Shown here: positions 1 through 64,000 of the stretch, one piece after another
Layout: the number at the start of each line of letters is the position of its first letter
Position numbering within the stretch: the first letter of the stretch is position 1
Source: Minisyncoccota bacterium
GTDB lineage: Bacteria > Patescibacteriota > Minisyncoccia > Phycocordibacterales > UBA9973
NCBI GenBank assembly: GCA_035510575.1
Contig: DATKGV010000004.1
Coordinates: 88,419 to 152,418, forward strand
DNA: 64,000 nt
Direction of reading: 5' to 3'
Translations under genes and position numbers: made by a program
The notes under the pieces: generated by a model
Databases searched by the model: none
The model's input: the letters and a program-made list of their open reading frames with translations, nothing else
What the model was told of the DNA's origin: nothing

Positions 1-249
1 ATCATGATCATATACAACTACATTTCCTTCGGGTGGATATATTGATATAAGAATTTCTGTATGATTAGGTGCATCGCATTTTCTTTTAAATAACACTCGT
101 TCATTTCTCCAAGCTAAACGTCTTTGCATTCTGCATTCCGGGCAAAATGTCGGCGGAGGAACTTTTATTTTCTCATAAAAAGAAAAATCATCTGGCTCAA
201 TAATGAAGTCGTTTTTGCAGTTTTGGCAGGTTTTTGTTTGTGCTTCCAT
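1..249 (-). CDS. 5' part (83 codons, runs off window edge) of a Cys-rich zinc-ribbon protein, paralog of the 579-aa protein at 46082..47821
   Basis: Hand translation of the reverse complement gives MEAQTKTCQNCKNDFIIEPDDFSFYEKIKVPPPTFCPECRMQRRLAWRNERVLF..., about 70% identical over 50 aa to the N-terminus of the 46082..47821 protein. The DNA at 150..249 is about 85-90% identical to 47720..47821. The ATG is the reverse complement of 247..249 and the frame stays open to nt 1. The plus-strand ORFs in the track here are antisense shadows. Confidence 0.55.
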   Translation of the reverse strand, partial: MEAQTKTCQNCKNDFIIEPDDFSFYEKIKVPPPTFCPECRMQRRLAWRNERVLFKRKCDAPNHTEILISIYPPEGNVVVYDHD

Positions 250-313
250 ATCTATATACTACAACTATTCTTTTAAAAAACAATTGCAAAAATCCGCCTC
301 GGCTTTTTATTTA

Positions 314-3300
314 TTACGAATTATTAGCCAATTCTTCTTCAGTTTTTTCTTTTATTTTTCTTATTTTTTTGACGCCGAAGCCGGTACCTGCCGGAATCAG
401 ATTGCCAATAATGACATTTTCTTTGAGCCCGCGAAGATTATCAACTCCGCCGCGAATAGCGTTATTGATTAAGACACGATTAGTGTTTTGGAATGACGCA
501 GCAGAAAGCCATGACTTGGTTGTAAGCGAAACTTCAGTAATTCCAAGAACGATAGTTGAGGCCTCAGCTTTTTTGCCGTTTATAGCTTCCACGCGCTCAT
601 TCTCTTCAATAAGCTCTATCGCCTCGACTATTTCGCCGGGCGAGAATGTCGTATCTCCGGCATCTTTTATCTTTTTGCGCGAGAACATCTGGCGGATGAT
701 TATTTCAATATGCTTTCTGGAAATTGAGGCGCTTTGCAAATCATAAACTTTGTTTATTTCGCTCACGATATACTCTTCGGCTATTTCCTTGCCTCCATAT
801 TTGACAATATCATTGATATCGGCAGATCCGTCAGTAAGCAAGTCGCCTTTTTTAACCTTGCTTCCTTCTTTAACCAACGGCTGGCGCCTGAAGGCGACGA
901 CATATTCCATTTCGGATTTTTTAACGCCAGATTTTAACGTTGTTTGGGAAGACAAATCAGAAAGAACTTTTATAATTTTTTCCTTGCCATTATCCTTGAC
1001 TTCAATGACTTCGCCATCCGTAACAGAAATAACTGCCGGATTTTTAGGAACGCGCCTTTCAAATATTTCTTCAACGCGAGGAAGACCCGTGGTAATATCC
1101 ACAGTCGCCACGCCTCCGGCGTGGAATGTGCGGAGCGTCAGCTGAGTTCCCGGTTCGCCGATGGCTTGCGCGGCGATAATTCCGACGGCCTGCCCAAGCT
1201 CTATCATGCAGTTGCGTCCAAGATCAAGGCCGTAGCACATTCGGCAAATGCCATGGGTTGTTTCGCAAGAAAGCGGGGTTCTCACATGCGCTTCAGTAAT
1301 GCCCATCTTTTCAATCATTTTGGAATCTTCTTTCATAATTAGCGATCCCTTTTTAAATGCAACTTTGCCGCTCTTATCTTTGATATCGGCAAGCAAGACC
1401 CGCCCATGGACATACTTGGCTAATATTCCGCCAGTGGCGGTTATTTTTTTGCCATTTTTCGTGCCGCAATCTTCCTGCGTTATGACAACATCTTGAGCCA
1501 CATCCACCAAGCGTCGGGTAAGATATCCGGCCTTGGCGGTATTAAGAGCCGTGTCGGCAGCGCCTTTTCTGGAACCGTGAGTCGTAATGAAATATTCAAG
1601 AGGCGATAATCCTTCAATGTATGACGGAATAATCGGGAAATCAAGCGTTGCGCCGGAAGTATTGACAATCAAGCCCTTCATTCCGCACATTTGCACCAGA
1701 GAACCCATATTGCCGCGGGCGCCCGATGTGATAAGATCGTAAGTCGATCCTCTATTGTCCAATGTTTCAGGAATAATTTTTTCAATTTCCTTTTTCGCTT
1801 GCTCCCATATTTCGATCACTTTCTGATACTGTTCTTCCTCTGACAGAAGGCCTTCGCTGAATTGATCGCGGACAATTTCTTCTTCCTTGCGCGCCTTATT
1901 TACTATTGATGATTTGCCTTTCGGCACAGAAACATTATCAATGCCCCATGTCACTCCGGAATATGTGGCGTAATGATAGCCGAAGTCCTTTATTTTATCC
2001 AAGATTGAAGGCGTCGCATCGATGCTGTAGTGAACTATGAGCTCGTCAACAAGGAGCGACATGCGCTTGATGGTAATTTCTTCGTTTATAAATGGAAAAT
2101 CATCCGGGAAAATGCTGTTAAAGAACAATCGTCCGACAGTCGTCTCAAACGGCTTGCCTTCAAACTTTTTATATCTGGCTTTGTCGCTGCCAAGAACTTT
2201 TATCTTCGCTCTGAATGTTATTACTCCCAGATCAAACGCCGTTATAGCTTGATTTGGATTTGAAAATGCCATTCCCTCGCCTTTTTCTCCATCCATCAAT
2301 TTGGTCATCCAATAGCATCCAAGAACCATATCCATCTTAGGCATGACGATAGGAGTGCCGTCTTGGGGCTTGAGCAGATTTTTGTTTGATGCCATATAAT
2401 CATGAGCTTCTTTTTGAGCCATATCGGAAAGAGGCACATAGACAGCCATTTGGTCTCCGTCAAAGTCGGCATTGAAACCGGTGCATACTAGAGGATGAAC
2501 TTGAATAGCGTTGCCTTCGATAAGAATCGGATTGAAGGCCTGAATGCCCAAGCGGTGAAGCGTCGGAGCGCGATTGAGCAACACATATTTTCCTTTAATC
2601 ACTTCTTCAAGAATAGCCCAAACCTCCGGTATTCCTTCTTCAATCAGGCGATTGACGCCGCGAATATTGAAAGCCAGTTCTGTTTCAAGAACCTTGGCGA
2701 TGACGAACGGCCTGAAAAGTTCCAGCGCCATGTGCTTCGGCAGACCGCATTGATTGAGCTTGAGCTGAGGACCAACGACAATAACAGAACGGCCTGAATA
2801 ATCCACTCGCTTGCCGAGAAGATTCTGGCGGAACAGCCCTTGTTTTGATTTTAAATTATCTGAAAGGGATTTTAATGCGCGCTTCTGCGATGCGGATACG
2901 GCATGGGAATCATTCTGCTTGGCTATTGAATTGTCTATCAGCGCATCCACGGCTTCCTGCAAAATTCTTTTTTCATTGCGAAGAATAACGTCCGGCGCGC
3001 CTATTTCTTTCAATTTCTTCAAGCGATTATTTCGGTTGATGACTCGGCGATACAAATCATTCAGATCGGAAGTTGCGTGGCGTCCGCCGTCCAGCGCCAC
3101 CATCGGGCGGAGAGCCGGAGGAATGACCGGAATTACAGTCAAGAACATCCACTCGGGGCGGATGCCTGAAGCAATCATTGATCTTATTAAAGAAAGCCGT
3201 TTCTCGAGCTTCTCTTTTTCTAGGCTTGAGGCCTTCCCAAGCATGGCAAGGGTCTCGGTTCTTGTTTTCTCTAAATCGATATTCTTGAAAAGAGAATATA

Positions 3301-3952
3301 TCGCTTCAGCTCCTATATTCGCCTCGAAACAGCTTCCATATTTGAGTCCGAAATGATGATAAGCGATTTCATTAAGCACTTTTCCCAAGGTAATGTCGTT
3401 TATTTCCCTCTTGGTATTAGTCAAGAGTTCTTTTAATTTCTCTTTTTCTTCGTCATTGCTTGCGCTCTTTATTTTGGCTTTGAATTCGCTTTCAAGATTC
3501 TTGATTATTTTTTCTTTTTCCTCACTATAAACGTTTGTAATTATATATCCGGCAAAATATATGACCTTTTCAAGATCATTGACCGGTATATTCAAAAGGA
3601 CGGACATTCTGGAAGGAACCCCGCGCAAGAACCAAATATGGGCTACTGGGCTTGCCAATTCTATGTGGCCCATGCGATCGCGCCTGACTATCGAGCGAGT
3701 AACTTCAACTCCGCATTTTTCGCAGATGATGTCCTTGTAGCGTATGCGTCGGTATTTTCCGCAATAACATTCATAGTCCTTTTCAGGGCCGAATATGCGC
3801 TCATCAAAAAGCCCGTTGCGCTCGCTGCGGCCGGTTCGATAATTAATGGTCTCGGGCTTGGTAACCTCGCCATACGACCATTCGCGTATGCGTTCAGGGC
3901 TGGCCAGCTTGAGCGATATTGAATCAAAATTTGTTGTATCAATTGTTTTCAT
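314..3952 (-). CDS. rpoC: DNA-directed RNA polymerase subunit beta-prime
   Basis: The 1234-aa ORF carries rpoC hallmarks (ASPERIREWSYGEVTKPETINYRT, NADFDGDQMAV). The start was moved to the internal Met MKTIDTT (ATG rc of 3950..3952). The upstream 22 codons translate the rpoB-rpoC palindrome and overlap the rpoB stop. Confidence 0.95.
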   Translation of the reverse strand: MKTIDTTNFDSISLKLASPERIREWSYGEVTKPETINYRTGRSERNGLFDERIFGPEKDYECYCGKYRRIRYKDIICEKCGVEVTRSIVRRDRMGHIELASPVAHIWFLRGVPSRMSVLLNIPVNDLEKVIYFAGYIITNVYSEEKEKIIKNLESEFKAKIKSASNDEEKEKLKELLTNTKREINDITLGKVLNEIAYHHFGLKYGSCFEANIGAEAIYSLFKNIDLEKTRTETLAMLGKASSLEKEKLEKRLSLIRSMIASGIRPEWMFLTVIPVIPPALRPMVALDGGRHATSDLNDLYRRVINRNNRLKKLKEIGAPDVILRNEKRILQEAVDALIDNSIAKQNDSHAVSASQKRALKSLSDNLKSKQGLFRQNLLGKRVDYSGRSVIVVGPQLKLNQCGLPKHMALELFRPFVIAKVLETELAFNIRGVNRLIEEGIPEVWAILEEVIKGKYVLLNRAPTLHRLGIQAFNPILIEGNAIQVHPLVCTGFNADFDGDQMAVYVPLSDMAQKEAHDYMASNKNLLKPQDGTPIVMPKMDMVLGCYWMTKLMDGEKGEGMAFSNPNQAITAFDLGVITFRAKIKVLGSDKARYKKFEGKPFETTVGRLFFNSIFPDDFPFINEEITIKRMSLLVDELIVHYSIDATPSILDKIKDFGYHYATYSGVTWGIDNVSVPKGKSSIVNKARKEEEIVRDQFSEGLLSEEEQYQKVIEIWEQAKKEIEKIIPETLDNRGSTYDLITSGARGNMGSLVQMCGMKGLIVNTSGATLDFPIIPSYIEGLSPLEYFITTHGSRKGAADTALNTAKAGYLTRRLVDVAQDVVITQEDCGTKNGKKITATGGILAKYVHGRVLLADIKDKSGKVAFKKGSLIMKEDSKMIEKMGITEAHVRTPLSCETTHGICRMCYGLDLGRNCMIELGQAVGIIAAQAIGEPGTQLTLRTFHAGGVATVDITTGLPRVEEIFERRVPKNPAVISVTDGEVIEVKDNGKEKIIKVLSDLSSQTTLKSGVKKSEMEYVVAFRRQPLVKEGSKVKKGDLLTDGSADINDIVKYGGKEIAEEYIVSEINKVYDLQSASISRKHIEIIIRQMFSRKKIKDAGDTTFSPGEIVEAIELIEENERVEAINGKKAEASTIVLGITEVSLTTKSWLSAASFQNTNRVLINNAIRGGVDNLRGLKENVIIGNLIPAGTGFGVKKIRKIKEKTEEELANNS

Positions 3953-3965
3953 ATTGTTATTTGTT

Positions 3966-4007
3966 CCACATGTCGGACTTGTGGCTAGCCACAAGTCCGA
4001 CATGTGG
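3966..4007. repeat. 42-nt perfect palindrome CCACATGTCGGACTTGTGGCTAGCCACAAGTCCGACATGTGG in the rpoB-rpoC intergenic space
   Basis: The reverse complement, computed by hand, equals the sequence. It lies exactly between the rpoB stop (4018..4020) and the rpoC start (3952). Confidence 0.9.
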
Positions 4008-4017
4008 TCTTTTTCCA

Positions 4018-7000
4018 TTAATCATTCCGACTTCTTTTAAGATCAACATCGAGAGCCAGGCCTCGGAGATAATTCAGCAATACATTAAATGATGCCGGTA
4101 TATTCGGTTCTCCGATCGGCTGACCTTTAATAATGGCGTCAAAAGTCGCGGAGCGCCCCATGATATCGTCGGACTTGATAGTCAGCATTTCGCGAAGCGT
4201 ATAAGCGGCGCCGTGGCCTTCCAGAGCCCAGACCTCCATCTCGCCGAATCTTTGTCCGCCGCCTTGGGCCTTGCCGCCGAGCGGTTGCTGAGTAATAAGA
4301 GAGTAAGGGCCTATAGAACGCATATGCAGCTTGTCTTCAACCATGTGATGAAGCTTAAGCATGTACATATAGCCGATAGCGATATCTTGATTGAAAGCGT
4401 CTCCGGTGCGTCCGTCATACAGAGTCACTTTGCCGCTTTCGGGCAGCCCCGCTTTTACAAGTTCGGCTTTGATTTCCGGCACAGTCGCGGACGAGAAAGG
4501 AGGAATAATAGCTTGGTAGCCGAGAGTATGAGCGGCGTAGCCCAAATGCATTTCAAGAATCTGCCCCAAGTTCATGCGGGAAGGCACGCCGAGAGGCGTA
4601 AGAATTATGTCAATAGGAGTGCCATCCGCCATAAACGGCATTTCTTCTTCAGGCAGGATAATGGATATGACTCCTTTGTTTCCATGACGGCCGGCAAGCT
4701 TGTCGCCGACTGAAATATTTCTGACTTGGGCTATTTCAACAACTATCTTTTTGATAATGCCGGATTCAAGATTATGTCCTTGGTCGCGCGAGAAAATTTT
4801 CACTCCGACGACGCGTCCGCGCTTGCCATGCTCCAAGCGGAGCGATGTGTCTTTGACGTCGCGAGCTTTCTCGGTAAAAATAGATCGGAGCAAGCGCTCT
4901 TCCGGCGTAAGTTCGGTCTCGCCCTTAGGAGTAATTTTGCCGACAAGAATATCATTTTCTCCGACTTCGGCGCCGATAATCACTATTCCATCTTCGTCCA
5001 AATCCTTTAATTTATTCTCGCCGACATTCGGTATGTCGCGAGTGGTAATTTCAGGTCCGAGCTTCGTATCGCGAACGCTGCAGATGAATTCTGTAATATA
5101 AATGCTGGTAAATTTGCTTTGTTTAACTAACCTCTCGGATAATATGATGGCATCCTCATAGTTGGCGCCGCCCCACGACATGAATGCGACAAGAACATTC
5201 TGGCCGAGAGCTATCTGGCCGTTGCAGGTAGTGCTGGTATCGGCAAGAACCTCGCCTTTTTTGACGTGATCTTGGAGCGACACGCTCGGACGCTGATGAA
5301 AGATAGAAAAGTTGTTAGTGCGGGAGAAAGTGATAAGCGGATAAACGTGTTCTTTGCCTTTATCGTCTTTGACAATTATTTTTTTGGCATCGACATAAAT
5401 GACTGTTCCGCTTGTCTCTGAAATAATCAATCGTCCGGAATCGCGGCTGGCCGACTCTTCTATGCCGGTTGCAACCAGAGGAGCTTCGGGAATAACGCAT
5501 GGCAGCGCCTGCTTCTGCATGTTGCTTCCCATTAATGTTCTGTGAGCATCATCATGTTCTAGGAATGGAATCATCGAAGTAGCCACCGAAAAGGCCTGAT
5601 TGGTAGCTACGTCTATGTAGTCAATTTCACTGCGAGAAACCATTCCTGGATTGGTCTTGATGCGGGCTTCGACTCTGTCTTCTATAATATTGCCTTTTTC
5701 GTCATAATCAGTGCCGGCATGAGCAATATTGAATTTTTCTTCTTCAAGCGCATTCAAATAAACCACTTCATTGGTGATTTTTCCGTTCTTTACTTTTATA
5801 TACGGCGTTTCAATAATGCCAAATTCATTTATTTTGGCGTATGTTGAAAGGTGCAAGATAAGGCCGATATTCGGACCTTCAGGCGTATGAATAGGACATA
5901 CTCTGCCGTAGTGGGACGTGTGCACATCGCGAACTTCAAGTCCGGCGCGTTCGCGCGTCAATCCGCCTGGACCAAGCGCCGAGAGCGTTCGTAAGTGCTC
6001 AATTTCAGCCAGGACATTTTCCTGATTCATGAATTGCGAAAGTTGATTGGCGGTGAAAAATTCTTTTATGCGGGCTTGGAGCGGGCGCTGATTTATGATT
6101 TGAATTGGCATTGTCGTCCCAACATCAATAGTCGACATGCGGTCCTGAATATTTCGCTTTATCTGAGCCATGCCCATGCGTATTTTCTGCTGGAACATCT
6201 CGCCTATATAGCGCACTCGGCGCTGTCCTAAGTGATCGATATCATCGGCTTTGGCATTCAAAGTATTATTGAGCTCGACTATGTTTGAAATAATAGCTAC
6301 TATATCGTCAGCAGATATTGTGCGGCGTTCCATTTCCTTGTCATCCATGCTTTTGCCGAAACGCTTGTTAAAACGGAATCGGCCGACGGGAGAAAGATCA
6401 TAGCGCTCCCCTGAAAGCAAAGTATTTATGAATTCGCGGGCATTTTCGCCGGTCGCTAAATCGCCGTCCCTGAGGCGCTTGTATATCTCTATGAATGAAT
6501 CAGAAACAGTTTTGGCGGGGTCCTTTTCAATGCAGACCTTTATGACTTTTTCATCCAATTCGTTCCCGCCTGCTCCCGAACCTTCGTGAGGGCGGGCAGG
6601 TTTGCTGAATGCTTTCATTAGGCCTTCATTGGTCGCCAGTCCTAATACGCGAAGAAGGGACGCGATGGAAAATTTTCTTTTCTTGTCTATGCGGACATAG
6701 ATGCAGCCGTCCGGGTCGGATTCTATCTCGATCCAAACGCCTCGCGCCGGAATAATTTTCGCTCCGAAATAGCGCTTGCCTTTTATTTCTTGGTCGGTAA
6801 AAAATACGCCGAATGATCTGGTCAGCTGGGGAACAATAACGCGCTCTACCCCGTTGATTATGAAAGTGCCATGCTTGGTCATTAGCGGCACGTCAGCCAT
6901 GAATATTTCCTGCTCTTTGGAAATTCCCATGCTTTTATTAAGAAGCTTGACTCGCGCTTTGAGAGATCCTTCATAAGTCAGCTTGTTGATCTTTGAGTAT

Positions 7001-7227
7001 TCCTCGTCGAATTTCGGCTCGCCTAATGAGAATGAAGTGAAATCAAGCTGAAATTTCTTGTCGGAATAATCATTGATCGGGGAAAATTCTTTGAAAACTT
7101 CCGACAGGCCTTTTTCCACCAGCCAGTTGAAAGAAACCAGCTGATTTTCAATCAGATTAGGAAATGACACTAACGGCTTCTTATATCTGGCAAAATATTT
7201 CTTCTCTCGTTCAGCTGTTTTTTTCAT
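4018..7227 (-). CDS. rpoB: DNA-directed RNA polymerase subunit beta
   Basis: The 1081-aa ORF has conserved rpoB blocks (GPGGLTRERAGLEVRDVH, NMQKQALP, the GEMEVWALE region). The start was placed at MKKTAEREKK (ATG rc 7225..7227), which aligns with canonical rpoB N-termini. Confidence 0.95.
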   Translation of the reverse strand: MKKTAEREKKYFARYKKPLVSFPNLIENQLVSFNWLVEKGLSEVFKEFSPINDYSDKKFQLDFTSFSLGEPKFDEEYSKINKLTYEGSLKARVKLLNKSMGISKEQEIFMADVPLMTKHGTFIINGVERVIVPQLTRSFGVFFTDQEIKGKRYFGAKIIPARGVWIEIESDPDGCIYVRIDKKRKFSIASLLRVLGLATNEGLMKAFSKPARPHEGSGAGGNELDEKVIKVCIEKDPAKTVSDSFIEIYKRLRDGDLATGENAREFINTLLSGERYDLSPVGRFRFNKRFGKSMDDKEMERRTISADDIVAIISNIVELNNTLNAKADDIDHLGQRRVRYIGEMFQQKIRMGMAQIKRNIQDRMSTIDVGTTMPIQIINQRPLQARIKEFFTANQLSQFMNQENVLAEIEHLRTLSALGPGGLTRERAGLEVRDVHTSHYGRVCPIHTPEGPNIGLILHLSTYAKINEFGIIETPYIKVKNGKITNEVVYLNALEEEKFNIAHAGTDYDEKGNIIEDRVEARIKTNPGMVSRSEIDYIDVATNQAFSVATSMIPFLEHDDAHRTLMGSNMQKQALPCVIPEAPLVATGIEESASRDSGRLIISETSGTVIYVDAKKIIVKDDKGKEHVYPLITFSRTNNFSIFHQRPSVSLQDHVKKGEVLADTSTTCNGQIALGQNVLVAFMSWGGANYEDAIILSERLVKQSKFTSIYITEFICSVRDTKLGPEITTRDIPNVGENKLKDLDEDGIVIIGAEVGENDILVGKITPKGETELTPEERLLRSIFTEKARDVKDTSLRLEHGKRGRVVGVKIFSRDQGHNLESGIIKKIVVEIAQVRNISVGDKLAGRHGNKGVISIILPEEEMPFMADGTPIDIILTPLGVPSRMNLGQILEMHLGYAAHTLGYQAIIPPFSSATVPEIKAELVKAGLPESGKVTLYDGRTGDAFNQDIAIGYMYMLKLHHMVEDKLHMRSIGPYSLITQQPLGGKAQGGGQRFGEMEVWALEGHGAAYTLREMLTIKSDDIMGRSATFDAIIKGQPIGEPNIPASFNVLLNYLRGLALDVDLKRSRND

Positions 7228-7450
7228 ATAAAAAGAAAAACAAAAAAACACCAAGGCGACCAAACCTGTGCGTTATTATTTATTTATAATTGGCAGTGAT
7301 ATTGTTTTTAAGCACAAAAAATGCCTGCTACCCGCTTACAAAACTTATTAAATTAGTGCGATTGATGCCATAACTCAATCTAGTCAATCTGGGTCTGAGT
7401 ATACAGAAAAATAATTCTTTGTCAAGAAAGTTATCAACAGCATCATCGAA

Positions 7451-7540
7451 TTCCTCCTCCCCTGCGAAGGGGAGGATTAAGGAGGGGTGAATTAATTAAT
7501 GCACCCCCTCTGCCCTTTCGGGCATCTCCTTACAGGAGCA
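7451..7540 (-). promoter_or_regulatory. Cluster of four consecutive GC-rich hairpins in the rpoB 5' leader / RAYT 3' region (candidate structured RNA)
   Basis: Stems: CCTCCCC-TGCGAA-GGGGAGG, GGAGGGGTG-N11-CACCCCCTC, TGCCC-TTTC-GGGCA and CTCCT-TAC-AGGAG. On the minus strand the loops read GAAA and UUCGCA. A GGAGG segment is shared between alternative stems. The surrounding DNA is AT-rich. Confidence 0.3.
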
Positions 7541-7561
7541 GTACACCTTTTGGATACTTGG

Positions 7562-7588
7562 AGTAAGCTAGGACAGTCCTAGCTTACT
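7562..7588. repeat. REP-like palindrome AGTAAGCTAGGACAGTCCTAGCTTACT (core AAGCTAGGACAGTCCTAGCTT)
   Basis: Near-perfect palindrome with an unpaired centre base. It overlaps the last codons and the TAG stop of the RAYT gene. Confidence 0.85.
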
Positions 7589-8259
7589 GAAGTGAAATAA
7601 TTTTCAACAAATTTTTGGAATGACTGCTTTAATTGAAAATAATCTGGAAATGCTACTTTATTTAAAATATTACCTTCCACTCTATCGAGACCAAGATAAT
7701 CAAAATAACTTGAATAATTATATGATTCAAGAAAATCTTTCATTGCTTTATTGTCAACATTTTTATTCTTATCCTGTTTTTCCCAACCAGAAAACTTTAT
7801 ATCAAATACATTTAGATGGATATATGCAAAAAGTTGTCGCATATAATTATCATCTGTTTTTATACATTTTGATTTAAAAGGCCCACCGAATAAAGCACCT
7901 TGTCTTTGATATTTTATATTGAAGAACATTGAATATCCTGTACCTAATTTTTTCATAAATTTAGTAATACCACTATCTATTTCCTGTCTAACCAAAATAT
8001 GAAAATGGTTTGCCATAAGACACCATGCGCCAATTGAAACAAGCGGTTTACCCTTATCTAAAATCATAACTTCAAAAAAAGACTTTTTTTGTTGATTTAT
8101 AAGATTATTTAATTTAAATTCCTCCTGAGAATTTGAAATATAAATAAGCATAATAAATCTTTCAAAATCATATTTTGATTTGAAAATAATTCTTTTATCT
8201 ATACCACGATTGTACAAATGATAATATTCGCCAGTGATAAATGGATCTTTTCGCAACAT
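7579..8259 (-). CDS. HUH-family Y1 transposase (RAYT / IS200-like TnpA)
   Basis: Motifs: YHLYNRG N-terminal block, HUH motif NHFHILV, and the catalytic Tyr block YIHLN (compare YIYINP in E. coli RAYT). Confidence 0.75.
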   Translation of the reverse strand: MLRKDPFITGEYYHLYNRGIDKRIIFKSKYDFERFIMLIYISNSQEEFKLNNLINQQKKSFFEVMILDKGKPLVSIGAWCLMANHFHILVRQEIDSGITKFMKKLGTGYSMFFNIKYQRQGALFGGPFKSKCIKTDDNYMRQLFAYIHLNVFDIKFSGWEKQDKNKNVDNKAMKDFLESYNYSSYFDYLGLDRVEGNILNKVAFPDYFQLKQSFQKFVENYFTSVS

Positions 8260-8268
8260 GTCTTGTAT

Positions 8269-8309
8269 TATATACCATAAGCTAGGACAGTCCTAGCTTA
8301 TGGTATATA
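8269..8309. repeat. REP-like palindrome TATATACCATAAGCTAGGACAGTCCTAGCTTATGGTATATA
   Basis: 41-nt near-perfect palindrome 10 nt upstream of the RAYT start. It shares the 21-nt core with 7562..7588. Confidence 0.85.
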
Positions 8310-8343
8310 GAGTTAGAGAAAGATGAATTGATGAGAAATTAAA

Positions 8344-11300
8344 TTAATTTGCTGCATCACTTGGAGGAACTACAGGATCTGGAGCAGATGTAGAATCAGG
8401 CGCTGCAGGCGGAGTCACAACTTGATCGCTTGGGGGAACTGTTGTATCGTCTGCAGGCGGAGTTACTGATGAATCACTTGCAGGAGCTGTCGAATCTGAA
8501 GCTGGAACCGTTGAATCGGTGGTTGCGGGTTCGGTTGCAGATGGTGCTGATGAACCCGAATTGTCTGCGGTAGAGCTTACATGCGCATTATTTAAAATTT
8601 GAATCAATTGCGCTTCGTCAATGCAGGTATTATTGATGCAGATTTCATTGCTGCTATGAATTGTCTTGGCATACAGATCAGCGATGCCATTGGCTTGATC
8701 AGCTAAGAATTGCGTGATGAGCGAACCTAATGAAGTAGCCGAAGTCGTATCAAGAGACGAAAGATCTTTTATTTTGAGATCCATTTCTTGAATGGCTTTA
8801 ACCGCGTATGGCATCATGCCTAAGTAGTTGAGTGATAGAAGATTGGTATTTGGATCGGTAGAAACCAAATCAGGGAAGATTTGCTTTACATCTTGAGCAA
8901 TGAAGCCGGCATGCTTGGCATCGGTGTCTTGTTCAACTTTCCAATTATACGTTACTGGAACTAGAGCAAGTATTTTGTCCAGTGTTGTTATTGGAGTCGT
9001 GCCAAGTTCTGTTTCCGTCCATGCCATGCCATCTAGAGTGTTGACGTTCTTTTTTAAATTCATGTCTGAACTGCAAGCAAAACCGCTTGATATCGGCACA
9101 ACATCGCAAGTTCCTGCGGAAGTTTGAAATCTTCCTACAATTATATTAGCCGTAGTGGAAGCCGAGCCGACATGGAGAAGATAGCCGGGAGCAGTATTGG
9201 AAATTCCGACATCGCCGTTGCCTAATATTCTCATCGCTTCCGTCATTGTCTGCAATGTCGTGCCACTTCCAAGAGTTTTGCCCGTTGAGAAAATTATGTT
9301 CGAAGCTCCTGTGCCTGTGCCTAGACCAGAGTTTAGCAATAGATTTCCGCCAACCACGTTAGAAACAGAAGTTCCAGCGACAGTTGAACCTGATTGAATA
9401 GTCAGATTATTAGGCGCGACGTCAGTGGCGGAATTTTCAATCCACATGGTTCGATCAGCGCCGGCTCCGAATGATAAAATATTGGTCGGCGTACTTGTAC
9501 CAATACCCAAAGTCGTAATGCTGCTATTGCCTATCACCACCTGGTTGCTGGCGGTAGTGTAAGCGGCATTTCCCAGAGCCATTGAGTTGATAGCGCCTAC
9601 AAGCTGGCTGGCGTTACTTCCGGCGTTAGCTCCCAAAAATGTATTCTGATAGCCGACTGTTATAGACGAACCAGCCGAATTACCAATACCCGTATTAGAA
9701 CCATTATTTCCAGAACCATTCGTGAAAGAAGAAAGAGCGGAAACTCCGACAGCGACATTAGCGCCCGCGGCAGTAACGTTAGGCAGAGCGTTAGTTCCAA
9801 AAGCCGTATTGCCAGTAGTAGTTGTTTTTGCCAAAGCCCCATTGCCAACAGCCGTATTATTTCCTCCTGAAATATTTGCCGCCAGAGTGTTCCAACCAAT
9901 CGCTATATTTTGCGAGCCTGATGTCAATACATTCATAGCTCCTATGCCGATGCCGACATTCTTATCACCAGTCATTGCTGGCGGTCTGGCTCCAATAAGA
10001 ATTGAAAGAGGGTTAGCTGTGCCGATGCTCCCAGCGTTATAAACCGAGAATAGAGAACCGCCATTAGCGTCTGCCACGTTGAGAGTTGGAACATTTACTG
10101 TCGTGGTGATTGTCCAGGTAGCGCCTATGCCATGAGTAAGCTTTCCACCGAAAGTAACCGTCACGCCGTTAGATAATGCTTGAGCCGCAAGAGTAATCGC
10201 CGTATCAGCCGAACTAGCTCCGCCGTCCACATTCCAAGTGAACATATCATAACCCTGTAAAGCGGAAATATTGACTGTACAGCCCGTTCCAGTTCCGCCA
10301 GTTGTCGCTACTACTCCCGTTGAATATCCTGATCCGCCAGTCAAAAGTGTCATCGCATTACATCCCCCGCTTGATAAGCTCGTAACCTTTACGGTCGCCG
10401 CGCCATTGCCGCCAGTCAAAGTCAAAACATCATTCACTGTATAACCTGAACCGCCGACTGATTTGGCGACTGTCTTGACCGGATTTATCTCACTGATAGT
10501 AACGACATAAGACGAATTAGTATTGCCGACATAAGTTCCGCCCGCAGTAGCGTCGTTCGTTCCTGAACCTGAGAATACAACCGCTGACCGAGTCGCCAAA
10601 GATTTTACATCAAGAGTGGCGACGGGAGAAGTATTATTTATCCCTAGACGGATATTCGCCCCGTCATAAGCGGAACTAGCCCCGAAAAATATCTTGCCTT
10701 TCGTAGCGTTTGAAGTAGAATTTAAAGTTAGGTTTTCACCAGCGGCAGTACCGCCGTAAACAGTTTGCCCGCCGGCAATGCCGGTAGCCAGATTATCAGT
10801 AATGGTGTTTGTGGAACGAGTTAAGCCCGTGGAAAAAGTAAGAGGCACCTCGTAAGCGTTAGCGTTAGTGAACGCGGCTGAACCAAGAGTTCCCCCGCCA
10901 GTTGGAATAGTTAAAGTCGCTCCCGCCGCCGGCCAAGTTAAAGTTCCCGCCCCGCCGTTATTGGTGAATGTTGTAGTGAAAGTGGCGTTAGAAACGGCCA
11001 CTGCTGTTCCGCCCACTGCCAAAGCGCCAACGTCGGAATAAGTCAAATTCGTGCCATTGATTTTGTAATGAGAACCAGTCGCAATATTAACATCTCCATT
11101 AACATCTAATTTGTAGTTAGGCGCAGTTATTCCTATTCCCACTTTTTGAGCGCTATCTATTCTCATCGCTTCAGTCAAAACAGATGGCGAAGCGTCAGTC
11201 GCTGTAGAAAATGACAAATAAGTAGGAATACGAGTAGAAGCCACTGTACCGGAAACTCCGACATCTATGCTTCCCATTTCAAGATAACTTGCTCCGTCAT

Positions 11301-13923
11301 ATCCCCTGAATAGCAAACGGCCTAACATATCACCTGTGTTTACTGAAAGAAGCGCAGATGGAGTTCCGCGCGCTTTCCAAAATCCCAAGCGGGCAGAGTT
11401 TGTGCCGTTGTTTATTTGTGATGACACAATTCCTCGCGGATCAGAAGTATCAGTAGTAACGACTTGAAGTTTTGTAAGAGGAGCGGTAGTTCCGATTCCC
11501 AGACGATTATTTGTCTCATCATAAGCTGAAGCTCCCATGATTATTAAACCTTTTGTAGCGTTTGAAGTAGAAGTTAAAGTTAGATTTCCTGAAGCGGCAG
11601 TATCGCCGACTAAAGTCGTTCCGCCTGCTATGCCGACATTGTTTTGAAGATAGCCAGTGAGAGATGCAGAAGTCAAATAAGCAACATTGCTTCCCGATGT
11701 TACAAGCCCGCTTGTTCCTACTGTTACATTATTATAAGTTCCTGCAGATGTTCCTGCAGAAGTTAGGAATCCGCCGTAATTTCCCAGATCATTTGTGAAA
11801 GAAGAAAGAGCGGTCGGGAAAGTTGCCAGAGACAAATCACCTCTGAAATATTGAGATGTCGTGCCGGTGGTGATCGTGTTTTGTTTGGCATTGAGGGCAG
11901 TTTGAGTAGCAGTTGATATTGGTTTGTTAGCATCAGATGTATTATCAACATTACTTAGTCCAACTTGAGATTTGGTTAGGCCAGTTAAAGATGAACCATT
12001 GCCATTTGGAGCCAGGAAAACTGTGCCGGCATCAGTAGTGTAGACGCCGTTGGTGACTGTGCCTGCTGTTAATCCTGCGGCGGTACCAGTAATATTTGTG
12101 CCGACTAAAGCAGAAGGAGTTCCAAGGTTGGGAGTGGCAAGCGTCGGAGAGTTTCCAAATACAAGAGATCCGCTTCCCGTTTCATCCGAAATGACTCCTG
12201 CTAATTGAGCAGAAGTGGTAGCGGCAAATGCGGACAAATTATTAGTCGTCAAGGCCACGGTACCTGTAAGATCCGGGAAGGTATAAGTTTTGTCGGAAGA
12301 AGAAAGATGCGCTACATCAAAGATTCCAAATAGTGTCGGCGAAGGGCCATTTTCCAGCATTTTCAGTCCAGCGGAAGAATTATTGAGAACAATATTATAA
12401 GGTGCGGTTTGATTCCAATCCTGAGTCAAAGGACCTAAAGAAAGGACATTAGAAATATTTTGTAAACCATTGCCATAAGATAAGTTTACATTAGCGGATA
12501 GTTGTACCCATTTGGCGAGTGTTCCTGAATAAGTAAATGAAATACCGTAATAAAGAGAACTGGAGTTTTCCACAAAGCGAGCATCACCGCTTGTTGGAGC
12601 AATGCCTGTATAAGTAAAGGCCCCAGGCGTACCGCCTGTCACATTAAATATATAATCTTTAAAACCAGCAAATGTGCCAAAAGGCGCAGTTGAGGATACC
12701 AGCGCCACGCCAAATCGGTCGCCCAAAACCAAAGAATCCAGTTTTACCCACGCGCCATTTTTATATTCTACTATATCGCCCGGAGCAAAAGCGGACCAAA
12801 CACCGGTGTTTCCGCCTGTGTCAATGATATAACCGTCGCCTTCAACAGTGGTTCCGACCGGTGTAGCGGAATTGGCAATAACATTCACAGCTTGAAGCCC
12901 TGTTTTCCAATTCAATCCCATGGCATTATTATCAACGTATGTTTTTACCGCATTTTGCGTTGGATAGAGCGTGTTAGAGGTGCCAAGAGATGTGTTCGTA
13001 GATTTATTGGCAACATCTTCTGGTGTAAACCCTAAGGCAGTATTTACGTCACTCCCAGTAATTCCAGAAATGTATCCGGCAGGATTGGTGGCATTGTAAG
13101 GAGTATAGCCGATAAGTGATGCCACAGAAATATCGCCAGCCCCTAAAAGATTATTAGAATTGATTGTTTTGATATTTGTGCCGGAAACAAGAGTATCTTG
13201 TTTACCAGAAATATCAGTCGTTTGAGTAGCAGCATTTATTGTGAAATTCGGATAAGTGCCGGTAACCGAAGTGATATTAGTTCCCGCTGAAATAGCGACG
13301 GTTTGGTCGGGAGCAATAGATATATCTCCACTACCCAAAAGCGAACTAGAATTGATTGTTTTGATGTTTGTGCCGGCAGGCAAAGTTACCGTGCCGGTAA
13401 AAGTCGGCGAATTGAGAAGTGCGTATAAGCTTGAATCAATTCCTCCCAAGGTCTTGGCATTGATGGCAGCTCCGCTTGAAGTAATACGCCCTCGCGGACC
13501 GAGCGTTTCAAAAGTTATATTATTAGATGAGACCTCCACTTGAAGATAGACGGTATCATTATCTTGGAAATTATAAGTTAGAGCATCAGGATAGCCCGAT
13601 CCTGTATCTCCGATATTCACATCAAAAACACCGTTGGTAACAGAGAGAGTAGCTGTGCCGGGCGAACCTGATGGCCAAAGTTTCGCGCCAGAACCGACAG
13701 TCGGATTATCCCAAATAGAAAATTTAAAATAATAATTTGTGCCTGTTCCTCCCAAAAGAACTCCGTTTGAGTCCGTTAGCCGGCCTTGATAACTAATGAT
13801 ATTAGGAACGCCGGCGGCAGCGTGAGCAACAGAAAAAGAGAAAACGCCCAATATGAACACCGCTAAAATGGCATAGATGCTCTTTGACAAAAAATTATAT
13901 CTCCTTTCAAACATACTTTCCAA
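8344..13923 (-). CDS. Giant (1859 aa) secreted/anchored surface protein with tail-fibre-like repeats and a C-terminal intramolecular-chaperone (peptidase S74-like) domain
   Basis: N-terminal hydrophobic signal/anchor segment. Long G/T/S/N-rich repeat blocks (NTAIG..AL, GIGTTAPxxKLxV). Near the C-terminus, SSDMNLKKNVNTLDG...LALVPVTYNWK...HAGFIAQDVKQIFPDLV...LSLNYLGMMPYAVKAIQEM matches the phage tail-fibre / endosialidase chaperone domain. This is followed by a Pro/Ser/Thr-rich tail. DNA-level internal repeats are visible, for example around 13140..13400. Confidence 0.8.
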   Translation of the reverse strand: MESMFERRYNFLSKSIYAILAVFILGVFSFSVAHAAAGVPNIISYQGRLTDSNGVLLGGTGTNYYFKFSIWDNPTVGSGAKLWPSGSPGTATLSVTNGVFDVNIGDTGSGYPDALTYNFQDNDTVYLQVEVSSNNITFETLGPRGRITSSGAAINAKTLGGIDSSLYALLNSPTFTGTVTLPAGTNIKTINSSSLLGSGDISIAPDQTVAISAGTNITSVTGTYPNFTINAATQTTDISGKQDTLVSGTNIKTINSNNLLGAGDISVASLIGYTPYNATNPAGYISGITGSDVNTALGFTPEDVANKSTNTSLGTSNTLYPTQNAVKTYVDNNAMGLNWKTGLQAVNVIANSATPVGTTVEGDGYIIDTGGNTGVWSAFAPGDIVEYKNGAWVKLDSLVLGDRFGVALVSSTAPFGTFAGFKDYIFNVTGGTPGAFTYTGIAPTSGDARFVENSSSLYYGISFTYSGTLAKWVQLSANVNLSYGNGLQNISNVLSLGPLTQDWNQTAPYNIVLNNSSAGLKMLENGPSPTLFGIFDVAHLSSSDKTYTFPDLTGTVALTTNNLSAFAATTSAQLAGVISDETGSGSLVFGNSPTLATPNLGTPSALVGTNITGTAAGLTAGTVTNGVYTTDAGTVFLAPNGNGSSLTGLTKSQVGLSNVDNTSDANKPISTATQTALNAKQNTITTGTTSQYFRGDLSLATFPTALSSFTNDLGNYGGFLTSAGTSAGTYNNVTVGTSGLVTSGSNVAYLTSASLTGYLQNNVGIAGGTTLVGDTAASGNLTLTSTSNATKGLIIMGASAYDETNNRLGIGTTAPLTKLQVVTTDTSDPRGIVSSQINNGTNSARLGFWKARGTPSALLSVNTGDMLGRLLFRGYDGASYLEMGSIDVGVSGTVASTRIPTYLSFSTATDASPSVLTEAMRIDSAQKVGIGITAPNYKLDVNGDVNIATGSHYKINGTNLTYSDVGALAVGGTAVAVSNATFTTTFTNNGGAGTLTWPAAGATLTIPTGGGTLGSAAFTNANAYEVPLTFSTGLTRSTNTITDNLATGIAGGQTVYGGTAAGENLTLNSTSNATKGKIFFGASSAYDGANIRLGINNTSPVATLDVKSLATRSAVVFSGSGTNDATAGGTYVGNTNSSYVVTISEINPVKTVAKSVGGSGYTVNDVLTLTGGNGAATVKVTSLSSGGCNAMTLLTGGSGYSTGVVATTGGTGTGCTVNISALQGYDMFTWNVDGGASSADTAITLAAQALSNGVTVTFGGKLTHGIGATWTITTTVNVPTLNVADANGGSLFSVYNAGSIGTANPLSILIGARPPAMTGDKNVGIGIGAMNVLTSGSQNIAIGWNTLAANISGGNNTAVGNGALAKTTTTGNTAFGTNALPNVTAAGANVAVGVSALSSFTNGSGNNGSNTGIGNSAGSSITVGYQNTFLGANAGSNASQLVGAINSMALGNAAYTTASNQVVIGNSSITTLGIGTSTPTNILSFGAGADRTMWIENSATDVAPNNLTIQSGSTVAGTSVSNVVGGNLLLNSGLGTGTGASNIIFSTGKTLGSGTTLQTMTEAMRILGNGDVGISNTAPGYLLHVGSASTTANIIVGRFQTSAGTCDVVPISSGFACSSDMNLKKNVNTLDGMAWTETELGTTPITTLDKILALVPVTYNWKVEQDTDAKHAGFIAQDVKQIFPDLVSTDPNTNLLSLNYLGMMPYAVKAIQEMDLKIKDLSSLDTTSATSLGSLITQFLADQANGIADLYAKTIHSSNEICINNTCIDEAQLIQILNNAHVSSTADNSGSSAPSATEPATTDSTVPASDSTAPASDSSVTPPADDTTVPPSDQVVTPPAAPDSTSAPDPVVPPSDAAN

Positions 13924-13992
13924 TTATACAATGATACAAGATTTTTTACAAGATTAAAACAGATTTAGGCGTTAATTATTGGGATATATCGG

Positions 13993-14775
13993 CTACTGTC
14001 TTCTTCTATTTCTTTTAATTCGCGAATTGACGACGAGCAAGTATATGACCGCTGCCAAGAGCAATATTATTATGATGATGAGAATATAAAGGATATGAAT
14101 AAGGTCTTCAACTGTTATGGTAATGGTGGTCGTATAAACATTATCGGAAAGGTGCAATACCGATTGAGTGGGCTGTAATTCTATCGGCTGTTCTGGAACA
14201 TTAGTCGTGGTTGCATTAGGATTTAATTGATTTTGCTGTTCTTCCGGCAGAGGCGAAGGAATATTTTCATTTGCTTTTATTTCGGGCTCGGAAATTGATA
14301 TCGTGCTACCGGATGTGCCATTGAGCGCGTCGCCGGCATTGCCGTCATTTAATAAAACCTTGCCGCTGGCGATATTGATATTCGCATTGCCCACTTCGAT
14401 AGCCCTGAAAGTTATATTGCCTAAAGTGCCGGCTGATCCTTTGTATCCCGGCGATATTATGCCAGCCGAGAAGAAAACTTTGGTCTGGCTTTTATAAGGC
14501 GATCCGGGAGTTTGCATAGTAAAGGTCTGGCCGGGAGACACGCTTACCACCTCAAGTTTGTCAGAACTGAAATTAATTGTCGCTTCAGCGACATTGACTC
14601 TAGCGCCTTTGGTATCGGTCTTGATGGTAACGGTAAAAGTGGAACCGAGAGTTGTATTATAGCTTGCGGGAGTTATATAGAGCGTAGCGGCATCAGCGCG
14701 ATTCGCAAACAGCGCCAAAAAAATCGCTATTACGGCAAAACCAATAATAAATCTTTTTATATTTTCTTTATGCAT
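13993..14775 (-). CDS. Cohesin-like domain protein with signal peptide and C-terminal TM anchor
   Basis: Signal peptide ...ANRADA. Cohesin-like block TLYITPASYNTTLGSTFTVTIKTD...VNVAEATINFSSDKLEVVSVSPG. C-terminal hydrophobic helix plus RIKRNRRRQ. Confidence 0.6.
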   Translation of the reverse strand: MHKENIKRFIIGFAVIAIFLALFANRADAATLYITPASYNTTLGSTFTVTIKTDTKGARVNVAEATINFSSDKLEVVSVSPGQTFTMQTPGSPYKSQTKVFFSAGIISPGYKGSAGTLGNITFRAIEVGNANINIASGKVLLNDGNAGDALNGTSGSTISISEPEIKANENIPSPLPEEQQNQLNPNATTTNVPEQPIELQPTQSVLHLSDNVYTTTITITVEDLIHILYILIIIIILLLAAVIYLLVVNSRIKRNRRRQ

Positions 14776-15913
14776 GATGATTTATGCTATAGCGCCTGAT
14801 TAAAACAAAGCCACCGACAATAATAATAATTATTCCAAGTATAGCACAATATGAAGCGAATGTTGAAAGATATCCGCGATAGTAAACAGCCGCTACGCTT
14901 TCGTTGCCAGCCAAATCAGTGGCTTTTATTTTTACAAGATTTCCAAAAAGAGGCGGATCAAGCGGATATGGGCTCGCAGCTTCATGATAAAATCCGAACC
15001 AGCCGGTTTTCACTTTATAGTTTGCAATGCCGGATGCCTTATCGACAGCGAAAAAATTCAAGAATGATTTGCCGTTGAACATGGAATCATTTTTATCGAT
15101 AATATCCGACAAAAATGTCGGGGCGGTCTTGTCAATTTGCACTCGATAGACCCCGGCCTCTTCCAATATGCCATTAACGGGAATCGCAAGCTTGAAATAA
15201 TATATTCCATCAGGCAGATTATCGTATGTAATAGGGCCTGTGATCGGTTTCGGCTGCATGCTTGGAATAATTTCCGGATTGCTGCCGAAGCTATAGCTGT
15301 AAAGCTCGCCCGTTTTCGCGCCGACAAGAATGACTACGGTATTGTCGCGATACCATTTATTTTCATCCGGATGCGTCGGAGAAGTTATGCTATAAAGTTT
15401 GTTATTCCCAGATAAGACGGAGAAAGCAAGCGGCCGCATGGTGAGAGGAACGACAGTTCCCAATCCGTCATGAAGAAGGACTCGTGTGGGATTAATCGTC
15501 ATTATAACGGCATTGCCGGCCATTTTGGCCTTAAAAACTGTCCGCAGTAATGGGATATGAGAGCCATTTATGCCGCCCGGCGCGCCTCCGGTGAAAGTTA
15601 TAACGCCCGGAGCTATGACTTTCGGCTGATCAACCCAAAGAAGCAAGGCCGATGAGCCGATTGAAACCTCGGTGCTCTCGAGGATATCTGGCGAATAGTA
15701 AAGCTTCGCATCGACAATATTTATGGTTTTGCCTTCCGTGTCTAAAAACCAATCAGCTGAAAAAGTATCGCCGGCATAGACCGTCTGCTCGGCTACGCTG
15801 ACTGAAAGATTGGCGGCATTTGCGATATGGCGAACGCCGGTAAAAGCGCCTAACAGCATGATTAAGAAAATTAATAATTTGCAAGTTATTTTTTTATTAT
15901 CCTGTCCAATCAT
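14768..15913 (-). CDS. Second cohesin-like surface protein with C-terminal TM anchor
   Basis: Signal peptide. Block SVSVAEQTVYAGDTFSADWFLDTEGKTINIVDAKLYYSPDILEST resembles cohesin. C-terminal TM ILGIIIIIVGGFVLI. Confidence 0.55.
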   Translation of the reverse strand: MIGQDNKKITCKLLIFLIMLLGAFTGVRHIANAANLSVSVAEQTVYAGDTFSADWFLDTEGKTINIVDAKLYYSPDILESTEVSIGSSALLLWVDQPKVIAPGVITFTGGAPGGINGSHIPLLRTVFKAKMAGNAVIMTINPTRVLLHDGLGTVVPLTMRPLAFSVLSGNNKLYSITSPTHPDENKWYRDNTVVILVGAKTGELYSYSFGSNPEIIPSMQPKPITGPITYDNLPDGIYYFKLAIPVNGILEEAGVYRVQIDKTAPTFLSDIIDKNDSMFNGKSFLNFFAVDKASGIANYKVKTGWFGFYHEAASPYPLDPPLFGNLVKIKATDLAGNESVAAVYYRGYLSTFASYCAILGIIIIIVGGFVLIRRYSINHHA

Positions 15914-17237
15914 AAAGCATTATTGAAAGATCAATGACATCGACTATGCCATCCTTATTAATATCCGCCCTTGACGTTGCCGGCGGCTTCTTATGCCAGT
16001 AATACAGTAGCATGGAAAAATCAATTATGTTAACTTTACCATCCTTGTTCAAATCGCTGCGCTTATATGAAACAACAGACGGCTTGACTGAAGTGGTTCC
16101 GACGCTAAAAGCCACAATATTGCTTGGATCGGTAATGCGGTCATTTATGGCTGCTCTGGAAAAAGTGCTGTGATTCCCAATAGCCAGCACTGAGGTGTCA
16201 AACTGCTTGAACCAAATGCCGGCGGTTGATGAGATTATTTTCTTTATGAATTCTTGCGCCGAATGCACGTACATCGTAACCTCGGCTTTCGGAACGGTCA
16301 TGCCGAAAATATTAATCGGGTCGCCTTTCTTGACTTCCGTATTGCTTACTCCGATGGTCGGAGCCAAGAAAATATTATTAATATGAATAGTTATGGAATC
16401 GCTGATGCTGACCGGGAAGCTGTAAGTCGGCGATTTCAATCCGTTCGCATCCACGGCATAGACGCCGAAGTTATAATAAGCTGTCGGAAGATTCGCCACA
16501 GTTACGTTGAAAGCGGCGCCCGGATCGGCTGTAGTGACCGAAGCTATCGTGCCGTCTTTAAGAATAGTGACTTTCGTATTCGGATAGGCCATGCCGGAAA
16601 TTTCAACAGATCCGCCGTAAGTTTGCGGATTGCCATTTCCGCCGCCATTATTATTTGGAGGAGGAGTAATTGGATTAGCGCCATTTGGCACGACAGAAAT
16701 TTGAGTAGAAAAAGCGATTGGAAAATTGCCGGTTGTCTTTGCCTTGACGATGAAATAATAAGTTACTCCATTAACTAATCCTCCTTTGGTGAAAGAATTC
16801 ACATTGCCAACATCTTCAAACGTGTAGGAATATGGCGTAGTACTGACGCCGACATCATATCCGATAATTGGAGGATGGCCGATTATAACCGGAGTTGTCC
16901 AGACCAATACGACGCTGCCGGCAGTATTTGTCGAGCTGGTTCCAAGAAGAGTGAATGTGCTGCTGTTATAATATTGAAAGCCGCTCCATAATTGGAAATC
17001 CGAAGATGATGATTTGCCGATGACCATTTGTCCGAGCGATTGCCCTAACCCGAAATTGGCCGAGGAACTGCTGCCAAGGCCTTCCGTAATGACCGGATTT
17101 AATACGGTAAAATTGCTTGAGGATATGGTTGCGCCAAAGCCCGGCATCGGTCTTGAAAAACCGACGATAACGACAATAAGAATTAAAATAGGGAAAAAAT
17201 AGAAATATCTCTTACTCACAAGCATATTATACAACAA
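15897..17237 (-). CDS. Secreted protein with FN3-like region and C-terminal type-I dockerin
   Basis: The C-terminus has two canonical dockerin Ca-binding repeats: SDLNKDGKVNIIDFSMLLYYW and ADINKDGIVDVIDLSIMLYDW. There is an N-terminal signal/anchor segment. Confidence 0.75.
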   Translation of the reverse strand: MLYNMLVSKRYFYFFPILILIVVIVGFSRPMPGFGATISSSNFTVLNPVITEGLGSSSSANFGLGQSLGQMVIGKSSSSDFQLWSGFQYYNSSTFTLLGTSSTNTAGSVVLVWTTPVIIGHPPIIGYDVGVSTTPYSYTFEDVGNVNSFTKGGLVNGVTYYFIVKAKTTGNFPIAFSTQISVVPNGANPITPPPNNNGGGNGNPQTYGGSVEISGMAYPNTKVTILKDGTIASVTTADPGAAFNVTVANLPTAYYNFGVYAVDANGLKSPTYSFPVSISDSITIHINNIFLAPTIGVSNTEVKKGDPINIFGMTVPKAEVTMYVHSAQEFIKKIISSTAGIWFKQFDTSVLAIGNHSTFSRAAINDRITDPSNIVAFSVGTTSVKPSVVSYKRSDLNKDGKVNIIDFSMLLYYWHKKPPATSRADINKDGIVDVIDLSIMLYDWTG

Positions 17238-17279
17238 AATAAAAAATTAAACACTAAAAGAACCGACTAGGTCTTGGCT

Positions 17280-17310
17280 AATCAGCCATAAGTCCGACTT
17301 ATGGCTGATT
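17280..17310. repeat. 31-nt palindrome AATCAGCCATAAGTCCGACTTATGGCTGATT at the trmD 3' end, followed by a T-run on the plus strand
   Basis: The right arm encodes the last codons and the TAA stop of trmD. It shares the GTCGGACTT/AAGTCCGAC core with the rpoB-rpoC palindrome. Confidence 0.8.
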
Positions 17311-18090
17311 TTTATTATTTTTCCATTCTTCTATTTTTTTACGATCTCCTGACAGCAAGACCTTCGGAACTTTATATTTTTTATTGTTATATATTAATAT
17401 TTCTGGCTTGGTATAAATTTCGCTTGACGATATCCGCTCTTCTTCGCGGGAATCAAAATTGCCAAGCACTCCCTTTACTTGCCGAGAAATTGAATCAATC
17501 AAAACCATGGCTGGTATTTCCCCTCCGGTTAAGACATAATCTCCGATTGATATTCTTCTTGCCCCGCCAAGGCGGAGTGAATCTTTAAGAATCTTATCAA
17601 CACGCGCATCAATGCCTTCATAGCGGCCGCAAATCATTATGATGTCGGTATATTTTTTAGAAAAATTCTTGGCCAAAGCTGTCGTAAATTTTTCCGCTGA
17701 TGGAACAAAATTAATAACAAGAGTTTTTGGGCGAAGATTTTGAAAAGATTTTTGAAGTCTGGCCTCGCCTTTTTTAATTTTTCTAGTATTGGCGAGGAGA
17801 TCCGAGGACTTCAAAAATCTTTTCAAAATTGAAGCCCGGACTGATTCAACAGCATTTATAATAGGTTCTGCCATCATCACCATGCCCGGACCGCCGGCAT
17901 AAGGCCGATCATCAATACGTAAAGACATATTGCCGTCAGGCCAGATCTTTTTATATTTGCCGGTGGCAAATTTGCGGGGATTAATGAAGGATACAGAAAT
18001 TTTTTTTAACTTTATCGCCCGCCCCAAAATGGACTCCTTAAGATACGAGTCAAACATTTCCGGAAACAAAGTAATAATATGGAAATTCAT
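17299..18090 (-). CDS. trmD: tRNA (guanine37-N1)-methyltransferase
   Basis: MNFHIITLFPEMFDSYL and further TrmD blocks. Sits in the rpsP-KH-trmD context. Confidence 0.9.
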   Translation of the reverse strand: MNFHIITLFPEMFDSYLKESILGRAIKLKKISVSFINPRKFATGKYKKIWPDGNMSLRIDDRPYAGGPGMVMMAEPIINAVESVRASILKRFLKSSDLLANTRKIKKGEARLQKSFQNLRPKTLVINFVPSAEKFTTALAKNFSKKYTDIIMICGRYEGIDARVDKILKDSLRLGGARRISIGDYVLTGGEIPAMVLIDSISRQVKGVLGNFDSREEERISSSEIYTKPEILIYNNKKYKVPKVLLSGDRKKIEEWKNNKNQP

Positions 18091-18411
18091 TTATATCCCC
18101 TTCAAATCGTCTAACACATTATCAACTGATTTTGACGGACCGGGAGCTGCAGGCATCTTGCTGCCGCCTTCGGGCTCATTAATTTTAAGATTAACGCGAG
18201 CATTATTCTTCATGCCGATAACGCGCAACAGCGTCCTAATAGCTTTCGCAGTATTGCCTTGGCGGCCTATAATTTTCCCCATATCGGCGCTATTAACAGT
18301 CATAGTAATGAGCACGCCCATTTCATCAACCGTTCGGTCGATTTTCACATCGTCCGGATAATCAACCAATGCTTTCACGACATATTCAAGAAACGCTTTA
18401 TCATCTGCCAT
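18091..18411 (-). CDS. KH-domain RNA-binding protein (YlqC/UPF0109-like)
   Basis: Motif GKIIGRQGNTAKAIRTLL. Located between rpsP and trmD. Confidence 0.8.
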   Translation of the reverse strand: MADDKAFLEYVVKALVDYPDDVKIDRTVDEMGVLITMTVNSADMGKIIGRQGNTAKAIRTLLRVIGMKNNARVNLKINEPEGGSKMPAAPGPSKSVDNVLDDLKGI

Positions 18412-18515
18412 ATTTTTATAGTTCTTATAGTATTATTCGTAAATCTATGCAGTGTACCGACTACAAACTGCGTTGCCTACATTGTAACACAATGAGCTTT
18501 TTCGTTGCAATAAGT

Positions 18516-18821
18516 TTAGGACTTCTTAAGTTCTTTGCGGGCTTTTGTCGGAGATTTTTTTGAAAGGATATTTTTCTTTTTGCCTTCGATTAATTTCTTA
18601 TGCACTAGAAAATTATGGATCGTATCGGAAACTTGAGCGCCATTTTTCATCCAATGCGAAATACGGTCGATTTTGAATAATATTTCTCCAGTTTTAACGT
18701 TGTATGAACCGAGAATTTCTTTAAATTTTCCGCTTTTTGTTGAATTTTTTGAATCAGTCAAAACAACCCGGAAAGCCGGATCATTCTTGCGGCCTATTCG
18801 CTGCAGTCGTATCATTAACAT
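18516..18821 (-). CDS. rpsP: 30S ribosomal protein S16
   Basis: MLMIRLQRIGRKNDPAFRVVLTDSKN... matches bS16. Confidence 0.9.
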   Translation of the reverse strand: MLMIRLQRIGRKNDPAFRVVLTDSKNSTKSGKFKEILGSYNVKTGEILFKIDRISHWMKNGAQVSDTIHNFLVHKKLIEGKKKNILSKKSPTKARKELKKS

Positions 18822-18937
18822 AGCGCCATCCTAACATAAAGCCATAAATCAATCAAGTTTTATGCTATACTCTCTATGTGAAGAATCACAAAAAACATAT
18901 AAATTTTAGGCATGATGCAAAGCAAAACAGCCGATAT

Positions 18938-20833
18938 ATGGAAGGCATAATTGGCATATCCAATAAGGGATTTGGAACCGTCAGAATTAAAAACAGCGAT
19001 GAAACAATAGAAATTGATCATAGTTTTCTGCGCACTGCCTGCCATGGCGACACGGTGAAAATACTTCTTCACCCAAAAAAACAAAATAACGGCGAAACCG
19101 GCGAAGTTTCTGAAATAATCAGAAGATCAAAAAAAGGATATTCAGGAATTATTGGCAATAAGAACGGCATATATTTTCTAATGCCCAGCGATTTGAAAAT
19201 GTATTCGGATATTATCATTCCAGAGAACAAATTAAATGGCGCCAAAATTGGACAGAAGGTCTTCGCGTCTATTACTGACTGGGCTGATGCAAAAGTTGCG
19301 CCGATTGGAGAAGTAATAAAAATTCTCGGCAGACCGATGGATAATAATGTGGAAATGGAAGCCATCGCCCTTGAGAAAGGTTTTGATTCAATCTTCCCTA
19401 TTCAAGTTTTGAAAGAAGCTCAAAAAATATCTGAAGATGGAATAAAAGGTAAAGATATGGAAAATCGCCGTGATATGAGAGGAGTGGCGACATTCACTAT
19501 TGATCCAGAAGATGCTAAAGATTTTGACGATGCTTTATCGTTTAAAAAGCTTCCAAACAGCCGTTATGAGATTGGTATTCATATTGCTGATGTTTCATAT
19601 TATGTAAAATTAAATACTGTCTTGGATCAAGAAGCTCGACTTCGGGGCACGTCTGTTTATCTAGTGGATCGCACAATTTCAATGCTGCCCGAAGAGCTTT
19701 CAAATGATCTCTGCAGTTTAAAGCCCAATGCTGATCGGCTGACATTTTCAGCCATTTTTGAGATTGACGAGTATGGGAAAGTTTGGAGCGGTTGGTTCGG
19801 CAGAACAATTATCAGATCCGATAAGCGCTTCACCTATGAAGGCGCCCAGAAAATTCTTGACGATAAAAAGGGCGAATTCTTCGAAGAACTTAATATACTA
19901 AACAGCATCGCAAAGAAACTTTTAAAAAAGCGCTTTGATGAAGGAGCCATATCGCTTGAGCAGGATGAAGTCAAATTCAAACTGGACGAAAAGGGCGTTC
20001 CTATTTCCGTTTATGTAAAGGTGCGCGGCGATACACATAAGCTGATTGAAGAATTCATGCTATTGGCCAATCGCAAGGTTGCGGAGGCATTGTCTCATGA
20101 AGATAAAAATAAGCAGAATATATCTCTTTATAGAATACATGATCTGCCTAATAAAGAAAAAATGAGGGACTTGGCGAATTTTTTCAAAAAATTGGGATAT
20201 AACGTAAAGCTTGCGAATGGCATTATTCCATCGGAAGAAATAAATGCGCTCGTTGCAAAATTTGAAAATAGCCCTATGCGCGATACTATCAGCACCGCTA
20301 TCGTTAGAACTATGGCCAAGGCGGCTTATTCGACAAAAAATATCGGGCATTATGGATTGGGTTTTGAGTTTTATACCCATTTCACTTCGCCAATTCGCAG
20401 ATATCCGGATATAATCGTTCATCGAATGCTTGCAGATTTCCTCAAGGGAAAAATAATACCCAAAGAGCATTGGGCGCTATACGAAGAGATGGCGTTGGAA
20501 GCGTCAAATCGCGAGAAGGAAGCTGCCGAAGCCGAGCGCGCGTCCATTAAATATAAGCAAGTGGAATATATGGGGAGCCGCATTGGAGAAAAATATGACG
20601 GTATGATTACAGGCGTCACCGAATGGGGGCTTTATATTGAAGATAACAAAACAAAATGCGAGGGCATGGTTAAAGTGCGCGATTTGAAAGATGATTATTA
20701 TGTTTTTGATAAAAAGAATATGAGCATAACCGGCAAGAAGACGCATAAAAGATATACATTAGGAAATAAAGTCAGATTTGAAGTTATAGGCGCCGATATG
20801 AATAAAAAGACGATAGATTATGCTTTGGTATGA
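18938..20833 (+). CDS. rnr: Ribonuclease R (RNB-family 3'-5' exoribonuclease)
   Basis: RNB motif TIDPEDAKDFDDALS. C-terminal S1-like block EKYDGMITGVTEWGLYIE. The track ORF starts at 18878, only 56 nt from the divergent rpsP start. The Met at 18938 (MEGIIGISNKGFGTV) is the more likely start. Confidence 0.88.
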   Translation: MEGIIGISNKGFGTVRIKNSDETIEIDHSFLRTACHGDTVKILLHPKKQNNGETGEVSEIIRRSKKGYSGIIGNKNGIYFLMPSDLKMYSDIIIPENKLNGAKIGQKVFASITDWADAKVAPIGEVIKILGRPMDNNVEMEAIALEKGFDSIFPIQVLKEAQKISEDGIKGKDMENRRDMRGVATFTIDPEDAKDFDDALSFKKLPNSRYEIGIHIADVSYYVKLNTVLDQEARLRGTSVYLVDRTISMLPEELSNDLCSLKPNADRLTFSAIFEIDEYGKVWSGWFGRTIIRSDKRFTYEGAQKILDDKKGEFFEELNILNSIAKKLLKKRFDEGAISLEQDEVKFKLDEKGVPISVYVKVRGDTHKLIEEFMLLANRKVAEALSHEDKNKQNISLYRIHDLPNKEKMRDLANFFKKLGYNVKLANGIIPSEEINALVAKFENSPMRDTISTAIVRTMAKAAYSTKNIGHYGLGFEFYTHFTSPIRRYPDIIVHRMLADFLKGKIIPKEHWALYEEMALEASNREKEAAEAERASIKYKQVEYMGSRIGEKYDGMITGVTEWGLYIEDNKTKCEGMVKVRDLKDDYYVFDKKNMSITGKKTHKRYTLGNKVRFEVIGADMNKKTIDYALV

Positions 20834-22491
20834 ATAAGAAATATATATTTATATGCCTGATAATTATAGCTTCCATAGCGGGATCGCTGACAGGCCTTGC
20901 AGTTGCTAAAAAATTAATAAATATAAAAGAAAATAATTTAACGGCGCAAGTTTTAGAAAATACAAATATTACACCGGTACAACAAATACCGGACACTACC
21001 CTATTTTTTGTCGGAGACATGATGCTTGATCGGAGCGTAAAATCATCCGTTATTAAAAATTTCAATGGAGATTACAGCAAGCTTTTTACAAATCTTGAAG
21101 ATTTAAAATCCGCCGACATACTATTTGCCAATCTTGAAGGCGATGTATCAGATGTTGGCAATAATGTGGGGAGCATTTATTCATTCCGCATGGATCCAAA
21201 AGTTTTGCCTGCAATTAAAGATGCCGGTTTTGATATTGTCTCATTTGCCAATAATCATGCCGGTGATTGGAATATAAAAGCATTTAAAGATACCTTATTG
21301 CGACTGCAAGATATAGGCATATTAGAAACCGGAGCAGGCATGACAGAAGCCGAAGCGGAAGCGCCGGCTATTATAGAAAAAAATGGTGTAAAATTCGGCT
21401 TTATCGGATTCTCCGATGTCGGACCAGATTGGCTTGCTGCGAAAGATAATGCTCCTGGTATATTGCTTGCAAGCGATCCAAACTTGCCTGACATAATTAA
21501 AAATGCAAAAGCGAACTGCGATGTGCTTATTGTATCATTCCACTGGGGCATAGAATATAAGACAATTCATAATAAACGGCAAGAAACTTTGGCTCATACT
21601 GCTATAGATAACGGCGCGGATATGGTAATAGGCAGCCATCCTCATGTCATGGAAGATATAGAGACCTATAATAATCGTCCGATAGTGTATTCGCTGGGCA
21701 ATTTTATTTTTGATCAATCTTTCTCAAAAGATACTATGCACGGCATGCTTTTTGAAGCTGTTTTTTCTGGTAATAAATTAAAAAGTACAACACAAAAGAT
21801 AATAGAATTAAATGAATTCTACCAGCCGGAAGGCATATTTGACTGGCAAGATCAAATTACAAACAAACCAGAAACACAGAAAATTTTTTCATGCCCGAAA
21901 CCGACAAAAGAATATGAAGATGAAACTTATTTAAATATAGATCAAACAGTCAACCTTCCCGATGCTTCATATATTCCGTCTGATTTGGAAAAATTGCCTA
22001 AAAATATTTCAACTTCAAATATATGCCTTATAAAGGAAGCCAAAGACGCGCTTGAAGATATGCTTGAAGCTGCAAGCGAAGCCGGTTACACAATAGTGGC
22101 TTCTTCAGGATTCCGCGATTATGATACGCAAAAAGGCATATTTGATAATGATTTAAAAACAAAAAATATAGATGTTTCTAATTCAGTCGCCAAACCGGGG
22201 TTTTCCGAACACCAGCTGGGTGTGGCAGTAGATCTGACAAGCAAATCGATAGCATATGCATCGGCGAGCGGTAAGTTTGAAAATACAAATGAGGCGAAAT
22301 GGCTGGAAGCTAACGCATATCTGTATGGATTTATTCAAAGCTATCCAAAAGGCAAGGAAGATATTACCGGCTATATGTATGAACCGTGGCACTATCGCTA
22401 TGTCGGCGTAGAAAATGCTTTGGAGATAATAAAAACCGGAGAAACTGTAAATCAGTTTTTGAAAGACAAAATAGATCAGGAAACTCTTTAA
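20830..22491 (+). CDS. Membrane-anchored fusion: CapA/PGA-capsule-synthesis-like metallophosphatase plus VanY-type D-Ala-D-Ala carboxypeptidase (M15B)
   Basis: N-terminal TM. CapA-like blocks (FFVGDMMLDRSV, FANLEGDVSD, HWGIEY). C-terminal LAS/VanY motifs (SGFRDYDTQ, SEHQLGVAVDL, EPWHYRYVG). Confidence 0.7.
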   Translation: MNKKYIFICLIIIASIAGSLTGLAVAKKLINIKENNLTAQVLENTNITPVQQIPDTTLFFVGDMMLDRSVKSSVIKNFNGDYSKLFTNLEDLKSADILFANLEGDVSDVGNNVGSIYSFRMDPKVLPAIKDAGFDIVSFANNHAGDWNIKAFKDTLLRLQDIGILETGAGMTEAEAEAPAIIEKNGVKFGFIGFSDVGPDWLAAKDNAPGILLASDPNLPDIIKNAKANCDVLIVSFHWGIEYKTIHNKRQETLAHTAIDNGADMVIGSHPHVMEDIETYNNRPIVYSLGNFIFDQSFSKDTMHGMLFEAVFSGNKLKSTTQKIIELNEFYQPEGIFDWQDQITNKPETQKIFSCPKPTKEYEDETYLNIDQTVNLPDASYIPSDLEKLPKNISTSNICLIKEAKDALEDMLEAASEAGYTIVASSGFRDYDTQKGIFDNDLKTKNIDVSNSVAKPGFSEHQLGVAVDLTSKSIAYASASGKFENTNEAKWLEANAYLYGFIQSYPKGKEDITGYMYEPWHYRYVGVENALEIIKTGETVNQFLKDKIDQETL

Positions 22492-22503
22492 ATATTAAGT
22501 TTT

Positions 22504-23568
22504 TTATTTCTTATATATGGCCGAACTATTAGTTGGATAGTTATACAAGTAGGTTTTATTATTCCCAGTCATAACCTTGCCGGTGCTATCTGACCAGCTA
22601 AAATTGGAACTGTCTCCCAAGGATGCGGCTAGCGAAGCGGCGCCTGTTTTATTTATTGAAGCGATGCTGATATAAACTTTAAATGTCTGAGATTTTCCGG
22701 CTGTCAATGCATACCCTTTAGAAAAACTAATTACTGGATTTCCTGAAGTGACAGAGGTGTTGGTTGTAGCAACAACACTGTTACTGCTATCTTTTACAAT
22801 AATGGAAGAATTGCTTAAAGTAGCACCGATGACAGAGAGTTTTATAGGCAAAGAATTAAGTTTAATACTTCCGTGCGTATCAGCAGTAACAGTCGCATCA
22901 ATAACTTCATTGGAACCGACTGCCAAAACGGAGTTGCCGGATTGAGATACAGTGATAGCCGGTTTTGAATTAACCAGCATCATCATCGGCGCGGAGATAG
23001 AAGGAGTGATTGCAGTTATAATATTGCTGCCAGCATAATTATTGCCAGATTTAGCAGTAGCCCAGTACTTGACATAAGTTAGGGCAATTTGAGAAGTCGA
23101 ATTTGAAGCAACGCCACCTGAGCCGACTGCAGGATAAGAAACGTAAACGTCGACATTTAAATTAGAACTGCCAGCAGGAACAGTCAAACTAAGACCGGCA
23201 AGATAGGCCACGCCGCTGATAACAGGAGCGGATATGCCGCCTACTTTGACGCTTGTCGCATTAGTTGCGGAGAATTTAAGCTCTTTAATGCCGGCAATTG
23301 TGCAGCCATTATTGCCGAAAGTGAATTTATAAGTAAATTTTGCCGCATCGGCAATCCCAGTACTGCCAGCAGCTATATATTGCCCGGCTGTTGTTGATGA
23401 TGCAACAAGCACAGGAGTATTAAGATTGCTGCAAGTAACAGTCGTCGCTGAAGCGCCAAGATTCGACGGCTCCACAACTGAACTGCGACTATTAAATATG
23501 CTGCGGAAAGTTTGATACGAAAGCAATATTACAATAACAATAAGAACAGGAATAATATATTTTTTCAT
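22504..23568 (-). CDS. Secreted Ser/Thr-rich protein of unknown function
   Basis: N-terminal signal/anchor MKKYIIPVLIVIVILLS. Low-complexity S/T/N-rich body. No recognisable catalytic motif. Confidence 0.5.
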   Translation of the reverse strand: MKKYIIPVLIVIVILLSYQTFRSIFNSRSSVVEPSNLGASATTVTCSNLNTPVLVASSTTAGQYIAAGSTGIADAAKFTYKFTFGNNGCTIAGIKELKFSATNATSVKVGGISAPVISGVAYLAGLSLTVPAGSSNLNVDVYVSYPAVGSGGVASNSTSQIALTYVKYWATAKSGNNYAGSNIITAITPSISAPMMMLVNSKPAITVSQSGNSVLAVGSNEVIDATVTADTHGSIKLNSLPIKLSVIGATLSNSSIIVKDSSNSVVATTNTSVTSGNPVISFSKGYALTAGKSQTFKVYISIASINKTGAASLAASLGDSSNFSWSDSTGKVMTGNNKTYLYNYPTNSSAIYKK

Positions 23569-23632
23569 AATTTTTTAGTTAAATTTTTAATAATTGTAAT
23601 TATACCTCTCATTGCGTTATATGGCAAGCCAT

Positions 23633-25927
23633 TTACTTAGCGTACGCGCTTGCATCTTCAAGGTGAATTGAGAAAAGCTTGGAAGCGCCTTCGGCGCCCA
23701 TCGTTACGCCGTAAAGCACATTGGCTCGCGACATGGTCTCGCGATTATGAGTTACAACTATGAGTTGTGAAAATTTCGACAAATTCAGGAGCATATCCCC
23801 ATACTTGCGGGAATTCGATTCATCAAGCGCGGCATCCGTCTCATCAAGCACTAAAAATGGCGGCGGATTAACTTGGGAAATGGCAAAAAGAAGCGCAATT
23901 GACGTGAGCGATCGCTCGCCGCCGGAGAGCATATGCAGATCTTTTACTTTTTTCTTCGGCAAAGTCACATTAATCTCAATTCCCCTCTCAAATTCCAATT
24001 CCGTCTCTTCTTGTCCCAGTTCATCTGCGTCATTTGATTCGCCATCTTCTGAAATAGATTCATCTCTGTCAGATAGCATATTTCTCGGACGCTTATGTTC
24101 CATAGTAATCGAGATAAATGCCGAACCGCCGCCGAACATAAGAGAGAATAAATTCTGAAATTGCTTGTTAATTTTAGCCACTCCGTCCTTAAATTCCGCG
24201 TCCAGCTTTTCTTTTAATTCCTGTATGAGCAATTTGAGAGAGTCAATGCTTTTATTCAAATCGTCAATTTCTTTAGCAAGAAATTTATCACGCTCTTCCG
24301 CATCTTCATATTCCTTCATCACATCGGAGCCGCTGCCGCTGCCTGCATCTTCAAGCTTGATTTTTATGCGCTCAATTTTGCGCCGAAGCTCATCCATAAA
24401 TGAGCGCGATATTTCATTGCCCGCTTCAAGACGCGCATACGATGCAACTTCGCGGCCTACAAATCCTGCCGCTTCGGATAATTCTATTTCAAAAGAATTT
24501 TTAATTAGCGCCAAATTTTCCTCTTCAAAATGGAGCCCTTTCATATCAGCATCTACTTTATTCTTTTCATTAAGGAGCTCATAAAACAGCCGCTCGTTAT
24601 TACGCAGAGCTGATTGAGATTCCTGCTCTTTTTGCTTAAGATTCCCTATTATTTTTACAATATCAAGTTCTTCTTCTTTTATTTTTTTTAAATCAGATGT
24701 TATGCCATTTTTCGCATTCTGCATTTCCATATATTCTTTATTTTCATTCAGGGAAAGTTTTTTATTGTCAATCATCTCGGATTTCGGCAAAAATTCCGAG
24801 AGTTTGGATTTCATATTTCTAAGAATCCTCCCTATATTCGGCAAATCCGTCGATGCGATGGCCTCGTCAATGCGCGATTCAAGATCTTTCATGAATGATT
24901 TCCATTCAGATTCAGATATTACACGCTCTTTTTTTAGGGATATATTTGCAAATTGCCGTTCTAATCCCTCTATAATTCCCTCAATACGGCCAAGAGAGCG
25001 CGCCAAATCGTCTTTCTTTTCGCGGATTAAAGATAAATCATTATCATAGCTCTTTATTTGTTTTTCATGCTCGCTTTCAATTGCATTTTCATTTTTCTTC
25101 CTCTGCAACGATGAAATTTTCTCATCAAGCGAAAGTCCCTGTTCTAGAAGCGCGCTGCGCAAGCCGGCCAGGCGCTTAGTTTCATTATTTATATATGTCG
25201 ATTCATTTGAAAAATATGTCTTATAAAGATCCTTAAGTTCTTCCCGCATTAAGCGCGATTTTTCTATGACTTGGACTTGTTTTTTTAGAAATGCCAAATG
25301 CGGGGCGATTTCTCGGCGCTGCATCTGCGCTTCTTTCATATTTAGAAGGGTTTTATCAATCTTGCGTTCAGATTCGCGAATCCTATATTGGTAAATTTTC
25401 AACCCGAGAGCATCCTCAATCATGGCGCGCCTGTCTTTATTGGAAGCGTTGAGAACGTGGTCGGATTCGCCCTGCGAGATGATATGGTGGCCTGAGCTCC
25501 CGATATTCACCGATGCAAGCAGGTCGACAATATCTTTTAACCGCACTTCAGTGCCATTGATACTGTAGCGATTTATCCCATCGGAAAAAACTTCGCGGCC
25601 TATGACTATTTCATCATAATCAAGAGGTATGCCGAGCCCGCTATTCGTAAATGAAAAAATTTTCCGGCTATTGTCAAAGGTAATCGACACCAGAGCGCGA
25701 TTGGCGGAAGGCAAAGTTTTCGATCCCTTGAAGATAAGATCAACTCCGCCTTTGCCGCGAAGTGATTTCATGGATTGCTCGCCAAGGACAAAACGAATAG
25801 CCTCGACAATATTGGATTTGCCGGATCCGTTTGGCCCGACAATGGCGGTGATGGGCGCCGCAAACATGACGGAACTTTTCCGGCCGAACGATTTAAACGA
25901 CGCAAGCTCGATATTTTTCAAAGTCAT
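23633..25927 (-). CDS. smc: Short SMC-family chromosome partition ATPase
   Basis: Walker A GPNGSGKSN. C-terminal signature LSGGERSLTSIALLFA plus Walker B LVLDETDAALD. Coiled-coil middle. Sits in the rnc-smc synteny. Only 764 aa. Confidence 0.75.
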   Translation of the reverse strand: MTLKNIELASFKSFGRKSSVMFAAPITAIVGPNGSGKSNIVEAIRFVLGEQSMKSLRGKGGVDLIFKGSKTLPSANRALVSITFDNSRKIFSFTNSGLGIPLDYDEIVIGREVFSDGINRYSINGTEVRLKDIVDLLASVNIGSSGHHIISQGESDHVLNASNKDRRAMIEDALGLKIYQYRIRESERKIDKTLLNMKEAQMQRREIAPHLAFLKKQVQVIEKSRLMREELKDLYKTYFSNESTYINNETKRLAGLRSALLEQGLSLDEKISSLQRKKNENAIESEHEKQIKSYDNDLSLIREKKDDLARSLGRIEGIIEGLERQFANISLKKERVISESEWKSFMKDLESRIDEAIASTDLPNIGRILRNMKSKLSEFLPKSEMIDNKKLSLNENKEYMEMQNAKNGITSDLKKIKEEELDIVKIIGNLKQKEQESQSALRNNERLFYELLNEKNKVDADMKGLHFEEENLALIKNSFEIELSEAAGFVGREVASYARLEAGNEISRSFMDELRRKIERIKIKLEDAGSGSGSDVMKEYEDAEERDKFLAKEIDDLNKSIDSLKLLIQELKEKLDAEFKDGVAKINKQFQNLFSLMFGGGSAFISITMEHKRPRNMLSDRDESISEDGESNDADELGQEETELEFERGIEINVTLPKKKVKDLHMLSGGERSLTSIALLFAISQVNPPPFLVLDETDAALDESNSRKYGDMLLNLSKFSQLIVVTHNRETMSRANVLYGVTMGAEGASKLFSIHLEDASAYAK

Positions 25928-25928
25928 A

Positions 25929-26627
25929 TTATTTTTCCAGCCAATCTTTAACTTCTAATGCAAGCTTGGCCGCTTCCTGCTCGGCTTCCTGCTTGCTGTG
26001 GCCTTTGCCCTCCGCAATGCGATCATCGCCGAAGAATATGCCGACGGTAAAATGCTTATCATGATCAGGGCCGGACTCGTTTAAAACTTTGTATGAAGGA
26101 GTTATATTCAAATATTCCTGGGATTTTTCCTGAATCAAGCTCTTGGCATCGCGCCACAGCTTCTTGGAAACAATAGTATCGACTTTGACAAGCAATGTGC
26201 GCGATATGAATTGCAAGGCCTTTTCATATCCTTGATCCAAATATACCGCTCCGACATAGGATTCGTAAGTATTGGCCAAGATATAGCTGCGAGCTTTGCC
26301 GATATCTTTGGCTTCGCCTTTTGAAAGAAGCAGGTAATCGTTCATTCCGAGAGATAAAGCTACTTCGCCGATAATAACGGCATTAACAAGAGCTGACCTA
26401 TAAGCGGTCAAGTCGCCTTCGTCGCGATCAGGATATTTTTTATACAGATAATCGGTGACGATGAGTTCAAGCACTGCGTCGCCTAAGAATTCCAAACGTT
26501 CATTGTGCGACAGCTTTGAATCGTTATTTTCATTTATATAGGAACGATGAATAAACGCCTGTTCGAGCAGTTTTTTGTTTTTAAAAAAAATATTTGTCTT
26601 GTTTTCGAATTCAGAAAAATCAATCAT
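25929..26627 (-). CDS. rnc: Ribonuclease III
   Basis: Signature ERLEFLGDAVLEL. C-terminal dsRBD-like region. Confidence 0.9.
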   Translation of the reverse strand: MIDFSEFENKTNIFFKNKKLLEQAFIHRSYINENNDSKLSHNERLEFLGDAVLELIVTDYLYKKYPDRDEGDLTAYRSALVNAVIIGEVALSLGMNDYLLLSKGEAKDIGKARSYILANTYESYVGAVYLDQGYEKALQFISRTLLVKVDTIVSKKLWRDAKSLIQEKSQEYLNITPSYKVLNESGPDHDKHFTVGIFFGDDRIAEGKGHSKQEAEQEAAKLALEVKDWLEK

Positions 26628-26633
26628 AAAAAA

Positions 26634-27593
26634 TTAATTCGCTTTTTTTGTAAGAATCTCTATCGCTTTAGTTAAAAGAGGTACCATGTTGTCATACATT
26701 TTAAGATTCGGAATTTCTTCAAGCGCAAACCATCTTGCGTCATCCAATCCTCCAGTGCCTTTTTCAAGGACAATATTTGCATACGGAGATTCGCCGAGAA
26801 AGAATACGACTTGCTTGCGAATTTTCCCTTTTTCCGGATGCGAGGCTATATATTCATTGCGTCCAAGCAATTCTTTTATTTTAATATCAAGGCCCATTTC
26901 TTCCTTTATCTCGCGAATGGCGCCTTGTTCTTCATTTTCATTTTCTTCAATGCTTCCTTTAGAAAGAGTCCAGTAGCCAAACACGTCATGAACGAAGGCG
27001 AAATAAATTTGGCTGTTTTCTATCGCATAAACGACGGCGCCGGCTTTTTTCTCTATCGGGAATTTAGCGGGATCAGTTTCAAAATGCTTGTTCTTCCTGC
27101 TGACATCATTCTTGCCTGGCTCGCCTATTTCCTTATAGACCCCGCCCAGAACTCCGTTTATGAATTTGCTGGAGTTTTCCCCGCCGAAACTCTTGGCAAG
27201 CTCGATTGATTCGTTGATTGCCACTTTGGGCGGCACTTCCTTATGATCGCCGAACAATAATTCATATAATCCTATACGCAGAATATTGCGGTCCACTATT
27301 GATATCTTATCAATCGGCCAATCCGGAGCGGCTTTCTCGATGATTTCATCGATAATCGGCTTTTTCTTTATAATGCCGAGAAAAAGCTCCTGCATAAATT
27401 GCGAGTCGTCAAGCCCCGGTCCGAATTCTAGAATGTTGCGATTAAGCATCTCTTTTGGATTCATTTCATTATTCAATGAAAAATCCCACTCAAAGAGCGT
27501 CTGAAGAACAATTGAACGTGAAAGGTGCCTGTTTGCCATAAAAAATCTAGAAAATAAAATCTTGAAATGTTTCTTGTATAAGAAACATTTCAA
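26634..27593 (-). CDS. nusB: NusB-like antitermination domain fused to a NUDIX hydrolase
   Basis: N-terminal NusB blocks (RHLSRSIVLQTLFEWDF...ILRIGLYELLF...FINGVLGGV). C-terminal Nudix box GSIEENENEEQGAIREIKEEMGL. Confidence 0.75.
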   Translation of the reverse strand: MKCFLYKKHFKILFSRFFMANRHLSRSIVLQTLFEWDFSLNNEMNPKEMLNRNILEFGPGLDDSQFMQELFLGIIKKKPIIDEIIEKAAPDWPIDKISIVDRNILRIGLYELLFGDHKEVPPKVAINESIELAKSFGGENSSKFINGVLGGVYKEIGEPGKNDVSRKNKHFETDPAKFPIEKKAGAVVYAIENSQIYFAFVHDVFGYWTLSKGSIEENENEEQGAIREIKEEMGLDIKIKELLGRNEYIASHPEKGKIRKQVVFFLGESPYANIVLEKGTGGLDDARWFALEEIPNLKMYDNMVPLLTKAIEILTKKAN

Positions 27594-27597
27594 GATT

Positions 27598-27807
27598 TTA
27601 TTTTTTCTTTTTAGCTTGCTTCTTCTCTACTTTCTTTACCACATCTATAACCTTGCGCCCGTTGTAAAAACCGCAATTTTTGCAAATTATATGAGTTTCC
27701 TTTGCTCCCTTGCAATTTGAACACGTGGCAAAAACCTTGGCTTTCAAGGCATGATGTGATCGGCGGTTCCCCGTATGAGCTCGCGTATGTCGCATTCGTA
27801 CTACCAT
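27598..27807 (-). CDS. rpmF: 50S ribosomal protein L32
   Basis: RMRHTRAHTGNRRSHHAL N-terminal block plus a CxxC...CxxC zinc ribbon. Confidence 0.7.
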   Translation of the reverse strand: MVVRMRHTRAHTGNRRSHHALKAKVFATCSNCKGAKETHIICKNCGFYNGRKVIDVVKKVEKKQAKKKK

Positions 27808-27846
27808 AATTATCAGTATACTAATTTTTATATAAAATGCAAATAA

Positions 27847-27884
27847 AAAGACACCTTACTATTGTTTAAGTAGTAGGTGTCTTT
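27847..27884 (-). terminator. Rho-independent terminator after the hypothetical gene
   Basis: Stem of about 14 bp, AAAGACACCT(T)ACTA...TAGTAGGTGTCTTT. On the minus strand it is followed by a U-rich tract (27821..27846). Confidence 0.55.
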
Positions 27885-27889
27885 AAATT

Positions 27890-28624
27890 TTATTTGTTAG
27901 CAGTTAAAAACTTATTTAACTTGAAAGCATTCGGATGAAATCCTAATCTAATAGTTTGGGCTAATCCTTCCTGGAATTTTGATTGATGACCATTAAACAA
28001 ACTACTTGCTGTATGTTCATCAATATACTCCCAAAATGACTCCAAAACTTTTGGATCAGTTAAACTTTTGTAATAAATTGGAGCTTCTACTTCCACTGAA
28101 GTAAATCCAATTTTATGATGACCCTTACTGTCCGAAGGAGCTGAGGAGATATAAAAGTTACCCATTTTAGATGCATCTGTTTCTTCTCGAAGTTCATGCT
28201 TAACTGTATTTAAGTGGGTATTCTTTAAAATTTCCTTAAACTCTTCTGTCTTTAATGATTTACAATTTTGTAATTTTTTATGTAATTCAGCTGTAAATTC
28301 ATTAAAATACCTATTACGCAAATCCTGATCTTGAGTTGATTTATCAAGGAATTCATATCCTTTATTAAGATTCTCAGCTTCATAAGTAAGAAATACTAAA
28401 TCTCTGTGATCATCATTTTGTTCTAAAAATGAATTAATAGCAAGTAATAAATCTGCAACTCTGAATTTTCCTGCAGGTAATCTTTTTGATGGTTTTTCAA
28501 ATTCATTCTGGTATTTAACAAGAAGAATCTTTGGGTCCTCATTCAAATTAAAAGCTGCAATAGATACAGCATAATTGAGGGTATTTGGATCCTCAACTAA
28601 CGGAATAAAATCTTTGCTTTCCAT
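27890..28624 (-). CDS. Hypothetical protein (compositionally distinct, AT3-rich codons)
   Basis: 244-aa ORF with no confident motif; there is a weak, degenerate Nudix-like segment GKFRVADLLLAINSFLEQ. Its codon usage (tta, aga, third-position A/T) differs from the neighbouring core genes. Confidence 0.5.
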   Translation of the reverse strand: MESKDFIPLVEDPNTLNYAVSIAAFNLNEDPKILLVKYQNEFEKPSKRLPAGKFRVADLLLAINSFLEQNDDHRDLVFLTYEAENLNKGYEFLDKSTQDQDLRNRYFNEFTAELHKKLQNCKSLKTEEFKEILKNTHLNTVKHELREETDASKMGNFYISSAPSDSKGHHKIGFTSVEVEAPIYYKSLTDPKVLESFWEYIDEHTASSLFNGHQSKFQEGLAQTIRLGFHPNAFKLNKFLTANK

Positions 28625-28730
28625 ATTATTTATATTTTAAAATTATTTGGTAAAATAGTAACATATTTAATATAATAAGTCAATAAGCCAAAAACCTAAC
28701 AAATATAAGCTTTTATGCTATTATAGAGAA

Positions 28731-30461
28731 ATGGAAAATAACGAACATTTAGCGCATATTCGCCACTCTTTAGCTCACCTCTTGGGCGCATCCGTGCTTG
28801 AGCTATATCCTGGGTCTAAACTTACCCTCGGTCCTGCCATAGATAACGGCTTTTATTACGATATTGATGTTGCAGGAAAAATAACTGATGCTGATTTGGG
28901 AAAAATTGAAAAAAAGATGCATGAACTGCTGAAAAAATGGACAACTTTTGAAAAGCAAATAATTAACGAAAAGGAAGCAAAAAAAATATTTAAAGGCAAT
29001 GAATATAAAGAAGAACTTATAAATGGCATAGAAGAAAAAGGCGAAGAAATAACCTTATACACTTCCGGAGAATTTACTGATCTCTGCCGCGGCGGGCATG
29101 TGGAGAATATGAAAGAAATAAAACTGGATTCATTCAAGCTTGATCGAGTGGCTGGAGCATATTGGCGCGGAGACGAGAAAAATAAAATGTTGACTCGCAT
29201 TTACGGGCTAGCTTTCGAGACAAAAGAAGAGCTTGAAAATTATTTAAAAATGCGCGAGGAAGCGGAAAAAAGAGATCATAAAAGACTTGGGAAAGAATTA
29301 GGATTATTAATGTTCCATGAGACAGCTCCCGGCATGCCCTACTGGTTGCCAAAAGGCCTGATTATTTATAAAGAACTTGAAAATTATTGGAGAATTGAAC
29401 ATAGTAAGCTTGGATATCAAGAAATTTCTAGTCCCCTTGTAAACAAGGCCGATCTTTGGAAAATTTCCGGCCATTGGGATCATTACAAAGATGATATGTT
29501 TATCGCCGATATGGGAGAAGGTGAAGTTTATGGAATTAAACCGATGAATTGTCCTAATGCAATGATTGTTTTTAAATCAATGCAAATTAGTTATAAGGAC
29601 TTACCTCTTCGTCTTTCGGATACTGACCGTTTGCATAGATACGAACGTTCTGGAACTTTAAACGGACTTTTGCGTTGCAGATCTTTCCAGCAAGATGATT
29701 CGCATAATTATATTTCTGAAGAAATGATTGAATCCGAATACTCTTCTATTATGTCTATATGTAAGAATTTTTACGGAATTTTCGGGCTTGAATATAAGTT
29801 TCGTCTTGGCACACGCCCAGAAAATTTTATGGGTGATATTGAAACGTGGAATAAAGCGGAGGAGGCATTAAAAAGAGTTCTGAATTCCTCAAAGAAAGAA
29901 TATTCTGTAGCAGAAAAAGATGGAGCATTTTATGGACCTAAGATTGATATTATTATGAAAGATGCTCTCGGTCGCGATTGGCAAATGGGAACTATGCAGT
30001 TAGATTTTCAACAACCTAGACGTTTTGAATTGGAATATACGGATAAAGACGGCAAGAAAAAAACTCCAGTCGTTGTTCATAGGGTTATATATGGGTCGCT
30101 TGAGCGTTTTATAGGAATTTTGATAGAGCATTTTGCTGGCGCTTTCCCTGTCTGGCTATCTCCTGTTCAGGTTGCAATTTTGCCGATATCAGAACATCAG
30201 AAAGAGTATGCCGATACTATCTATAAAAAATTAAAAGATTCAGATATAAGAGTAGAATTAGACGATACGAATGAGTCTTTAGGCAAGCGCATTCGCAGCG
30301 CCAAAATGCAAAAAATTCCTTATATCGTAGTCGTTGGAGACAAGGAAAAAGATGCAGAGACAATAACAGTTGAAGGGCGAGTGGAAAAACTGGAAGGAAT
30401 TACTGTAGAAAAATTCTTGGAAAGAATTCAAAAAGAAATAAAAGAAAGAACTTTAAACTAA
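28731..30461 (+). CDS. thrS: Threonine--tRNA ligase (short form)
   Basis: Class II aaRS motifs: RDHKRLGKELGLLMFHETAPGMPYWLPKG and an anticodon-binding C-terminus. Confidence 0.9.
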   Translation: MENNEHLAHIRHSLAHLLGASVLELYPGSKLTLGPAIDNGFYYDIDVAGKITDADLGKIEKKMHELLKKWTTFEKQIINEKEAKKIFKGNEYKEELINGIEEKGEEITLYTSGEFTDLCRGGHVENMKEIKLDSFKLDRVAGAYWRGDEKNKMLTRIYGLAFETKEELENYLKMREEAEKRDHKRLGKELGLLMFHETAPGMPYWLPKGLIIYKELENYWRIEHSKLGYQEISSPLVNKADLWKISGHWDHYKDDMFIADMGEGEVYGIKPMNCPNAMIVFKSMQISYKDLPLRLSDTDRLHRYERSGTLNGLLRCRSFQQDDSHNYISEEMIESEYSSIMSICKNFYGIFGLEYKFRLGTRPENFMGDIETWNKAEEALKRVLNSSKKEYSVAEKDGAFYGPKIDIIMKDALGRDWQMGTMQLDFQQPRRFELEYTDKDGKKKTPVVVHRVIYGSLERFIGILIEHFAGAFPVWLSPVQVAILPISEHQKEYADTIYKKLKDSDIRVELDDTNESLGKRIRSAKMQKIPYIVVVGDKEKDAETITVEGRVEKLEGITVEKFLERIQKEIKERTLN

Positions 30462-30464
30462 ATT

Positions 30465-30487
30465 TCCCATAGGTCTGACCTATGGGA
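30465..30487. repeat. REP-like palindrome TCCCATAGGTCTGACCTATGGGA
   Basis: Palindrome with arms of about 11 bp and an unpaired centre base. Lies 3 nt after the thrS stop and contains the TAG stop of RAYT2. Confidence 0.85.
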
Positions 30488-31205
30488 TTTGGTCATGGTC
30501 TAAATTAATCCAATTAAAAAGATCATTTATATGAGAATTCTTTAGATATTCAGGTAAAAATTTTTTATTAATAATTTTAATTTCTTTTCTATTTTCTAAA
30601 AAATAATCATAAAAACTGGAGTAGTAGTATTTTTTTAAATATTCTTTCGCTTTATTTTTATCTTTAATTCCCTTTTGTTTCCAGTCTGATTGAATTAATT
30701 TTATAGGGTTTAGATGTATATATGAAAATAAATAATTAAAATAGTTCTCTTCTTTTACAATTTTAGATTTAAATTTTCCTTCAAATAATGATCCAGTACG
30801 ACTATATTTTTTATTAAAGTACATTGCATAAGCAGTAGATAGTTTCCTCATGAATTCAGTAATTGGATTATATTCTTCTTCCCATAGGTCAGACCTATGG
30901 GAAATAACAAATAAATGAAAATGGTTAGGCATTAACACCCAAGCTAGTATAGATACAATAGGTGTTCCTATTTCAAAATCAAAAGCTTCAATTTTGGGAT
31001 TAACTATATTTTCACGAAAAACAAGCTTTCTTTTGGAATTACAGACATAAAGCAATTTAATAAAATGATCATAATCTTCTTTGTCTAAGAAAATATCATT
31101 TTTACCATTTCCACGATTATATAAATGGTAATATTCTTTACAAACTAAATTTTCTACTCTTAATCCCATAGTTATATTATATAATAATAGATACAAATCT
31201 CCCAT
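30480..31205 (-). CDS. HUH-family Y1 transposase (RAYT / IS200-like), second copy type, with an in-frame internal palindrome
   Basis: Motifs YHLYNRG, NHFHLFV and YIHLNP. The likely true start is MGLRVENL (ATG rc 31167..31169). The annotated ATG at 31203..31205 is itself created by the upstream palindrome. Residues SHRSDLWEE are encoded by the internal palindrome at 30879..30903. Confidence 0.7.
   Translation of the reverse strand: MGDLYLLLYNITMGLRVENLVCKEYYHLYNRGNGKNDIFLDKEDYDHFIKLLYVCNSKRKLVFRENIVNPKIEAFDFEIGTPIVSILAWVLMPNHFHLFVISHRSDLWEEEYNPITEFMRKLSTAYAMYFNKKYSRTGSLFEGKFKSKIVKEENYFNYLFSYIHLNPIKLIQSDWKQKGIKDKNKAKEYLKKYYYSSFYDYFLENRKEIKIINKKFLPEYLKNSHINDLFNWINLDHDQIP
30879..30903. repeat. 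Internal copy of the RAYT2 palindrome (TTCCCATAGGTCAGACCTATGGGAA) inside the RAYT2 coding sequence
   Basis: Same arms as the flanking copies, but the centre base is inverted (GGTCAGACC versus GGTCTGACC). It is in-frame and corresponds to an extra segment relative to RAYT1, placed right after the HUH motif. Confidence 0.85.
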
Positions 31206-31225
31206 AGGTCTGACCTATGGGAGAT
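31197..31225. repeat. REP-like palindrome ATCTCCCATAGGTCTGACCTATGGGAGAT upstream of RAYT2
   Basis: Palindrome with 14-bp arms and the same core as 30465..30487. Confidence 0.85.
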
Positions 31226-31263
31226 TTAGTTAACTTATAAACCAAGAAAAATCTTAAATTAAT

Positions 31264-31584
31264 TTAAGGATTAAAAATTAATATATAACAAAGTATTATC
31301 GGAACAATAAAACTGATAATAAATGCAATTAAATCATACCTCTTACCTTTTTGTCTTGTTTTCAAAAACAAATAAAGAGAAAATATAGGTGAAACTATAA
31401 CAATAATATGGATTATTTTTATAATTTCTATAGCTTTATTAGATGATGAATCCCACTGACCCATCATAACCAAAACTGAAAATATGATTAATAAAATTTG
31501 CAAGAATGGCATACCAACTTCCCAACTACTTGATTGTCGTTTTATACTTTCAACATTTATATTTTTATTATTTTCTTGCTCCAT
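31264..31584 (-). CDS. Small 3-TM membrane protein, hypothetical
   Basis: Three hydrophobic helices. AT-rich with no recognisable motifs. Confidence 0.4.
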   Translation of the reverse strand: MEQENNKNINVESIKRQSSSWEVGMPFLQILLIIFSVLVMMGQWDSSSNKAIEIIKIIHIIVIVSPIFSLYLFLKTRQKGKRYDLIAFIISFIVPIILCYILIFNP

Positions 31585-31606
31585 AAATATTTATATAGTA
31601 ACTAAT

Positions 31607-33733
31607 TTATATATCCAATTTTGCCATCTTGGCGTGAGATTGAATGAATGCTTTGCGAGGTGGTACTTCTGACCCCATAAGCATATCAAATATCTTACTG
31701 GCCTCTTCAGCATCGTTTATGGCAACCTGCTTTAGAATGCGCTTACTTGGATCCATAGTCGTTTCCCAGAGCTCTTCGGCATTCATTTCTCCGAGACCTT
31801 TGTATCGTTGGACGTGAATTTTAACAGTTTTCTTTCCTTTCTCCTCTCCTGTTTGGGCAGGAAGGTTTTCTTCAACTTCAACTTCCGCAACTTGCTCGCT
31901 ATCATTAGCCGACTCTTGAAGCAATTGCTCGATTGAAGGCGCATCCTTGCCAAGCAGTCGGTCACGCTCTTCATCGCTATACGCATACATAATCTCTTTG
32001 CCTTTTTTAATTTTGAAAAGTGGCGGCTGGGCAATATAAATATATCCAGCATCAAGCAGCGGCCTGAAATAACGATACATGAGAGTAAGAATTAAAGTCG
32101 TAATATGCGCGCCGTCCACGTCGGCATCGGTCGCGATAATTATTTTGTGATAGCGCATTTTTTCAAGATCAAAAGTATCGCCTATGGATGTGCCCATGGC
32201 AATAACCAAATTTTTTATTTGTTCTGACGAAAGCATCCGATCAAGACGAGCCCGTTCAACATTCAGAATTTTCCCGCGAAGCGGAAGTATGGCTTGGGTT
32301 TTCCTATCGCGGCCCATTTTGGCCGTGCCGCCTGCCGAGTCCCCTTCCACGATAAATAATTCTGCGCTTGCCGCATCTTTGACTTGACAATCGGCAAGCT
32401 TGCCGGGCAGCGTCATGCCTTCAAGAGCGCCTTTGCGCAAAACTGAGTCCTTGGCAGCTTTGGCGGCTTTGCGGGCGCGAAGAGCCAGTATGGATTTATT
32501 TATGATTGCCTTGGCCTCATCAGGATTTTCTTCAAGGAATAAAGCAAATGCGTCTCCAAAAACCGTAGCCACGGCGCCTTGAGCTTCAGTGGAGCCGAGC
32601 TTGCCTTTTGTCTGTCCCTCAAACTGAATTTCGCGAAGTTTGACTGACACGACAGCCATCAGGCCTTCCAAAACATCATCTCCCGTAAATCCTCCATCGG
32701 CTTCTTTGACCATATTATTCTTTTTGGCGTATGTATTTAAAATTCTGGTAAGAGCCGTCTTAAAGCCGGTAACATGAGTGCCTCCTTCCTGGTTATAAAT
32801 ATTATTGGCAAACGGCACGATAGTCGCGCTTATGTCATCCACATATTGGAGAGCAACTTCCACTCCCACTCCGTCCTGCTCGCGTTCAACATAAAATACG
32901 CTCTTGTGTATCGGCTTCTGCAATTTATTGTAAAATTTGACTAAAGAAACCAATCCTCCTTCAAAATAAAAAGTTGTTGATGGAACTTCAAGCTCAAGTT
33001 CCCTAAACCAAAATATGTCATTGAAATTTTTCTTCTCTTTGCTGCCTGTAAGCGGATCCCACTCGCGGGCGTCAATTATGTCTATGCGAAGACCTTTCAC
33101 AAGATACGCCTGCTGGCGCAGATGATTGATTATCGTATTCCAATCAAATCTTATCTGCTTGAAAATCTCCTGGTCGGGTTCAAAAGAAATAATAGTGCCA
33201 TGCTCTTTGGAAGAACCGACTTTTTTAACTGCGGCTTTTCTTTTGCCTTGGGAATATTCCTGAACATATTTCCCTCCATTGAGATGAACTTCGGCCTTAG
33301 TGTAAATGGAAAGAGCATTGACTACGGACGCTCCTACGCCGTGCAAGCCGCCGGAAATTTTATAGCCGCTTTTCTCTCCACCAAATTTGCCTCCGGCATG
33401 CAAAGTCGTCATGACTGTTTCAAGAGCTGAGACCTTGGTTTTGGAATGTATGTCAACCGGTATGCCGCGCCCATTATCAGCTACTCTGACAGAATTGCCA
33501 GGCAATAATACAACTTCAATGCGATCACAAAACCCTCCCATGGCTTCATCGCGTGAGTTGTCAAAAATTTCCCAAACTAAGTGATGCAAGCCCTCAATGC
33601 CGGTTGAACCAATGTACATTCCCGGGCGGCGACGAACTGGCTCAAGGCCCTCAAGAACTAAAATTTCATCAGCTCCATATTTGACTGTTTTTTTTCCGCC
33701 GGCTAGCTGATTTTTTTCTTCTTTGTTTACCAT
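31607..33733 (-). CDS. gyrB: DNA gyrase subunit B
   Basis: Motifs GLEPVRRRPGMYIGST, the GHKL ATPase block and the TOPRIM block. Confidence 0.9.
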   Translation of the reverse strand: MVNKEEKNQLAGGKKTVKYGADEILVLEGLEPVRRRPGMYIGSTGIEGLHHLVWEIFDNSRDEAMGGFCDRIEVVLLPGNSVRVADNGRGIPVDIHSKTKVSALETVMTTLHAGGKFGGEKSGYKISGGLHGVGASVVNALSIYTKAEVHLNGGKYVQEYSQGKRKAAVKKVGSSKEHGTIISFEPDQEIFKQIRFDWNTIINHLRQQAYLVKGLRIDIIDAREWDPLTGSKEKKNFNDIFWFRELELEVPSTTFYFEGGLVSLVKFYNKLQKPIHKSVFYVEREQDGVGVEVALQYVDDISATIVPFANNIYNQEGGTHVTGFKTALTRILNTYAKKNNMVKEADGGFTGDDVLEGLMAVVSVKLREIQFEGQTKGKLGSTEAQGAVATVFGDAFALFLEENPDEAKAIINKSILALRARKAAKAAKDSVLRKGALEGMTLPGKLADCQVKDAASAELFIVEGDSAGGTAKMGRDRKTQAILPLRGKILNVERARLDRMLSSEQIKNLVIAMGTSIGDTFDLEKMRYHKIIIATDADVDGAHITTLILTLMYRYFRPLLDAGYIYIAQPPLFKIKKGKEIMYAYSDEERDRLLGKDAPSIEQLLQESANDSEQVAEVEVEENLPAQTGEEKGKKTVKIHVQRYKGLGEMNAEELWETTMDPSKRILKQVAINDAEEASKIFDMLMGSEVPPRKAFIQSHAKMAKLDI

Positions 33734-33826
33734 AAAATAATAGAAATGCCTTCTTAATAAGGCCTTTTTCTATGTGTATTATACCAAAATTAACTATAAA
33801 ATGCCAGCATATTTATAAACAATCAC

Positions 33827-35719
33827 TCATCTTATCTGCCAGCCGAGAGACTCTATTTTTTCGCTTATATTTGCCATTATGGCATTAACTTCATTATCAG
33901 TCAGAGTTCGATCAAAGGACTGAAAAACAAGATGAAATGCGTATGATGTTTTGCCTCCTTTGGTGAACTGGTCAAAAAGTTTTGGTTCATTAGCAAGCAA
34001 ATCCGTGCCAAATTCATGATAAATACTTTTTAATTTGTCAGAATTAATTCCTTCCGGCACCCAGACAGCTATGTCGCGGGCAATGAATGGATACAAACTC
34101 CATGGTTTGAAAATTTTAACTTCATCAGAATTTAAATTTTCAGGTCCTCGGATCTCCTCACTGATACTTTGTTTTTTAAAAGAATCAGCTCGGCCAGACC
34201 GTGAAAATTCAAATTCTGATTTCGTTTTTGATGAAGTAAATTTATCCAATGTCATTTCTTTAATTTCTTTTTTGTCAGCATAGGCAACATGAATTTCTTC
34301 CCCGCCCGCATCGCCTTGCGAAGCATGGCGGGCAGGCCTATTTTTAGCAAATATTGTTCCAATTTCAAAAATTTTTATTTCAGAAAGTCCAAGAAGGGGC
34401 ATATTCAATTTATTGAATTCATAGGATTTTTTTATTCCATCAGAAAGATTTGTACGTAGGAATTTCTTATCGCTTGCGCTCGCCAGCACTTCTATGTCGC
34501 CCTTATCGGCAAACGCGTAAGTCATGACCTCTCTATATCCTAAAGAAACAAGGTTTCTTTTAATATGAGATATTTTGATATATGTTTCATTTTCTTTTGG
34601 AATAAAATCAATTTTAGGAATTGATGGCTTAATCTTATCGTATCCAACAATACGTCCGATTTCTTCTACCATGTCTTCAGGAATATTTAAATCTAAGCGA
34701 AGCGAAGGTACTTTTATTTCCCACATATCAGACATGCGGGAAAAATCATAAGAATAATTTTTTAATATTGTTTCTATCTCTCCATTTTTTATATTGCTTC
34801 CAAGTTTTTTATTTATTATCTCTGTTTTAAAAGATAGCTTTTTTTCTATTTGTTTGTGCGGATACATATCTACAATATCTTCAAATTGCGCATCTGGCAA
34901 AAATTCCAAAAGCAGCGCTGAAAGTTCAAGCATGGCAAGATCGCCAAGTGTTGGAGACAGATCGTTCTCAAATCGCTTGGCTGAATCGCTTAAAAGTTCA
35001 AGCCGGCGAGCGGTCTTTCTGACTGCTGCCGGATCAAAGTTGGCAACTTCAAGAACAATTTCTGTCGTGGTATCGCTAATACCGGAATCAGCACCGCCTT
35101 TTACTCCGGCAAGCGCAAGCGATTTCACGCCATCACTAATAACAACATCTGTATCTATAAGCTTAGCTACAATACTATCTCGGCCGACAACAGGCAATTT
35201 TTCGCCATTTTTAGCTTTTGTAATAACGATTTTTTCACCAGAGAGTTTCTTCAAGTCAAAAGCATGGCACGGCTGGCCGCAATCATACATGACAATATTC
35301 GTAGCATCAACTACATTATTAATGCTCCTCTGGCCTATTGATTCCAAATAATTAACTACCCATTCCGGAGAAGGGCCAATTTTAATATTGCGAATGATTC
35401 TTCCCATATAACGGCGGCATTTGTCTGACTGAATGTCTATTTTTAAATTAGTTTCTTTAGATACCTGGGCTTTATACATTGGTTTTGGATCCTTAAATGG
35501 AATTCCAAGCAACCCTGATAACTCAATAGATATGCCTTGGTGGGAAAGCAGGTCATGGGTGCGGTTTGGCAGAATGCCAAGATCAAATATGAAATCGCCG
35601 CCAGGCAGCTTCTCAAAATTTTCAACTTCACAAAGGTGATATGTAAAAATATCCGCCAAACGATGCGGTTCCGGAATATCTGGTATATATGATTTGAGCC
35701 ATTTGTAAGATACTTTCAT
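33827..35719 (-). CDS. pheT: Phenylalanine--tRNA ligase beta subunit (short)
   Basis: B3/4 and B5 domain blocks (MKVSYKWLKSYIPD...). Immediately downstream of pheS. Confidence 0.85.
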   Translation of the reverse strand: MKVSYKWLKSYIPDIPEPHRLADIFTYHLCEVENFEKLPGGDFIFDLGILPNRTHDLLSHQGISIELSGLLGIPFKDPKPMYKAQVSKETNLKIDIQSDKCRRYMGRIIRNIKIGPSPEWVVNYLESIGQRSINNVVDATNIVMYDCGQPCHAFDLKKLSGEKIVITKAKNGEKLPVVGRDSIVAKLIDTDVVISDGVKSLALAGVKGGADSGISDTTTEIVLEVANFDPAAVRKTARRLELLSDSAKRFENDLSPTLGDLAMLELSALLLEFLPDAQFEDIVDMYPHKQIEKKLSFKTEIINKKLGSNIKNGEIETILKNYSYDFSRMSDMWEIKVPSLRLDLNIPEDMVEEIGRIVGYDKIKPSIPKIDFIPKENETYIKISHIKRNLVSLGYREVMTYAFADKGDIEVLASASDKKFLRTNLSDGIKKSYEFNKLNMPLLGLSEIKIFEIGTIFAKNRPARHASQGDAGGEEIHVAYADKKEIKEMTLDKFTSSKTKSEFEFSRSGRADSFKKQSISEEIRGPENLNSDEVKIFKPWSLYPFIARDIAVWVPEGINSDKLKSIYHEFGTDLLANEPKLFDQFTKGGKTSYAFHLVFQSFDRTLTDNEVNAIMANISEKIESLGWQIR

Positions 35720-35724
35720 AATTA

Positions 35725-36498
35725 TTAAAATTGATTCAAACGAAGATCTCCTTGATAAAAAATTCTGACATCGGGAATATTCCAGCGAATCATCGCTATG
35801 CGGTCAAGGCCTCCGCCAAAAGCGAAACCTTGAACTTTTCCCGGATCAAGACCCGCATTGCGAAGAACATTCGGATGAATCATTCCTCCTCCCATCATTT
35901 CAAGCCATCTGCCATTAAATTTGGCATGAACTTCAACGGACGGTTCGGTAAACGGGAAAAAGCTCGGTCTGAATTCTATTTCCACATCTTCTCCGAGAAC
36001 TTTTTTATAAAATTCAATAAGTATGCCTTTTAAGTTGGCAAGATTAATATCTTTTCCAATCATTACGCCGTCAACTTGATAGAACTGCATTTCATGGGTA
36101 ATATCGGTCGCTTCATTGCGGAATACTTTTCCGACAGAAATAAAAGCTCCTGTATCTTTGCCTTCCTTTGCCAATCTTTCAAGCATGCGTATAGAAACGC
36201 TTGTGGTGTGAGTGCGAAGCACCAAATTAGAAGCAGAAAAAGAAGTTTTTTCGCGGTCTGGTGAACCAACCCGAGGACCCGAAAAAACTTCTTTTTCTGC
36301 TGGAGATTTAATCCAAAAAGTATCCTGCATATCGCGGGCAGGATGATCTTTGGACACATTTAAAGCATCAAAGTTATACCATTCTGTTTCAAGCTCAGGA
36401 CCCATGGCAATTTCAAATCCAAGTTTTGAGAATACAGAATATGTTTCTTCTTGAAGCAAAGTTAACGGATGCAAACTTCCCTTTGGTATATCTTCCAT
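35725..36498 (-). CDS. pheS: Phenylalanine--tRNA ligase alpha subunit (short, lacks N-terminal extension)
   Basis: Class II motifs FRPSFFPFTEPSVEV and GFAFGGGLDRIAM. Confidence 0.9.
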   Translation of the reverse strand: MEDIPKGSLHPLTLLQEETYSVFSKLGFEIAMGPELETEWYNFDALNVSKDHPARDMQDTFWIKSPAEKEVFSGPRVGSPDREKTSFSASNLVLRTHTTSVSIRMLERLAKEGKDTGAFISVGKVFRNEATDITHEMQFYQVDGVMIGKDINLANLKGILIEFYKKVLGEDVEIEFRPSFFPFTEPSVEVHAKFNGRWLEMMGGGMIHPNVLRNAGLDPGKVQGFAFGGGLDRIAMIRWNIPDVRIFYQGDLRLNQF

Positions 36499-36529
36499 AA
36501 TTAAAATAATAGCATTTTAAGGCCTTTTT

Positions 36530-39500
36530 TCAATATAATATTAATTCGGCAATCATATCCCTTAAATGACAAAATTCGCACTCCTTGTCATCGCAGCGCT
36601 TATCCCAGAATGAAAGCGAGAGTATTTCATCGGCCACGCGATATATGACCAGCTTCAATTCTTCGACATCCTTATCATTTATTTCAAAAACTTCTTTATG
36701 GTATTTGCCGTTATCTCCCGGTTCAATGAAATCTATCGTTCCGGATTTCATATCATACTTGCCATCGCCGTAATTGTTCAGAAGCAATCTGTAAAAAACA
36801 AGCTGGCGATGATAATCGCCGTTCGCATTCTTGGTTTTGCCCAGAAGTTCATTGCGAGTTTTCGGTTTTCCGGTCTTATAATCGACGACATTGACGGCAT
36901 TGCCGCCGATAAATTCAACCTTATCCAATACGCCGGTTAAGCGGATTTCCGGCGATAATATTACGCCATTGATGCGGAATTCGCTTTCCGTATTTCTCTC
37001 CCATAAGCCATTGTAAGCGTCATACCAGCCGGAAAGAGAATGACTGCCCTTTTCCAAAAGTTCTTTATATTCGGTTTCAGCTATCGGCTGCCTGCCAAGA
37101 GCCATAATAAAGTTTTTAATTAAAAATTCTTTGCCTATATCCTCTTCTTTCCACATGCTGAAGAATTCTTGCAGCGCCGCATGAATGGCAGTTCCATAGG
37201 ACAAATATTTTTCCGGAGCGGTCGGGATGCGGATTAAATTGCGATAAAAATATTTCCATGGGCAAGACAGATAATTATTCAGCGCCGAGACCGAAAGGCC
37301 GTTTTTTAAGAATAAATCACGGACAAAATCTTTATCTTTCAAATTATGAGCTTCATGCATTTCAGGCATAAATAATATTTCTTTTTTTAGAAGAGCTTCC
37401 GATTCATAAGGAGCGGTGTCTATTTCAGCCACTAAATTATTATCAATTTCCAAGATAAACGGGCTTGGCAACTGTTCACGCCCGTCATCGCTTTCTTTGG
37501 CATAGGAAATGCCGACCCACTTTTTAGCTCGAGTAATCGCAACATATAAAAGACGGCGATCATCGTCCTCGCTTGAACCAGCCGCATCAGGCAGTCCAGA
37601 ACCCAGATCATAAACGCGCTCTAACATAGGCAAGCGATCAATGTCGCGGCGACCGCCAAGATGGCCGGAATAGCAATTGACTACATAAACATATTCAAAT
37701 TCCAGCCCTTTTGACTTGTGAATCGTCATCAAGCGTATTCTGCCGGACGGTATGCGAGAACGGTTCTTTTTGATAAATAAATTATGCTTGGCTATGGTAT
37801 CAAGATAAGAGAAAAAATCTTCAAGTTCGGCTTTCGGATTCGACTCAATCAATAATTTAATTTCGTCGATAATGCTATTGATAGCGTCAAGGCGGTCCTC
37901 CCTGCCAGACGAGGACAGTATATCCTCCAGCATTCCAGTATCGCGCAAAACTTCAGGTATGAATGCGAGCAGTTCCATATTATGGCTTTTGCTGACAAGA
38001 TTGGAAAATAATTCGCAGAAATTTAAGAATTGCTTAACTGATTTGACACCGGCATCATTGAGCAATTTCTTGTCAGATATTATTTCCCACAAGCCGATGC
38101 GCTTGTCGCTGCCATGAGCATGCATATTATCCGCTTTGCGTATAACTCTATAGACATCAAGCGGCGGAAGCTTGAATATATTCAAATGCAATACATAGGC
38201 AAGCGCTGCGCCGCGCTCATGCTCGCGAAGCGAACGGAGAATGAGAAGCAGTTTTTTTACGTCAGGATCCGAGAACAAATCAAGGTCGGATTCAATAACG
38301 TAAGGCACGCCGAACTTTTCCGCCAAAGATGCGAATAAAAATGCGTCCTTATTATTGCGGTATAATATGGCGATTTCGCTCGGTTTTACGCCATTATCTA
38401 TGCGTTCCTTGATATTCTTAATCACAAAATAAGTTTCGGCAAAAGCGGTTTGAAACGGATATAAATGCACAAGCGAGGAATCTTTATTTTTATCTGAAAC
38501 GGAAAAAAGCTTGGCGCCGCCCGAATTTATAAGGCCGCCTGAAGCATCAAGAATATTCTGAGTCGATCTGTAATTATCGGTCAAAGTAATAAGCTTGGCA
38601 TCGGGATAAAGCGCGCGGAAATAATAAAAGTTTTCAAGCGATGCGCCTTGAAATCGGAATATGGCCTGCTTGTCATCGCCGACGATGAAAAGATTCGGAT
38701 TAGGCGCATGATATTTGGCCAAGAGCTCTAATATCTTATTTTGAGCATTATTCGTATCCTGATGCTCATCAACAAGAAAATACTGATATCTTTCCTGAAG
38801 AATAAGAAGCAGAGATTCATCGGATTTTAAAGCTTTCAATACTTCCATTATCATATCGGAGTAATCATAAATCTTATTATTTGAAAGCTTATCCTGATAG
38901 GACTTATACAGTATGGACAGCTCGCGATTTTTCTTTATTTTCTTTTCAATTTTCTGATAATCGCCTTTCATCTTGCCGCTATACGGCCCTTTGACATGGA
39001 ATTTATCCGGCAATATTTCAAAAGCTGCTTGTTCTCTGTTGACAAGATCAATGAATGAATTTTCGTCCACGCCCTCGCGCTTAAGCTCATTAATGGATGA
39101 CAAGATATCGCGGACATAAAAATATCTGTCACCGAAAGGCGACAATAAGGATAATGAGCTGTTTGCCATATGTTCGTCGATTAATTTTTCAATTAGAGCT
39201 ATTTGATCAACTTCAGTCGACGGCTTTGAACCTATAATCCTCGGAAAGTGCTCGGGATTTTCACTGATAATATTTTGGCAAAAGGAATGGAATGTGGCGA
39301 TGCTAACCTGATAGGCGCGCGAACCGATAAGCTCTGATAATCTTTTGCGCATGGCCTGCACGCCGGCATCGGTAAAAGTGAGGGCTAAAATATTTTCCGG
39401 GCTCGCATCCGTTTTTTTTAAGATATTCCCTATGCGAAGCGTAAGTATCTGGGTTTTGCCAGTACCCGGCCCCGCCACCACCATCACTGGGCCTTCTATC

Positions 39501-39568
39501 GCATCTACGGCTTCTTTCTGCGCTTTATTCAATTTTTTGTAGGCCTCGCCAAAAATAAGATTGCTCAT
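36530..39568 (-). CDS. UvrD/PcrA-type helicase fused to a C-terminal PD-(D/E)XK (RecB/Cas4-like) Fe-S nuclease
   Basis: Walker A AGPGTGKTQ and UvrD blocks. C-terminal nuclease motifs GVLDKVE and VVDYKTG plus a Cys cluster C...C-x4-C-x2-C. Confidence 0.8.
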   Translation of the reverse strand: MSNLIFGEAYKKLNKAQKEAVDAIEGPVMVVAGPGTGKTQILTLRIGNILKKTDASPENILALTFTDAGVQAMRKRLSELIGSRAYQVSIATFHSFCQNIISENPEHFPRIIGSKPSTEVDQIALIEKLIDEHMANSSLSLLSPFGDRYFYVRDILSSINELKREGVDENSFIDLVNREQAAFEILPDKFHVKGPYSGKMKGDYQKIEKKIKKNRELSILYKSYQDKLSNNKIYDYSDMIMEVLKALKSDESLLLILQERYQYFLVDEHQDTNNAQNKILELLAKYHAPNPNLFIVGDDKQAIFRFQGASLENFYYFRALYPDAKLITLTDNYRSTQNILDASGGLINSGGAKLFSVSDKNKDSSLVHLYPFQTAFAETYFVIKNIKERIDNGVKPSEIAILYRNNKDAFLFASLAEKFGVPYVIESDLDLFSDPDVKKLLLILRSLREHERGAALAYVLHLNIFKLPPLDVYRVIRKADNMHAHGSDKRIGLWEIISDKKLLNDAGVKSVKQFLNFCELFSNLVSKSHNMELLAFIPEVLRDTGMLEDILSSSGREDRLDAINSIIDEIKLLIESNPKAELEDFFSYLDTIAKHNLFIKKNRSRIPSGRIRLMTIHKSKGLEFEYVYVVNCYSGHLGGRRDIDRLPMLERVYDLGSGLPDAAGSSEDDDRRLLYVAITRAKKWVGISYAKESDDGREQLPSPFILEIDNNLVAEIDTAPYESEALLKKEILFMPEMHEAHNLKDKDFVRDLFLKNGLSVSALNNYLSCPWKYFYRNLIRIPTAPEKYLSYGTAIHAALQEFFSMWKEEDIGKEFLIKNFIMALGRQPIAETEYKELLEKGSHSLSGWYDAYNGLWERNTESEFRINGVILSPEIRLTGVLDKVEFIGGNAVNVVDYKTGKPKTRNELLGKTKNANGDYHRQLVFYRLLLNNYGDGKYDMKSGTIDFIEPGDNGKYHKEVFEINDKDVEELKLVIYRVADEILSLSFWDKRCDDKECEFCHLRDMIAELILY

Positions 39569-39621
39569 AAATTCATTATACCGCCAGTGGCCAATAAAAA
39601 GAAAATTCCTGATAATATAAG

Positions 39622-40398
39622 CTATAGATCCACTTTTTTCGCAAGAATTTCATTTCCAAACCATCTTCGAACAAATTCTTTAAACGTCTCAGTTTCTTTA
39701 GTTACTAGTATAGATAAGCTACCATTATGTGAAAAGAATTTTTCTCTTTCGGGAAATTCTTTAAAATAATCTTCCAGATATTTGGGAATTAAATCTTCCT
39801 GATAAATCCACTCTTTAATAGAAGGAAAAGCTTTTTTGAAATCATTGCGCACAATTCCATAATGAGTGCAAAGCAATGCTCCTCTTGTGATATCATTTGG
39901 CACTTTATCTTTAAAAGAAGAAATATATGAATATGTATCTCCCCCATTTTCTATAAGATAGGCAAGTTCGGGCATTGGAATTTTTATATAATTTTTAATA
40001 TGCGAATTTAAGAACTTCTCATATACTTCCGATTCGCATGTGCGAGGCGTGGCAAAAATCACAACAGTATTGTCGTTACCTAAAGATTCCACTGTCGGGC
40101 GAACTATGCCGAAAAGAATTTTTCCAGGATATTTAATGTCTTTCCAATCTTTCAATCTGTCATAAATAGTAGAGCTGATAGTATTGCAAGCAAGCACAAT
40201 TCCAGAGCAATTCTTCTTTCCATATAGAAAATCGAGCGCTTTAGTAGCAAGCAGAAAGAGTTCGTCTGGAGTTTTATTACCATAAGATACATTTAACTGA
40301 TCACCCAGAAATATATAATCATATTCCGGCAGAGCTTCCTTTAAATGCTTCAATATCCATAATCCGCCAAGTCCTGAATCAAAAACGCCTATATTCAT
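39622..40398 (-). CDS. murI: Glutamate racemase
   Basis: IGVFDSGLGGL and VLACNTIS motifs. Confidence 0.8.
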   Translation of the reverse strand: MNIGVFDSGLGGLWILKHLKEALPEYDYIFLGDQLNVSYGNKTPDELFLLATKALDFLYGKKNCSGIVLACNTISSTIYDRLKDWKDIKYPGKILFGIVRPTVESLGNDNTVVIFATPRTCESEVYEKFLNSHIKNYIKIPMPELAYLIENGGDTYSYISSFKDKVPNDITRGALLCTHYGIVRNDFKKAFPSIKEWIYQEDLIPKYLEDYFKEFPEREKFFSHNGSLSILVTKETETFKEFVRRWFGNEILAKKVDL

Positions 40399-40423
40399 GA
40401 AGCTATTCTAACATATTTTTTAA

Positions 40424-41803
40424 TCAATCCGACTTTAATATAGTTACCAGCTTTGAAGCAAGGCCGGTATATGACAAAGGCGTCAATTTTTTAAGTTCTG
40501 ATTTTAATTGCGGAGAAACTTTCAAACTGTCTATGAATTTCGCAAAATCATTCATAGATACTTTCTTGCCGCGAGTAAGTTCTTTGAGGGCCTCATAAGG
40601 TATCGGATAACCTTCTCGCCGCAAGATCGTCTGGATCGCTTCGGCTATGATTTCCGGATGCGATAGCAAATCATCTTTAATCTTCTCTTCATTGGCGCTG
40701 ATTTTGCTTAAACCCTTTTCAAGTGCAAGATAAGCCACATGCGAGTGCCCGAATGCCGTACCAAATGTTCGCTTAACAGTTGAATCAGACAAGTCGCGCT
40801 GAAGCCGGGAAATCGGCAATTTCTGCGAGAAAAATGAAAACAGCGCGTTTGCTATGCCAAGGTTGCCTTCGCTGTTTTCAAAATCAATTGGATTGATTTT
40901 ATGCGGCATAGTCGATGATCCTACTTCGCCTGCTTTCGGCTTTTGAATTATGTATCCGTCGCTGATATATCGCCAGATATCTTGATTAAAATCCAAAAGA
41001 ATAGCATTGGCGCGCCTGATAATATCGAAAAGTTCCGCGTACGTGTCATGAGGTTCGATCTGGGTCGTAATTAAATTGGCTTCAAAAGAAACATGCGCTA
41101 TTTTGCCGATGTGATCTGCAAAATCTTTGGAAAATTTTATCCAATTTGCCTTTGGATAGGCGGAGACGAAAGCATTATAGTTGCCAGTCGCGCCGTTTAA
41201 TTTTATTAAAATTTTATTGGAAGAAAGCTGATCAATCTGGCGATTCAATCTGGCGATATACACCGCGAATTCTTTGCCAAGAGTCGTTGGGCTGGCTGGC
41301 TGGCCGTGAGTGCGGGCAAGCATGGGCAAAGATTTGTATAATTTTGAAAATGATTGCAGTTTGTTTTTTATATCAATAAGCTCTGGAATAATGGCATCTT
41401 TGCAAGCGAGTGAAAGTATTAATCCATAAGCGCAATTATCCGTATCTTCAGATGTCAGCCCGAAATGCACCCATTCAATAATATCTTTCAAGCTGGTGCT
41501 CTGTAAATTTTCCTTTATGAAATATTCAACCGCTTTGACATCATGATTTATCGCCGCTTCAAAATCCTTGATTTTTTTATACGATTTATCGTCAAACTTT
41601 TCATACAGCAAGCGCAATATTTTTATTTCATTAGAAGTAAATTTCCTGAGCCCTGTTATATTCGCGCTAGATAAGCGAATTAAAAATTCGCATTCCACCA
41701 TAACGCGATATTTCATTAATGCCTGCTCGGAAAAATACGGCGAAAGCGACCTGGTTTTCTCGTAATATCTGCCGTCCAAAGATGATATATTTTCGCCTTT
41801 CAT
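40424..41803 (-). CDS. purB: Adenylosuccinate lyase
   Basis: Fumarate-lyase signature GSSTMPHKINP. TSEDTDN block. Confidence 0.9.
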   Translation of the reverse strand: MKGENISSLDGRYYEKTRSLSPYFSEQALMKYRVMVECEFLIRLSSANITGLRKFTSNEIKILRLLYEKFDDKSYKKIKDFEAAINHDVKAVEYFIKENLQSTSLKDIIEWVHFGLTSEDTDNCAYGLILSLACKDAIIPELIDIKNKLQSFSKLYKSLPMLARTHGQPASPTTLGKEFAVYIARLNRQIDQLSSNKILIKLNGATGNYNAFVSAYPKANWIKFSKDFADHIGKIAHVSFEANLITTQIEPHDTYAELFDIIRRANAILLDFNQDIWRYISDGYIIQKPKAGEVGSSTMPHKINPIDFENSEGNLGIANALFSFFSQKLPISRLQRDLSDSTVKRTFGTAFGHSHVAYLALEKGLSKISANEEKIKDDLLSHPEIIAEAIQTILRREGYPIPYEALKELTRGKKVSMNDFAKFIDSLKVSPQLKSELKKLTPLSYTGLASKLVTILKSD

Positions 41804-41812
41804 AAAATATGT

Positions 41813-42775
41813 TTACTTTATTTTGCTTAAATTGTTTTTAATGCGCTCCATTATCGGCCGTGAAAAATCATGCAGAAACGGCTTGCCTGTAATCGTTTCG
41901 TATATCTCAATATAACGCCTGGAAAGCTCGGCGACAAGTTCAATCGGTGCTTCAGGCAGCACTTTGTCATTATACGGATCGCAGTGTTCTTTAAACCATA
42001 AGCGTAGAAATTCTTTGTCAAAATATTCAGGTTCAAGCCCCGCATTGAAGCGTTCATTATAGCTGTTGGCCTTCCAATAACGCGATGAATCAGGCGTATG
42101 TATTTCATCAATCAGAGTCAACTTGCCGTCTTCATCAATGCCGAATTCATATTTAGTATCGACAAGAATCAACCCGCGAGACAATGCTATTTCTTGTCCT
42201 CGGATAAATAATTCTTTGGCTATGCGTTCAACTTCGTCGGCCATTTCTTTAGCAAGCAATCCTTCGGAAACAATTTCGGCAGGAGTAATCGGGCGATCAT
42301 GCTCGTCTGATTTTGTCGTCGGAGTAAAAAGCGGTTCTGGAAGCTTTTGATTTTTCTTCAGTCCTTCAGGCAATATAAAGTTACCGAAATCGCGCTTGCC
42401 GTCCTTGTAATGAGTCCAAAGCGACGTGCCAGTTACTCCGGTAATATATCCGCGGACAACAGCTTCAATAGGAAGCGGCTTGCATTTCTTGGCTACAAGC
42501 ACATTCGGGTCAGGCACGCTTAAAACATGATTCTGTATGATATCTTTGGTATTTTCAAACCAAAAAGCGCTGATCTGATTCAGAACTTCCCCTTTGAAAG
42601 GTACATGTGCAATAATTCTATCGAATGAAGAATGGCGGTCGGTTGAAATAAGTATTATTTTATCCGGATTAATATACACATCACGCACTTTGCCGACTTT
42701 TTTTTGTCCAATACCAGCAAAATTCGTTTCTGTTATGACATCGCCTATATGCTGTTTTATTTTTTCTATATCCAT
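41813..42775 (-). CDS. purC: SAICAR synthetase
   Basis: GKVRDVY and LISTDRHSSFDRI blocks. Confidence 0.9.
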   Translation of the reverse strand: MDIEKIKQHIGDVITETNFAGIGQKKVGKVRDVYINPDKIILISTDRHSSFDRIIAHVPFKGEVLNQISAFWFENTKDIIQNHVLSVPDPNVLVAKKCKPLPIEAVVRGYITGVTGTSLWTHYKDGKRDFGNFILPEGLKKNQKLPEPLFTPTTKSDEHDRPITPAEIVSEGLLAKEMADEVERIAKELFIRGQEIALSRGLILVDTKYEFGIDEDGKLTLIDEIHTPDSSRYWKANSYNERFNAGLEPEYFDKEFLRLWFKEHCDPYNDKVLPEAPIELVAELSRRYIEIYETITGKPFLHDFSRPIMERIKNNLSKIK

Positions 42776-42780
42776 ATATA

Positions 42781-43935
42781 TTAATAAATAATTTTTTTAT
42801 TGGCAGTTAATTTTGAAATTATGGAAACCTGAGGTTTATTTTCTTTGGTTATTCTTCCGGCAACTTTGGCTTGTATATTAAACTCTTGAGCTCTTTTTAT
42901 GCAGTAATCGGCATCTTTCTCGTCTATGACAAGCAGCATTCCTTGCCCGCCATGCCATACTTCATAAAATTCTTCATCAGTCAATTTGCGCCATTCCGCG
43001 CAATCTCTCATAATCTGCGGAGGATCCCATAAATCGGTAAGCAGGGCGGAAAGCCCTCGCTGGAAAAGAATATCTTTGGCAAACTTTTCTTTTAAAGCTC
43101 CGCCAGAAAGATGAACAATTAAGTGGATTTTAATTTCCGGCTTGAAATCCTCAGCAAACCATCCGTGCAGAGTATTGATAAACATATCATAAAGAACAGA
43201 AGGAGTTGCCGCCAGTTTTATGCTTTCTTTCGCATCTTTATTTGCCCACCATTTTTCGCCGAATTTTTCTTTCAGAGCTTTTCTCAATGAACTTATTCCA
43301 TTACAGCGAAAACCGTTTTCTTTTAAGGCGATAATCGTCTGCCCCGGCGCCAAAGTATCGCCTGTAATCATTTTGTCTTTATGGTAGGCGCCGATCATCG
43401 TGCCGGACCAATTCAATTTGGTTTTGGAGTCGGATATTTCAGAGCCGATAGCATCTCCCATTTGGGCGGTTTCGCCTTTCAAGACCACGATTTTGCTTTG
43501 TTTTGCCACTTCGCCTAATCCCAAAATGGCGCTTTTGTATGTCTCACTCACTTCATCCCCTTCATTTCCGATAGAACTTGTATCAAAAACATTTATAAAA
43601 ACAAGCGGGATTCCGCCGAAACGGGTAATGTCGCTTGAAGTCATCGCGATAATGTCGTATGCCGCCAGATGATGAGTTTTGGCTGCATCAATAATGATGC
43701 CTTTCGTGCCAATGCCATCGGTAGACGCTTCAATGGAAAATCCAGCTGGCAGGTTTTTAAAATTAAAAGGCCGAGGTCCGCGGAAGTTACCGCCAGAGAG
43801 ATCATGCACTTCTATATATGGAGAATTATTATAACTTGCTTTACAAATTGATCCGGCGAAACTGCTAAAAGAAGATTCTTCTTCAACATCAACTCCGTCT
43901 TGCGAATAGATTTTCTTCTTTGTTAGTTCGCTCAT
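42781..43935 (-). CDS. purM: AIR synthetase (phosphoribosylformylglycinamidine cyclo-ligase)
   Basis: YSQDGVDVE, ASTDGIGTK and HLSGGAL blocks. Confidence 0.9.
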   Translation of the reverse strand: MSELTKKKIYSQDGVDVEEESSFSSFAGSICKASYNNSPYIEVHDLSGGNFRGPRPFNFKNLPAGFSIEASTDGIGTKGIIIDAAKTHHLAAYDIIAMTSSDITRFGGIPLVFINVFDTSSIGNEGDEVSETYKSAILGLGEVAKQSKIVVLKGETAQMGDAIGSEISDSKTKLNWSGTMIGAYHKDKMITGDTLAPGQTIIALKENGFRCNGISSLRKALKEKFGEKWWANKDAKESIKLAATPSVLYDMFINTLHGWFAEDFKPEIKIHLIVHLSGGALKEKFAKDILFQRGLSALLTDLWDPPQIMRDCAEWRKLTDEEFYEVWHGGQGMLLVIDEKDADYCIKRAQEFNIQAKVAGRITKENKPQVSIISKLTANKKIIY

Positions 43936-44459
43936 TTTTTATTTTCTTCCAGATAATTTTTAACTCCAATTTCAGAAAGTTTATCACCTTTAGTTTTAAC
44001 TTCATCATTCATCTTTTTCTTGTAGTTTATCATTTTATCTAAAAGATCCTTATCAGAAAGCGCCAATATTTGAATAGCAAGCAGAGCGGCGTTCTTAGCG
44101 CTATCGATGCCTACTGTCGCCACAGGCACGCCGGGTGGCATCTGGACAGTTGATAGAAGCGAATCAAAGCCATCTAAGGTTTTCGCTTTAACAGGAAGAC
44201 CGATAACTGGAAGCGGTGTCAATGATGCAATTACGCCTGCCAAATGAGCTGCTCCGCCTGCACAGGCAATAATAACTTTTAATCCATTAGACAATGCAGA
44301 AGTCGCATAGGCATGAACTAATTCAGGGGCTCTGTGAGCTGATGCAACTGTTATATCGTATGACACTCCAAATTCTTCTAATAAAATTGAAGCCCCAGAA
44401 GCAACTGAAAGGTCAGAATCTGACCCCATAACTATTCCCACTTTTGCATCTTTTTTCAT
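43932..44459 (-). CDS. purE: N5-CAIR mutase
   Basis: VGIVMGSDSDL, SAHRAP and ACAGGAAHLAGV blocks. Confidence 0.9.
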   Translation of the reverse strand: MKKDAKVGIVMGSDSDLSVASGASILLEEFGVSYDITVASAHRAPELVHAYATSALSNGLKVIIACAGGAAHLAGVIASLTPLPVIGLPVKAKTLDGFDSLLSTVQMPPGVPVATVGIDSAKNAALLAIQILALSDKDLLDKMINYKKKMNDEVKTKGDKLSEIGVKNYLEENKK

Positions 44460-44723
44460 AATGTGATTTTATCATTTCAAGAGAAATGTAACAAGCGCAA
44501 AAAAAAGACCTTTTTAAGAAGATCTTTTTTTATTTTTGACTATGTTCATAAGTGCTGTCATAATCATTGCCATTATCAATCTTCTCAGGATTATGATCAG
44601 AAGATTTTAATATTTTTGCACTTTCACTTCCTTGAAGATCAAATACTTGATTCTCTACATGCATACAATTATGAATTTAATTTATTTTCCTGAATCATAA
44701 CAAATGTCCGCCTTGGTGTCAAA

Positions 44724-46016
44724 TTATTTCTTCAAATATTTTAGCGCTTTTTGCCCTATATCGCGCCGGTATTGCATGCCATCAAATGAAATTTTTGATA
44801 CGGCTTCATAGGCACTTTTGAGCGCTTCTTTTAAAGTATTACCTATTGCGCTTACTCCAAACACACGTCCGCCATTTGTCACAAAATTTCCATTTTCATC
44901 AAGCTTCGTTCCAGCATGAAAAACAAAAATATTTGAATTATTTTCTGCTTCTTTTATTCCAGAAATAATTTTGCCTTTTTCATAATTCCCCGGATATCCG
45001 CCTGAAGCAAGCACTATTGTGCAAGCAAAAAGCGGTTTCCATTTTATATTAATAGTGGAAAGTGTGCCATTTATGCAAGCTTCAAATATATCCAGAATAT
45101 CGGTTTCCAAAAGCCGCATGTAACTTTGCGTTTCGGGGTCGCCGAAGCGGGCATTGTATTCAAGTATTTTGGGACCATCTTTTGTAAGCATCAATCCCGG
45201 ATAAAGTACGCCGACAAACGGCATTCTTTGCGCATTCATGGAAGATAATGTCAGTTTGATAATACTGCTTTCTACATCCGCCATAATATCATCCGTTACA
45301 AACGGCAACGGCGCAATCGTTCCCATACCGCCGGTGTTTAATCCCATATCTCCTTCGCCGATTCTTTTATGATCTTGCGATGGCGGGAAAATTGAATATG
45401 ATTTGCCGTCAGAAAACGCATGCGTTGATATTTCAATGCCTTCCAAAAATTCTTCAATCACGACTTCATTGCCTGATTCGCCGAATATTTTTTTTACCAA
45501 AATATCAGAAAGGGCCTCTTTGGCTTCTTCGTAATTGGCGCAAATAAATACTCCTTTGCCTAGAGCCAGTCCGCTTGCTTTAATTACAATAGGCAATTTT
45601 TGATTATCTAAATATTTAATGGCCTCATCAAAATCAGTAAAAGTTTTAAAGCTGGCAGTTGGTAAGTTATAGGTCTCCATAAAATGCTTGGCAAATGCTT
45701 TTGATGATTCAAGTTGAGCCGCTGCTTTGGTAGGTCCGAAAATTTTCAAGCCATTTGCCGTAAATATATCAACTATTCCAAGGGCAAGCGGGTCATCCGG
45801 AAGCGCCAATGTCATATCTATATTTTCTTTTTTGGCAAAATCAAGCAACGCATTAATATCAGTCGCTTTTATATCCACATTCTTTCCCAAACTAGCTGTA
45901 CCTCCATTCCCCGGCGCAAAAAATAACTCTTCTGCGCGCGGCGACTGCGCAACTTTCCATCCTATCGCATGCTCCCGTCCCCCGCTTCCAATGATTAAAA
46001 TTTTTAGTTTGTTCAT
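44724..46016 (-). CDS. purD: Phosphoribosylamine--glycine ligase
   Basis: KILIIGSGGREHAIGWK plus an ATP-grasp body. Confidence 0.9.
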   Translation of the reverse strand: MNKLKILIIGSGGREHAIGWKVAQSPRAEELFFAPGNGGTASLGKNVDIKATDINALLDFAKKENIDMTLALPDDPLALGIVDIFTANGLKIFGPTKAAAQLESSKAFAKHFMETYNLPTASFKTFTDFDEAIKYLDNQKLPIVIKASGLALGKGVFICANYEEAKEALSDILVKKIFGESGNEVVIEEFLEGIEISTHAFSDGKSYSIFPPSQDHKRIGEGDMGLNTGGMGTIAPLPFVTDDIMADVESSIIKLTLSSMNAQRMPFVGVLYPGLMLTKDGPKILEYNARFGDPETQSYMRLLETDILDIFEACINGTLSTINIKWKPLFACTIVLASGGYPGNYEKGKIISGIKEAENNSNIFVFHAGTKLDENGNFVTNGGRVFGVSAIGNTLKEALKSAYEAVSKISFDGMQYRRDIGQKALKYLKK

Positions 46017-46037
46017 AAATAATTTAATTTCTCTTAG

Positions 46038-46071
46038 TGCTACAAACTCTGCACGTGCAGAGTTTGTAGCA
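46038..46071. repeat. 34-nt perfect palindrome TGCTACAAACTCTGCACGTGCAGAGTTTGTAGCA (copy 1)
   Basis: The reverse complement, computed by hand, equals the sequence. Lies between the purD start and the stop of the Cys-rich gene. Confidence 0.9.
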
Positions 46072-46081
46072 TTTTGTTATT

Positions 46082-47821
46082 TTAATACACCTCTTGTTGA
46101 TAACACTTTTCACAATAAATAATTTCTGGCCTCTCAGGTGCATAACTTGTCTCAAATTCCACTTGGCATTTTCCTTGATGAATATGAGTGGTTTTATCGC
46201 ACATGCATGATCTATGCCAGAGTTTCATGGGGTTTCTTTGAGCTAGTCGCTCATAGTGCCGACAGTTAGGACAGAGATGAGGTAATGGCAAGTTCATTCT
46301 CTTGTAGAATTGAAGCTCTTCAGGGATGATCTTGAAGGCCTCGGTGCATTGTTGGTTACAGGTTCCTTTATGATTACATTCTATGACTTTACCTATGATG
46401 TCGTCTGTTATGTCTTTTATGTTATCGGGAATGTCTTTATTGTATATATCTATCTCATAGTTTCTTTCTTCTTTGTCTTTCCATTTGTAACCTTGATTTA
46501 AAGCTTGTTCTTTAGTTAATGGGAAGTACTCTTGAGCTATTGTTTCGTTGTAGCAGAATGGTGATAGTTCGCTTGGGAAGAATTCTCCATATTTATATAT
46601 TCTACCTTTACTATCTATGTAGGGCATATCGTTCATGTGCTTGATGATTTTGGGGACTAATTCTTCATATTCTTCTTTGGTGTATTGACGGTTTAGGATG
46701 CAGAATTGATTACTCTTTAAACTAGTACACCCAAACAAATCAGAAGAAGACGCACAAAAATCTGAATAAAAAACATTTCTTAGATTTTTTAATCCATTAT
46801 TTGCAAATAATAAATTATAGCTATTATTTGCTCCCCCTCCGGAAAATTCATAAATTAATTCGCAATCCGCTATATTATTACCTTCATAACAATCTTTGGA
46901 TCCATAACACCTAAATATATTTTTTGTATTTTCGATATTATATGCATCAAAAGACATTTTTGCATTTTTTGCATTAGATAATTCATCGCCTGTACTACTT
47001 GTAGATTTTATTATTTGAGCGTATTTACGAGGAAATTTTTTCATAATATTTTCAAATTCTTCTTTTGTTTTTTGGATATTTCTAAAACTACCAAAATCAA
47101 AAGTTTTAATTTTCTCTTTATACTCTTTCTCATTAAGTTGTATGTTGTTAAAAACATATTTTTTATTTCTTAACCCTACTGAACAAAAACAATTCTGACA
47201 ATCAATACAATCAAAAAGAAAAGATGAATCAATGCAATTTCGGCAAAGTATCAAAAAAGACGAATTATAGTTATTTTCTCCTCGAATATTTTCATAGCAT
47301 AAATTAGAGTTAATAAGACTCAAGCTATCAAAAACATCTTTGGATCTATCAATGCTTTTGCAAAAAAATATATTTTCCGAATTATTTACCGAAAATGATA
47401 AGTAAAGATTTTTACTTTCGCCAATTATATTGGAATATTCGCTATTTAAACAATTTCTGTTGAATAAGTTAGGTCTTGGAACTTTTTGATTTAATTCTTT
47501 CAATTGTTCAAAGAATGATTTAGAAAAATCATATTTTAAACCAAACGACAAAGGGTCCCAATTGTCGGAATACCAACAATTTATGCAATATATGGGAAAA
47601 GAAGAATTCTGATGGTACATAGTTATGCCTTTTTTACCACAAATACCGCAAGTAAAATGATAAAGTGATCTTTCGTTACGAAATTGAATACGGCGCATTG
47701 TTCTACATTCAAAACAAAAAGTCGGCAGAGGAACTTTTATTTTTTCATAAAAAGAAAAGTCGTCTAGCTCAATAATAAAGTTGTTTTTGCAATTTTGGCA
47801 GATTTTAGTTTCTGAATTCAT
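46082..47821 (-). CDS. Cys-rich multi-zinc-ribbon protein (579 aa) with N/S-rich low-complexity centre; unknown function
   Basis: N-terminal CQNC...CFEC and C-x2-C...C-x2-C pairs. The C-terminal ribbon repeats the N-terminal motif (FY.K...PLP..C..CR...R...RN occurs at both ends). More than 40 Cys in total. No RuvC, HNH or radical-SAM motif was recognised. AT3-biased codons. A paralog lies at 1..249. Confidence 0.7.
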   Translation of the reverse strand: MNSETKICQNCKNNFIIELDDFSFYEKIKVPLPTFCFECRTMRRIQFRNERSLYHFTCGICGKKGITMYHQNSSFPIYCINCWYSDNWDPLSFGLKYDFSKSFFEQLKELNQKVPRPNLFNRNCLNSEYSNIIGESKNLYLSFSVNNSENIFFCKSIDRSKDVFDSLSLINSNLCYENIRGENNYNSSFLILCRNCIDSSFLFDCIDCQNCFCSVGLRNKKYVFNNIQLNEKEYKEKIKTFDFGSFRNIQKTKEEFENIMKKFPRKYAQIIKSTSSTGDELSNAKNAKMSFDAYNIENTKNIFRCYGSKDCYEGNNIADCELIYEFSGGGANNSYNLLFANNGLKNLRNVFYSDFCASSSDLFGCTSLKSNQFCILNRQYTKEEYEELVPKIIKHMNDMPYIDSKGRIYKYGEFFPSELSPFCYNETIAQEYFPLTKEQALNQGYKWKDKEERNYEIDIYNKDIPDNIKDITDDIIGKVIECNHKGTCNQQCTEAFKIIPEELQFYKRMNLPLPHLCPNCRHYERLAQRNPMKLWHRSCMCDKTTHIHQGKCQVEFETSYAPERPEIIYCEKCYQQEVY

Positions 47822-47857
47822 GCGTAAATTATAACCCCAAAAACCCTCTTCTACAAG

Positions 47858-47891
47858 TGCTACAAACTCTGCACGTGCAGAATTTGTAGCA
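47858..47891. repeat. 34-nt palindrome copy 2 (1 mismatch) centred in the divergent promoter region; candidate operator
   Basis: TGCTACAAACTCTGCACGTGCAGAATTTGTAGCA. Each arm contains a TTGTAG hexamer roughly 16-17 nt upstream of a TATAAT-like element, one for each divergent gene. Confidence 0.85.
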
Positions 47892-47915
47892 TATTATTTT
47901 TGATTAATATATAAT

Positions 47916-48398
47916 ATGAACATGTCTATTGTTATGGAAATTTTAGAAGAACTTTGGAACACTGAGCTTAATTATAAAGGAATTAAAGTAAATATTTTTG
48001 GTATTCCTCGTTTTAAACAATATTCATCTAAAAGCGTTAGGGCAACTATTGATCGCCTAAAAAGAAAGGGCGTCATAGAAAAAGAATTAACTGGAATAGT
48101 ACTCTCAAAATATGGCAAAGAATATGTCAGAAGAAAAATTGATTCATTAAAACAATTTGATAGACCAGAAAATATATCTAAAGATAAAAATCTTCTAGTA
48201 ATGTTTGATATACCTGTTGAGAAAAAAGGGGAACGCGAATGGTTCCGATGGCATCTCAAAAAATTTGGTTATATTATGATTCAACATAGTGTATGGGTTG
48301 GACCATCTCCCCTACCCAAAGAATTTCTTGATTATGTTAAAAGTATAAAACTTGATAAATGTATTAAAACTTTTAAACTTGAAAAACCTTATAAATAA
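47916..48398 (+). CDS. Minimal PaaX-like regulator: winged-HTH plus Cas2-like domain
   Basis: The N-terminal wHTH (VRATIDRLKRKGVIEKE...LSKYGKEYVRRK) parallels PaaX (VRTALFRLNKEGWL...LSDKGLRLTRR). The block LLVMFDIPVEKKGEREWFRWHLKKFGYIMIQHSVWV fits the Cas2 / PaaX-central-domain pattern (beta-strand with Asp, basic helix, G...Q.SVF/W). Confidence 0.65.
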   Translation: MNMSIVMEILEELWNTELNYKGIKVNIFGIPRFKQYSSKSVRATIDRLKRKGVIEKELTGIVLSKYGKEYVRRKIDSLKQFDRPENISKDKNLLVMFDIPVEKKGEREWFRWHLKKFGYIMIQHSVWVGPSPLPKEFLDYVKSIKLDKCIKTFKLEKPYK

Positions 48399-48401
48399 GA
48401 A

Positions 48402-48435
48402 TGCTACAAACTCTGCAGGTGCAGAGTTTGTAGCA
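48402..48435. repeat. 34-nt palindrome copy 3 (centre CAGGTG instead of CACGTG)
   Basis: TGCTACAAACTCTGCAGGTGCAGAGTTTGTAGCA. Starts 4 nt after the stop of the PaaX-like gene. Confidence 0.85.
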
Positions 48436-48459
48436 TTCTTGGAAAACGATTACATGAGA

Positions 48460-49179
48460 TTATCCTTTCGGATACATCTTAATTGCAAGCTGTTTGCATT
48501 CTTCTAAAATTTTCTCTTCACTTGGTAATACAAGAGGTGTTTCGCGAATAAATTCTGAAACATTTCCATTGGCAAAATCGCGGAGAGTTTCAATCTGCAC
48601 TTCATGCTCAATCGGAAGCACTCGCGCTTGGAGTATTTCTGCAGTATCGTTTTGAAATATTGGCACTTGCTTTCTTTTCACAATTTTTCCTTCATCAAAA
48701 TCAACTGTAACTCTATGGGCTGTAGCTTCTGTCCAAAAATCTTTGTTCGTCCTGCGGACAAATTCCAGTCGCGCTTGGTGAACGCGCATTCCATACATTC
48801 CAACTCCGCCAAAGTCAGGTCGCCCTGTGTCCAATGGTCCTGGATGCTGATTGATAATCATATTTTTGTAGGCCTCTATGACATTGCTTGGCGTTTTAAC
48901 TAGCCAGCCATATTGGCCGATAAAATCAACATTTCTCTTCTTGCATTCGGCAAGAATAGCTTCTCCATATAAGCTGTTATCAGCAAATGCTTTTGGATTT
49001 AAAACTAGAATATCTTTTTCTTTAATGCCGAGATCGAGCGCTTTTTGTATTCCTCCAATTCCCTCTTTGCTGGCAATAACAAGAGCAGGAACAACGCCTT
49101 GCAAAGCATTATCTTTGCAGGCCTTTATAATTGCCTGCATAGTAGTTCCGCCGCCAGATATGAGCAAAGCGATTTTCAT
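48460..49179 (-). CDS. purN: Phosphoribosylglycinamide formyltransferase
   Basis: MKIALLISGGGTTMQAII plus a formyltransferase core (INQHPGPL). Confidence 0.85.
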   Translation of the reverse strand: MKIALLISGGGTTMQAIIKACKDNALQGVVPALVIASKEGIGGIQKALDLGIKEKDILVLNPKAFADNSLYGEAILAECKKRNVDFIGQYGWLVKTPSNVIEAYKNMIINQHPGPLDTGRPDFGGVGMYGMRVHQARLEFVRRTNKDFWTEATAHRVTVDFDEGKIVKRKQVPIFQNDTAEILQARVLPIEHEVQIETLRDFANGNVSEFIRETPLVLPSEEKILEECKQLAIKMYPKG

Positions 49180-49184
49180 AAAAA

Positions 49185-50582
49185 TTATTCGTAATGGATA
49201 TTATAATTGACTTCTTCTTTTCTTTCTAAAATATCAATCGGATAAACGCCGGTAAAAGCCGATAATGAAAAATTTTCTTTCGGGAGCCCTGTGGCCTTGA
49301 CCATGCCGTCAATTGACAGGAATGACAAAGAAGTCGCTCCCAAATATTCTCTTGTCTCTTCTATTGTTCTTTGCGAGGAAATCAAATTAACTTGCTTGGG
49401 AGTATCAATGCCGTAAAAATCAGGAAATCGGACAGGCGCCGAACTGACCATAAAATGCACTTCTTTGGCGCCGGCATCAAAAAGCATTTTGACTATCTGC
49501 TGGCTGGTCGTGCCCCGCACGATAGAATCATCAACGACTGCTACTCGCTTTCCTCGTATTGTTTCTTCAAGCGGAGTCAGTTTCATTTTGACCTTCTGCT
49601 CGCGATTTGCCTGTGTCGGTTCGATGAATGTGCGATGTATGTAGCGATTTTTGACTAAAGCCATTTCAAACGGTATGCCTAATTCCTGCGAATATCCGAT
49701 TGCCGCCGGAATTGCGGTTTCCGGCACGGGTATTACGATGTCAACTTCTTTCTTGTGTTCCTGCGCTAATATTTTGCCGAAATTCTTGCGGACTTCATAG
49801 ACCGATTTGCCCATTATGACGCTGTCATAGCGAGCAAAATAAACGAATTCGAAAATATCAAACTTCGGTTCAGCTTTTTTGAGAATTTTGCTTTCTATCC
49901 CATTTTTCGTGATAATCACCATCTCGCCGGGACTGACATCTCGCAAGAATTTTGCGCCGACAGTACGAAAGGCGCAAGTTTCAGAAGCCACGACTATTTC
50001 ATTTTTATCCGATTTGCCGATGACAAGCGGACGAACGCCGCAGTAATCGCGAAATGCCACCAGGCAGTCGCATGATAAAGCCACGCATGAAAATGCTCCG
50101 GTAAAAAGCGGATAGGCCTTTTCTACGGCAATCGGCAAAGAAAATCCGTCATCCATGTAAGCTCCGATGGCTTTAGACATTAATTTAGAATCAGAACAAT
50201 CTGAAATATCTTCGCCTCTGTCGCTTAAGAATTGAATAAGGGCTTTGGCGCTGGGAAGATTGCCATTATGGGCGAATGCCATTTTGCCTTTATACATTAT
50301 GGGCTGCGCATGCTGTATGCCTAAACCGCGCGAAGTCGAGTAGCGATTATGCCCTATCGCCGCAAATCCTGGAAGCTCTTTAAGAATTTCTTCCGTATAA
50401 ATCTGGCTGACAAGCCCTGTTTTCTTGTATAAAAATATATTCGAGCCGTCGGTCGTTGCAATGCCAGAATGCTCTTGGCCCCTATGCTGAAGAGCGAACA
50501 ATCCGAAATAGGCCTGGCGAGCCGCATCGCTTCCATCCCAGATTCCGAAAACCGCGCATTTTTCATTTAGTTTATTATTCAT
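49185..50582 (-). CDS. purF: Amidophosphoribosyltransferase
   Basis: N-terminal nucleophile Cys (CAVFGIW), LQHRGQEHSGI, and a PRTase motif. Confidence 0.9.
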   Translation of the reverse strand: MNNKLNEKCAVFGIWDGSDAARQAYFGLFALQHRGQEHSGIATTDGSNIFLYKKTGLVSQIYTEEILKELPGFAAIGHNRYSTSRGLGIQHAQPIMYKGKMAFAHNGNLPSAKALIQFLSDRGEDISDCSDSKLMSKAIGAYMDDGFSLPIAVEKAYPLFTGAFSCVALSCDCLVAFRDYCGVRPLVIGKSDKNEIVVASETCAFRTVGAKFLRDVSPGEMVIITKNGIESKILKKAEPKFDIFEFVYFARYDSVIMGKSVYEVRKNFGKILAQEHKKEVDIVIPVPETAIPAAIGYSQELGIPFEMALVKNRYIHRTFIEPTQANREQKVKMKLTPLEETIRGKRVAVVDDSIVRGTTSQQIVKMLFDAGAKEVHFMVSSAPVRFPDFYGIDTPKQVNLISSQRTIEETREYLGATSLSFLSIDGMVKATGLPKENFSLSAFTGVYPIDILERKEEVNYNIHYE

Positions 50583-51376
50583 TATTTTTTAAAATAATTA
50601 ACGGCATTCTTGAACAAAGTAAGGCCGGGCCCGTCTGCGGGAATATTTTTTTTCTTTCTTAATAAAATTTCTTTCTTTATCTGCCAATTCGGCATTTGCT
50701 GGAAGAACATGGCGCGCTCTGGATGAGGCATCAGCCCTAATACTCTCCCATTATACCCCAGTACTCCGGCAATATCTCGCATAGCGCCGTTTGGATTGGC
50801 TTTTAAATTCTGATACTTGCACATTTCGCCTTTTGTATAAATAAAAGCGATCTGTCTGCCTTTTCGCATTTCTTTATATTCTTTTTCTGAGATGACATAT
50901 CGTCCTTCGCCGTGCGCTATAGGCAACGATATTTTCTTAAGATTGCCAAGCCACGGGCTCCTGCCAAGAACTTTAAGATCTACCCATCTATCTATATATT
51001 GTCCGCTTTCATTATGCGCGAGTCCGCCCGGAAGCAAACCGAGATTAGTGATTATTTGAAAGCCGTTGCATATGCCTATGGTCAAAGTGTCGCGATTGAC
51101 AAACCCTTCCAATTCTTTCTTTAAATGATTTTTAATCTTATTGGCATAGGCCTTGCCGCTGCCGGTATCATCGCCATAAGAAAATCCGCCCGGAAATACG
51201 AGAATTTGGTATTTCAAAAACATTGCAGGATTTTTAATTAAATCATTTATATGCACAATATCTGCTTCCCCTCCCGCTTTCTCAAAAGCAAATTTTGTCT
51301 CTTCTTCACAATTAAGCCCATATCCGGACATTATGAGTGCTTTTGGCTTTTTAAAATTTTTTTTGTCTTTTTTCAT
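50582..51376 (-). CDS. purQ: FGAM synthase glutaminase subunit
   Basis: Class-I GATase with a GICNGFQI nucleophile elbow. Confidence 0.9.
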   Translation of the reverse strand: MKKDKKNFKKPKALIMSGYGLNCEEETKFAFEKAGGEADIVHINDLIKNPAMFLKYQILVFPGGFSYGDDTGSGKAYANKIKNHLKKELEGFVNRDTLTIGICNGFQIITNLGLLPGGLAHNESGQYIDRWVDLKVLGRSPWLGNLKKISLPIAHGEGRYVISEKEYKEMRKGRQIAFIYTKGEMCKYQNLKANPNGAMRDIAGVLGYNGRVLGLMPHPERAMFFQQMPNWQIKKEILLRKKKNIPADGPGLTLFKNAVNYFKK

Positions 51377-51377
51377 A

Positions 51378-54300
51378 TTATTCCATCTTATTTGAAAAAT
51401 AGTTATACGATCCTGATAGTTTTTTAAGGTTTGTATCTATGACATTATTACCTTTTTCATCTTTGACAATCAGCTTCTTGTTGTTAGAAACAATCCCAAT
51501 CTTTGCAAATGGAATATTTTTCATCAATTTTTCGAACGAAGCCACATTTTTCTTCCCAACTGTCACAACAATTCTTCCTTGGCTTTCAGAAAAAAGTTTT
51601 GAATCAATAGTTGTGGCTTTTCCTTTCATATTCTTTATTGAAATATTGGCGCCAAGCATGCCACCTATGCTTCCTTTCGCAAGCGCGCACGCAAACCCGC
51701 CAGAAGCAATGGAAATGGAAGATGCTATCAATTTTTTATATATCGCCTTCTCTAAAGCTCTATATATTTTTGTATTTTTCTTGAAATCTACTTTAGGCAC
51801 ATTATTGCCAATCTTTGAGGTATTATTCCCGGAAAGTAATTTAAAATATTCCGACGCGCCAAGCTCGTCGTGCGTTTCGCCGATTAGATATATGATATCT
51901 CCCGCCATTTTGAAATCGGGCGTAACGCATTTATTAATATCAGGAATAACGCCGATAGCCGAAATAAGAAGCGTAGGAGGTATGGAAATCGCAACGGGAT
52001 TGCCTTTATCATCATAGCCCTTAAAATCATTGAACATGCTGTCTTTGCCTGAAATAAATGGCGTGCCATAACCGACAGCATAATCATAACAAGCGCGAAC
52101 GGCTTTTATGAGTTCTGCCAGCCGATTTTTGTCATAAGAAGAGCACCAGCAGAAGTTATCAAGAATTGCCAGATTATCAAGCGATGCTCCGCAAGCGACT
52201 GCGTTCCTGATGGCCGTATCTATAGCGCAAGCAGCCATGTGATAAGCATTTATATCGGAATATGAAGGATATAAGCTGGATGAAAGCGCAACTCCTTTCA
52301 TTGATGGCAATACCGGGCGGATGATTTGAGCGTCCGTATTGATGCGGCCGGCGCCGAATAACGGCTTGATAACCGATCCGGCCTGCACTTCATGATCGTA
52401 CTGCTCGGATATCCATTTGAAGCTTCCGATATTGCCGGTCTTTAAAAGTTCCAGCAAATATTTCGTTCGTGAATTGCCTTTCGGCAAATCAGGTTCGGCA
52501 TAATTTTTCGGCATAGCAAGCGATTCCAAGTGGCGATGAGGCAAGCCGTTATGCAAGAATTCCATTTCAATATCCATAATAATTTTGCCATTATGCCTGA
52601 CAACGCAATGCGAAGAATCAGTGAATTCTCCTATTCGGCAAGCTAGCACCCCGCGGGACTCCATTAAATCATTGAATGCCTTCCATTTATCTTTTGGCAC
52701 AGAAAGAGTCATGCGTTCCTGCGATTCAGAAATCCAAATCTGCCACGGCATAAGTCCGGGGTATTTAAGAGGCACTTTTTCAATATCAACAATTGCTCCG
52801 CCATATTTGCTGTTAGAAGAAAAAATTTCTTTAGCCATCTCGGCAACTGAACACGATAAACCGCCGGCGCCGTTATCGGTAATGCTGGTGTATAGCCCCA
52901 AGTTTCTCGCCTCTTTGACTATGGCATCGCTTAATTTCTTTTGAGTGATCGGATCGCCTATCTGGACAGCTGTCGCCGGACTTGATGAATCCATTGCCAC
53001 AGACGAGAACGTCGCTCCATGAATGCCGTCAGCTCCGACTTTTCCTCCGATAATGACTATGTAATCGCCTTTTTGCGCGCATTTTTCATGAGACGGCTTG
53101 CCGTTGATAATTCTCGGCAAAAGACCGATAGTGCCGACAAAAACCAGTGGCTTTGCGCGAAATCTGTCATCATATCTGGCAAATCCAGAGACAGTAGGAA
53201 TTCCAGAACAGTTGCCGCCGACATTTACGCCTCTGATAACTCCGTCAATAATGCGCTTCGGCGGAAGCATTTTTTGCGTGAGATTTTTGTCGCGAAATAG
53301 CGGCCTTTTGTCGTCGGGATTGCCAAAACAAAATCCGTACATATTTGCCACCGGCTTTGCTCCCATGCCAAAACCGATAGTGTCGCGATTGACACCGACA
53401 ATGCCAGTAATAGCCCCGCCGAATGGATCAAGCGCCGATGGGCTGTTATGCGTCTCCACTTTGTGAGTAACCATAAAATCCTTGTCAAAAACAATTCCTC
53501 CGGAATTATCCGAAAATACTGAAATGCAAAAATCGTTCTTTCCTTTCTGCTTGCGAATAAGATTTGTCGCGCCCTTTATGTACGTCTTATATAATCCATC
53601 TTTTATATCATCAATCGAATTTGCAAATATCGTGTGCTTGCAGTGCTCGCTCCAGGTCTGCGCCAATGATTCCAATTCAATATCGGTCGGGTCACGCTGT
53701 AAATCTCTAAAATGTTTCTGAATTATTTTCATTGATGACAAGTCAAGAGCCAGCGGTCCGCGGCGCGAGCCTGCTTGCGCAGATAGGCCATCTCTATCTT
53801 GTATTCCTTCTTTTCCTATTTTTATAAGTTCATCGTCAGATACATTAAGAGGCACATTAATGACGGGAATTTTTTTAGGCAAGATAACTTGAGGCACTAT
53901 AAGAGGCAAAGAATTATTTTTCTTAACAATGCCAGCTTCCGTAATTCCAAACCTTTCTATAAGCGGATTATGAAGAGACAAGGCGATTTTTTTCATATCA
54001 GATTCCGTGACATTGCCTGAAACGAAAAAAAGCCGCGAGGTATAGACAGCTTCATTCGCGCCAAGCGCGCGTCCTATGCAGTCGGAAATTTCTTCTTTGG
54101 CGGTTTGTCCGACATTATCCGTAACTCCCGGCAAAAAGCCGATTTCGCAGACAAAAGAAAAATCGCCTATTCCAGGCAATGTATTTATGCTATGCGTTTC
54201 AATGACGGGATTAGTTAAAGTAATGGCTGATTTTGCAAGTTCATCACTTGAAAGTTTGGCATCTATGGTATATGAATCAACCAAAGAAACATGCGCCACC

Positions 54301-54392
54301 TTGCCGTTAATATCAAGCTTATTGAATGATTTTTGATGCAATATCCCGCGACTATCTTTACCTTTTGGTGCAATATATATGCGCGAAATCAT
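51378..54392 (-). CDS. purL: FGAM synthase PurS-PurL fusion
   Basis: An N-terminal PurS-like domain of about 80 aa, followed by PurL AIRS-type domains. 1004 aa. Confidence 0.9.
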   Translation of the reverse strand: MISRIYIAPKGKDSRGILHQKSFNKLDINGKVAHVSLVDSYTIDAKLSSDELAKSAITLTNPVIETHSINTLPGIGDFSFVCEIGFLPGVTDNVGQTAKEEISDCIGRALGANEAVYTSRLFFVSGNVTESDMKKIALSLHNPLIERFGITEAGIVKKNNSLPLIVPQVILPKKIPVINVPLNVSDDELIKIGKEGIQDRDGLSAQAGSRRGPLALDLSSMKIIQKHFRDLQRDPTDIELESLAQTWSEHCKHTIFANSIDDIKDGLYKTYIKGATNLIRKQKGKNDFCISVFSDNSGGIVFDKDFMVTHKVETHNSPSALDPFGGAITGIVGVNRDTIGFGMGAKPVANMYGFCFGNPDDKRPLFRDKNLTQKMLPPKRIIDGVIRGVNVGGNCSGIPTVSGFARYDDRFRAKPLVFVGTIGLLPRIINGKPSHEKCAQKGDYIVIIGGKVGADGIHGATFSSVAMDSSSPATAVQIGDPITQKKLSDAIVKEARNLGLYTSITDNGAGGLSCSVAEMAKEIFSSNSKYGGAIVDIEKVPLKYPGLMPWQIWISESQERMTLSVPKDKWKAFNDLMESRGVLACRIGEFTDSSHCVVRHNGKIIMDIEMEFLHNGLPHRHLESLAMPKNYAEPDLPKGNSRTKYLLELLKTGNIGSFKWISEQYDHEVQAGSVIKPLFGAGRINTDAQIIRPVLPSMKGVALSSSLYPSYSDINAYHMAACAIDTAIRNAVACGASLDNLAILDNFCWCSSYDKNRLAELIKAVRACYDYAVGYGTPFISGKDSMFNDFKGYDDKGNPVAISIPPTLLISAIGVIPDINKCVTPDFKMAGDIIYLIGETHDELGASEYFKLLSGNNTSKIGNNVPKVDFKKNTKIYRALEKAIYKKLIASSISIASGGFACALAKGSIGGMLGANISIKNMKGKATTIDSKLFSESQGRIVVTVGKKNVASFEKLMKNIPFAKIGIVSNNKKLIVKDEKGNNVIDTNLKKLSGSYNYFSNKME

Positions 54393-54461
54393 AATAGTAG
54401 TATTCTATTACATATTTTGATTTGCCACAACTATATTAGAATGTGTGATATGATATAAATT

Positions 54462-54944
54462 ATGGAAAAGATAAATATCTACATAGATGGTAACAATTTA
54501 TACCGATCGGCTAAAGAATTAGGATTTGAAATTGATTACAAAAAATTTAGAGGATGGCTTAGGCAGAAATATAATGCAAGCAATATCTATTTATTCATTG
54601 GTCTTGTGCCCGAAAGAGTAAAATTCTATGAACACCTGCAAAGTTGTGGCTATATTTTAGTTTTTAAACAAACAGTTTCTATTGGAGAAAAAATAAAAGG
54701 AAATTGTGATGCGGAACTTGTATTAAAAACCGTATCTGACTTTTACATTAAATCTTTTTCAAAATGCATTTTGATCACTGGTGATGGAGATTTTGGATGT
54801 TTAGTAGAATTTTTAAAAGAAAATAAAGTTATAAATATAGTAATAGCTCCCGATGAAAATAAATGCTCCATTTTATTAAGAAATAAAAATATAGAAATTA
54901 CCTTTTTAAACGAGCTTTATCATAAATTTTCAAATAAGATATAA
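54462..54944 (+). CDS. NYN/LabA-like domain protein (putative RNase)
   Basis: INIYIDGNNLYRSAK start and an ILITGDGDF block typical of NYN. Confidence 0.7.
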   Translation: MEKINIYIDGNNLYRSAKELGFEIDYKKFRGWLRQKYNASNIYLFIGLVPERVKFYEHLQSCGYILVFKQTVSIGEKIKGNCDAELVLKTVSDFYIKSFSKCILITGDGDFGCLVEFLKENKVINIVIAPDENKCSILLRNKNIEITFLNELYHKFSNKI

Positions 54945-54954
54945 AAAGAAAAAG

Positions 54955-54990
54955 CCCCCAATGCAGACGAATCTGCATAAGGGTCTTTTT
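54955..54990 (+). terminator. Rho-independent terminator downstream of the NYN gene
   Basis: CCC-A-ATGCAGA-CGAA-TCTGCAT-AA-GGG hairpin followed by TCTTTTT. Confidence 0.5.
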
Positions 54991-55060
54991 CATAGTGATG
55001 CGGATATTATATCACAATGTCTGATGTATGCAAGTAGTTAGAGAGATATTTTTAATATAT

Positions 55061-55930
55061 TTACGCAAGCGGTATTGAATCAGACACTTCTATTTGTCCA
55101 TCGTAATCATTACGACCATGCTCAATATCTTCATTATCCATTACTAATTCTGCTGCTTTAATATTTTCAGTAATAAAATCAAGTTTTGATCCACCAAACA
55201 ATGCAACCACATTTTTCTGTGAGATCAACCAACTTATTGCAAGCTCGGCATGGGTATATCCTACATATTTATCAGCAAAATCAAGCATCACAGAATTACC
55301 AGTATTAGCAAGTTTGCCAAGTTCAACAGCACGATATGCCACCAACATAATGTCATTATCTTGGCAATATTTTAATAAGCCGTCTCGCTCTGGACCTCTA
55401 AAAATAAGATTATAATGCACCTGATTTGCAACTATAGGATATTTACAATAACTCTGAGCTTCTCTTAATGTTTCTGTTTTAAAATTACTAACGCCAATAT
55501 TTTTTATTAATCCTTCTTCATATAATTCTTCAAGTGCTTCCATTTGTATTTTTAATGGAACTTCTTTATTACGCCAATGTAAATAATATAAATCAAAATA
55601 ATTGGTATTAACTCGCTTTAAACTTTCCCTACAAGCATTTTTTATCCCTTCCTTTGTTAACAAACTATCAAGACTTGCCTTTGAAGCAATAATCAAATTT
55701 TTTCTATCGTATCCTTCAATTGCTTTACCTAATATAATTTCGGAATAACCACGAGCATATAACTCAGCTGTGTCGATATGAGTAACACCATTATCAATAG
55801 CAAATCGTAATGCCTTTATATCTCTTTCATCATCATTATTTTTATCGTGTTTCCTATATCCGCCCATTGGCCAAGTACCTATGCCAATCACAGGCAATGA
55901 AAAGCCGTTTTTTAATGTCTTTATTTTCAT
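55061..55930 (-). CDS. Aldo/keto reductase
   Basis: LPVIGIGTW N-terminus and the AKR fold. Confidence 0.85.
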   Translation of the reverse strand: MKIKTLKNGFSLPVIGIGTWPMGGYRKHDKNNDDERDIKALRFAIDNGVTHIDTAELYARGYSEIILGKAIEGYDRKNLIIASKASLDSLLTKEGIKNACRESLKRVNTNYFDLYYLHWRNKEVPLKIQMEALEELYEEGLIKNIGVSNFKTETLREAQSYCKYPIVANQVHYNLIFRGPERDGLLKYCQDNDIMLVAYRAVELGKLANTGNSVMLDFADKYVGYTHAELAISWLISQKNVVALFGGSKLDFITENIKAAELVMDNEDIEHGRNDYDGQIEVSDSIPLA

Positions 55931-55970
55931 AAATTTATTATATCAAAATAATAAATGTTAAAAAACCTAT

Positions 55971-56588
55971 TTAAATCTCTTTATCGGCAAATACCACAAG
56001 GCGGTCGGAGTGGCTTTTCAGAATTTTATTCCAAAATCCTGTGCAAGTTATCAGATTAAGGTGCGCTTTGCCGTCGTTTGAACCAAACACATCGGAATCA
56101 TCTTCATTCGGACTGTATGTCTTAAAATCACGAGCTATGAAAGTTATGGTATCTCCTTTTTCATCTTCAACATATATTTTGTCTCCTTTTTGCAGCTTGT
56201 ATAAATCGTCAAATACGGCCGGTATCCCATTTTTCCAGCCGGAATGTCCGGCAATAACAGAACTGCCCGGTTCTCCAGGACGAGGGCCTAAATAAAACCA
56301 GGCCGTATCAGCAGGGCCTTTTGGCACATCCATTGCTCCATCAGGCGAAACGCCTACATATTCAATAACAGAATCAATGTTTAGTTTTGGAATTTTAAGG
56401 CGCACTGGCAATGAAATGCTTGCTTTTTCATTATTCAAAATAGGAATGATATTTGAATTAAGCAATAAAGAATCATTTTTAAAATTTTTAAAAATAGAAT
56501 GATAAATAAAAACCAAAGAAAAAACGCAACAAATCGATACAGCGATAATCGCTATTTTTCTTTTTAATAAAAATTTTGATAAATTCAT
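55971..56588 (-). CDS. Sortase-family transpeptidase
   Basis: N-terminal TM, His block VIAGHSG, and the catalytic TLxTC motif (LNLITCTG). Confidence 0.8.
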   Translation of the reverse strand: MNLSKFLLKRKIAIIAVSICCVFSLVFIYHSIFKNFKNDSLLLNSNIIPILNNEKASISLPVRLKIPKLNIDSVIEYVGVSPDGAMDVPKGPADTAWFYLGPRPGEPGSSVIAGHSGWKNGIPAVFDDLYKLQKGDKIYVEDEKGDTITFIARDFKTYSPNEDDSDVFGSNDGKAHLNLITCTGFWNKILKSHSDRLVVFADKEI

Positions 56589-56601
56589 ACTGACATTAAA
56601 T

Positions 56602-58860
56602 TCAAATCTTATATTTTCTCAAAATCAAAACAATTGAGAGCGCAACTATAGAAAGACCGGAGAGCATGATTATATTTTCAGCAGTATTTTCATCATAAGG
56701 TGGAAATCCCGTGTTCGGCAATTTCGGAGCAACATTGGCCACCACGACGGTAACAATGGCGAAGTCTTTCGCCGAGAGGCCATTAGCATCGCCTTCCGCT
56801 GTGATAGTATTTGTGGTTGTTTTGGCGAGATTCATGCTGCATGTGTACGTCCATGTTTCAGCAGGATCAAGCTTGGCGTCGCCATTCATATCGCCGGAGA
56901 TATATTTTACTGAATTACATTTATCATCAGCAAGGCGTATATTGCTTAAAGCAACAGTTCCCGGATTAGTGACTGTGTTAGTGTATGTAACCATTCCCCC
57001 AAGGGTGGCCAACAAGATCGGGCTTGGAATTTTCGTCACATGAATTAAAGGCGGTACCACTGATACCCCGACAACAACAGTGGCGCTTGCAATATCAATT
57101 GCAGAGATGCCATTGGCCCATCCGGTCGCGACAACGGTGTTTGTTTGAGTTTTTGAGAGCACCGCCGTGCAGTGATAAATCCATGTTTCATTCACATCAA
57201 GTTTGGCATTTGCATTAGCGTCTCCGGAAGATAGAATTATCGGACTGCACGCATCTCCAGTCATCGTTATGTTGGCTACTGGAACTGTTCCAATATTGCG
57301 AAGCGTGTAAGTGTATGTTACCGGGCCGGGACCGGCCGGCAAAGATAGAGGACTTGGTACTTTGACTAAATCAATAAGAGGCGGCATAGGCAAGACGATA
57401 CCTCCGCTTCCCGATATGGGTGGAGCCGATGGCGCAACATAGGTATTAGTGATAGTGCAGGTTTTTGGGGTGCCTAGAGTAAGAGTCACGATGCCATTGG
57501 GACAAAAGCCGGAGAATGTCGTCAGATAATTCGGGTTGGAGGTTTCAGTTACAGTATACGCCGCGGGCGCGTTAAAACTATTAGTGTCTCCGGAAGCAAC
57601 CGGCGAACCATTAACAAACAGCGGAAAGTCGGCAATACCTTTAGTTCCGCCGACTATCACATTGATAACAGTAATTGTCTCGGTTGTGGGAGTAATAATA
57701 TAAGTGTTAGCGATAGTGCAAGTCGCGTTGTCGCCATTGGCAAGAGCTATTGAATTGCTTATAACTGCTCCCCCGCCGTTTTTTATGCAGGAATAAGCGC
57801 TTGCAGTGTAGCCAGAAGGCCCGCCGTTCTCAGCAAGAGTGTAAGTATCGGCTTTAAATGCAGCATTGCTGTCAACAGGCGTAGTGCCTGTCAAGTTGGT
57901 TGGTGATCCTAAAATGCCAGTTGCAGTAAGAGTCCAAGCAGTGTTCGATGCCGTGCCGCCGCCAGTATTATCTACTGTCTTTCTAAGATGAAGGAACGGG
58001 GCGATATCGTTGTCAGTAATTGTGCATGTGTAAGTCGCGCCTGAAACTGCATTACCAATCGTGCAATCGGTGCTTGAACTGGCGCTATATCCGCTTGGAC
58101 CGCCGCTCTCGGCAACGCTATATGCTTTGCCGGCTTGCAATGCGTATGTAGAACCCAATTCAGTGCCTGATGCACTGCCGCCAGTCCCGCCATTCGACGA
58201 GGTAACTGCCAGCGTCCAAGCGTTCGCAACCGCCGCGCCGCCATTGTCATTAATAACATGCTTAATAACATTAAGAGTGATAGGGGCATCCGCAACAGTT
58301 ATCGTAGGCGGATTGCTAATGGGTGTAACTGCGCCGGCGCCAATATCAACAGCAGTGCCTATAGCAAGAGCTGTCGGCCCCATTGCTGCAGGAGATTGCC
58401 CTTGATATGTAAGAGTGATTGAATCGGGAGGCGTAAATCCAGTTGCGCAAGTTGTTGTGACATCGACTGTAATTACTTGGCCGGAAGCAATGGTTAAACC
58501 AGCATCGGGAGTATTAACTGTACAAGTGCCGCCGTTGCTGCTGCCAGTCGCTGTGACGGACCATTTGCCGTCAGCATCTACAAGTCCTGCGTTTGCGACA
58601 GGATTAGTGTTTGGCGCAGTAAAGCCAGCCGGAATAGTAAAGGTCGGATTTTGAGCGTTGGCAGTTATTCCAGACACGCCAATCGTTAAAACTATGGTAA
58701 ATTTATGCGAGGTTGCCGTCGTGACAGTCACATTTCCGCCAGGCGCGCTGCCATCTATCGTTGCCGTACCTTGGCCGCCTACAGCTTGCCCAATATTGGG
58801 GAAAATAAAACTAAGCGTTAGAAGAAGAATGAGTACAATTTTTGAATGATTATATTCCAT
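56602..58860 (-). CDS. LPXTG-anchored surface protein with DUF11-type repeats
   Basis: Signal peptide (cleavage near GQA). Repeated VTYTYT..N.GT..L.N....D..C blocks. C-terminal LPNTG plus a TM plus RKYKI. Confidence 0.75.
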   Translation of the reverse strand: MEYNHSKIVLILLLTLSFIFPNIGQAVGGQGTATIDGSAPGGNVTVTTATSHKFTIVLTIGVSGITANAQNPTFTIPAGFTAPNTNPVANAGLVDADGKWSVTATGSSNGGTCTVNTPDAGLTIASGQVITVDVTTTCATGFTPPDSITLTYQGQSPAAMGPTALAIGTAVDIGAGAVTPISNPPTITVADAPITLNVIKHVINDNGGAAVANAWTLAVTSSNGGTGGSASGTELGSTYALQAGKAYSVAESGGPSGYSASSSTDCTIGNAVSGATYTCTITDNDIAPFLHLRKTVDNTGGGTASNTAWTLTATGILGSPTNLTGTTPVDSNAAFKADTYTLAENGGPSGYTASAYSCIKNGGGAVISNSIALANGDNATCTIANTYIITPTTETITVINVIVGGTKGIADFPLFVNGSPVASGDTNSFNAPAAYTVTETSNPNYLTTFSGFCPNGIVTLTLGTPKTCTITNTYVAPSAPPISGSGGIVLPMPPLIDLVKVPSPLSLPAGPGPVTYTYTLRNIGTVPVANITMTGDACSPIILSSGDANANAKLDVNETWIYHCTAVLSKTQTNTVVATGWANGISAIDIASATVVVGVSVVPPLIHVTKIPSPILLATLGGMVTYTNTVTNPGTVALSNIRLADDKCNSVKYISGDMNGDAKLDPAETWTYTCSMNLAKTTTNTITAEGDANGLSAKDFAIVTVVVANVAPKLPNTGFPPYDENTAENIIMLSGLSIVALSIVLILRKYKI

Positions 58861-60311
58861 ATGGTACTTTCTTCTTTAGGAGGAAAACCTGTTTTAGGCA
58901 ATTTCGGCGGAGTTACCGCGACCGTAGCAAGTGAGAAGTCGGTGGCTATCAAACCATTAGCGGTTCCATAAGCTACTCCAGTATTTGTCGTTGTCTGTGT
59001 AAGATTTGTTTGGCAGGTGAAAGACCATGATTCATTGCTTTCAAGAAGATCATTTTTATTAAGATCTCCGGGATGTCCTACGACACGGCCTGGCAATCCA
59101 GTACATTTGTCATCAGTAATAGTAACATTGCTTAATGGCGCAGTACCGGGATTTGTTACTGTATATGTGTAAGTAACTGCTCCACCGCCGGCTGGAAGAA
59201 GGAAAACGCTGGGCTTTTTTACTACATGAATCAATGGAGGTATTATCGGCACGCCGACGACAACCATTGCATTTGCAGTGTCAATCGCGGTGAATCCATT
59301 GGCTTGACCCGTTGCGGTAGCAGTATTTGCAGTTGTCTGCAAGACAGTCGCCGTACAGCGATACTTCCATGTCTCATTAACATTAAGTTTTGAATCATTA
59401 TTAATGTCGCCCGAAATAAAATTTACTGGAGCGCATTTATCATCAGTAACAGTGACATTGCTCATAGCCACTGTTCCAGTATTTGAAACTGTATAATCAT
59501 ACGCCACTACTCCGCCTCCGGCAGATAATGACAATAAAGTAGGTATTTTTACAATGTTAATAAGCGGCGGAACTTGCGCGACAAGAGGCAGACCGCCTGA
59601 AACTGCCGGCGTTACTGGCGCAGTCGTGCAAAGAGAACTAATAGTATCCGTATCAGTCGTGACTGTATGACCAAATGTTAAAGCTCGTCCAAGCCATGAT
59701 ACCAGATGTCCTACATAAATATCCTGAGCTACAGGAATATCCGTTCCTATGAATGTACTATTTGCACCGAGAGTTGTATCACCATTCGGAGTCCAAAATA
59801 CATCGCAAGATGACGCGCCATTAGCAAGCGCAATAATTGAGTTGGCTCCAGTGGTGATCGCCCCGCCTGATCTGAAAATGTAAGTTCCGGCGCCGCTTAG
59901 AGTTACTGTCGTTCCTAAAGTTATATCCATAGTTCCACTGCTTGAATAACAACCAGGGGTATATGTTCCAGCCAGAAGAACGTTAGTGCCAAGAGAGGTA
60001 CATGACTGGCCATTAAGATTAGCCAAGGCCGTGCCTTGATCTGTTCCCGCTTGTCCAGGAGGAGTAACAACGGTCAAACCAGTAACCGTATCTGTTCCTG
60101 ATCCGCTTAATGTCGTATATCCAAGATCTCCGGTAATAGCCGTTAACCCTACATTACGAGTAAAAGTACTGGAAAGAATACCATAAGGAGCAGCTGTTCC
60201 AAGCGATGGAGTTGTTGCCGCAAGCACAGAACTTGGACTAGTAAAACCAAACATAAACATGAAAGAAACAATTAATGCGATTACTATTGAATTTTTCTTA
60301 AACTTTTTCAT
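58818..60311 (-). CDS. Secreted DUF3494 (ice-binding-like) plus DUF11-repeat protein ending in LPKTG
   Basis: Signal peptide. The LGTAAPYGILS...ITGDLG block is typical of DUF3494. LPKTG lies near the C-terminus but is not followed by a clear TM. The gene overlaps the next one by 43 nt. Confidence 0.7.
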   Translation of the reverse strand: MKKFKKNSIVIALIVSFMFMFGFTSPSSVLAATTPSLGTAAPYGILSSTFTRNVGLTAITGDLGYTTLSGSGTDTVTGLTVVTPPGQAGTDQGTALANLNGQSCTSLGTNVLLAGTYTPGCYSSSGTMDITLGTTVTLSGAGTYIFRSGGAITTGANSIIALANGASSCDVFWTPNGDTTLGANSTFIGTDIPVAQDIYVGHLVSWLGRALTFGHTVTTDTDTISSLCTTAPVTPAVSGGLPLVAQVPPLINIVKIPTLLSLSAGGGVVAYDYTVSNTGTVAMSNVTVTDDKCAPVNFISGDINNDSKLNVNETWKYRCTATVLQTTANTATATGQANGFTAIDTANAMVVVGVPIIPPLIHVVKKPSVFLLPAGGGAVTYTYTVTNPGTAPLSNVTITDDKCTGLPGRVVGHPGDLNKNDLLESNESWSFTCQTNLTQTTTNTGVAYGTANGLIATDFSLATVAVTPPKLPKTGFPPKEESTIWNIIIQKLYSFFF

Positions 60312-60347
60312 ATATTTTTTATTATTATTTATTAATATCGATCATGA

Positions 60348-61430
60348 CTAATTATTTTTTGCTTCAGCATTCATCTTTGCTTTTGTTTTCGCGCCGATAA
60401 GGCCATCAGCGGCTAGACCATGATCCTTTTGCCATTTCTTGATAACAGCAATTGTTTTTGGACCTAGTTTGCCATCAAGCTTTAGATTCATCTTCAAAAC
60501 TTGATTTAAGAATTTTTGAAGTTCCATAACTGCCTGACCTCTACTGCCATTCTTAAGAGTGGCAGATCCAAAGTTATACACAGTTGTAACCCCATTAGTA
60601 GTTGCAGAGACCGAAACATTGTAAACCGTTCCATTATTAGCCGGCGCTGGAGTTACCGCTTGAATGGGAACTACATAAGTTGGCATAGTAACAATGTTTG
60701 AATCCAAAGTGACTGCTGACTGCGCCAATGCCCGACCATTGAGTGTTGCGCCAGTATTCAGCACAATCGTTGTTTGATCTAATATATTCCCATTGAACAC
60801 TGATGTCGTCCCAAGAGTCGTTTGACCTCCTACAATCCAAAAAATATTATTGGCTTGAGCCCCGCCGCTAAGTACAACTTTTGTCGCGGAACTGATATCA
60901 AGATTCTGAGCTATTTGAAAAATCCAGACATCGTTTGCGCTACCAGACAAAGTGACATCTGTTGGTATTGTCACGCCAGTGCTCCATTTATAAATCCCTG
61001 GAGTAATTGTCATCCCGCCGATATTTCCAGCACCCAATTCCGTTGCAGTCGGATTTGTTCTTCCCATACCATCAATGTATGCCGTTTCCATATTACTAAC
61101 TGCAGTAGTTATATTTGCAGGTGTTGGATCGGCATATCCGGGCGCATAAATCTTCCCAGTAACTTGTGCTGAAGTAGAAAATGCGCCGTATGCAGGAAGA
61201 TTTAAACTAAATCCAGTTATATAACTAGCTTCCGCCGGACTAATTCCAACGTCTCCAGTAATTGATGTTGTTCCAGTAGTTGAGACCCCTGTTTTTGCCA
61301 GAATTGCAAAATTACCCGCTGTTCCAAGATTTACCGCTTCTGGGCCGGCCGCAAATGCAATCTTTCCAGACAAATCGAACATAAACATAATAGCCAATGC
61401 AATTATTGAAATCTTACTAAACTTTTTCAT
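60348..61430 (-). CDS. Secreted DUF3494 (ice-binding-like) protein with C-terminal peptidoglycan-binding domain
   Basis: LGTAGNFAILAKTG...ITGDVGISP block. C-terminal PG_binding_1-like segment GQAVMELQKFLN...DGKLGPKT...DGLIGAKT. Confidence 0.7.
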   Translation of the reverse strand: MKKFSKISIIALAIMFMFDLSGKIAFAAGPEAVNLGTAGNFAILAKTGVSTTGTTSITGDVGISPAEASYITGFSLNLPAYGAFSTSAQVTGKIYAPGYADPTPANITTAVSNMETAYIDGMGRTNPTATELGAGNIGGMTITPGIYKWSTGVTIPTDVTLSGSANDVWIFQIAQNLDISSATKVVLSGGAQANNIFWIVGGQTTLGTTSVFNGNILDQTTIVLNTGATLNGRALAQSAVTLDSNIVTMPTYVVPIQAVTPAPANNGTVYNVSVSATTNGVTTVYNFGSATLKNGSRGQAVMELQKFLNQVLKMNLKLDGKLGPKTIAVIKKWQKDHGLAADGLIGAKTKAKMNAEAKNN

Positions 61431-61554
61431 ACATTTTATTTATTATTTAATTAATAATGAGCGACCAAAAAGTGAATATAGAGGGAATTCTCTTTGTCGG
61501 CTTAATTATAACATTTTCCTTTGTATAACCATGGGGATAACTTTCTTATTTTTA

Positions 61555-62241
61555 TCAGTTTTTTATGGGTCTTTGAATAACAAGCTCTTTTTCTGGATTT
61601 TCTAATTTAAGATTATTAACAACCTTTTGGGCTACATATTCTGGATCCATAAAACTATCCCAATCATCGGGCTTAGAATCGCCAAAAATGTTCGTTTTCA
61701 TTCCTCCTGGATATACGGATAAAACTGATATATTATCATTTTCTTCTCGTATTGATTTTGTAAAACCATTGACTGCCCATTTGCTTGCGCAATAAGTTGA
61801 TAATGTTGGTCTTCCTGCCAAAGCGCTAGTTGAAATTATGTTAACAATTGTACCAATTCCTTTTTCTTTCATATACCGCAAAGCAACTCGAGTGCCGTTT
61901 ATTGTTCCAATAACATTTACATCAAACATAGTTCTAACTTTATCCATATCAAAATTTTCTGCAAAATCATTTCCCATCCAAAGCCCGGCATTATTAACCC
62001 AAATATCAATTTGACCGAATTTTTTAATCGTTTCATTCGCAAGAGACGTCAAATCTTCTTCTTTTGTCACATCAGCGCAAATACCAAATGCATCTATTTC
62101 ATTTGCAGTATTTTGTATTTCTTTCTCGTTACTGGAACTTATAACAACCTTTGATCCCTCATTCAAAAAAGCTTGGGCTAGTGCTTTGCCTAATCCTCTT
62201 GATCCGCCCGTTATTATTATGATTTTATCTTTGAGATTCAT
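61555..62241 (-). CDS. SDR-family oxidoreductase
   Basis: TGGSRGLGKA and YCASKWAV (YxxxK) motifs. Confidence 0.85.
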   Translation of the reverse strand: MNLKDKIIIITGGSRGLGKALAQAFLNEGSKVVISSSNEKEIQNTANEIDAFGICADVTKEEDLTSLANETIKKFGQIDIWVNNAGLWMGNDFAENFDMDKVRTMFDVNVIGTINGTRVALRYMKEKGIGTIVNIISTSALAGRPTLSTYCASKWAVNGFTKSIREENDNISVLSVYPGGMKTNIFGDSKPDDWDSFMDPEYVAQKVVNNLKLENPEKELVIQRPIKN

Positions 62242-62289
62242 GACTGCATTATTCTCCCGCCAAAACTTTTAACATAAAATCTAGAATTA

Positions 62290-62694
62290 TTAAATCACTT
62301 TTTGCACTGCATCAAGAATCTTTTTTACTCGTTCAACAAATTCTTCATTAGTTACGCCTTTATGGATATAGTCCGTTACTCCAAAGTCCTTCATCCATTT
62401 GAGCATTTCAATAGGAAGATCTGCGTTTGTAAGAAATACAATTGGAATATCCGCCGCCGGAGAATTCGGCTCATTTTTGATGGAATTGGCTGTTTTGTAG
62501 CCATCCGGTCCAGATGACATGTTGATATCGAGCAAAATAAGATCGGGATGGAGTCGGCGCGCTACCTCTCGCCCTTCGTCACCATCTTTAGCATAAATAA
62601 CTTCATAGCCAGCCCTGCCTAGCAAGCTGCCAAAAAGCCTGCGGCTTACCATATCATCATCAATTATTAAAATGTGCTTAGGCAATGAATCCAT
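62290..62694 (-). CDS. Stand-alone response-regulator receiver domain
   Basis: ILIIDDD...DLILLDINM with the conserved Asp and Lys positions. Confidence 0.8.
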   Translation of the reverse strand: MDSLPKHILIIDDDMVSRRLFGSLLGRAGYEVIYAKDGDEGREVARRLHPDLILLDINMSSGPDGYKTANSIKNEPNSPAADIPIVFLTNADLPIEMLKWMKDFGVTDYIHKGVTNEEFVERVKKILDAVQKVI

Positions 62695-62710
62695 AATTTT
62701 CTTTCGAGTT

Positions 62711-63172
62711 CTATAATTTTATCAAGGGCTTATTAATAGCTAGCCAATAGAGACCCGCCTCACTTAACGCTTTTACAAAATTTGCGGCATCAATCGGCTT
62801 TACAATATAACTATTAACCCCGAGTTTATATGCTTCTTTCAGGTCTCTATCTTCTTGAGATGAGGTTACAATTACGACAGGAATTGTCTTTGTATGTTCA
62901 TTTGCTTTGATTTTAGCTGCCACCTCAAGACCGTTCACTTTTGGCAATTTTAAATCAAGCAAAATAACTTTTAGAGGATTAATAGCGGCATTGCGAATCG
63001 AATATCTCCCAGTACAGAAAATAAACTCAAGAGCTTCTTCGCCGTCCTTTACCCAGTAAATTTTATTGGCAATATTAATTTTGGATAAAGCGCGAGAAAT
63101 AAGCTCAGCATCATTGGGACTATCTTCAACCATCAATACGTCAACTTCATTAATATTCGTTTGATTTTCCAT
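62711..63172 (-). CDS. Stand-alone response-regulator receiver domain
   Basis: [10 protein letters not shown]...[13 protein letters not shown]. Confidence 0.8.
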
Positions 63173-63206
63173 AATGTGTATTTGATATGCGCTCTTAAAT
63201 TATAAT

Positions 63207-64000
63207 TTATATTTTTGGCAAAGTAAAATAAAAGGTTGCTCCCTCCCCAACCTTTCCTTCCGCCCAGACCTTGCCGCCGTGCCGTTCGATAACGCGCTTG
63301 ACGTTGGCAAGACCCACGCCGGTTCCTTCAAATTCATCGCTGGAATGCAAGCGCTGAAAAACACCAAAAAGTTTAGCAATATATTTCATATCAAAACCAG
63401 CGCCATTGTCTTTCACGAAATATGTAGTGGTAGTATTATCACTACTACTACCAACCTCGATTTTTGGTTTCTCATTTTTACTTGTAAATTTGATGGCATT
63501 TGAAAGGAGATTCGTCCAAACCACACGCATCATATTTATATCCGCTTTGGTATCAGGTATTTTACTTATAATAAATTCTATATCTTTCTCTGGAGTAGCT
63601 TTTTTTAATTCCTTATACACATCGTCAGCAAGAGTATACATAGCAACAGAATTCTTATTCACTTCTTGGCGTCCTAAACGCGAGAAAGATAAAAGGTCAT
63701 CAATGAGTTTTCCCATTTGCACAGTACTTGTTCTAATAACTGAAGCGACTCTTTTACCTTCGTCGTCTAATTTTTCACCGTAATCTTCAACAAGTATTTG
63801 CGTAAATCCATCAATCGCGCGAAGCGGAGCCCGAAGATCATGAGATACTGAGTAACTGAAAGCTTCCATTTCTTTATTTGCTTTCAATGCTTCATCTAAC
63901 GCCAATTTTTCTCTGGCTAGAAGCGGCTTTTCCACAAGATTTCCCATGACAAATATATTTATAAGATAATTCACTAACAGATAAAATAATAGTCCGATAA
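63207..64000 (-). CDS. Sensor histidine kinase (C-terminal part; N-terminus likely beyond the window)
   Basis: H-box SHDLRAPL. HATPase G-box GTGVGLANVKRVIERHGG. Confidence 0.8.
   Translation of the reverse strand, partial: IGLLFYLLVNYLINIFVMGNLVEKPLLAREKLALDEALKANKEMEAFSYSVSHDLRAPLRAIDGFTQILVEDYGEKLDDEGKRVASVIRTSTVQMGKLIDDLLSFSRLGRQEVNKNSVAMYTLADDVYKELKKATPEKDIEFIISKIPDTKADINMMRVVWTNLLSNAIKFTSKNEKPKIEVGSSSDNTTTTYFVKDNGAGFDMKYIAKLFGVFQRLHSSDEFEGTGVGLANVKRVIERHGGKVWAEGKVGEGATFYFTLPKI

Follow-up and report, generated by a model that had tools for sequence, protein, structure and literature searches.

The locus lies on the minus strand of the window, the whole 64-kb stretch of DNA that was analysed, where a transposase-family gene is accompanied by three copies of one palindrome. 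A paralogue elsewhere in the window serves as the comparator. The features that are needed for what follows are:

30480..31169, minus strand: RAYT-like Y1 (HUH) transposase-family gene, 229 aa (ORF listing, Pfam, fold match)
30465..30487, no strand: downstream cognate palindrome, 23 nt, terminator-like, containing the TAG stop codon of the gene (30480-30482)
30879..30903, no strand: internal in-frame cognate palindrome, 25 nt, on the coding strand TTCCCATAGGTC T GACCTATGGGAA (pattern search, homologue covariation)
31195..31227, no strand: upstream cognate palindrome, 33 nt, AAATCTCCCATAGGTC T GACCTATGGGAGATTT (pattern search, folding)
7579..8259, minus strand: RAYT-like paralogue, 226 aa, 43% identical to the 229-aa protein, comparator without the insert

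The 229-aa gene starts with MGLR at 31169, as indicated by the homologue alignment and by an identical NCBI protein (P0001), which is annotated as "transposase [Candidatus Paceibacterota bacterium]". Judged by this alignment, the ATG at 31205, within the upstream palindrome, is spurious because the homologues and P0001 begin at MGLR, and it had already been described as such. The HUH motif, N82-H83-F84-H85, is encoded at approximately 30915-30926, and the catalytic-type tyrosine, Tyr150 in YIHLNP, at 30720-30722; both NHFH (82-85) and Y150 are invariant in the homologue alignment. The protein scores 25.0 bits against Pfam Y1_Tnp (PF01797), above the cut-off of 23, as does the paralogue with 27.1 bits. 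Against the NCBIfam equivalog REP_Tyr_transpos (NF047646) the two proteins score 41.9 and 26.4 bits, respectively, both under the cut-off of 80. An AlphaFold (AF2) model built from a 24-sequence alignment (pLDDT 82, pTM 0.84) places the HUH motif on strand 83-89 and the catalytic Tyr on helix 141-158. The top PDB fold match of this model (Foldseek) is 4ER8 (E 1e-6, TM 0.67 on target), the E. coli REP-associated tyrosine transposase (RAYT) bound to a REP hairpin, and the next matches are the TnpA proteins of IS608, ISDra2, and IS200. A family-profile sequence search against PDB chains gave no match, and only the fold search linked the protein to 4ER8. Taken together, the Pfam pass, the NCBIfam score below cut-off, the fold match to 4ER8, and the invariant motifs indicate that the protein is a distant RAYT-like branch of the Y1 HUH enzymes, which agrees with the preliminary description of a RAYT-like HUH transposase gene flanked by its own palindrome. 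With 7654 matches at E<=1e-10 the family is a large one, and nearly all of its members come from Patescibacteria/CPR metagenomes.

The palindrome CCCATAGGTC(W)GACCTATGGG is present in three exact copies, at the 3′ end of the 229-aa gene, inside it, and 5′ of it. The pattern CCCATAGGTCWGACCTATGGG has exactly three matches in 64 kb, even with three mismatches allowed, at 30466-30486 (centre T), 30881-30901 (centre A), and 31201-31221 (centre T), and no match was obtained in 100 dinucleotide-preserving shuffles; the three copies first reported at, within, and beside the gene are thereby confirmed. The perfect palindromes exceed the extent first given to them, reaching 23, 25, and 33 nt. As had been described, the downstream copy holds the stop codon of the gene next to thrS, and it begins 4 nt past the stop of that convergent gene (30461); the edge of the upstream copy is 25 nt before the true start codon. 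The internal copy (codons ATT TCC CAT AGG TCT GAC CTA TGG GAA) directly follows NHFHLFV and encodes ISHRSDLWE (residues 89-97), which lies in the loop that succeeds the HUH strand; counted from the first base of the Asn82 codon, the centre of the copy is at +35 nt. Compared with the paralogue by BLASTP, the internal segment amounts to exactly 7 extra residues (21 nt), which bears out the earlier claim of an in-frame copy that is absent from the paralogue. The paralogue has its own distinct palindrome, AAGCTAGGAC A GTCCTAGCTT, with copies at 7562-7588 and 8269-8309, and no internal copy was found in it.

When folded as single-stranded DNA, each of the three palindromes reaches -9.7 to -13.5 kcal/mol (z = -5.4 to -6.8), the latter energy being that of the upstream copy. 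The upstream and downstream palindromes score as terminator-like on the minus strand. The inner theme AGGNCNGNCCT occurs five times in the 64-kb window, always at one of the two RAYT genes. In the available DNA the hairpins are gene-associated and do not form a dispersed REP family: all three copies in 64 kb are at the gene. The flanks of other loci contain a few solo copies. The suggestion that the REPs are actively mobilised finds no backing within the 64 kb, where the proposed search for further copies gave nothing beyond the three at the gene. A promoter scan was uninformative, with 12 promoter-like sites vs. 10 expected, and the idea of an antisense promoter was dropped. GC skew gave no sign of an origin or terminus at the locus, and neither Rfam (E<=1) nor PADLOC returned a meaningful match.

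Conservation of the insert and its match to the flanks

The linker that follows the HUH motif is 12-16 residues long in all of the 120 closest homologues (62-73% identity) and 7 residues long in relatives without the insert, and no presence/absence polymorphism was found among these close orthologues. The commonest peptide in this set is SHRSDLW; others are SHRSDLC, SPRSDLG, and SPRQGLG, and the switch from H/W to P/G corresponds to exactly one stem pair, changed from A-T to C-G. At the DNA level, a perfect palindrome is found at the insert in 9 of 12 genome loci of the clade. The inner copy is decayed in the other three, by a single mismatch each in L004 and L005 and more heavily in L002. Within each of the 12 loci the inner arms are those of the locus's own flanking palindromes, and the arms vary among loci. 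Across the clade the arms are highly diverse (CCCATAGGTC, CCCCTAGGT, GCCATAGGC, GCCTAGGAC, GCGGAAGAC, CCCCTACTC, GCGAAAGC, and others), and the peptides found at the insert position include SHRSDLW, SPRQGLG, LRKTVFR, SPTLGVG, and VAKARLSQL, which are unrelated. For example, in distant clade members the arm GCGGAAGAC gives LRKTVFR, CCCCTACTC gives SPTLGVG, and GCGAAAGC gives VAKARLSQL, in each case with the own flanks matched. Similarly, the inner palindrome matches its own flanks in additional loci with variant peptides (L163, L165, L168-L170). An intermediate is seen in L166, where the flank is GCCTAGGTC and the inner right arm is already CCTAGGC with the left arm still GCATAGG (peptide SHRSDLG); the left arm of L167 is likewise unconverted.

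About one-fifth of the inner copies in the clade have 1-2 mismatches while the gene is intact (L002, L004, L005, L085, L089, L161), so the inner site is dispensable, at least in the short term. No loss or full erosion of the insert was found among the clade members examined. The homologue alignment shows an uninterrupted reading frame, with the HUH and Tyr motifs preserved throughout, which speaks against the inactivation of the transposase that had been raised as a possibility. The preliminary description had also set its insertion reading against the prospect of homologues that contain the segment without palindromic DNA. The first part of that prospect holds, as the segment is indeed present in homologues; the second does not, as their DNA is palindromic and matches their own flanks.

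The match to the flanks was compared with a permutation control. The inner 7-nt arm of the inner palindrome equals the own flank in 39 of 161 genes, vs. a mean of 0.45 and a maximum of 4 when flanks of other loci were used (1000 permutations), and flanks on both sides have the same arm in 51 of the 161 family genes. Covariation was assessed on 16 loci, aligned by codon anchoring and with no fitting to the structure. In this alignment 92.6% of the cells are paired, two-sided compensatory changes occur in 7 of 11 stem pairs, and none of 500 shuffles reached the observed values; in slid registers, pairing falls to 23-47%. Some compensatory pairs are synonymous on both sides, as in CAT..CTA to CAC..CTG (four loci) and AGG..GAC to AGA..GAT. 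The cells that are not Watson-Crick comprise 6 wobble pairs vs. 13 mismatches and, on this count, wobble pairs lack the enrichment that an RNA helix would show. The own-flank match, the pairing, the synonymous compensation, and the unrelated peptides together argue that what is maintained is the DNA palindrome and its identity with the flanks, rather than the encoded peptide.

Position, descent and the wider family

In 10 loci the centre of the hairpin is exactly +35 nt from the HUH Asn codon, with arms that differ and loops of 1, 3, or 5 nt. The centre is at +38, +41, or +44 in other loci, and the codon phase is unchanged. The gene order gyrB-RAYT-thrS, with thrS convergent, is shared by the window and eight fully sampled loci (L002, L003, L006, L008-L012), and identities among the syntenic loci are 46-62% for ThrS and 72-83% for GyrB. 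In L165, a convergent gene for a class-II aminoacyl-tRNA synthetase lies immediately downstream. Paralogous lineages of the clade are found elsewhere, upstream of rpoB, after trmD, or beside MacB/SecE or lysine-biosynthesis genes. Because the centre position is fixed and synteny is conserved despite divergent ThrS, the pattern points to one old acquisition rather than repeated re-insertion, followed by vertical inheritance with concerted change of the three copies in situ. For the main clade, a hot spot with recurrent insertion was rejected, as the centre position and the codon phase are fixed.

Two further insertion positions came from a metagenome scan in which the matches listed were mostly relatives of 40-59% identity and included no additional close relatives. 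Among these matches, other clades have in-frame copies of their own flanking hairpin either 19-31 residues before the HUH motif (at least 18 loci) or just past the catalytic-Tyr helix, approximately 70-75 residues after the HUH motif. L050-L052 have two internal copies in one gene, using both of these positions, and L119 and L145 seem to have gained the post-HUH copy independently. On the model, the three positions correspond to loop 43-72 (pLDDT 58-79), loop 89-100 (pLDDT 66, the value also of residues 91-100), and the stretch after helix 141-158, which is modelled with high confidence (pLDDT approximately 89-95). All three are thus loops of the model, two of them with lower confidence, and the placing of the insert in a loop, which had been proposed as a check, is what the model predicts.

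Family palindromes are odd-centred (176 of 190 have a loop of 1, 3, or 5 nt) and have a common inner theme, ..AGG(N)C / G(N)CCT... The upstream palindrome is a median of 23 nt from the start codon (161 genes), and the downstream palindrome overlaps the stop codon in 35 of 101 cases. Loop orientation of the upstream relative to the downstream copy is the same in 24 cases and inverted in 27; between the upstream and inner copies, inversion prevails at site A and the same orientation at site B, and the centre bases are variable. Loop orientation was therefore rejected as a polarity signal. The flipped centre base of the inner copy, which had been taken as a sign of independent insertion, is likewise uninformative, since copies and loci differ freely in their centre or loop. 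End polarity of the IS200/IS605 type was not seen among the family palindromes, and no guide or cleavage tetranucleotide was found. There is also no conserved tag outside the palindrome, such as 5′ GTAG; the stems are perfect and only the inner theme is common. No near-identical multi-copy elements and no recent transposition were detected, the two copies in the window being 43% identical and having different hairpins, and the orthologues being syntenic.

A proposed cis-acting site and the alternatives

Y1 enzymes bind and cut single-stranded hairpins (PMC3333891; 4ER8). Judging from the family, the three palindromes at the locus would be sites for the encoded enzyme. The inner one would be a third cis-acting site: an in-frame copy, ancient in origin, of the hairpin that is the expected recognition target of the Y1 (HUH) enzyme. 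We favour, at a probability of about 0.55, the reading that the inner hairpin is a maintained cis-acting DNA site for the encoded enzyme that comes with a passenger peptide, whose 7-9 residues would simply be tolerated. Perfect odd-centred palindromes in AT-rich DNA may extrude as hairpins or cruciforms on both strands, which would fit the absence of polarity. The enzyme could bind the extruded inner hairpin, and perhaps nick it or exchange strands, and its action there may keep the three copies homogeneous. The result would be the concerted evolution in which the inner copy is identical to the two flanks within each locus and all three diverge between genomes. Binding at the inner site may in turn feed back on the expression or mobility of the gene, or tether the enzyme in cis. 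Compared with RecA-type conversion, strand exchange driven by the enzyme would better account for units of 21-25 bp being homogenised at fixed positions.

A bolder extension can be put forward only tentatively, and we would sooner bet against it. The enzyme would bind, and perhaps cut and rejoin, inside its own gene, which would thereby be a self-addressed and self-regulating unit of hairpin-bounded cassettes, with three (in some clades four) sites kept identical by enzyme-driven strand exchange and with halves swapped between paralogues. If true, the enzyme and its hairpins would form a self-referential protein-DNA recognition pair, in which a change of specificity could be read from thousands of natural loci.

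The main rival of the cis-acting-site reading, which we regard as rather unlikely, holds that the insert is a functionless relic. One REP-like sequence would have landed in frame in a permissive loop, caused no harm, and been kept uniform by passive gene conversion together with template-switch perfecting of quasi-palindromes. Many genes are known to contain in-frame REPs or RPEs, which are considered tolerated (PMC3733652), the three insertion positions are all model loops, two of lower confidence, decayed internal copies occur in intact genes, and mosaic family members imply that copies do recombine. However, the arms have stayed perfect over 9-12 bp in lineages so divergent (ThrS 46-62% identical) that synonymous sites are necessarily saturated, and not one clade member has lost or fully eroded the insert. 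A relic would also have to account for independent acquisition at three positions, including the two internal copies in one gene of L050-L052, and tracts of 20-25 bp are very short for RecA-type conversion.

A role at the level of RNA appears improbable. The hairpin in the mRNA would limit expression of the transposase, as in IS200, for example by pausing ribosomes, by prompting RNase processing, or by giving the protein a binding site on its own mRNA. The inner hairpin is transcribed in frame, the flanking copies are terminator-like, and IS200 provides a precedent, its control by mRNA stem-loops being cited in an article on intragenic repeats (PMC3733652). However, any hairpin would suffice for such a role and a match to the flanks would be needless. 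In addition, G-U pairs are not favoured in the imperfect cells (6 wobble vs. 13 mismatches), the T-run is absent after the inner copy, and Rfam gave no match.

Still less probable is that the hairpins act as module boundaries, in which case they would bound two cassettes (upstream-to-inner and inner-to-downstream) that are swapped between paralogues by the enzyme or by recombination. The clearest mosaic is P0037/L168, which is 92% identical to P0103 in its 5′ part and 94% identical to P0031/P0054 in its 3′ part. The DNA of the 5′ part, including the upstream and inner hairpins, is 90-91% identical to that of P0079/L169, and the breakpoint falls at gene nt 290-324, adjoining the hairpin at 267-291 (chi-square 38-42). 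In a partition-free N/C mosaic test with simulation, in which the hairpin is not separable from the adjacent conserved block, breakpoints lay at residues 87-125 in 13 of the 14 best events, vs. 20% expected if uniform. However, the events are not independent, the resolution is approximately 30 nt, and residues 100-125, just past the hairpin, are the most conserved block of the gene. The mosaicism is suggestive of hairpin-bounded swapping and goes no further, because this block would attract homologous crossovers anyway.

The version given in the preliminary description, a recent and independent event in this genome in which a mobile REP entered its own transposase gene and might have inactivated it, drew on an insert of exactly 21 nt (7 codons) relative to the paralogue and on a centre base unlike that of the flanking copies. 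It is very improbable, given that all of the 120 nearest homologues have the segment, that its nucleotide position is unchanged in syntenic orthologues with ThrS proteins of 46-62% identity, that the catalytic motifs are conserved, and that the three copies in 64 kb are all at the gene. Just as remote is the notion that SHRSDLW is a selected protein motif with palindromy and likeness to the flanks as by-products: the peptide is well conserved in the 120 closest homologues, but peptides across the clade are unrelated while palindromy and own-flank match persist, the H/W to P/G and synonymous changes are exactly stem-compensatory, and the insert loop is of lower model confidence.

Relation to known systems

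Of the known systems, the REPtron comes closest: a RAYT/TnpA-REP gene with its REP/BIME hairpins on either side, as in E. coli yafM (Nunvar, 2010, PMC2817692; Ton-Hoang, 2012, PMC3333891). The locus resembles it in the Y1 HUH fold with one catalytic Tyr, for which it is the best structural match, in the cognate palindromes that bracket the gene, with each paralogue having its own hairpin, and in vertical inheritance at a fixed locus. It differs in that the protein is below the NCBIfam RAYT cut-off, and in that the palindromes are perfect, lack the 5′ GTAG tag, and form no dispersed high-copy family within 64 kb. It differs further in the third hairpin copy inside the coding sequence. IS200, a minimal IS200/IS605 element of tnpA with subterminal hairpins, is similar in having one small Y1 gene between two hairpins that may double as transcription insulators or terminators, and in being a long-lived unit of low mobility. 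In contrast to IS200, the protein described here is longer (approximately 225 aa) with a RAYT-like C-terminal region, identical multi-copy elements were not seen, end polarity is not conserved, and an internal hairpin is present.

For the insert itself, the closest precedent is the in-frame intragenic REP/RPE. Rickettsia RPEs and intragenic GTAG/CGTC REPs are in-frame palindromic inserts in unrelated genes that have been read as unconstrained (Di Nocera, 2013, PMC3733652). There too, a short in-frame palindrome adds a few residues in a tolerated region of a functional protein. However, the host gene here is that of the element's own presumed enzyme, and the insert is fixed in the clade and co-evolves with the flanking copies. 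A functional analogy is offered by genes of HUH initiators that have their own origin or nick site within them, such as phiX174 gene A and pT181 repC. In these, as proposed here, the cognate cis site of an HUH enzyme is within its own coding sequence, which favours action in cis; they differ in being phage or plasmid replication origins with a defined nick site.

To our knowledge, a conserved internal cognate hairpin in a RAYT gene has no prior description. The RAYT/REP literature searched, the coverage of which was incomplete, has in-frame REPs only in other genes and no conserved cognate hairpin inside a RAYT gene, and nothing on RAYTs of Patescibacteria was found in it. What appears to be new relative to that literature, as judged from the sequences, is that a RAYT gene itself contains a copy of its cognate hairpin that is conserved and co-evolves.

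Among domesticated transposases that have a repeat family of their own, RAYT/REP is the textbook example, and it raises the question of how enzyme and hairpin stay matched. Each locus of the type described here offers three or four hairpin copies within 0.8 kb, one of them under coding constraint, and the 7654 homologues constitute a natural variant set for the recognition code between Y1 enzymes and their hairpins. The same set can serve the study of concerted evolution in very short repeats, and it bears on whether an HUH enzyme acts on its own gene. The swap of H/W and P/G, which is the change of one stem base pair, illustrates that a constraint on DNA structure can dictate protein sequence. 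For the Patescibacteria, the internal hairpin adds a feature of their reduced genomes that is hidden by the automatic annotation "transposase".

A second RAYT-like gene in the window

Besides the main RAYT-like gene, a Y1 (HUH) gene with an in-frame copy of its own flanking palindrome, the window carries a paralogue with a palindrome of its own:

7579-8259, minus strand: RAYT-like paralogue of 226 aa, 43% identical to the main RAYT-like gene
7562-7588 and 8269-8309: two copies of the paralogue's palindrome, AAGCTAGGAC A GTCCTAGCTT, one at each end of the gene

As in the main gene, the TAG stop of the paralogue lies inside the downstream palindrome copy, and an inner copy is absent from the paralogue gene. 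An ORF of 1859 aa (8344-13923) adjoins it.

Other palindromes and inverted repeats

Further symmetrical sequences occur elsewhere in the window:

3966-4007: perfect palindrome of 42 nt built from two imperfect hairpins, CCACATGTC G GACTTGTGG and CCACAAGTC C GACATGTGG, which are inverted relative to each other
17280-17310: solo perfect palindrome, AATCAGCCATAAGTC C GACTTATGGCTGATT, followed by a T-run
27551-27604: longest inverted repeat of the window, with AT-rich arms of 25 nt (100% complementary) and a 4-nt spacer
46038-46071, 47858-47891 and 48402-48435: three copies of an unrelated palindrome, TGCTACAAACTCTGCA..TGCAGAGTTTGTAGCA

The solo palindrome overlaps the stop of the ORF at 17299-18090 (minus strand), and it has the same arms as GCCATAAGTC, the cognate hairpin, i.e., the gene-specific flanking palindrome, of the RAYT gene at L081, a metagenome locus. 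This identity suggests either a third RAYT elsewhere in the same genome or an orphan site. The 42-nt palindrome is a REPIN-like doublet situated where two minus-strand ORFs (314-4018 and 4018-7263) meet, and similar doublets flank the RAYT genes of three family loci (L101, L114, and L116). The three copies of the unrelated palindrome occupy successive intergenic gaps within 2.4 kb, where none would be expected by chance. The longest inverted repeat starts within the 5′ end of the ORF at 26634-27593 (minus strand) and extends into the gap before that at 27890-28624 (minus strand).

Hairpin variation across the family

Genes from clades further removed (MAGs of Beckwithbacteria type and others of the Patescibacteria group) contain their cognate hairpin in frame twice, once ahead of the HUH motif and once past the catalytic Tyr (L050, L051, and L052; also L042, L040, L068, and L073). 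The peptide KQRGKASLL is encoded twice in L050, once per hairpin copy, and L068 contains a doublet within the gene. Members of the family combine N- and C-terminal halves in mosaic fashion (L168, L169, L166, L170, and L163; genes of proteins P0037, P0079, P0054, P0031, and P0035). Their breakpoints are concentrated at the inner hairpin or immediately behind it, yet also lie beside the gene's most conserved block.

Flanking hairpins vary as well. In two syntenic orthologues, which share the gyrB-RAYT-thrS order, the hairpin type of one flank differs from the other two copies; the odd hairpin is the upstream copy in L003 (CCACAGGC CTT GCCTGTGG) and the downstream copy in L010 (CCCCTAGGC AAG GCCTAGGGG). 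These sequences suggest that flank hairpins are replaceable as units.

Follow-up and report, generated by a model that had tools for sequence, protein, structure and literature searches.

A palindrome-flanked wHTH/Cas2-like gene and a Cys-rich gene are probably unrelated neighbours within a patescibacterial purine operon

Our results suggest that the two AT-rich genes lying between purD and purN in the window (the whole 64,000-nt stretch of DNA analysed here) are unrelated neighbours: a self-contained module, in which a small regulator gene is accompanied by its 34-nt palindromes, and an independent gene for a 579-aa Cys-rich protein. We put the probability of this reading at about 0.6. Inspection of the sequence and its open reading frames confirmed that both genes, together with three copies of the palindrome, split purD from purN (Table 1). 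The original prediction had taken the insert for a palindrome-bracketed two-gene cassette, which did not hold: the pair is not conserved, and in other genomes the palindromes bracket the small gene alone.

Table 1. Positions of the genes, palindromes and promoter-like signals between and including purD and purN
Feature	Coordinates	Strand	Remarks
purD	44724..46016	-	flanking host operon gene; identical gene of L207 has GARS domains (Pfam)
Palindrome P1	46038..46071		between Cys-rich gene stop and purD start; co-directional junction
Gene for 579-aa Cys-rich protein	46082..47821	-	ORF between purD and purN
Cys-rich gene promoter-like signals	47828..47856	-	-35-like TTGTAG at 47851-47856, 17-nt spacer, TATAAT at 47828-47833 (read from the sequence)
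Palindrome P2	47858..47891		candidate operator, centre of the divergent promoter pair; right arm with TTGTAG (47884-47889)
-10 box TATAAT of the small gene	47910..47915	+	6 nt before start codon 47922
Small wHTH + Cas2-like (PaaX_M) gene	47922..48398	+	158 aa; mechanical ORF 47916..48398 = 160 aa
Palindrome P3	48397..48440		core 48402-48435; complementarity extends to 22-nt arms
purN	48460..49179	-	flanking host operon gene; Formyl_trans_N on the identical gene in L207-L209

Both genes have a base composition foreign to that of the pur operon, as had been predicted from their AT3-rich codons. GC content is 0.31 in the 579-aa gene and 0.29 in the small gene, compared to a window mean of 0.40, and this is supported by GC3 values of 0.27 and 0.17, respectively. 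The arrangement was identical in four other samples, indicating that it is fixed in the lineage, and neither an empty site nor presence/absence variation of the insert in the same species was seen among them.

The repeat unit reads GCTACAAACTCTGCAC followed by GTGCAGAGTTTGTAGC. Its three matches in the window, at 46039-46070 (no mismatch), 47859-47890 (one) and 48403-48434 (one), occupy both outer ends and the divergent promoter, as originally proposed; the 64-kb window holds no further copy, and none was expected by chance. P3 lies directly after the stop codon of the small gene, at the junction where this gene and purN converge, and faces the 3' end of purN. P1 is the third, 'extra' copy, with perfect 17-nt arms and a predicted RNA hairpin of -25 to -27 kcal/mol, and was flagged as terminator-like on the plus strand only. 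Since its minus (operon) strand carries no U-tract, transcription may plausibly continue into purD. L014 and L023 likewise have extra copies, at a distance of a few kb from the small gene.

In support of a self-contained module, palindrome, small gene and palindrome form a conserved unit in most of the approximately 20 close orthologs, which come from Paceibacteria, with the downstream copy 14 to 55 nt after the stop codon in 17 orthologous loci. Note that the palindrome scan missed L012 and L013, which have imperfect or altered palindromes at the same place. More distant orthologs (~42-57% identity) carry different palindromes, and some genomes hold two or three modules, each with its own palindrome variant.

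The upstream palindrome overlaps the promoter of the small gene at a fixed distance, making the operator role once proposed for it plausible. In 15/15 orthologs its centre lies 44 to 48 nt from the start codon (47 nt here), and a perfect TATAAT precedes that codon by 6 to 9 nt, a distance so short that a leaderless or near-leaderless mRNA is implied. The outer arm (TTGTnn) provides a -35-like hexamer placed 16-17 nt from the TATAAT in 12 of the 15; in this window a suboptimal 20 nt separate the two. The start codon is most likely the second ATG, at 47922 rather than 47916, as in nearly all orthologs. The promoter of the divergent neighbour (here the Cys-rich gene, in many genomes tmk) abuts the other side of the palindrome; the predicted -10 box of the Cys-rich gene is followed by 6 nt up to the ATG at 47821. 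The palindrome arms had been said to supply TTGTAG hexamers to both genes. The comparison of orthologs supports this for the small gene, but the hexamer of the Cys-rich gene is a second copy just outside P2. A generic sigma-70 promoter scan gave nothing above shuffled sequences. The small-gene promoter is visible only through the comparison of orthologs.

Across palindrome copies the blocks ACA-N3-TCTGC-N4-GCAGA-N3-TGT are invariant, and the variable arm positions stay complementary (97% of cells paired; 0/500 shuffles). Double changes were found in 11 of the 15 arm pairs, amounting to 120 cells compared to 34 expected. The 2.9 million viral contigs searched contained no relative of the small or the Cys-rich protein; their 39 matches to the core pattern were all non-palindromic and served as a negative control, none of these chance matches being complementary at the variable positions. 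Complementarity reaches the centre of the palindrome, leaving 0-2 unpaired nt, and hairpin energies range from -21 to -32 kcal/mol. Copies within a genome have variable positions in common (GCTA in 3/3 in the window, CTAT in 3/3 in L014, ACTA in two in L023), and at L016, L019 and L020 these positions differ between the copy ahead of the small gene and the one behind it. Since the variable positions co-vary and the copies within a genome are alike, the site appears to propagate, or to be maintained, as a hairpin-forming element.

The palindrome is a low-copy dispersed element, present at other intergenic junctions and within coding sequences. In an unbiased metagenome scan, 13 of the 38 true copies adjoined the small gene and 25 lay away from it, and roughly 600 kb of ortholog loci contained about three extra copies. 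Many copies sit at convergent gene ends (L014, L023, L095 and P3 of the window). Others lie in frame inside MiaA (four times), Alr (alanine racemase), Fmt and RVT_1 (reverse transcriptase), always in the one reading frame that gives T-x-S-A-x-A-E/D-x-V; all four MiaA copies occupy one orthologous site, and MiaA without the insert exists. Hundreds of copies at unrelated sites had been named as a result that would weaken the cassette interpretation. Copies at unrelated sites do occur, including those inside coding sequences, but their number is low. Our literature search found no description of CPR palindromes.

PaaX is the repressor of the phenylacetate catabolon, a protein of ~305 aa with the Pfam domains PaaX, PaaX_M and PaaX_C. 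As predicted, the small protein resembles a minimal version of it, combining a winged helix-turn-helix (wHTH) with a Cas2-like domain, although with the revised start it has 158 aa. Residues 93-156 matched PaaX_M (PF20803; E=3.4e-12, 46.7 bits against a cut-off of 24), residues 93-129 only matched TIGR01573 cas2 (30 bits, cut-off 24.5), and PADLOC Cas2 models matched down to E=2e-9. The winged-helix part has the secondary structure H-H-H-beta-beta; its matches were weak, both to PF07848, the PaaX-type winged helix (E=0.2, 12.3 bits, cut-off 24.8), and to S19e/MarR-like wHTH domains. The full-length PaaX equivalog TIGR02277 reached 26 bits against a cut-off of 264.6: the small protein ends at residue 158/160, and the C-terminal effector-binding domain of the PaaX family is absent. 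The expected PaaX- and Cas2-like structure hits were obtained, the top fold matches being E. coli PaaX (8a39), Rv0674 and type II Cas2 at E ~1e-2, for a low-confidence model (pLDDT 62, shallow alignment). The small protein shares with PaaX the order of a winged helix, here a predicted one, at the N-terminus and a Cas2-like domain after it (the middle domain of PaaX) and, presumably, an inverted-repeat operator over the promoter, and differs from it in lacking the ligand-binding domain, in having no paa genes nearby and in its long bracketing palindromes, which are also dispersed.

With CRISPR Cas2 the small protein shares the beta1-alpha1-beta2 signature, including the Asp of the beta1 strand 'MFDIP', which is invariant. 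It differs by its fusion to a wHTH, and the annotation of its neighbourhoods shows neither cas1 or other cas genes nor a CRISPR array: no cas1 or other cas Pfam family was present among the genes called in L004-L009 and L207-L210, and the neighbours in the window are pur genes. Our analysis indicates that the public label 'CRISPR-associated endonuclease Cas2' is wrong. No paper combining Cas2 and PaaX was found in the literature. The Pfam search gave no Y1_Tnp (PF01797) match for the small protein, nor was any transposase or recombinase domain found in it. Elsewhere in the window, two true Y1_Tnp genes are bracketed by their own, different hairpins. Among orthologs the small protein is 75-87% conserved (~80% across many genera), a level similar to that of its housekeeping neighbours.

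The usual place of the small gene is between tmk-dut and glyA-thyA-folA (~20 loci, including L090, L118 and L156), and the tmk-side position is stable across many genera. This position, and the purine operon here, suggests a possible link to nucleotide metabolism. We rejected such a link for all orthologs, as it holds for about half only; the other half of the ortholog loci are not beside nucleotide-metabolism genes, and these contexts are heterogeneous (grpE, RF, RecJ/RNase H, RmuC, HisRS).

The 579-aa protein has nine CxxC motifs and 34 Cys, so that its description as a multi-zinc-ribbon protein stood while the count of more than 40 Cys did not. Residues 471-574 align to the N-terminus (E=6e-7), bearing out the proposed relationship of the two terminal ribbons, and treble-clef-type zinc-ribbon modules at ~1-95 and 480-579 enclose two beta-solenoid repeat blocks and a highly conserved core (400-470). 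The central part is N/S-rich, as noted earlier, but its sequence is conserved rather than low-complexity, and the model shows it as beta-solenoid. Searches of Pfam, NCBIfam, PADLOC and PHROG gave no credible family (PADLOC defence-system models, 0 families at E<=1) and a PDB sequence-profile search gave no match; in agreement with the original prediction, neither these searches nor the model revealed a known nuclease or any recognisable enzyme fold. Known Cys-rich beta-solenoids and treble-clef zinc fingers (zf_Tbcl / zf_Tbcl_2) do not match over the whole protein, acyltransferase catalytic residues are absent, and no counterpart has been described for the architecture, in which a Zn module is followed by two solenoids, a conserved core and a second Zn module. 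The family is CPR-specific, with >2,000 clusters at 50% identity and several to roughly ten or more paralogs per sub-megabase genome (a few percent of genes), placed co-directionally inside housekeeping operons with overlapping gene ends. Close relatives (60-72% identity) are found elsewhere, either following grpE or arranged in tandem, and the small gene is absent from their surroundings. No small-gene ortholog in L004-L046 has a Cys-rich paralog next to it; in five loci the nearest copies are 3.5-6 kb away. The best reading is that the Cys-rich gene stands beside the small gene by coincidence and is not functionally tied to it.

As for the module itself, the sequences are best read as pointing to the small protein as the cognate binder of the palindrome and its own regulator, a link that rests on adjacency and co-variation. 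The protein would bind the palindrome as a dimer, with the TCTGC and GCAGA half-sites one helical turn apart, and the C-terminal Cas2-like domain, which resembles the middle domain of PaaX, would be the dimerisation domain. Binding would control both its own leaderless promoter and the divergent one, and P3 and P1 would be further binding sites and/or hairpins, with a possible role in insulating or modulating the transcription that passes through the host operon. However, a plain dimer-operator model fails to account for the complementarity kept at the non-conserved positions 8-10 and 14-17, for the differences there between upstream and downstream copies of one locus, and for the copies inside coding sequences.

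Another reading is that the small protein copies or moves the palindromes, the wHTH recognising the hairpin and the Cas2-like domain cutting it with the invariant Asp. RAYT (Y1/HUH) genes are flanked by cognate REPs, repeat and protein co-evolve with compensatory changes, REP copies number 37-427 per genome, and RAYTs evolve faster than their neighbours (PMC2817692). Our locus resembles these 'REPtrons' (PMC2817692, PMC3116915) in having a single gene between cognate 20-40-nt palindromes, further copies elsewhere, and a protein and palindrome that co-evolve with palindromy kept by compensatory changes. The in-frame insertions in unrelated genes, with presence and absence in MiaA, the variable positions held in common within a genome, the genomes with several modules, the AT-richness of the module relative to its flanks and the invariant Asp all fit as well, and so do the Y1_Tnp genes of the window, since being bracketed by hairpins is the layout of real hairpin-processing enzymes in this genome. 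Against this, no transposase or recombinase domain is present, and the same Cas2-like domain occurs in PaaX, a repressor. The protein is as conserved as its neighbours, whereas RAYTs evolve faster (PMC2817692), the tmk-adjacent position is stable, and the palindromes, which lack a GTAG/CGTC head, appear low in copy number (the ~3 extra copies and the 25:13 ratio given above) compared to tens to hundreds of REPs. Copies inside coding sequences and an upstream copy built into the promoter also set the module apart from REPtrons; the four MiaA copies at one site fit old inheritance equally with a hot spot, and the Y1 transposases of these genomes could be the real mobilisers, though their hairpins differ. 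We consider active copying or moving by the small protein unlikely, and are similarly doubtful about a previously undescribed repeat-plus-protein system of Patescibacteria in which a wHTH-Cas2-like protein, instead of an HUH transposase, would recognise its own hairpin-forming 34-nt palindromes and propagate or maintain them.

Could the palindromes act at the RNA level only, without a protein of their own, by terminating transcription in both directions or by stabilising mRNA as hairpins? The conservation of the core would then reflect promoter -35 elements and shared ancestry, not recognition by a protein. Strong hairpins, the many copies at convergent gene ends, the terminator-like plus strand of P1 and flanks as in bidirectional intrinsic terminators (per 10 nt, 5.3 A on the left and 5.9 T on the right; opposite base 2.8 and 2.6) are in line with this, and arm covariation is what stem selection predicts. 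Yet a terminator would have no use at the site of the upstream copy, which sits, at a distance fixed within 5 nt, in the space separating two divergent promoters. A mere stem would not be expected to keep TCTGC-N4-GCAGA unchanged from genus to genus when its other positions are free to vary, complementarity up to the centre exceeds what a hairpin loop allows, and copies inside coding sequences cannot be terminators. Mismatches (4 G.T-type, 9 A.C-type, 8 other) reveal no G.U tolerance on either strand, although this is indecisive as a test for an RNA hairpin, and an Rfam search of the locus returned sub-threshold noise only, with no family match. Taken together, an action at the RNA level only is improbable. 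The idea of a mobile or defence cassette, with cooperation between regulator and Cys-rich protein and with the palindromes as recombination boundaries, draws on the fact that here exactly two genes, both AT-rich, are delimited by three palindromes; another two palindromes, in the metagenome contigs L104 and L186, lie directly beside Cys-rich paralogs, and a distant PaaX_M-type gene adjoins two Cys-rich paralogs in L001. But 2 of ~17 orphan intergenic palindromes beside Cys-rich genes is not clearly above chance, and the pairing is missing from the small-gene orthologs in L004-L046 and the nearest Cys-rich relatives. The lack of a PADLOC match for the Cys-rich protein, the absence of both genes from viral contigs, the housekeeping operons in which the Cys-rich family sits and the uniform locus in the four other samples also speak against the cassette, which we regard as highly improbable and its model as largely refuted.

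The preferred reading, a self-contained module beside an independent gene, also invites comparison with the Rickettsia palindromic elements (RPEs), in-frame palindromic repeats of ~100-150 bp in unrelated genes (PMC10969869). As with RPEs, the palindromes described here occur in frame in housekeeping genes that are unrelated to one another, where they lengthen the protein by a short peptide at a loop that tolerates it; they differ in their size (34-40 nt), in their host, Patescibacteria, and in being linked to a specific protein gene, RPEs having no known partner. The in-frame palindromes in MiaA, Alr, Fmt and reverse transcriptase are a rare case outside Rickettsia, whether selfish or recruited.

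To our knowledge, gene regulation in Patescibacteria/CPR is almost unknown, these organisms being largely uncultured. The module provides a concrete candidate regulator-site pair for this group, with a ~80%-conserved protein, a 34-nt site and a predicted leaderless promoter, accompanied by a recurrent link to thymidylate and purine genes. The Cys-rich family is among the larger uncharacterised families of this lineage and is embedded in core operons. Finally, a gene placed between its own palindromes might be a REPtron analogue based on the Cas2 fold. If the wHTH-Cas2-like protein does propagate or maintain them, the palindromes that flank its gene and make up its promoter would also be those that reach intergenic junctions and enter housekeeping genes in frame, and the Cas2 fold would gain a repeat-processing role outside CRISPR.

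Both ORFs that the original prediction had placed between purD and purN, one encoding a Cys-rich protein and the other a small wHTH and Cas2-like protein, were re-found, and their coordinates are correct. The palindrome GCTACAAACTCTGCAC/GTGCAGAGTTTGTAGC (core ACA-N3-TCTGC-N4-GCAGA-N3-TGT, here the TCTGC palindrome) is present in three copies, beyond the Cys-rich gene (P1), between the divergent promoters (P2) and after the stop codon of the small gene (P3). No further copies were found elsewhere in the 64-kb window, where none are expected by chance either. Because the GC content of the Cys-rich and small genes is 0.31 and 0.29 (GC3 0.27 and 0.17), against a window mean of 0.40, both are compositional islands. 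Note that other AT-rich islands are also present in the window, and three of them (GC 0.24-0.31) may be accessory insertions like these two genes. The window derives from a Paceibacteria (Patescibacteria/CPR) metagenome-assembled genome and carries a long co-directional cluster with purL, purQ, purF, purN, purD, purE, purM and further genes, which is notable since CPR bacteria often lack de novo purine synthesis. The order purD, Cys-rich gene, small gene, purN was identical in four other samples, and is therefore fixed in the lineage.

Coordinates of the features discussed, in the window unless an L number is given (L numbers are other loci or contigs retrieved for comparison)
Feature	Location	Strand	Remark
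Purine cluster	40424-54392		co-directional
purD	44724..46016	minus	flanks two-gene insert
P1	46039-46070		0 mismatches
Cys-rich gene	46082..47821	minus	579 aa; ORF between purD and purN
Cys-rich gene promoter-like signals	-35 47851-47856; -10 47828-47833	minus	6 nt to ATG 47821; from sequence
P2	47859-47890		1 mismatch
Small-gene -10 TATAAT	47910-47915		start codon 47922
Small gene	47916..48398	plus	160-aa ORF between purD and purN
P3	48403-48434		1 mismatch
purN	48460..49179	minus	flanks two-gene insert
AT-rich island	54462-54944	plus	NYN-domain protein, immediately after purL
AT-rich island	27890-28624	minus	ORF without established family; no Pfam match
AT-rich island	31264-31584	minus	ORF without established family
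Y1 transposase gene	7579-8259	minus	hairpins 7562-7588 and 8269-8309
Y1 transposase gene	30480-31205	minus	hairpins 30465-30487 and 31195-31227; internal 30868-30914
Long perfect hairpin	3966-4007		42 nt; not TCTGC family
Long perfect hairpin	17280-17310		not TCTGC family
Second Cys-rich paralog	76-249	minus	N-terminus only, 58 aa, 69% identical; cut by window start
Cys-rich family copies	L001 4340-7713 and 12527-13713
Cys-rich family copies	L002 1-2033 and 6001-7752
Cys-rich family copies	L003 1532-3256 and 6001-7749
Cys-rich family copies	L047 319-5503		three consecutive
Cys-rich family copy	L211 1564-3282
GC-rich palindrome	L002 7759-7792		34 nt; directly after Cys-rich paralog
TraG/VirD4-like ATPases	L001 10376-12463; L003 1-1458 and 3351-4865; L189 1682-3178		near Cys-rich paralogs
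PaaX_M protein, ~180 aa	L001 7710-8249	minus	between grpE and dnaK
PaaX_M protein, ~180 aa	L015 10572-11117	minus	directly after small gene, beside grpE
Diversity-generating retroelement	L004 6618-10271		beside small gene
In-frame palindrome, MiaA	L093 556-1521
In-frame palindrome, MiaA	L146 1141-2088
In-frame palindrome, MiaA	L198 790-1665
In-frame palindrome, MiaA	L205 4577-5620
In-frame palindrome, alanine racemase (Alr)	L137 5628-6764
In-frame palindrome, methionyl-tRNA formyltransferase (Fmt)	L161 2075-3034
In-frame palindrome, reverse transcriptase	L157 3115-4137

The features of the locus are real, but their interpretation as a two-gene cassette is not. In the other loci compared, the Cys-rich genes and the small-gene orthologs are not adjacent, and the palindromes go with the small gene. 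None of the small-gene orthologs in loci L004-L046 adjoins a Cys-rich paralog, the nearest being 3.5-6 kb away, in five loci, and the closest relatives of the Cys-rich gene (60-72% identity) lie outside pur operons, with no adjoining small gene. The cassette model is thus largely refuted, and we consider it extremely improbable. Among the ortholog loci, L004, L006 and L008 each have the small gene between two related palindromes, and the same bracket was observed for most orthologs above approximately 67% identity (37 further loci from named genomes), with one copy in a few loci. L012 and L013, which the palindrome scan missed, have imperfect or altered palindromes at the same position. Since other palindromes occupy these positions in more distant orthologs (42-57% identity), and genomes with two or three small-gene copies have a distinct variant around each, the protein and the palindrome co-vary.

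The start codon of the small gene is almost certainly the second ATG (47922, MSIV...), as in its orthologs, whose proteins share 75-87% identity across genera. The small protein has an above-threshold match to PaaX_M and a match to the Cas2 model that covers beta1-alpha1-beta2, with an invariant Asp. In a low-confidence model (pLDDT 62), a wHTH precedes beta-alpha-beta-beta-alpha-beta, and PaaX, Rv0674 and type II Cas2 are the top fold matches. However, the C-terminal domain of PaaX is absent, and no cas genes were called near the small gene. The protein is not a PaaX equivalog, nor is it a CRISPR Cas2, and its 'Cas2' label in public records is misleading. A literature search retrieved no paper on this protein type or on the TCTGC repeats.

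The distance between the start codon and the centre of the upstream palindrome is 44-48 nt in all 15 orthologs compared, each of which also has a perfect TATAAT 6-9 nt before the start codon. This leaves no room for a Shine-Dalgarno sequence, and a leaderless or near-leaderless mRNA is therefore expected for the small gene. A TTGTnn hexamer, formed by arm positions 10-15, is located 16-17 nt upstream of the TATAAT in 12 of the 15, while this spacer is 20-21 nt in L006, L018 and the window. The divergent gene (tmk in several genomes, the Cys-rich gene in the window) has its own TTGTAn-17 nt-TATAAT abutting the other side of the palindrome; in the window, the sequence implies that the Cys-rich transcript would also be leaderless. 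The proposal that the arms supply the -35 hexamers of both genes is thus largely correct for the small gene and comes close for the Cys-rich gene, whose -35 abuts the palindrome. A generic promoter scan did not detect the promoter signals of the two genes.

Next, 41 palindrome copies were aligned on their centres. Positions 3-7 from the centre (TCTGC/GCAGA) are invariant and positions 11-13 (ACA/TGT) nearly so, whereas positions 8-10 and 14-17 vary freely with the arms still complementary; pairing decays past position 17-21. In these sites, which had been ascertained as palindromes, 97% of the cells were paired and 11 of 15 pairs had changes on both sides. Doubly changed cells numbered 120, compared to 34 in shuffles, none of 500 shuffles reached the observed values, and pairing fell to 31-53% when the partner was shifted by one to three columns. 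As a control we used core-pattern matches elsewhere: at the variable positions, 39 of 39 matches in viral contigs and 87 of the 125 listed from metagenomes were unpaired, and therefore the core alone does not bring complementarity. In L016, L019 and L020 the copy upstream of the gene and the one downstream do not agree at the variable positions, while each is internally symmetric. Half-site recognition by a dimer does not readily account for such differences within a locus, which point to intrastrand pairing, either as the object of selection or as the way in which the copies arise. Centre to centre, the TCTGC and GCAGA blocks are separated by 10 bp, or one helical turn, and half-sites spaced by one turn are the usual geometry for dimeric helix-turn-helix proteins.

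The palindromes are also dispersed. One metagenome scan with the core pattern returned at least 120 loci; among those listed, 38 are true palindromes, and a small-gene ortholog adjoins 13 of them. Four of the other 25 lie within approximately 150 nt of a contig end, where a neighbouring small gene is possible. This 25:13 ratio, among the matches listed, suggests a handful of copies per genome; in approximately 600 kb of ortholog loci, three extra copies were present besides those flanking the small gene. Copy number thus looks low, as judged from ortholog loci and a metagenome sample. Variable positions are shared within a genome (three copies in the window, three in L014, two in L023). Dispersed copies often occupy gene junctions, either convergent (L014, L023, L095) or co-directional (P1 in the window, L104, L131, L153, L164, L171, L186, L189, L190).

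Seven palindromes, among the matches listed, lie in frame inside genuine genes, all confirmed by Pfam, and share one frame (ACA-NNN-TCT-GCN-NNN-GCA-GAN-NNT-GTN, encoding T-x-S-A-x-A-E/D-x-V). The four MiaA copies occupy one orthologous loop and differ at the variable positions, yet stay complementary; MiaA without the palindrome segment exists in L002. In this respect they resemble the Rickettsia palindromic elements, which also lie in frame inside housekeeping genes, but exceed them in size and are not known to have a protein partner (PMC10969869).

What, then, do the palindromes do? A role as terminators, independent of any protein, explains some of the copies; it fails for the promoter copy and for the invariant core, and we regard it as quite improbable. 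The most interesting reading, which we hold as tentative and rather unlikely, is that the small protein has a REPtron-like role. What defines RAYT/REP units is a gene with a cognate palindrome on either side, together with co-evolution, compensatory changes and further copies elsewhere (PMC2817692), and the small-gene layout shows each of these. However, the small protein is not a Y1 transposase, and the copy number of the TCTGC palindrome seems far lower. The window itself has two IS200-like Y1 genes (PF01797 above the cut-off, GC 0.24-0.26), each with its own hairpin family (AAGCTAGGAC.GTCCTAGCTT and CCCATAGGTC.GACCTATGGG), distinct from the TCTGC palindromes. They look like RAYT/REP-like or IS200-like units and, being bracketed by their own hairpins, show that genuine hairpin-processing enzymes of this genome use such an architecture. 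Other long hairpins, the two in the window and the one in L002, all unrelated to the TCTGC family, may be terminators.

The Cys-rich protein contains 34 Cys, fewer than the more than 40 first claimed, and nine CxxC motifs; its N/S-rich centre, described as low-complexity, is conserved and modelled as a beta-solenoid. The AlphaFold model is good (pLDDT 83, pTM 0.81), with zinc-ribbon/treble-clef modules at both termini, a poorly defined first repeat block (120-230) and a confident beta-solenoid at residues 278-375; a nearly invariant segment reads YKYGEFFPxELSPFxYNETIAQEYFPL. Full-length relatives number in the thousands, none of them named (at least 6,574 matches; 2,166 clusters at 50% identity in an exhaustive profile search with E<=1e-30). 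The family is multi-copy per genome, often in tandem head-to-tail and co-directional with housekeeping genes, in contexts including grpE-[copy][copy]-...-dnaK, ftsW-[copy]-murG, dnaJ-[copy] and ribosomal proteins. One close relative overlaps the end of grpE within a ribosomal-protein cluster, and co-transcription with the host operon is therefore indicated. The protein did not match defence models, and no viral relatives were found in viral contigs; at most, a scaffold that binds nucleic acid or protein can be inferred. TraG/VirD4-like coupling ATPases (DUF87/TrwB) occur near some paralogs; some end in a C-terminal zf_Tbcl_2, a zinc-finger type shared with the Cys-rich family, and one adjoins an orphan TCTGC palindrome.

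Finally, we favour a joint model, the best supported and with a probability of roughly 0.6, in which the small wHTH-Cas2-like protein would bind the TCTGC palindrome. The upstream copy would serve as an operator embedded in two divergent, leaderless promoters, and the other copies would be further sites or hairpins of a low-copy dispersed family. As for what the small protein might serve, in approximately 20 loci its gene adjoins, or is at most a few kb from, dut-tmk on one side and (nudix, deoxyribosyltransferase) glyA, thyA-folA, a mazG-like gene and dCMP deaminase on the other. In close orthologs the divergent neighbour is tmk, L134 and L184 have orphan palindromes immediately upstream of tmk but no small gene there, and in the window the small gene lies within the purine operon. 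Other neighbours are unrelated (grpE, RF, RecJ/RNase H, RmuC/ExoX, HisRS), and in L004 a diversity-generating retroelement (bAvd, RVT_1, Lcl_C-type targets) is next to the small gene. A second, different PaaX_M protein type of approximately 180 aa, found in L001 and L015, may be linked to the chaperone operon. A connection of the small gene with nucleotide metabolism is a reasonable inference, and minimal wHTH-Cas2-like proteins seem to form a broader family of regulators in these genomes.

Follow-up and report, generated by a model that had tools for sequence, protein, structure and literature searches.

A likely protein partner for a conserved 34-bp palindrome of Paceibacteria: comparative analysis of a short, putative winged-helix/Cas2-like protein and its proposed site family

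Introduction

PaaX is a winged helix-turn-helix (wHTH) dimer that binds the inverted repeats TGATTC-N27-GAATCA and represses its own gene by steric hindrance (PMC9493321). Here we analyze a 34-bp palindrome and the gene beside it, which encodes a 158-aa protein (P160), in a 64-kb stretch of DNA (hereafter the window). The locus resembles the PaaX system in several respects. In the PaaX proteins of E. coli and Pseudomonas an N-terminal winged helix precedes a Cas2-like dimerization domain (PF20803); P160 has this domain too, behind an N-terminal half with weak winged-helix matches. Both sites are inverted repeats with far-apart halves (27 bp in PaaX, ~28 bp here), located in a divergent promoter region; PaaX occupies promoters that include its own, the site considered here overlaps the putative promoter of P160, and the repression by PaaX of its own Px promoter is, by analogy, the model we propose for P160 autoregulation. 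P160 differs from PaaX in being half its size, without the C-terminal effector (phenylacetyl-CoA) domain, in having nucleotide-metabolism genes as neighbors, and in having sites that are perfect 34-bp palindromes and occur also at 3' ends and within open reading frames (ORFs). The BlaI/MecI/CopY regulators are likewise small autoregulated wHTH dimers, as P160 is proposed to be, and their palindromes also contain TACA/TGTA; P160 departs from them in its Cas2-like ferredoxin-fold dimerization domain and in a much wider spacing of half-sites.

Palindromes of this length are also known as repeats. REPs are 20-40 bp long, lie mostly downstream of genes and are sometimes intragenic, and RAYT genes are flanked by REPs (PMC3733652). 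The P160 system shares with REP/REPIN-RAYT systems a 20-40 bp palindromic family, located mostly after genes and occasionally within them, and a gene, single-copy and vertically inherited, that has its own repeats on either side. Unlike them, it has no HUH tyrosine transposase and a low copy number, and its repeats are fully symmetric, without an unpaired GTAG/CGTC tag, and the upstream copy holds a fixed position relative to the promoter. Rickettsia palindromic elements (RPE) lie in frame in housekeeping genes and are translated as a short peptide, like the in-frame copies described below; RPE are, in contrast, 100-150 bp long, lack a known cognate protein and are not known to serve as operators, and the intragenic copies reported here are seen in relatives and not in the window. 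Cas2, finally, shares with the C-terminal half of P160 a ferredoxin-like fold and a conserved Asp ending strand 1, whereas P160 has no cas1 or CRISPR array at its locus and joins this domain to a predicted DNA-binding half.

Taken as a repressor acting on a palindromic operator, the system is of an already known kind; what is unusual here is a genome-wide family of sites, the presence of in-frame copies and a readable code relating protein to site. Our searches of the literature (PaaX together with Cas2, palindromes in CPR/Parcubacteria, and in-frame palindromic elements of these lineages) returned no description of the P160-site system.

Results

The palindrome and its surroundings

The palindrome at 47858-47891, TGCTACAAACTCTGCAC|GTGCAGAATTTGTAGCA, is made up of two 17-nt arms with zero spacer, in which C47867/A47882 is the single non-complementary pair. 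A further copy at 46038-46071 is free of mismatches, and a third, at 48402-48435, differs solely in the central 4 nt and extends its symmetry to 21+2+21 nt (48397-48440). These three copies lie within 2.4 kb, spaced by 544 and 1820 bp with one gene in each interval; no others were added in the 64-kb window by a relaxed pattern allowing two mismatches, and 100 dinucleotide-preserving shuffles yielded no copies even with 3 mismatches allowed. Folded as single strands, the copies form hairpins of -12 to -22 kcal/mol (z -6 to -11), the strongest DNA hairpin being that of 48397-48440 (-22.1 kcal/mol, z -11). An Rfam search at a permissive threshold assigned no family to the palindrome, returning merely meaningless miRNA-type hairpin matches.

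The coordinates of the locus are collected in Table 1. Its genes lie in a minus-strand purine operon with the order purL, purQ, purF, purN, the 48402 copy, P160 (+), the 47858 copy, P579 (-), the 46038 copy, purD and purE. The ORFs of the divergent pair start at 47916 and 47821, with 94 nt between them, and homology places the true P160 start at the second ATG, 47922, yielding a 158-aa protein that begins MSIV. The TTGTAG read as the P579 -35 element (47856..47851) adjoins the left arm and lies one nt outside the palindrome. A consensus promoter/terminator scan of the window performed no better than on shuffles and missed the promoters that were read by eye; the promoters in the window are inferred as consensus matches only, and transcription starts remain unmapped.

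Table 1 Features of the P160 locus, in window coordinates
Feature	Position	Strand	Basis and remarks
34-bp palindrome, proposed P160 operator between the divergent P160/P579 promoters	47858..47891	.	sequence; register in relatives; protein-DNA covariation
Palindrome copy (core 48402-48435)	48397..48440	.	6 nt past the P160 stop, 20 nt past the convergent purN stop
Palindrome copy, perfect	46038..46071	.	10 nt past the P579 stop, 21 nt ahead of the purD start
P160 gene, 158 aa, putative winged-helix N-terminal half and Cas2-like/PaaX_M C-terminal half	47922..48398	+	listed ORF (160 aa) begins at 47916
Codons of the predicted recognition helix, residues 36-48	48027..48065	+	AF2 helix; MI/z ranking; sliding-window partial Mantel peak at 31-48
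Putative P160 promoter: TTGTAG 47884-47889 (right arm), 20-nt spacer, TATAAT 47910-47915, 6 nt to ATG 47922	47884..47915	+	sequence; TTGTnn-17-TATAAT in relatives, 19/23 against a 7-9% background; leaderless-type
Putative P579 promoter: TTGTAG 47856..47851, 17-nt spacer, TATAAT 47833..47828, 6 nt to ATG 47821	47828..47856	-	sequence; divergent tmk/C16 layout alike in relatives
P579, Cys-rich 579-aa protein, divergent partner gene	46082..47821	-	without database match

The earlier note, made without database searches, had described a dyad with one mismatch between divergent start codons 94 nt apart, with extra copies at 46038 and 48402. Each of these statements holds: the arms, read directly, show the single C/A pair, both copies were found, and the distance is correct for the ORF starts 47821 and 47916. 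Its placement of a -35 hexamer in each arm is imprecise on both sides. On the plus side the TTGTAG of the arm sits 20 nt and not 17 nt from TATAAT; on the minus side the correctly spaced TTGTAG flanks the palindrome outside the arm. Counting of the palindrome gave three copies in the 64-kb window and 1-3 exact matches per MAG, short of a whole-genome census.

The divergent partner, P579, has no match in Pfam, NCBIfam, PADLOC or PHROGs. It carries CxxC...FY.K...P.P..C..CR modules repeated at both ends, and its homologues (47-57% identity) either close a tmk-dut-argS operon or stand between purN and purD, in most cases with the palindrome after them. In these homologues the copy lies 5-38 nt 3' of the stop.

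P160 is a short PaaX-like protein

P160 matches PF20803, the Cas2-like central domain of PaaX, with 46.7 bits (E 3.4e-12, cutoff 24), and scores 26.2 bits on the PaaX equivalog TIGR02277, far below its cutoff of 264.55. No match to PaaX_C was found in P160, which stops at residue 158 directly past the Cas2-like domain. Winged-helix profile matches to the N-terminal half are weak, and those of residues 5-55 to BlaI/MecI/CopY-type profiles (E 0.025-0.067) fall under any cutoff. The Asp at the end of strand 1 of the Cas2-like half is conserved (the invariant Asp96). The AF2 model has a pLDDT of 61.5, lower in the N-terminal half, and predicts a helix at 36-48; it is too uncertain for modeling DNA contacts. 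A sequence search of the PDB with P160 returned nothing relevant, PADLOC and PHROGs gave solely Cas2-domain or weak regulator matches, and PF01797 (HUH/Y1) did not match. The description of P160 as PaaX-like in the earlier note calls for a correction: P160 is a truncated PaaX-like protein (putative wHTH plus Cas2-like, without PaaX_C) and no PaaX orthologue.

P160 passes the cutoff of the Cas2 TIGRFAM (TIGR01573, 30 bits against 24.5), which accounts for its public name of "CRISPR-associated endonuclease Cas2" in NCBI PGAP; JGI calls it "DNA-binding transcriptional regulator PaaX", and neither name fits. No cas1 gene or CRISPR array is present at the locus, where the flanking genes are purN, P579 and purD, and we consider the Cas2 label very likely a misnomer. 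Neither are there paa genes near P160, the neighbors being pur genes here and tmk/dut/thyA/glyA in relatives, and no recombinase gene is adjacent to the locus.

The family of ~160-aa wHTH-Cas2-like proteins comprises 1,433 clusters at 50% identity with E<=0.001, 15 of them with E<=1e-30. At 90% identity there are ~2,000 clusters, and the listed members are 75-87% identical to P160. Some public gene calls for P160 relatives start within the palindrome (MAEFV..., MDTNSAMADFV...), and in one contig a P160 gene has as its convergent neighbor a second PaaX_M protein of 181 aa (L146:2060-2605, minus strand).

A site family conserved across Paceibacteria

The core ACA-N3-TCTGC-N4-GCAGA-N3-TGT was found at >130 loci of Nomurabacteria/Paceibacterota. 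An exact-pattern scan of one genome per species located it in 17 stretches from ~13 Nomurabacteria/Paceibacterota MAGs, and a metagenome scan in at least 120 stretches; scanned viral contigs held no copies of the core. The sites occupy orthologous positions across species. Position statistics were computed over 136 distinct copies, with arm positions numbered from the dyad. The arms do not vary at positions 3-7 (TCTGC) and 11-13 (ACA), a conservation that is shown computationally. Positions 14-17 take all four base-pair types across genomes, yet are complementary in 96-99% of cases, and with a relaxed core positions 8-10 prove variable (AAC, AAT, TTT, ATC, CTT and others) while symmetric within each copy. 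The covariation score of the copies is 0.38, against 0.12 in shuffles (reached in 0/500) and 0.06-0.09 in slid controls.

Hardly any G-T pairs occur in the copies, and the central four bases are mostly palindromic themselves (CATG, ACGT, TATA and others). Because of these two properties we infer from the sequences that the symmetry belongs to double-stranded DNA and not to one transcribed strand.

Three observations concern individual contigs. Upstream of the P160 gene in L145 (1390-1503), the inner core carries a compensated change, ACAACCTTAGC-CATG-GCTAAGGTTGT replacing TCTGC/GCAGA, and keeps the GGAA flank that its helix predicts. Several contigs break at the palindrome, among them L009/L012 and L086/L087. 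A palindrome with 69-nt arms reaches the contig end in L005 (1-140), and L038 is mirror-symmetric throughout around two copies; we rejected both as biology and left them uncounted as fold-backs at contig ends, which are likely to be assembler artefacts triggered by the palindrome.

The sites are linked to P160 genes in a fixed promoter register

An upstream copy accompanies 28 of 29 distinct P160 homologues, its core ending 26-35 nt (mode 32) before the ATG. A downstream copy follows the stop by 7-79 nt in 24 of 26, and 23/26 P160 genes have copies on both sides; about one third of all copies from the collection scans adjoin a P160 gene. The register extends to the putative promoter: the arm sequence TTGTnn, followed after 16-18 nt by a TATAAT-like hexamer, is present on 19 of the 23 sides that face P160 starts, against 4/46 sides facing other gene starts and 6-8% of sides elsewhere. 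This fixed register is shown computationally. In P160 relatives the TATAAT ends 6-9 nt before the ATG and a Shine-Dalgarno sequence is absent, which suggests leaderless P160 mRNAs, an inference from sequence alone that is experimentally untested.

The usual divergent neighbor in relatives is a tmk-dut-argS(-P579) operon, and the divergent tmk/C16 promoter has its -35 element, TTGGAA, at a distance of 2-6 nt past the other arm, with 17 nt between it and a TATAAT. The window keeps this divergent layout, with P579 in place of the tmk operon. The usual surroundings of P160 (e.g. L104, L135, L070) include tmk, dut, thyA, dCMP deaminase, glyA, NUDIX, MazG-like and deoxyribosyltransferase-like genes, and this thymidylate/dNTP cluster may hint at the physiological target of the regulator.

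The flank of the palindrome covaries with a predicted recognition helix

Arm positions 14-17, which differ between genomes, are identical in 26-28 of 29 pairs of copies from the same contig. The inner triplet, positions 8-10, differs in about half of these pairs; in many genomes the upstream copy typically has ACAAAC and the downstream copy ACATTT or ACACTT. Gene conversion or spread from a master copy was considered as a cause of the genome-specific flanks and rejected, the inner triplets of the same copies remaining different. Copying would have made the inner triplets alike as well, and the shared flank therefore argues for a reader that is specific to the genome.

The 29 P160 proteins were aligned and their columns ordered by the information they hold on the 4-nt flank. 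The top residues are 41, 44, 37, 40 and 48 (z 7.3 to 4.6), which form an i, i+3/4, i+7, i+11 series on one face of the helix predicted at 36-48. In partial Mantel tests, flank distance is associated with the helix (residues 33-46) given the rest of the protein (r=0.56, p=0.0002) and not with the rest given the helix (r=0.005); in an unbiased scan with a sliding window of 12 residues, the only peak falls at residues 31-48. With n=29, the partial Mantel test controls merely approximately for the relatedness of the sequences. Within this scope, the covariation between helix and flank is shown computationally.

The association can be read as a code in residues 40/41/44: R-T-D goes with TGAC/TGAT, R-A/G-D with TGCT, R-N-x with TGGT, Q-V-N with GGAA and V41 with xGAA, while the Y-N-S helix type goes with CTAT. 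The window genome, with K, R, A, D and R at residues 37, 40, 41, 44 and 48, has the TGCT flank. Out-of-sample predictions of the flank were right at all five of five new loci (RTD TGAC, RGD TGCT, RND TGGT, QVN GGAA and QVA xGAA), four of them at all four bases, a predictive success that is likewise shown computationally; a sixth locus, with the new helix type R-S-D, has the flank TGAC. At sites more than 900 bp from the P160 gene on the same contig the flank matched in 4/5 cases, the mismatch being the argS copy in L094, whose flank is unlike that of its contig's P160. One MAG (JAENWX; L005, L144) has two P160 genes, Y-N-S with CTCT-type and R-N-D with TGGT-type palindromes, which are either paralogous orthogonal pairs or the product of bin contamination.

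Copies at 3' ends and inside genes

Many copies sit at gene or operon 3' ends, behind P160, P579, atpC, uvrA, grpE, an ABC-F gene and a HIT gene. Of the copies located downstream of gene ends, 48% have a T-rich tail, against a background of 7%. The 46038 copy is called a terminator on the plus strand, and the sole T-tract in the window (after 46071) is oriented opposite to the gene that ends there.

In relatives, copies also occur in frame within miaA (L007, L022, L105 and others), argS (L102, L103, L094), pgk (L091, L111) and an RT gene with a DGR-type motif (L011, L064). They are always read as TNSAxAEFV, or as TFSAxAENV for the ACATTT variant. The amino acid that precedes TNSA (A, D, E, G, S, T or V) follows the repertoire of flanks, and the intragenic copies therefore also track the code. 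Among the 120 closest miaA homologues, 28 have an intact palindrome and ~20 a variant copy; this site turns over fast relative to the divergence of the protein, other hairpins occupying it in other lineages. The same MiaA loop in L139 (10001-10921), for instance, holds the unrelated hairpin CCCAAGC-AAG-GCTTGGG, read as ..PKQGLG.., and one MiaA homologue that is 89% identical to a palindrome-bearing one has a different insert. From these comparisons the loop seems to be a hot spot for palindromes. The pgk copy adds ~6 residues relative to orthologues without the palindrome.

Origin of the arrangement in the window

The pur operon of the window (44724-49179) is interrupted by two genes. In the closest relative, whose purN is 85% identical, purD begins 12 nt after purN and the P160/P579 block is missing; in another, purN and purD overlap. 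A third (L141) has purN, a centre-deleted remnant of the palindrome (CATCCTTACAAACTggAGTTTGTAAGGATG), a P579 homologue and purD. From these relatives, with purN and purD adjoining or with an insert of P579 only, we infer that P160 and P579 entered the pur operon along with the sites that flank them, and that the arrangement in the window is the derived state.

Discussion

The evidence presented here makes it likely that the 34-bp palindrome is a site recognized by the adjacent P160, a comparative inference made without binding data. This reading is supported because the register is conserved in 28/29 homologues, flank and helix covary and five predictions of the flank were correct. The central claim of the earlier note, that the palindrome is an operator of the adjacent PaaX-like protein, is to this extent borne out by comparative evidence and by no experiment. 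Its suggestion that the extra copies are additional sites or terminator-like elements also fits, such copies following the stop codon of P160 in 24/26 homologues and those of P579 homologues. The account was nevertheless incomplete, in that the sites form a lineage-wide family with hairpin-type symmetry and in-frame copies in relatives, for which promoter control alone is insufficient.

In the mechanism we propose, P160 would be a "mini-PaaX" consisting of a winged-helix half and a Cas2-like dimerization domain, without the ligand-binding C-terminal domain. As a symmetric and presumably dimeric protein it would bind a palindrome whose arm combines the invariant ACA (11-13) and TCTGC (3-7) with the genome-specific positions 14-17, the latter being read by the recognition-helix face (37, 40, 41, 44, 48). 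The site at 47858-47891 would cover or abut the -35 elements of two divergent, apparently leaderless promoters; on that ground bound P160 is predicted to exclude RNA polymerase from both, leading to autoregulation of P160 and co-regulation of P579. The copies at 48402 and 46038 would be further P160 sites at 3' ends, forming strong hairpins and probably acting as terminators or roadblocks. The dimer, the repression and the role of the 3' copies are all inferred and have not been tested experimentally.

Several observations count against this model or are left unexplained by it. The co-varying bases of the two arms lie ~28 bp apart, which would require an extended or DNA-bending dimer, and in the window the spacer between the -35 and -10 elements on the P160 side is 20 nt and not 17. 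Protein contacts do not explain the strict Watson-Crick symmetry at arm positions 8-10 and in the central 4 nt, nor the 3'-end and in-frame copies. Template-switch correction of quasi-palindromes is a plausible neutral cause of such symmetry, and we put it forward as a proposal; alternatively, hairpin or cruciform extrusion may matter.

The main rival explanation, which we regard as unlikely, is of the REP/RAYT kind. It holds that the sites are selfish or domesticated hairpin repeats, that P160 (as a Cas2-like nuclease with Asp96) recognizes single-stranded hairpins and copies or maintains them, and that the overlap with the promoter reflects secondary self-regulation, as in IS200/IS605. In its favor, the P160 gene is bracketed by repeats (on both sides in 23/26), copies occur in intergenic 3' regions and in frame in genes with fast turnover at the miaA site, each copy is perfectly symmetric even at positions without sequence conservation, the copy-bearing block is missing from the pur operon of the closest relative, and specificity shifts in concert over all the sites of a genome. 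Against it, P160 lacks the HUH/Y1 signature, while a genuine Y1_Tnp gene with different flanking palindromes is present elsewhere in the window; copies are few (3 in 64 kb, 1-3 exact matches per MAG); the sites are orthologous across species and absent from the viral contigs; and upstream and downstream copies keep different inner triplets with a common outer flank, which speaks against copying or gene conversion.

We consider it very unlikely that the palindromes act without a protein, as bidirectional intrinsic terminators or as RNA hairpins, and owe their conservation to structure alone. The strength of the hairpins (-12 to -22 kcal/mol, z -6 to -11), the excess of T-rich tails (48% vs 7%), the terminator called at the 46038 copy on the plus strand and the long perfect hairpins that follow many genes in these genomes are consistent with this view. 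Structure alone, however, does not explain the conserved stem sequence or its linkage to one gene and to the helix residues of that gene's product; the virtual absence of G-U pairs and the palindromic "loop" place the symmetry at the DNA level; the copy at 47858-47891 lies ahead of both promoters, where it would escape transcription; and the T-tracts of the window lie on the wrong strand for the genes ending there, with no Rfam match. An RNA hairpin as such was set aside on the near absence of G-U pairs and the symmetric centre.

Equally improbable, in our assessment, is that the palindromes are recombination sites or cassette borders by which P160 and P579 entered the pur operon. Each of the three junctions does coincide exactly with a copy, only 12 nt separate purN from purD in the closest relative, and another relative has P579 only, with a centre-deleted remnant before it. 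Yet no recombinase gene is adjacent, the copies accompany the genes in their usual tmk/thyA neighborhood, and so travel with them and mark no insertion event, and the covariation of helix and flank remains unexplained. From what is generally known of parS, dif, DNA-uptake sequences and integron attC sites, these candidates were dropped for misfits in sequence, copy number or neighboring genes.

Returning to recognition of the palindrome by P160, a bolder version is possible, in which P160 and its palindromes constitute a self-contained, lineage-wide protein-site system of Paceibacteria and no ordinary regulon. A ligand-less protein would have a readable, fast-drifting code that all the sites of its genome follow, including those in frame in miaA, argS and pgk. 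Such a system might work as a dedicated roadblock or terminator and insulator where genomes are very compact, or might be a new counterpart of REP/RAYT outside the HUH class, its Cas2-like protein maintaining hairpin repeats of its own.

These results assign a likely function and DNA target to a very conserved family in uncultivated CPR bacteria, which have almost no characterized regulators. The relation of residues to bases is a directly testable code that could serve to locate sites in the genome of any member of the Paceibacteria. As a warning for annotation, a Cas2 call in the CPR, a group reported to be mostly free of CRISPR, can be P160. The sites at operon ends and in frame in housekeeping genes follow the code of their genome, which raises the question of the protein's role there.

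Other palindromes in the window

The window contains palindromes of other families. A 226-aa ORF on the minus strand (7579-8259) matches PF01797 (IS200-like Y1 transposase) with 27 bits and is flanked on both sides (7562-7588 and 8269-8309) by the palindrome TAAGCTAGGAC-A-GTCCTAGCTTA, which belongs to a family distinct from the P160 sites; we infer from the sequence that this ORF and its palindromes resemble a pair of the REP/RAYT type, here in the genome of a CPR bacterium. At 17280-17310 there is a related palindrome, GCCATAAGTC/GACTTATGGC. A 160-aa NYN-domain (RNase-like) ORF on the plus strand (54462-54944), unrelated to P160, is followed by the hairpin CCCCCAATGCAGACGAATCTGCATAAGGG at 54950-54990, and further long perfect inverted repeats are located at 27551-27604 and 3966-4007.

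Follow-up and report, generated by a model that had tools for sequence, protein, structure and literature searches.

A winged-helix, Cas2-like protein of Patescibacteria whose gene lies between lineage-specific palindromes

What does a small protein do that one database names after CRISPR and another after phenylacetate catabolism? The window (the whole 64-kb stretch of patescibacterial DNA analysed here) encodes such a protein. GenBank holds an identical protein under the name "CRISPR-associated endonuclease Cas2", and JGI calls relatives "DNA-binding transcriptional regulator PaaX". The earlier note, made from the letters alone, described a Cas2-like domain behind a winged helix. The main clue to the function of the protein escaped that first reading: the palindromes that flank its gene.

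Domains and database names

The reading frame in the ORF list has 160 codons (Table 1). The second Met codon, at which most homologues begin, is likely to be the true start, which would give a protein of 158 amino acids. A database search found about 2000 homologues, mostly 156-160 amino acids long and beginning with MSI. A second reading frame in the window (54462-54944) also has 160 codons, but it encodes a NYN-domain protein and is not a paralogue.

Table 1. Features of the gene and its surroundings, in window coordinates
Feature	Position	Strand	Remarks
Third palindrome copy	46038..46071	.	17-nt perfect arms
Cys-rich 579-aa protein	46082..47821	-	divergent from the winged-helix + Cas2-like gene; a palindrome copy on either side
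Upstream palindrome, TGCTACAAACTCTGCACGTGCAGAATTTGTAGCA	47858..47891	.	in the divergent region between the two genes
TTGTAG, -35-like hexamer	47884-47889		in the right arm of the upstream palindrome
TATAAT, -10 box	47910..47915	+	6 nt upstream of ATG 47922
Winged-helix + Cas2-like protein, CDS	47916..48398	+	160 aa; ORF list
N-terminal winged helix-turn-helix	47916..48155	+	aa 1-80
Predicted recognition helix	48027-48065	+	aa 38-50
Wing of the N-terminal domain			aa 54-63
Cas2-like ferredoxin-fold domain	48192..48383	+	aa 93-156
Codon of Asp98	48207-48209	+	residue invariant in the family
Downstream palindrome	48397..48440	.	21-nt perfect arms, 2-nt centre; begins inside the stop codon of the gene
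Core of the downstream palindrome, GCTACAAACTCTGCAGGTGCAGAGTTTGTAGC	48403-48434		

The two-domain architecture proposed in the earlier note holds up. The N-terminal domain has a winged-helix fold of the typical DNA-binding type. The C-terminal domain matches Pfam PaaX_M (PF20803, "PaaX central Cas2-like domain") with an E-value of 3.4e-12 and 46.7 bits (gathering score 24), so that a PaaX_M domain follows a winged helix as in the PaaX family. Its nearest folds are those of PaaX and Cas2. It shares the hallmark of Cas2, a ferredoxin-like b-a-b-b-a-b fold of about 90 amino acids whose first strand ends in a conserved Asp. A single-sequence search of the PDB gave chance matches to staphylococcal enterotoxins and nothing else.

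The block quoted as the Cas2 core, LLVMFDIPVEKKGEREWFRWHLKKFGYIMIQHSVWV, lies at residues 93-128. Its pairing with the central segment of PaaX was recovered by hhalign, which places residues 35-156 of the family profile on residues 51-172 of E. coli PaaX (E 0.0025). A likeness of the N-terminal part to the PaaX winged helix had also been claimed; it stands by fold and in this alignment but is weak in sequence, as the PaaX N-terminal profile PF07848 stays at noise level (E 0.2).

Six residues (D98, R107, R111, S125, W127 and G129) are invariant throughout the family, even where identity falls to about 27%. The alignment pairs ..LLVMFDIP.. with ..WLLLLSEG.. of E. coli PaaX, which has a Ser in the place of D98. 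The protein thus retains the signature Asp and Arg of Cas2 that are replaced in PaaX, and in the signature residues its C-terminal domain resembles true Cas2 more closely than PaaX.

Neither database name fits. The Cas2 reading can point to NCBIfam TIGR01573, which at 30 bits clears its cut-off of 24.5, yet the match is confined to residues 93-129 and covers 38 of the 96 model positions (3-40), all within the first 40. PF09827 is absent from the Pfam scan of the protein and precomputed for some homologues. Unlike Cas2 and its relative VapD, the domain is fused to a DNA-binding domain, and its gene is tied to dispersed palindromes instead of clustered repeats. As the earlier note had stated, cas1 and a CRISPR array are missing from the surroundings: we detected no tandem or CRISPR-like array across the 64-kb window, and a Pfam scan of 24 of its ORFs gave no match to the Cas1 family.

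The PaaX reading can point to the PaaX_M domain. However, E. coli PaaX (PDB 8a39) has 316 amino acids, made up of PF07848, PF20803 and a C-terminal domain, whereas our protein ends at residue 160. The C-terminal, ligand-related domain is missing, as had been claimed, and the full-length equivalog model TIGR02277 gives 26.1 bits against a cut-off of 264.55. Furthermore, the gene lies in a genome of the Patescibacteria without paa genes nearby; its neighbours are purB, C, M, E, D and purN, F, Q, L.

For the 64-kb window, both a bona fide Cas2 of CRISPR adaptation and a PaaX orthologue that represses phenylacetate catabolism are refuted, and we consider either extremely improbable. The GenBank name is a misannotation. 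We propose instead, with somewhat better than even confidence, a sequence-specific nucleic-acid-binding protein that is neither a CRISPR component nor a phenylacetate regulator. The names matter because thousands of patescibacterial proteins wrongly carry one or the other. Patescibacteria are known for few CRISPR systems, and mislabelled Cas2 proteins inflate the CRISPR counts in this group.

The protein, which belongs to uncultured Paceibacteria, is conserved like a housekeeping gene product. Between syntenic genomes its conservation is 78%, compared to 77% for ArgRS and 76% for Tmk, which argues for a cellular function. Orthologues adjoin tmk, dut, argS, NUDIX, glyA and thyA genes, and the position beside tmk is conserved in many genomes. 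The pur genes can be ruled out as conserved context, because orthologues lie in other neighbourhoods.

Palindromes on both sides of the gene

Within the window, one 32-bp palindrome occurs three times, and all three copies fall inside 2.4 kb around the gene; the chance expectation is none. A fourth copy is not found in the 64-kb window, even with up to three mismatches allowed. In this lineage the palindrome reads xxACAAAyTCTGC-N4-GCAGArTTTGTxx and is about 34 bp long.

The third copy belongs to the divergent neighbour. It lies 15 nt past the stop codon of the 579-aa gene and 26 nt ahead of the purD start, and on other contigs a palindrome follows the homologues of this gene at 13-15 nt past the stop. 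The 579-aa protein has no match in Pfam, NCBIfam or the PDB. Its homologues adjoin 14 palindrome sites in metagenomes, and at four loci (L005, L007, L010, L011) they lie at most 5 kb from an orthologue of our gene. In the window, the two genes and their palindromes sit inside a same-strand pur cluster, which they split.

The upstream copy is part of a promoter. A Shine-Dalgarno sequence is absent and the -10 box lies close to the likely start codon, which suggests a promoter of the leaderless type. In the window the spacer between TTGTAG and TATAAT measures 20 nt. Among 40 non-redundant related loci, the centre of the upstream palindrome is found 43-48 nt ahead of the start codon in every case. 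TATAAT is perfect in 35 of the 40 and lies 6-9 nt from the start codon in 35, and in 29 a TTGTnn in the right arm is followed by a 17-nt spacer to TATAAT. A symmetric site that overlaps its own promoter, together with a DNA-binding domain in the product, is what an autoregulated winged-helix factor displays. The -35 role could account for part of the conservation of the upstream palindrome.

How general is the bracketing? Two copies of a lineage-specific palindrome, each about 34 bp long, flank the gene in the window and at about 90 loci of homologues whose protein identity goes as low as 30%. At loci selected on protein similarity alone (37 genome loci and 7 loci of 30-37% identity), the gene has such a palindrome on either side, and the flanks score higher for palindromes than 356 gene ends that served as controls (Mann-Whitney test, p 8e-10 upstream and 2e-8 downstream). 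Counted over non-redundant loci, both flanking cognate copies are present in 44, and the downstream copy is found in 7/7 distant homologues examined. Bracketing holds at 87% to 30% identity and in differing neighbourhoods, and the palindrome sequence shifts with the protein lineage. Even paralogues in one genome each have a palindrome variant of their own (L018, L024, L032). This family-wide bracketing by lineage-specific palindromes is the new observation here.

Protein and palindrome also vary together in detail. The outer box of the upstream copy changes with residues of the predicted recognition helix: RTT occurs together with GACAC, Q(V/I)T together with G(C/A)AAC and Y(N/I)T together with TATAC. 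Distant lineages can combine a near-identical recognition helix (QTLRxTLSRLKK) with different outer boxes. In more diverged lineages symmetry is kept only in the outer and central boxes, with non-complementary bases between them, and this pattern is more in keeping with a protein site than with a plain hairpin. The outer arms vary between sites, even inside a single locus (L010 has GACAC upstream and TATAC downstream), yet they remain 96-99% self-complementary. Such arms argue for a hairpin or cruciform constraint, or for a repair process that perfects palindromes, and not for base-specific protein contacts. Two copies at the same locus have their outer arms in common in 18/19 pairs, compared to 11% of random pairs. 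The signal for helical phasing of the two flanking copies, as DNA looping would require, is weak (best R 0.33 at a period of 10.0 bp, uncorrected for multiple periods or relatedness).

Dispersed copies and the likeness to REPs

Palindromes also occur far from the gene. Among the matches listed in a metagenomic scan, 57 of 135 sites lie away from any homologue of the protein. The scan demanded an exact match to the 26-nt core; hence we do not count the invariance of the core at these sites and use only the flanking positions as evidence. In two long contigs, of 593 kb and 457 kb, there is at least one exact match each. Viral contigs yielded no match to either the palindrome or the protein family.

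Many dispersed copies lie 5-50 nt past stop codons. Some are extended by an A-tract and a T-tract and resemble bidirectional terminators. Others lie within genes: at least eight different host genes carry the palindrome in frame, among them those for MiaA, PGK, ArgRS, TsaE, a pseudouridine synthase, an alkylation repair enzyme and a reverse transcriptase. It adds about 10-13 codons, always in the same frame, and encodes TNSA(M)AEFV. For one set of palindromes with wide ORF-free flanks we considered a structured RNA; Rfam returned only tRNAs, and the palindrome in fact lies inside MiaA.

Among MiaA orthologues of 65-100% identity, one loop is polymorphic both for presence and absence of the palindrome and for its variants. 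In other lineages the same loop carries HRSDLW, the peptide of a RAYT-type palindrome. In PGK, the loop with the palindrome-coded peptide is variable and, in the alignment, longer by 6 residues; as this is not a clean insertion, PGK by itself does not prove one. A target-site duplication was not noticed at the single in-gene copy inspected (L070).

Genes for RAYTs (REP-associated tyrosine transposases) are typically flanked by their REPINs in a specific association (PMC3337134). The window allows a direct comparison, since it contains two RAYT-like transposase genes (matching PF01797 and NF047646), each bracketed by its own palindromes in the same layout as our gene. The RAYT-like genes in the window and at loci L059 and L002 have palindromes of their own, never those of the Cas2-like family.

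Several features are shared with REPs, REPINs and RAYTs. A single-copy, vertically inherited gene sits between cognate palindromes in a lineage-specific pairing (PMC3337134), and extra copies are dispersed, mostly right behind genes. There are also differences. The protein lacks the HUH/Tyr transposase domain: Pfam and NCBIfam profiles do not find Y1_Tnp (HUH/Y1, IS200-like transposase) in it. Its palindromes are perfect and symmetric, they apparently number a handful per genome and not hundreds, and the upstream copy forms part of the promoter of the gene.

Candidate functions

We propose that the protein is probably an autoregulated dimer whose binding site is the cognate, REP-like palindrome of about 34 bp. 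Cas2-type ferredoxin domains would pair two subunits, as in Cas2 and PaaX, and the dimer would offer two winged helices, one for each half of the palindrome. The upstream copy carries the -35 element of the gene's own promoter, and binding there would set the level of the protein, probably by repression. A second palindrome stands just past the stop codon, with a few more copies elsewhere in the genome. The palindromes behave like REPs in that they are dispersed, homogenised within a genome and inserted in frame in loops of housekeeping proteins. Such behaviour suggests that a small family of palindromic repeats has its cognate partner in this protein, which takes the place that RAYT holds for REPs. 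Against a mere binder speaks the comparison with PaaX, which lacks the invariant Cas2 signature residues; a plain dimerisation domain would hence not need them.

The retained residues also speak for an unlikely alternative: an active nuclease or mobilising enzyme for the palindromes, a functional analogue of RAYT on a Cas2 fold. The winged helices would recognise a hairpin or cruciform, a metal site at Asp98 would nick or cleave it, and the gene would lie between copies of its own substrate. The family-wide invariance of these residues and their loss in E. coli PaaX fit this proposal, as do the bracketing shared with the RAYT-like genes, the in-frame copies in host genes, the polymorphic MiaA loop with its RAYT-type peptide elsewhere, the outer arms common to copies of one locus, and the gene pair that splits the pur cluster. 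Copy numbers are low, however, and the gene is conserved and syntenic in the manner of a housekeeping gene. Known hairpin-recognising transposases use a strand asymmetry that a perfect palindrome does not offer, and the in-gene copy inspected showed no target-site duplication. Moreover, the nuclease activity of Cas2 is weak and dispensable in characterised systems. On the boldest version, an Asp-retaining Cas2 fold joined to a winged helix might be the dedicated enzyme of short palindromic repeats dispersed in Patescibacteria; it might recognise, nick or mobilise the repeats and regulate itself through them. We regard this version as unlikely, too.

Two further explanations are less likely still. 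The protein might be no more than a local transcription factor that regulates the metabolic genes beside it, and the palindromes generic promoter or terminator hairpins, or REPs mobilised by another enzyme, which accumulate around the gene without being the binding site of its product. The position of many copies behind stop codons, the A- and T-tracts and the neighbours in nucleotide metabolism (pur here, and tmk, dut, NUDIX, glyA and thyA at orthologues) are in line with it. We nevertheless consider it improbable: bracketing persists across neighbourhoods with a palindrome that changes with the protein lineage, other intergenic palindromes at the same loci do not carry the core, and the RAYT-like genes have different ones. 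In addition, the genes on either side of the upstream copy are often divergent (in the window and at L007, L010, L011 and L014), so that a terminator is unnecessary there. Alternatively, the Cas2/VapD-type domain might act on RNA. It would bind or cleave the perfect stem-loop that the palindrome forms within coding regions or at the 3' ends of mRNAs, its own included, and would thereby control transcript stability or termination. Strong selection for self-complementary outer arms and the many palindromes at gene 3' ends would suit this explanation. It is very unlikely all the same: an upstream copy that overlaps with the -35 element would fall outside the gene's own transcript, the winged helix at the N-terminus is typical of DNA-binding domains, and the arms are incompletely complementary in diverged lineages.

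If the dedicated-enzyme proposal is true, the family would be a non-HUH counterpart to the RAYT/REP partnership and a free-living Cas2-like protein that acts on palindromic repeats outside CRISPR. It would then have a bearing on the way in which palindromic repeats and the CRISPR adaptation module were first linked. Should the Cas2-type residues be catalytic, the family would provide the first Cas2-fold enzyme to be associated with repeats outside CRISPR. The bracketing palindromes provide a concrete experimental target in a family that is conserved like aminoacyl-tRNA synthetases in Paceibacteria. In the literature we found no paper that joins PaaX with Cas2 or PaaX with Patescibacteria, and none that describes intergenic repeats of a palindromic kind from the Candidate Phyla Radiation.

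The in-frame copies have a parallel in Rickettsia. Rickettsia palindromic elements are short palindromic repeats that lie in frame within protein-coding genes. Both kinds of element occur in conserved housekeeping genes, in surface loops where the host protein tolerates them. The palindrome described here is much shorter, always uses one reading frame and is linked to a specific gene that it brackets. It forms a REP-like family that inserts in frame into essential genes, and its cognate gene belongs to no known transposase class.

Fold and conservation of the protein

The ORF list confirms the reading frame at 47916-48398 (+), with a product of 160 aa. In most relatives the second methionine (47922, MSI..) is the start, which gives 158 aa. 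The Pfam profile PaaX_M ("PaaX central Cas2-like domain") matches residues 93-156 (E 3.4e-12, 46.7 bits, gathering score 24). In NCBIfam, the Cas2 equivalog TIGR01573 reaches 30 bits (cut-off 24.5), but only over residues 93-129, and the PaaX equivalog TIGR02277 reaches 26 bits (cut-off 264.55). An AlphaFold2 model computed from 78 diverse family members (mean pLDDT 88) contains helices at 5-15, 38-50 and 65-77 and a beta-hairpin wing (54-63), followed by a b-a-b-b-a-b domain at 93-154. Its top Foldseek match is E. coli PaaX (8a39, E 0.019), and several Cas2 structures are found as well (e.g., 5zyf, probability 0.99, TM 0.58 on the target).

Profile and structure searches of the kind proposed in the earlier note retrieve both PaaX and Cas2, and the alignment it drew with these proteins is correct: hhalign pairs ..VMFDIP.. 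with ..LLLSEG.. of E. coli PaaX (E 0.0025). Its claim of a PaaX winged helix at the N-terminus stands for the fold, which the model contains, but not for the PaaX N-terminal profile, which stays at noise level (Pfam, E 0.2). The reported absence of CRISPR components nearby also holds, with no tandem or spaced repeat array within the 64-kb window and no Cas1 match among the 24 window ORFs scanned.

The family goes by two names in the databases, and both mislead. In GenBank, a protein 100% identical to the target (176.7-kb contig of a Candidatus Paceibacterota MAG) is entered as "CRISPR-associated endonuclease Cas2"; for the relatives, JGI uses "DNA-binding transcriptional regulator PaaX". For the identical protein and many other family members the Cas2 name probably arose because TIGR01573 exceeds its cut-off on a partial match of 38 residues.

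A word-indexed search finds about 2000 relatives; identity is 75-87% and length 156-181 aa in the best 120. An exhaustive search of 50%-identity representatives yields 1430 clusters at E ≤ 0.001. Since nearly all of these are 150-185 aa long, the short two-domain architecture is the family norm. Six residues (D98, R107, R111, S125, W127, G129) are invariant among 78 members reaching down to ~27% identity and in a second alignment of 85; P100, W109, Q123, P130, L133, P134 and F137 are nearly so. The aspartate whose relevance had been left open is thus strictly conserved across the family. Cas2 has an Asp at this position too, whereas E. coli PaaX has a Ser in the hhalign alignment and also lacks the two arginines that the family keeps.

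Between syntenic genomes, mean identity is 78% for the target protein, 77% for ArgRS, 76% for Tmk, 70% for dUTPase and 87% for SHMT. Judged by sequence, this ArgRS-like conservation speaks for a cellular role. We count toward the same role that neither the family nor its palindrome was found in viral contigs, and also the seemingly low palindrome copy number and the recognition-helix relation given below.

Palindromes at the gene ends and in the promoter

The window contains three copies of the 32-bp palindrome GCTACAAACTCTGCAsGTGCAGArTTTGTAGC, where 0 are expected by chance. No fourth copy exists in the 64 kb with three mismatches allowed.

Positions of palindromes, promoter element and associated genes in the window
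Feature	Position	Strand	Remarks
Palindrome, upstream copy	47858-47891		between the 579-aa gene and the target, whose starts diverge
Palindrome, downstream copy	48397-48440		21-nt perfect arms; begins inside the target stop codon
Palindrome, third copy	46038-46071		15 nt past the stop of the 579-aa gene, 26 nt before purD
-10 box of the target	47910-47915	+	
Cys-rich protein, 579 aa	46082-47821	-	many CxxC pairs; between purD and target
RAYT-like gene 1	7579-8259	-	palindromes AGTAAGCTAGGAC.GTCCTAGCTTACT (7562-7588) and ..CCATAAGCTAGGAC.GTCCTAGCTTATGG.. (8269-8309)
RAYT-like gene 2	30480-31205	-	CCCATAGGTC.GACCTATGGG copies at 30465-30487 and 31195-31227

We compared 37 loci from species-representative genomes, picked by protein similarity alone (48-87% identity) and with mechanical ORF calls. 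Nearly all have an upstream palindrome and, 0-40 nt past the stop (up to ~110 nt in a few cases), a second one much like it. Palindrome scores at the target ends exceed those of 356 control gene ends taken from these loci (p 8e-10 and 2e-8, Mann-Whitney); the genomes are related and not independent samples. The closest group shares the core ACAAAyTCTGC-N4-GCAGArTTTGT with variable outer arms; the palindrome of the ~55%-identity group is GTTAA-N5/6-CTGCGATAGCAG-N5/6-TTAAC. Palindromes of their own flank all seven homologues from distant lineages (Jorgensen-, Nealson-, Harrisonbacteria and others; 30-37% identity) on both sides. At one locus (L158) TATATCACTTTCAACG-N-CGTTGAAAGTGATATA stands both upstream and downstream of the homologue, and three paralogues in one genome (L018, L024, L032) each have their own variant. 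Altogether, both flanking copies are present in 44 non-redundant loci. Within the closest group, predicted recognition-helix residues vary in step with the outer box of the upstream copy, a relation that is confounded by relatedness and fails among distant lineages. A canonical parS-type palindrome (AAATGTTTCACGTGAAACATTT, L164 2720-2741) lies ~260 bp upstream of one distant homologue and differs from that gene's own flanking palindrome.

The target gene promoter includes the upstream palindrome. Across 40 non-redundant loci from the closest group, the end of the right palindrome arm reads TTGTnn, separated from TATAAT by 17 nt in 29 loci and by 16-17 nt in 33. TATAAT is perfect in 35 of the 40, and in 35 it is 6-9 nt away from the start codon; the distance from the palindrome centre to the start codon is 43-48 nt in all 40. 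In the window, the spacer from TTGTAG (47884-47889) to the -10 box spans 20 nt, more than most loci have. No Shine-Dalgarno sequence precedes the target start codon. Of 46 window genes, only 3 show an SD-like motif, and in 21 a TATAAT-like box stands 4-10 nt upstream of the start. The usual mode of expression in this genome therefore seems to be of leaderless type.

Copies away from the gene

Metagenome contigs were scanned for ACAAAYTCTGCNNNNGCAGARTTTGT, so that sites were selected on the palindrome core, and contain at least 135 sites. Among the matches listed, 50 lie within 150 bp of a target homologue, upstream or downstream of it as expected. Another 57 are at least 600 bp from any homologue, and 28 are too close to contig ends to be assigned. 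Recurrent neighbours in this list are the Cys-rich 579-aa protein, tmk, NUDIX and glyA; many others occur once, with the palindrome 5-50 nt past their stop codons. The copy number seems low: besides the three window copies there is at least one exact match each in contigs of 593 kb and 457 kb. Flanks outside the search pattern vary, yet they are 96-99% complementary for four positions per side, falling to ~31% by positions 9-10 (at least 125 unique sites). Copies at the same locus share outer arms in 18 of 19 listed pairs, compared to 11% of random pairs.

About 29 listed sites lie inside long ORFs, all in the frame that reads TNSA(M/I/R/P)AEFV. The hosts are MiaA (15), reverse transcriptase (5), PGK (3), ArgRS (2), TsaE, a pseudouridine synthase, a DNA-alkylation-repair protein and a large secreted protein. 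Across 120 MiaA orthologues (P0378-P0497; 65-100% identity), a single surface loop after ..ALGKVP.L.. has several states. It contains TNSA.AEFV in 30 (e.g., TNSAMAEFV, L070 5815-5853), coupled variants that keep the palindrome (TFSA.AENV, TDSA.AESV), unrelated short inserts (HRSDLW/C, ..RQGL(A/G)EN.. such as RQGLGEN, TSNLDVKGCTS), or, in ~25, nothing. The loop looks like a hotspot for palindromic inserts. Such polymorphism in presence and type at one site points to a small insertion-prone repeat and not to an operator that evolved in place. A DNA alkylation repair enzyme (L130) contains two palindrome-type peptides, ..SPKQGLGEK.. and ..TDTNSAPAEFV.., and therefore one gene can host more than one insert family.

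Possible roles and the RAYT parallel

A palindrome inside the gene's own promoter is the classic autoregulation layout for a DNA-binding protein. From the sequence comparisons, we regard a binder and autoregulator as the best supported and a fairly probable account of the target protein. As a dimer it would bind the cognate palindrome, the upstream copy would be the route to control of its own promoter, and the protein would also encounter the palindrome downstream of its gene and at a few further sites. Insulator and organiser were considered beside regulator as roles that need binding only. The invariant Cas2-type Asp and Arg, lost in PaaX, favour cutting in addition to binding, beyond what pure dimerisation would. 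The stronger claim, a nuclease or a mobiliser of the palindrome element, seems unlikely to us. An unrelated hairpin, an RNA-level function and the annotation as given jointly take up the remaining probability.

The target gene relates to its palindrome as a RAYT (REP-associated tyrosine transposase) does to its REP; in its behaviour, the palindrome family resembles a REP-type element of low copy number. RAYT genes are typically flanked by cognate REPINs, and the pairing is specific (PMC3337134). Both RAYT-like proteins of the window match Y1_Tnp/IS200-like (27.1 and 24.7 bits, gathering score 23); the sole NCBIfam match of each is "REP-associated tyrosine transposase", under its cut-off. The second gene contains a third, in-frame palindrome copy directly past the HUH motif (30879-30903), which encodes HRSDLW. 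This peptide is one MiaA-loop insert of other lineages; the target palindrome and a RAYT-type palindrome therefore use the same kind of site. RAYT-like homologues in L059 and L002 have other palindromes on either side, never of the ACAAAyTCTGC type, and the L059 homologue repeats the three-copy layout with a different palindrome.

The binder account may extend to purine synthesis. The target is flanked by purB, purC, purM, purE and purD versus purN, purF, purQ and purL, all on the minus strand, and its surroundings contain no paa genes. With a palindrome in front of purD, the downstream half of the cluster may have been brought under the influence of the target protein. The third copy occupies the expected purD promoter position. 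The near-complete de novo cluster (40424-54392) is broken by a 2.4-kb gene pair with palindromes on either side; nucleotide biosynthesis is usually absent from Patescibacteria. The other member of the pair, the 579-aa protein, has no match in Pfam, NCBIfam or PDB. It is conserved in Paceibacteria, is flanked on both sides by the target palindrome and adjoins 14 of the listed metagenomic sites, usually 13-15 nt past its stop. A functional link between this protein and the target is possible.

Surroundings of the orthologues vary across the 37 loci. In many of them, tmk-(rhodanese)-dut-argS points away from the gene on one side and NUDIX/MazG/glyA converges on it from the other, followed by thyA; some orthologues instead adjoin RNase H, comEC, recJ, pgk or tpi. 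The gene directly after purL (54462-54944, +) likewise encodes 160 aa and was considered as a relative of the target, but it is an unrelated NYN-domain (LabA-like) protein. Elsewhere in the window, perfect palindromes of unrelated sequence lie at gene boundaries (3966-4007, 17280-17310 and 27551-27604, with arms of 21, 15 and 25 nt), and at 13993-17237 cohesin-domain and dockerin/fn3/Big_6-domain proteins are adjacent in this small genome.
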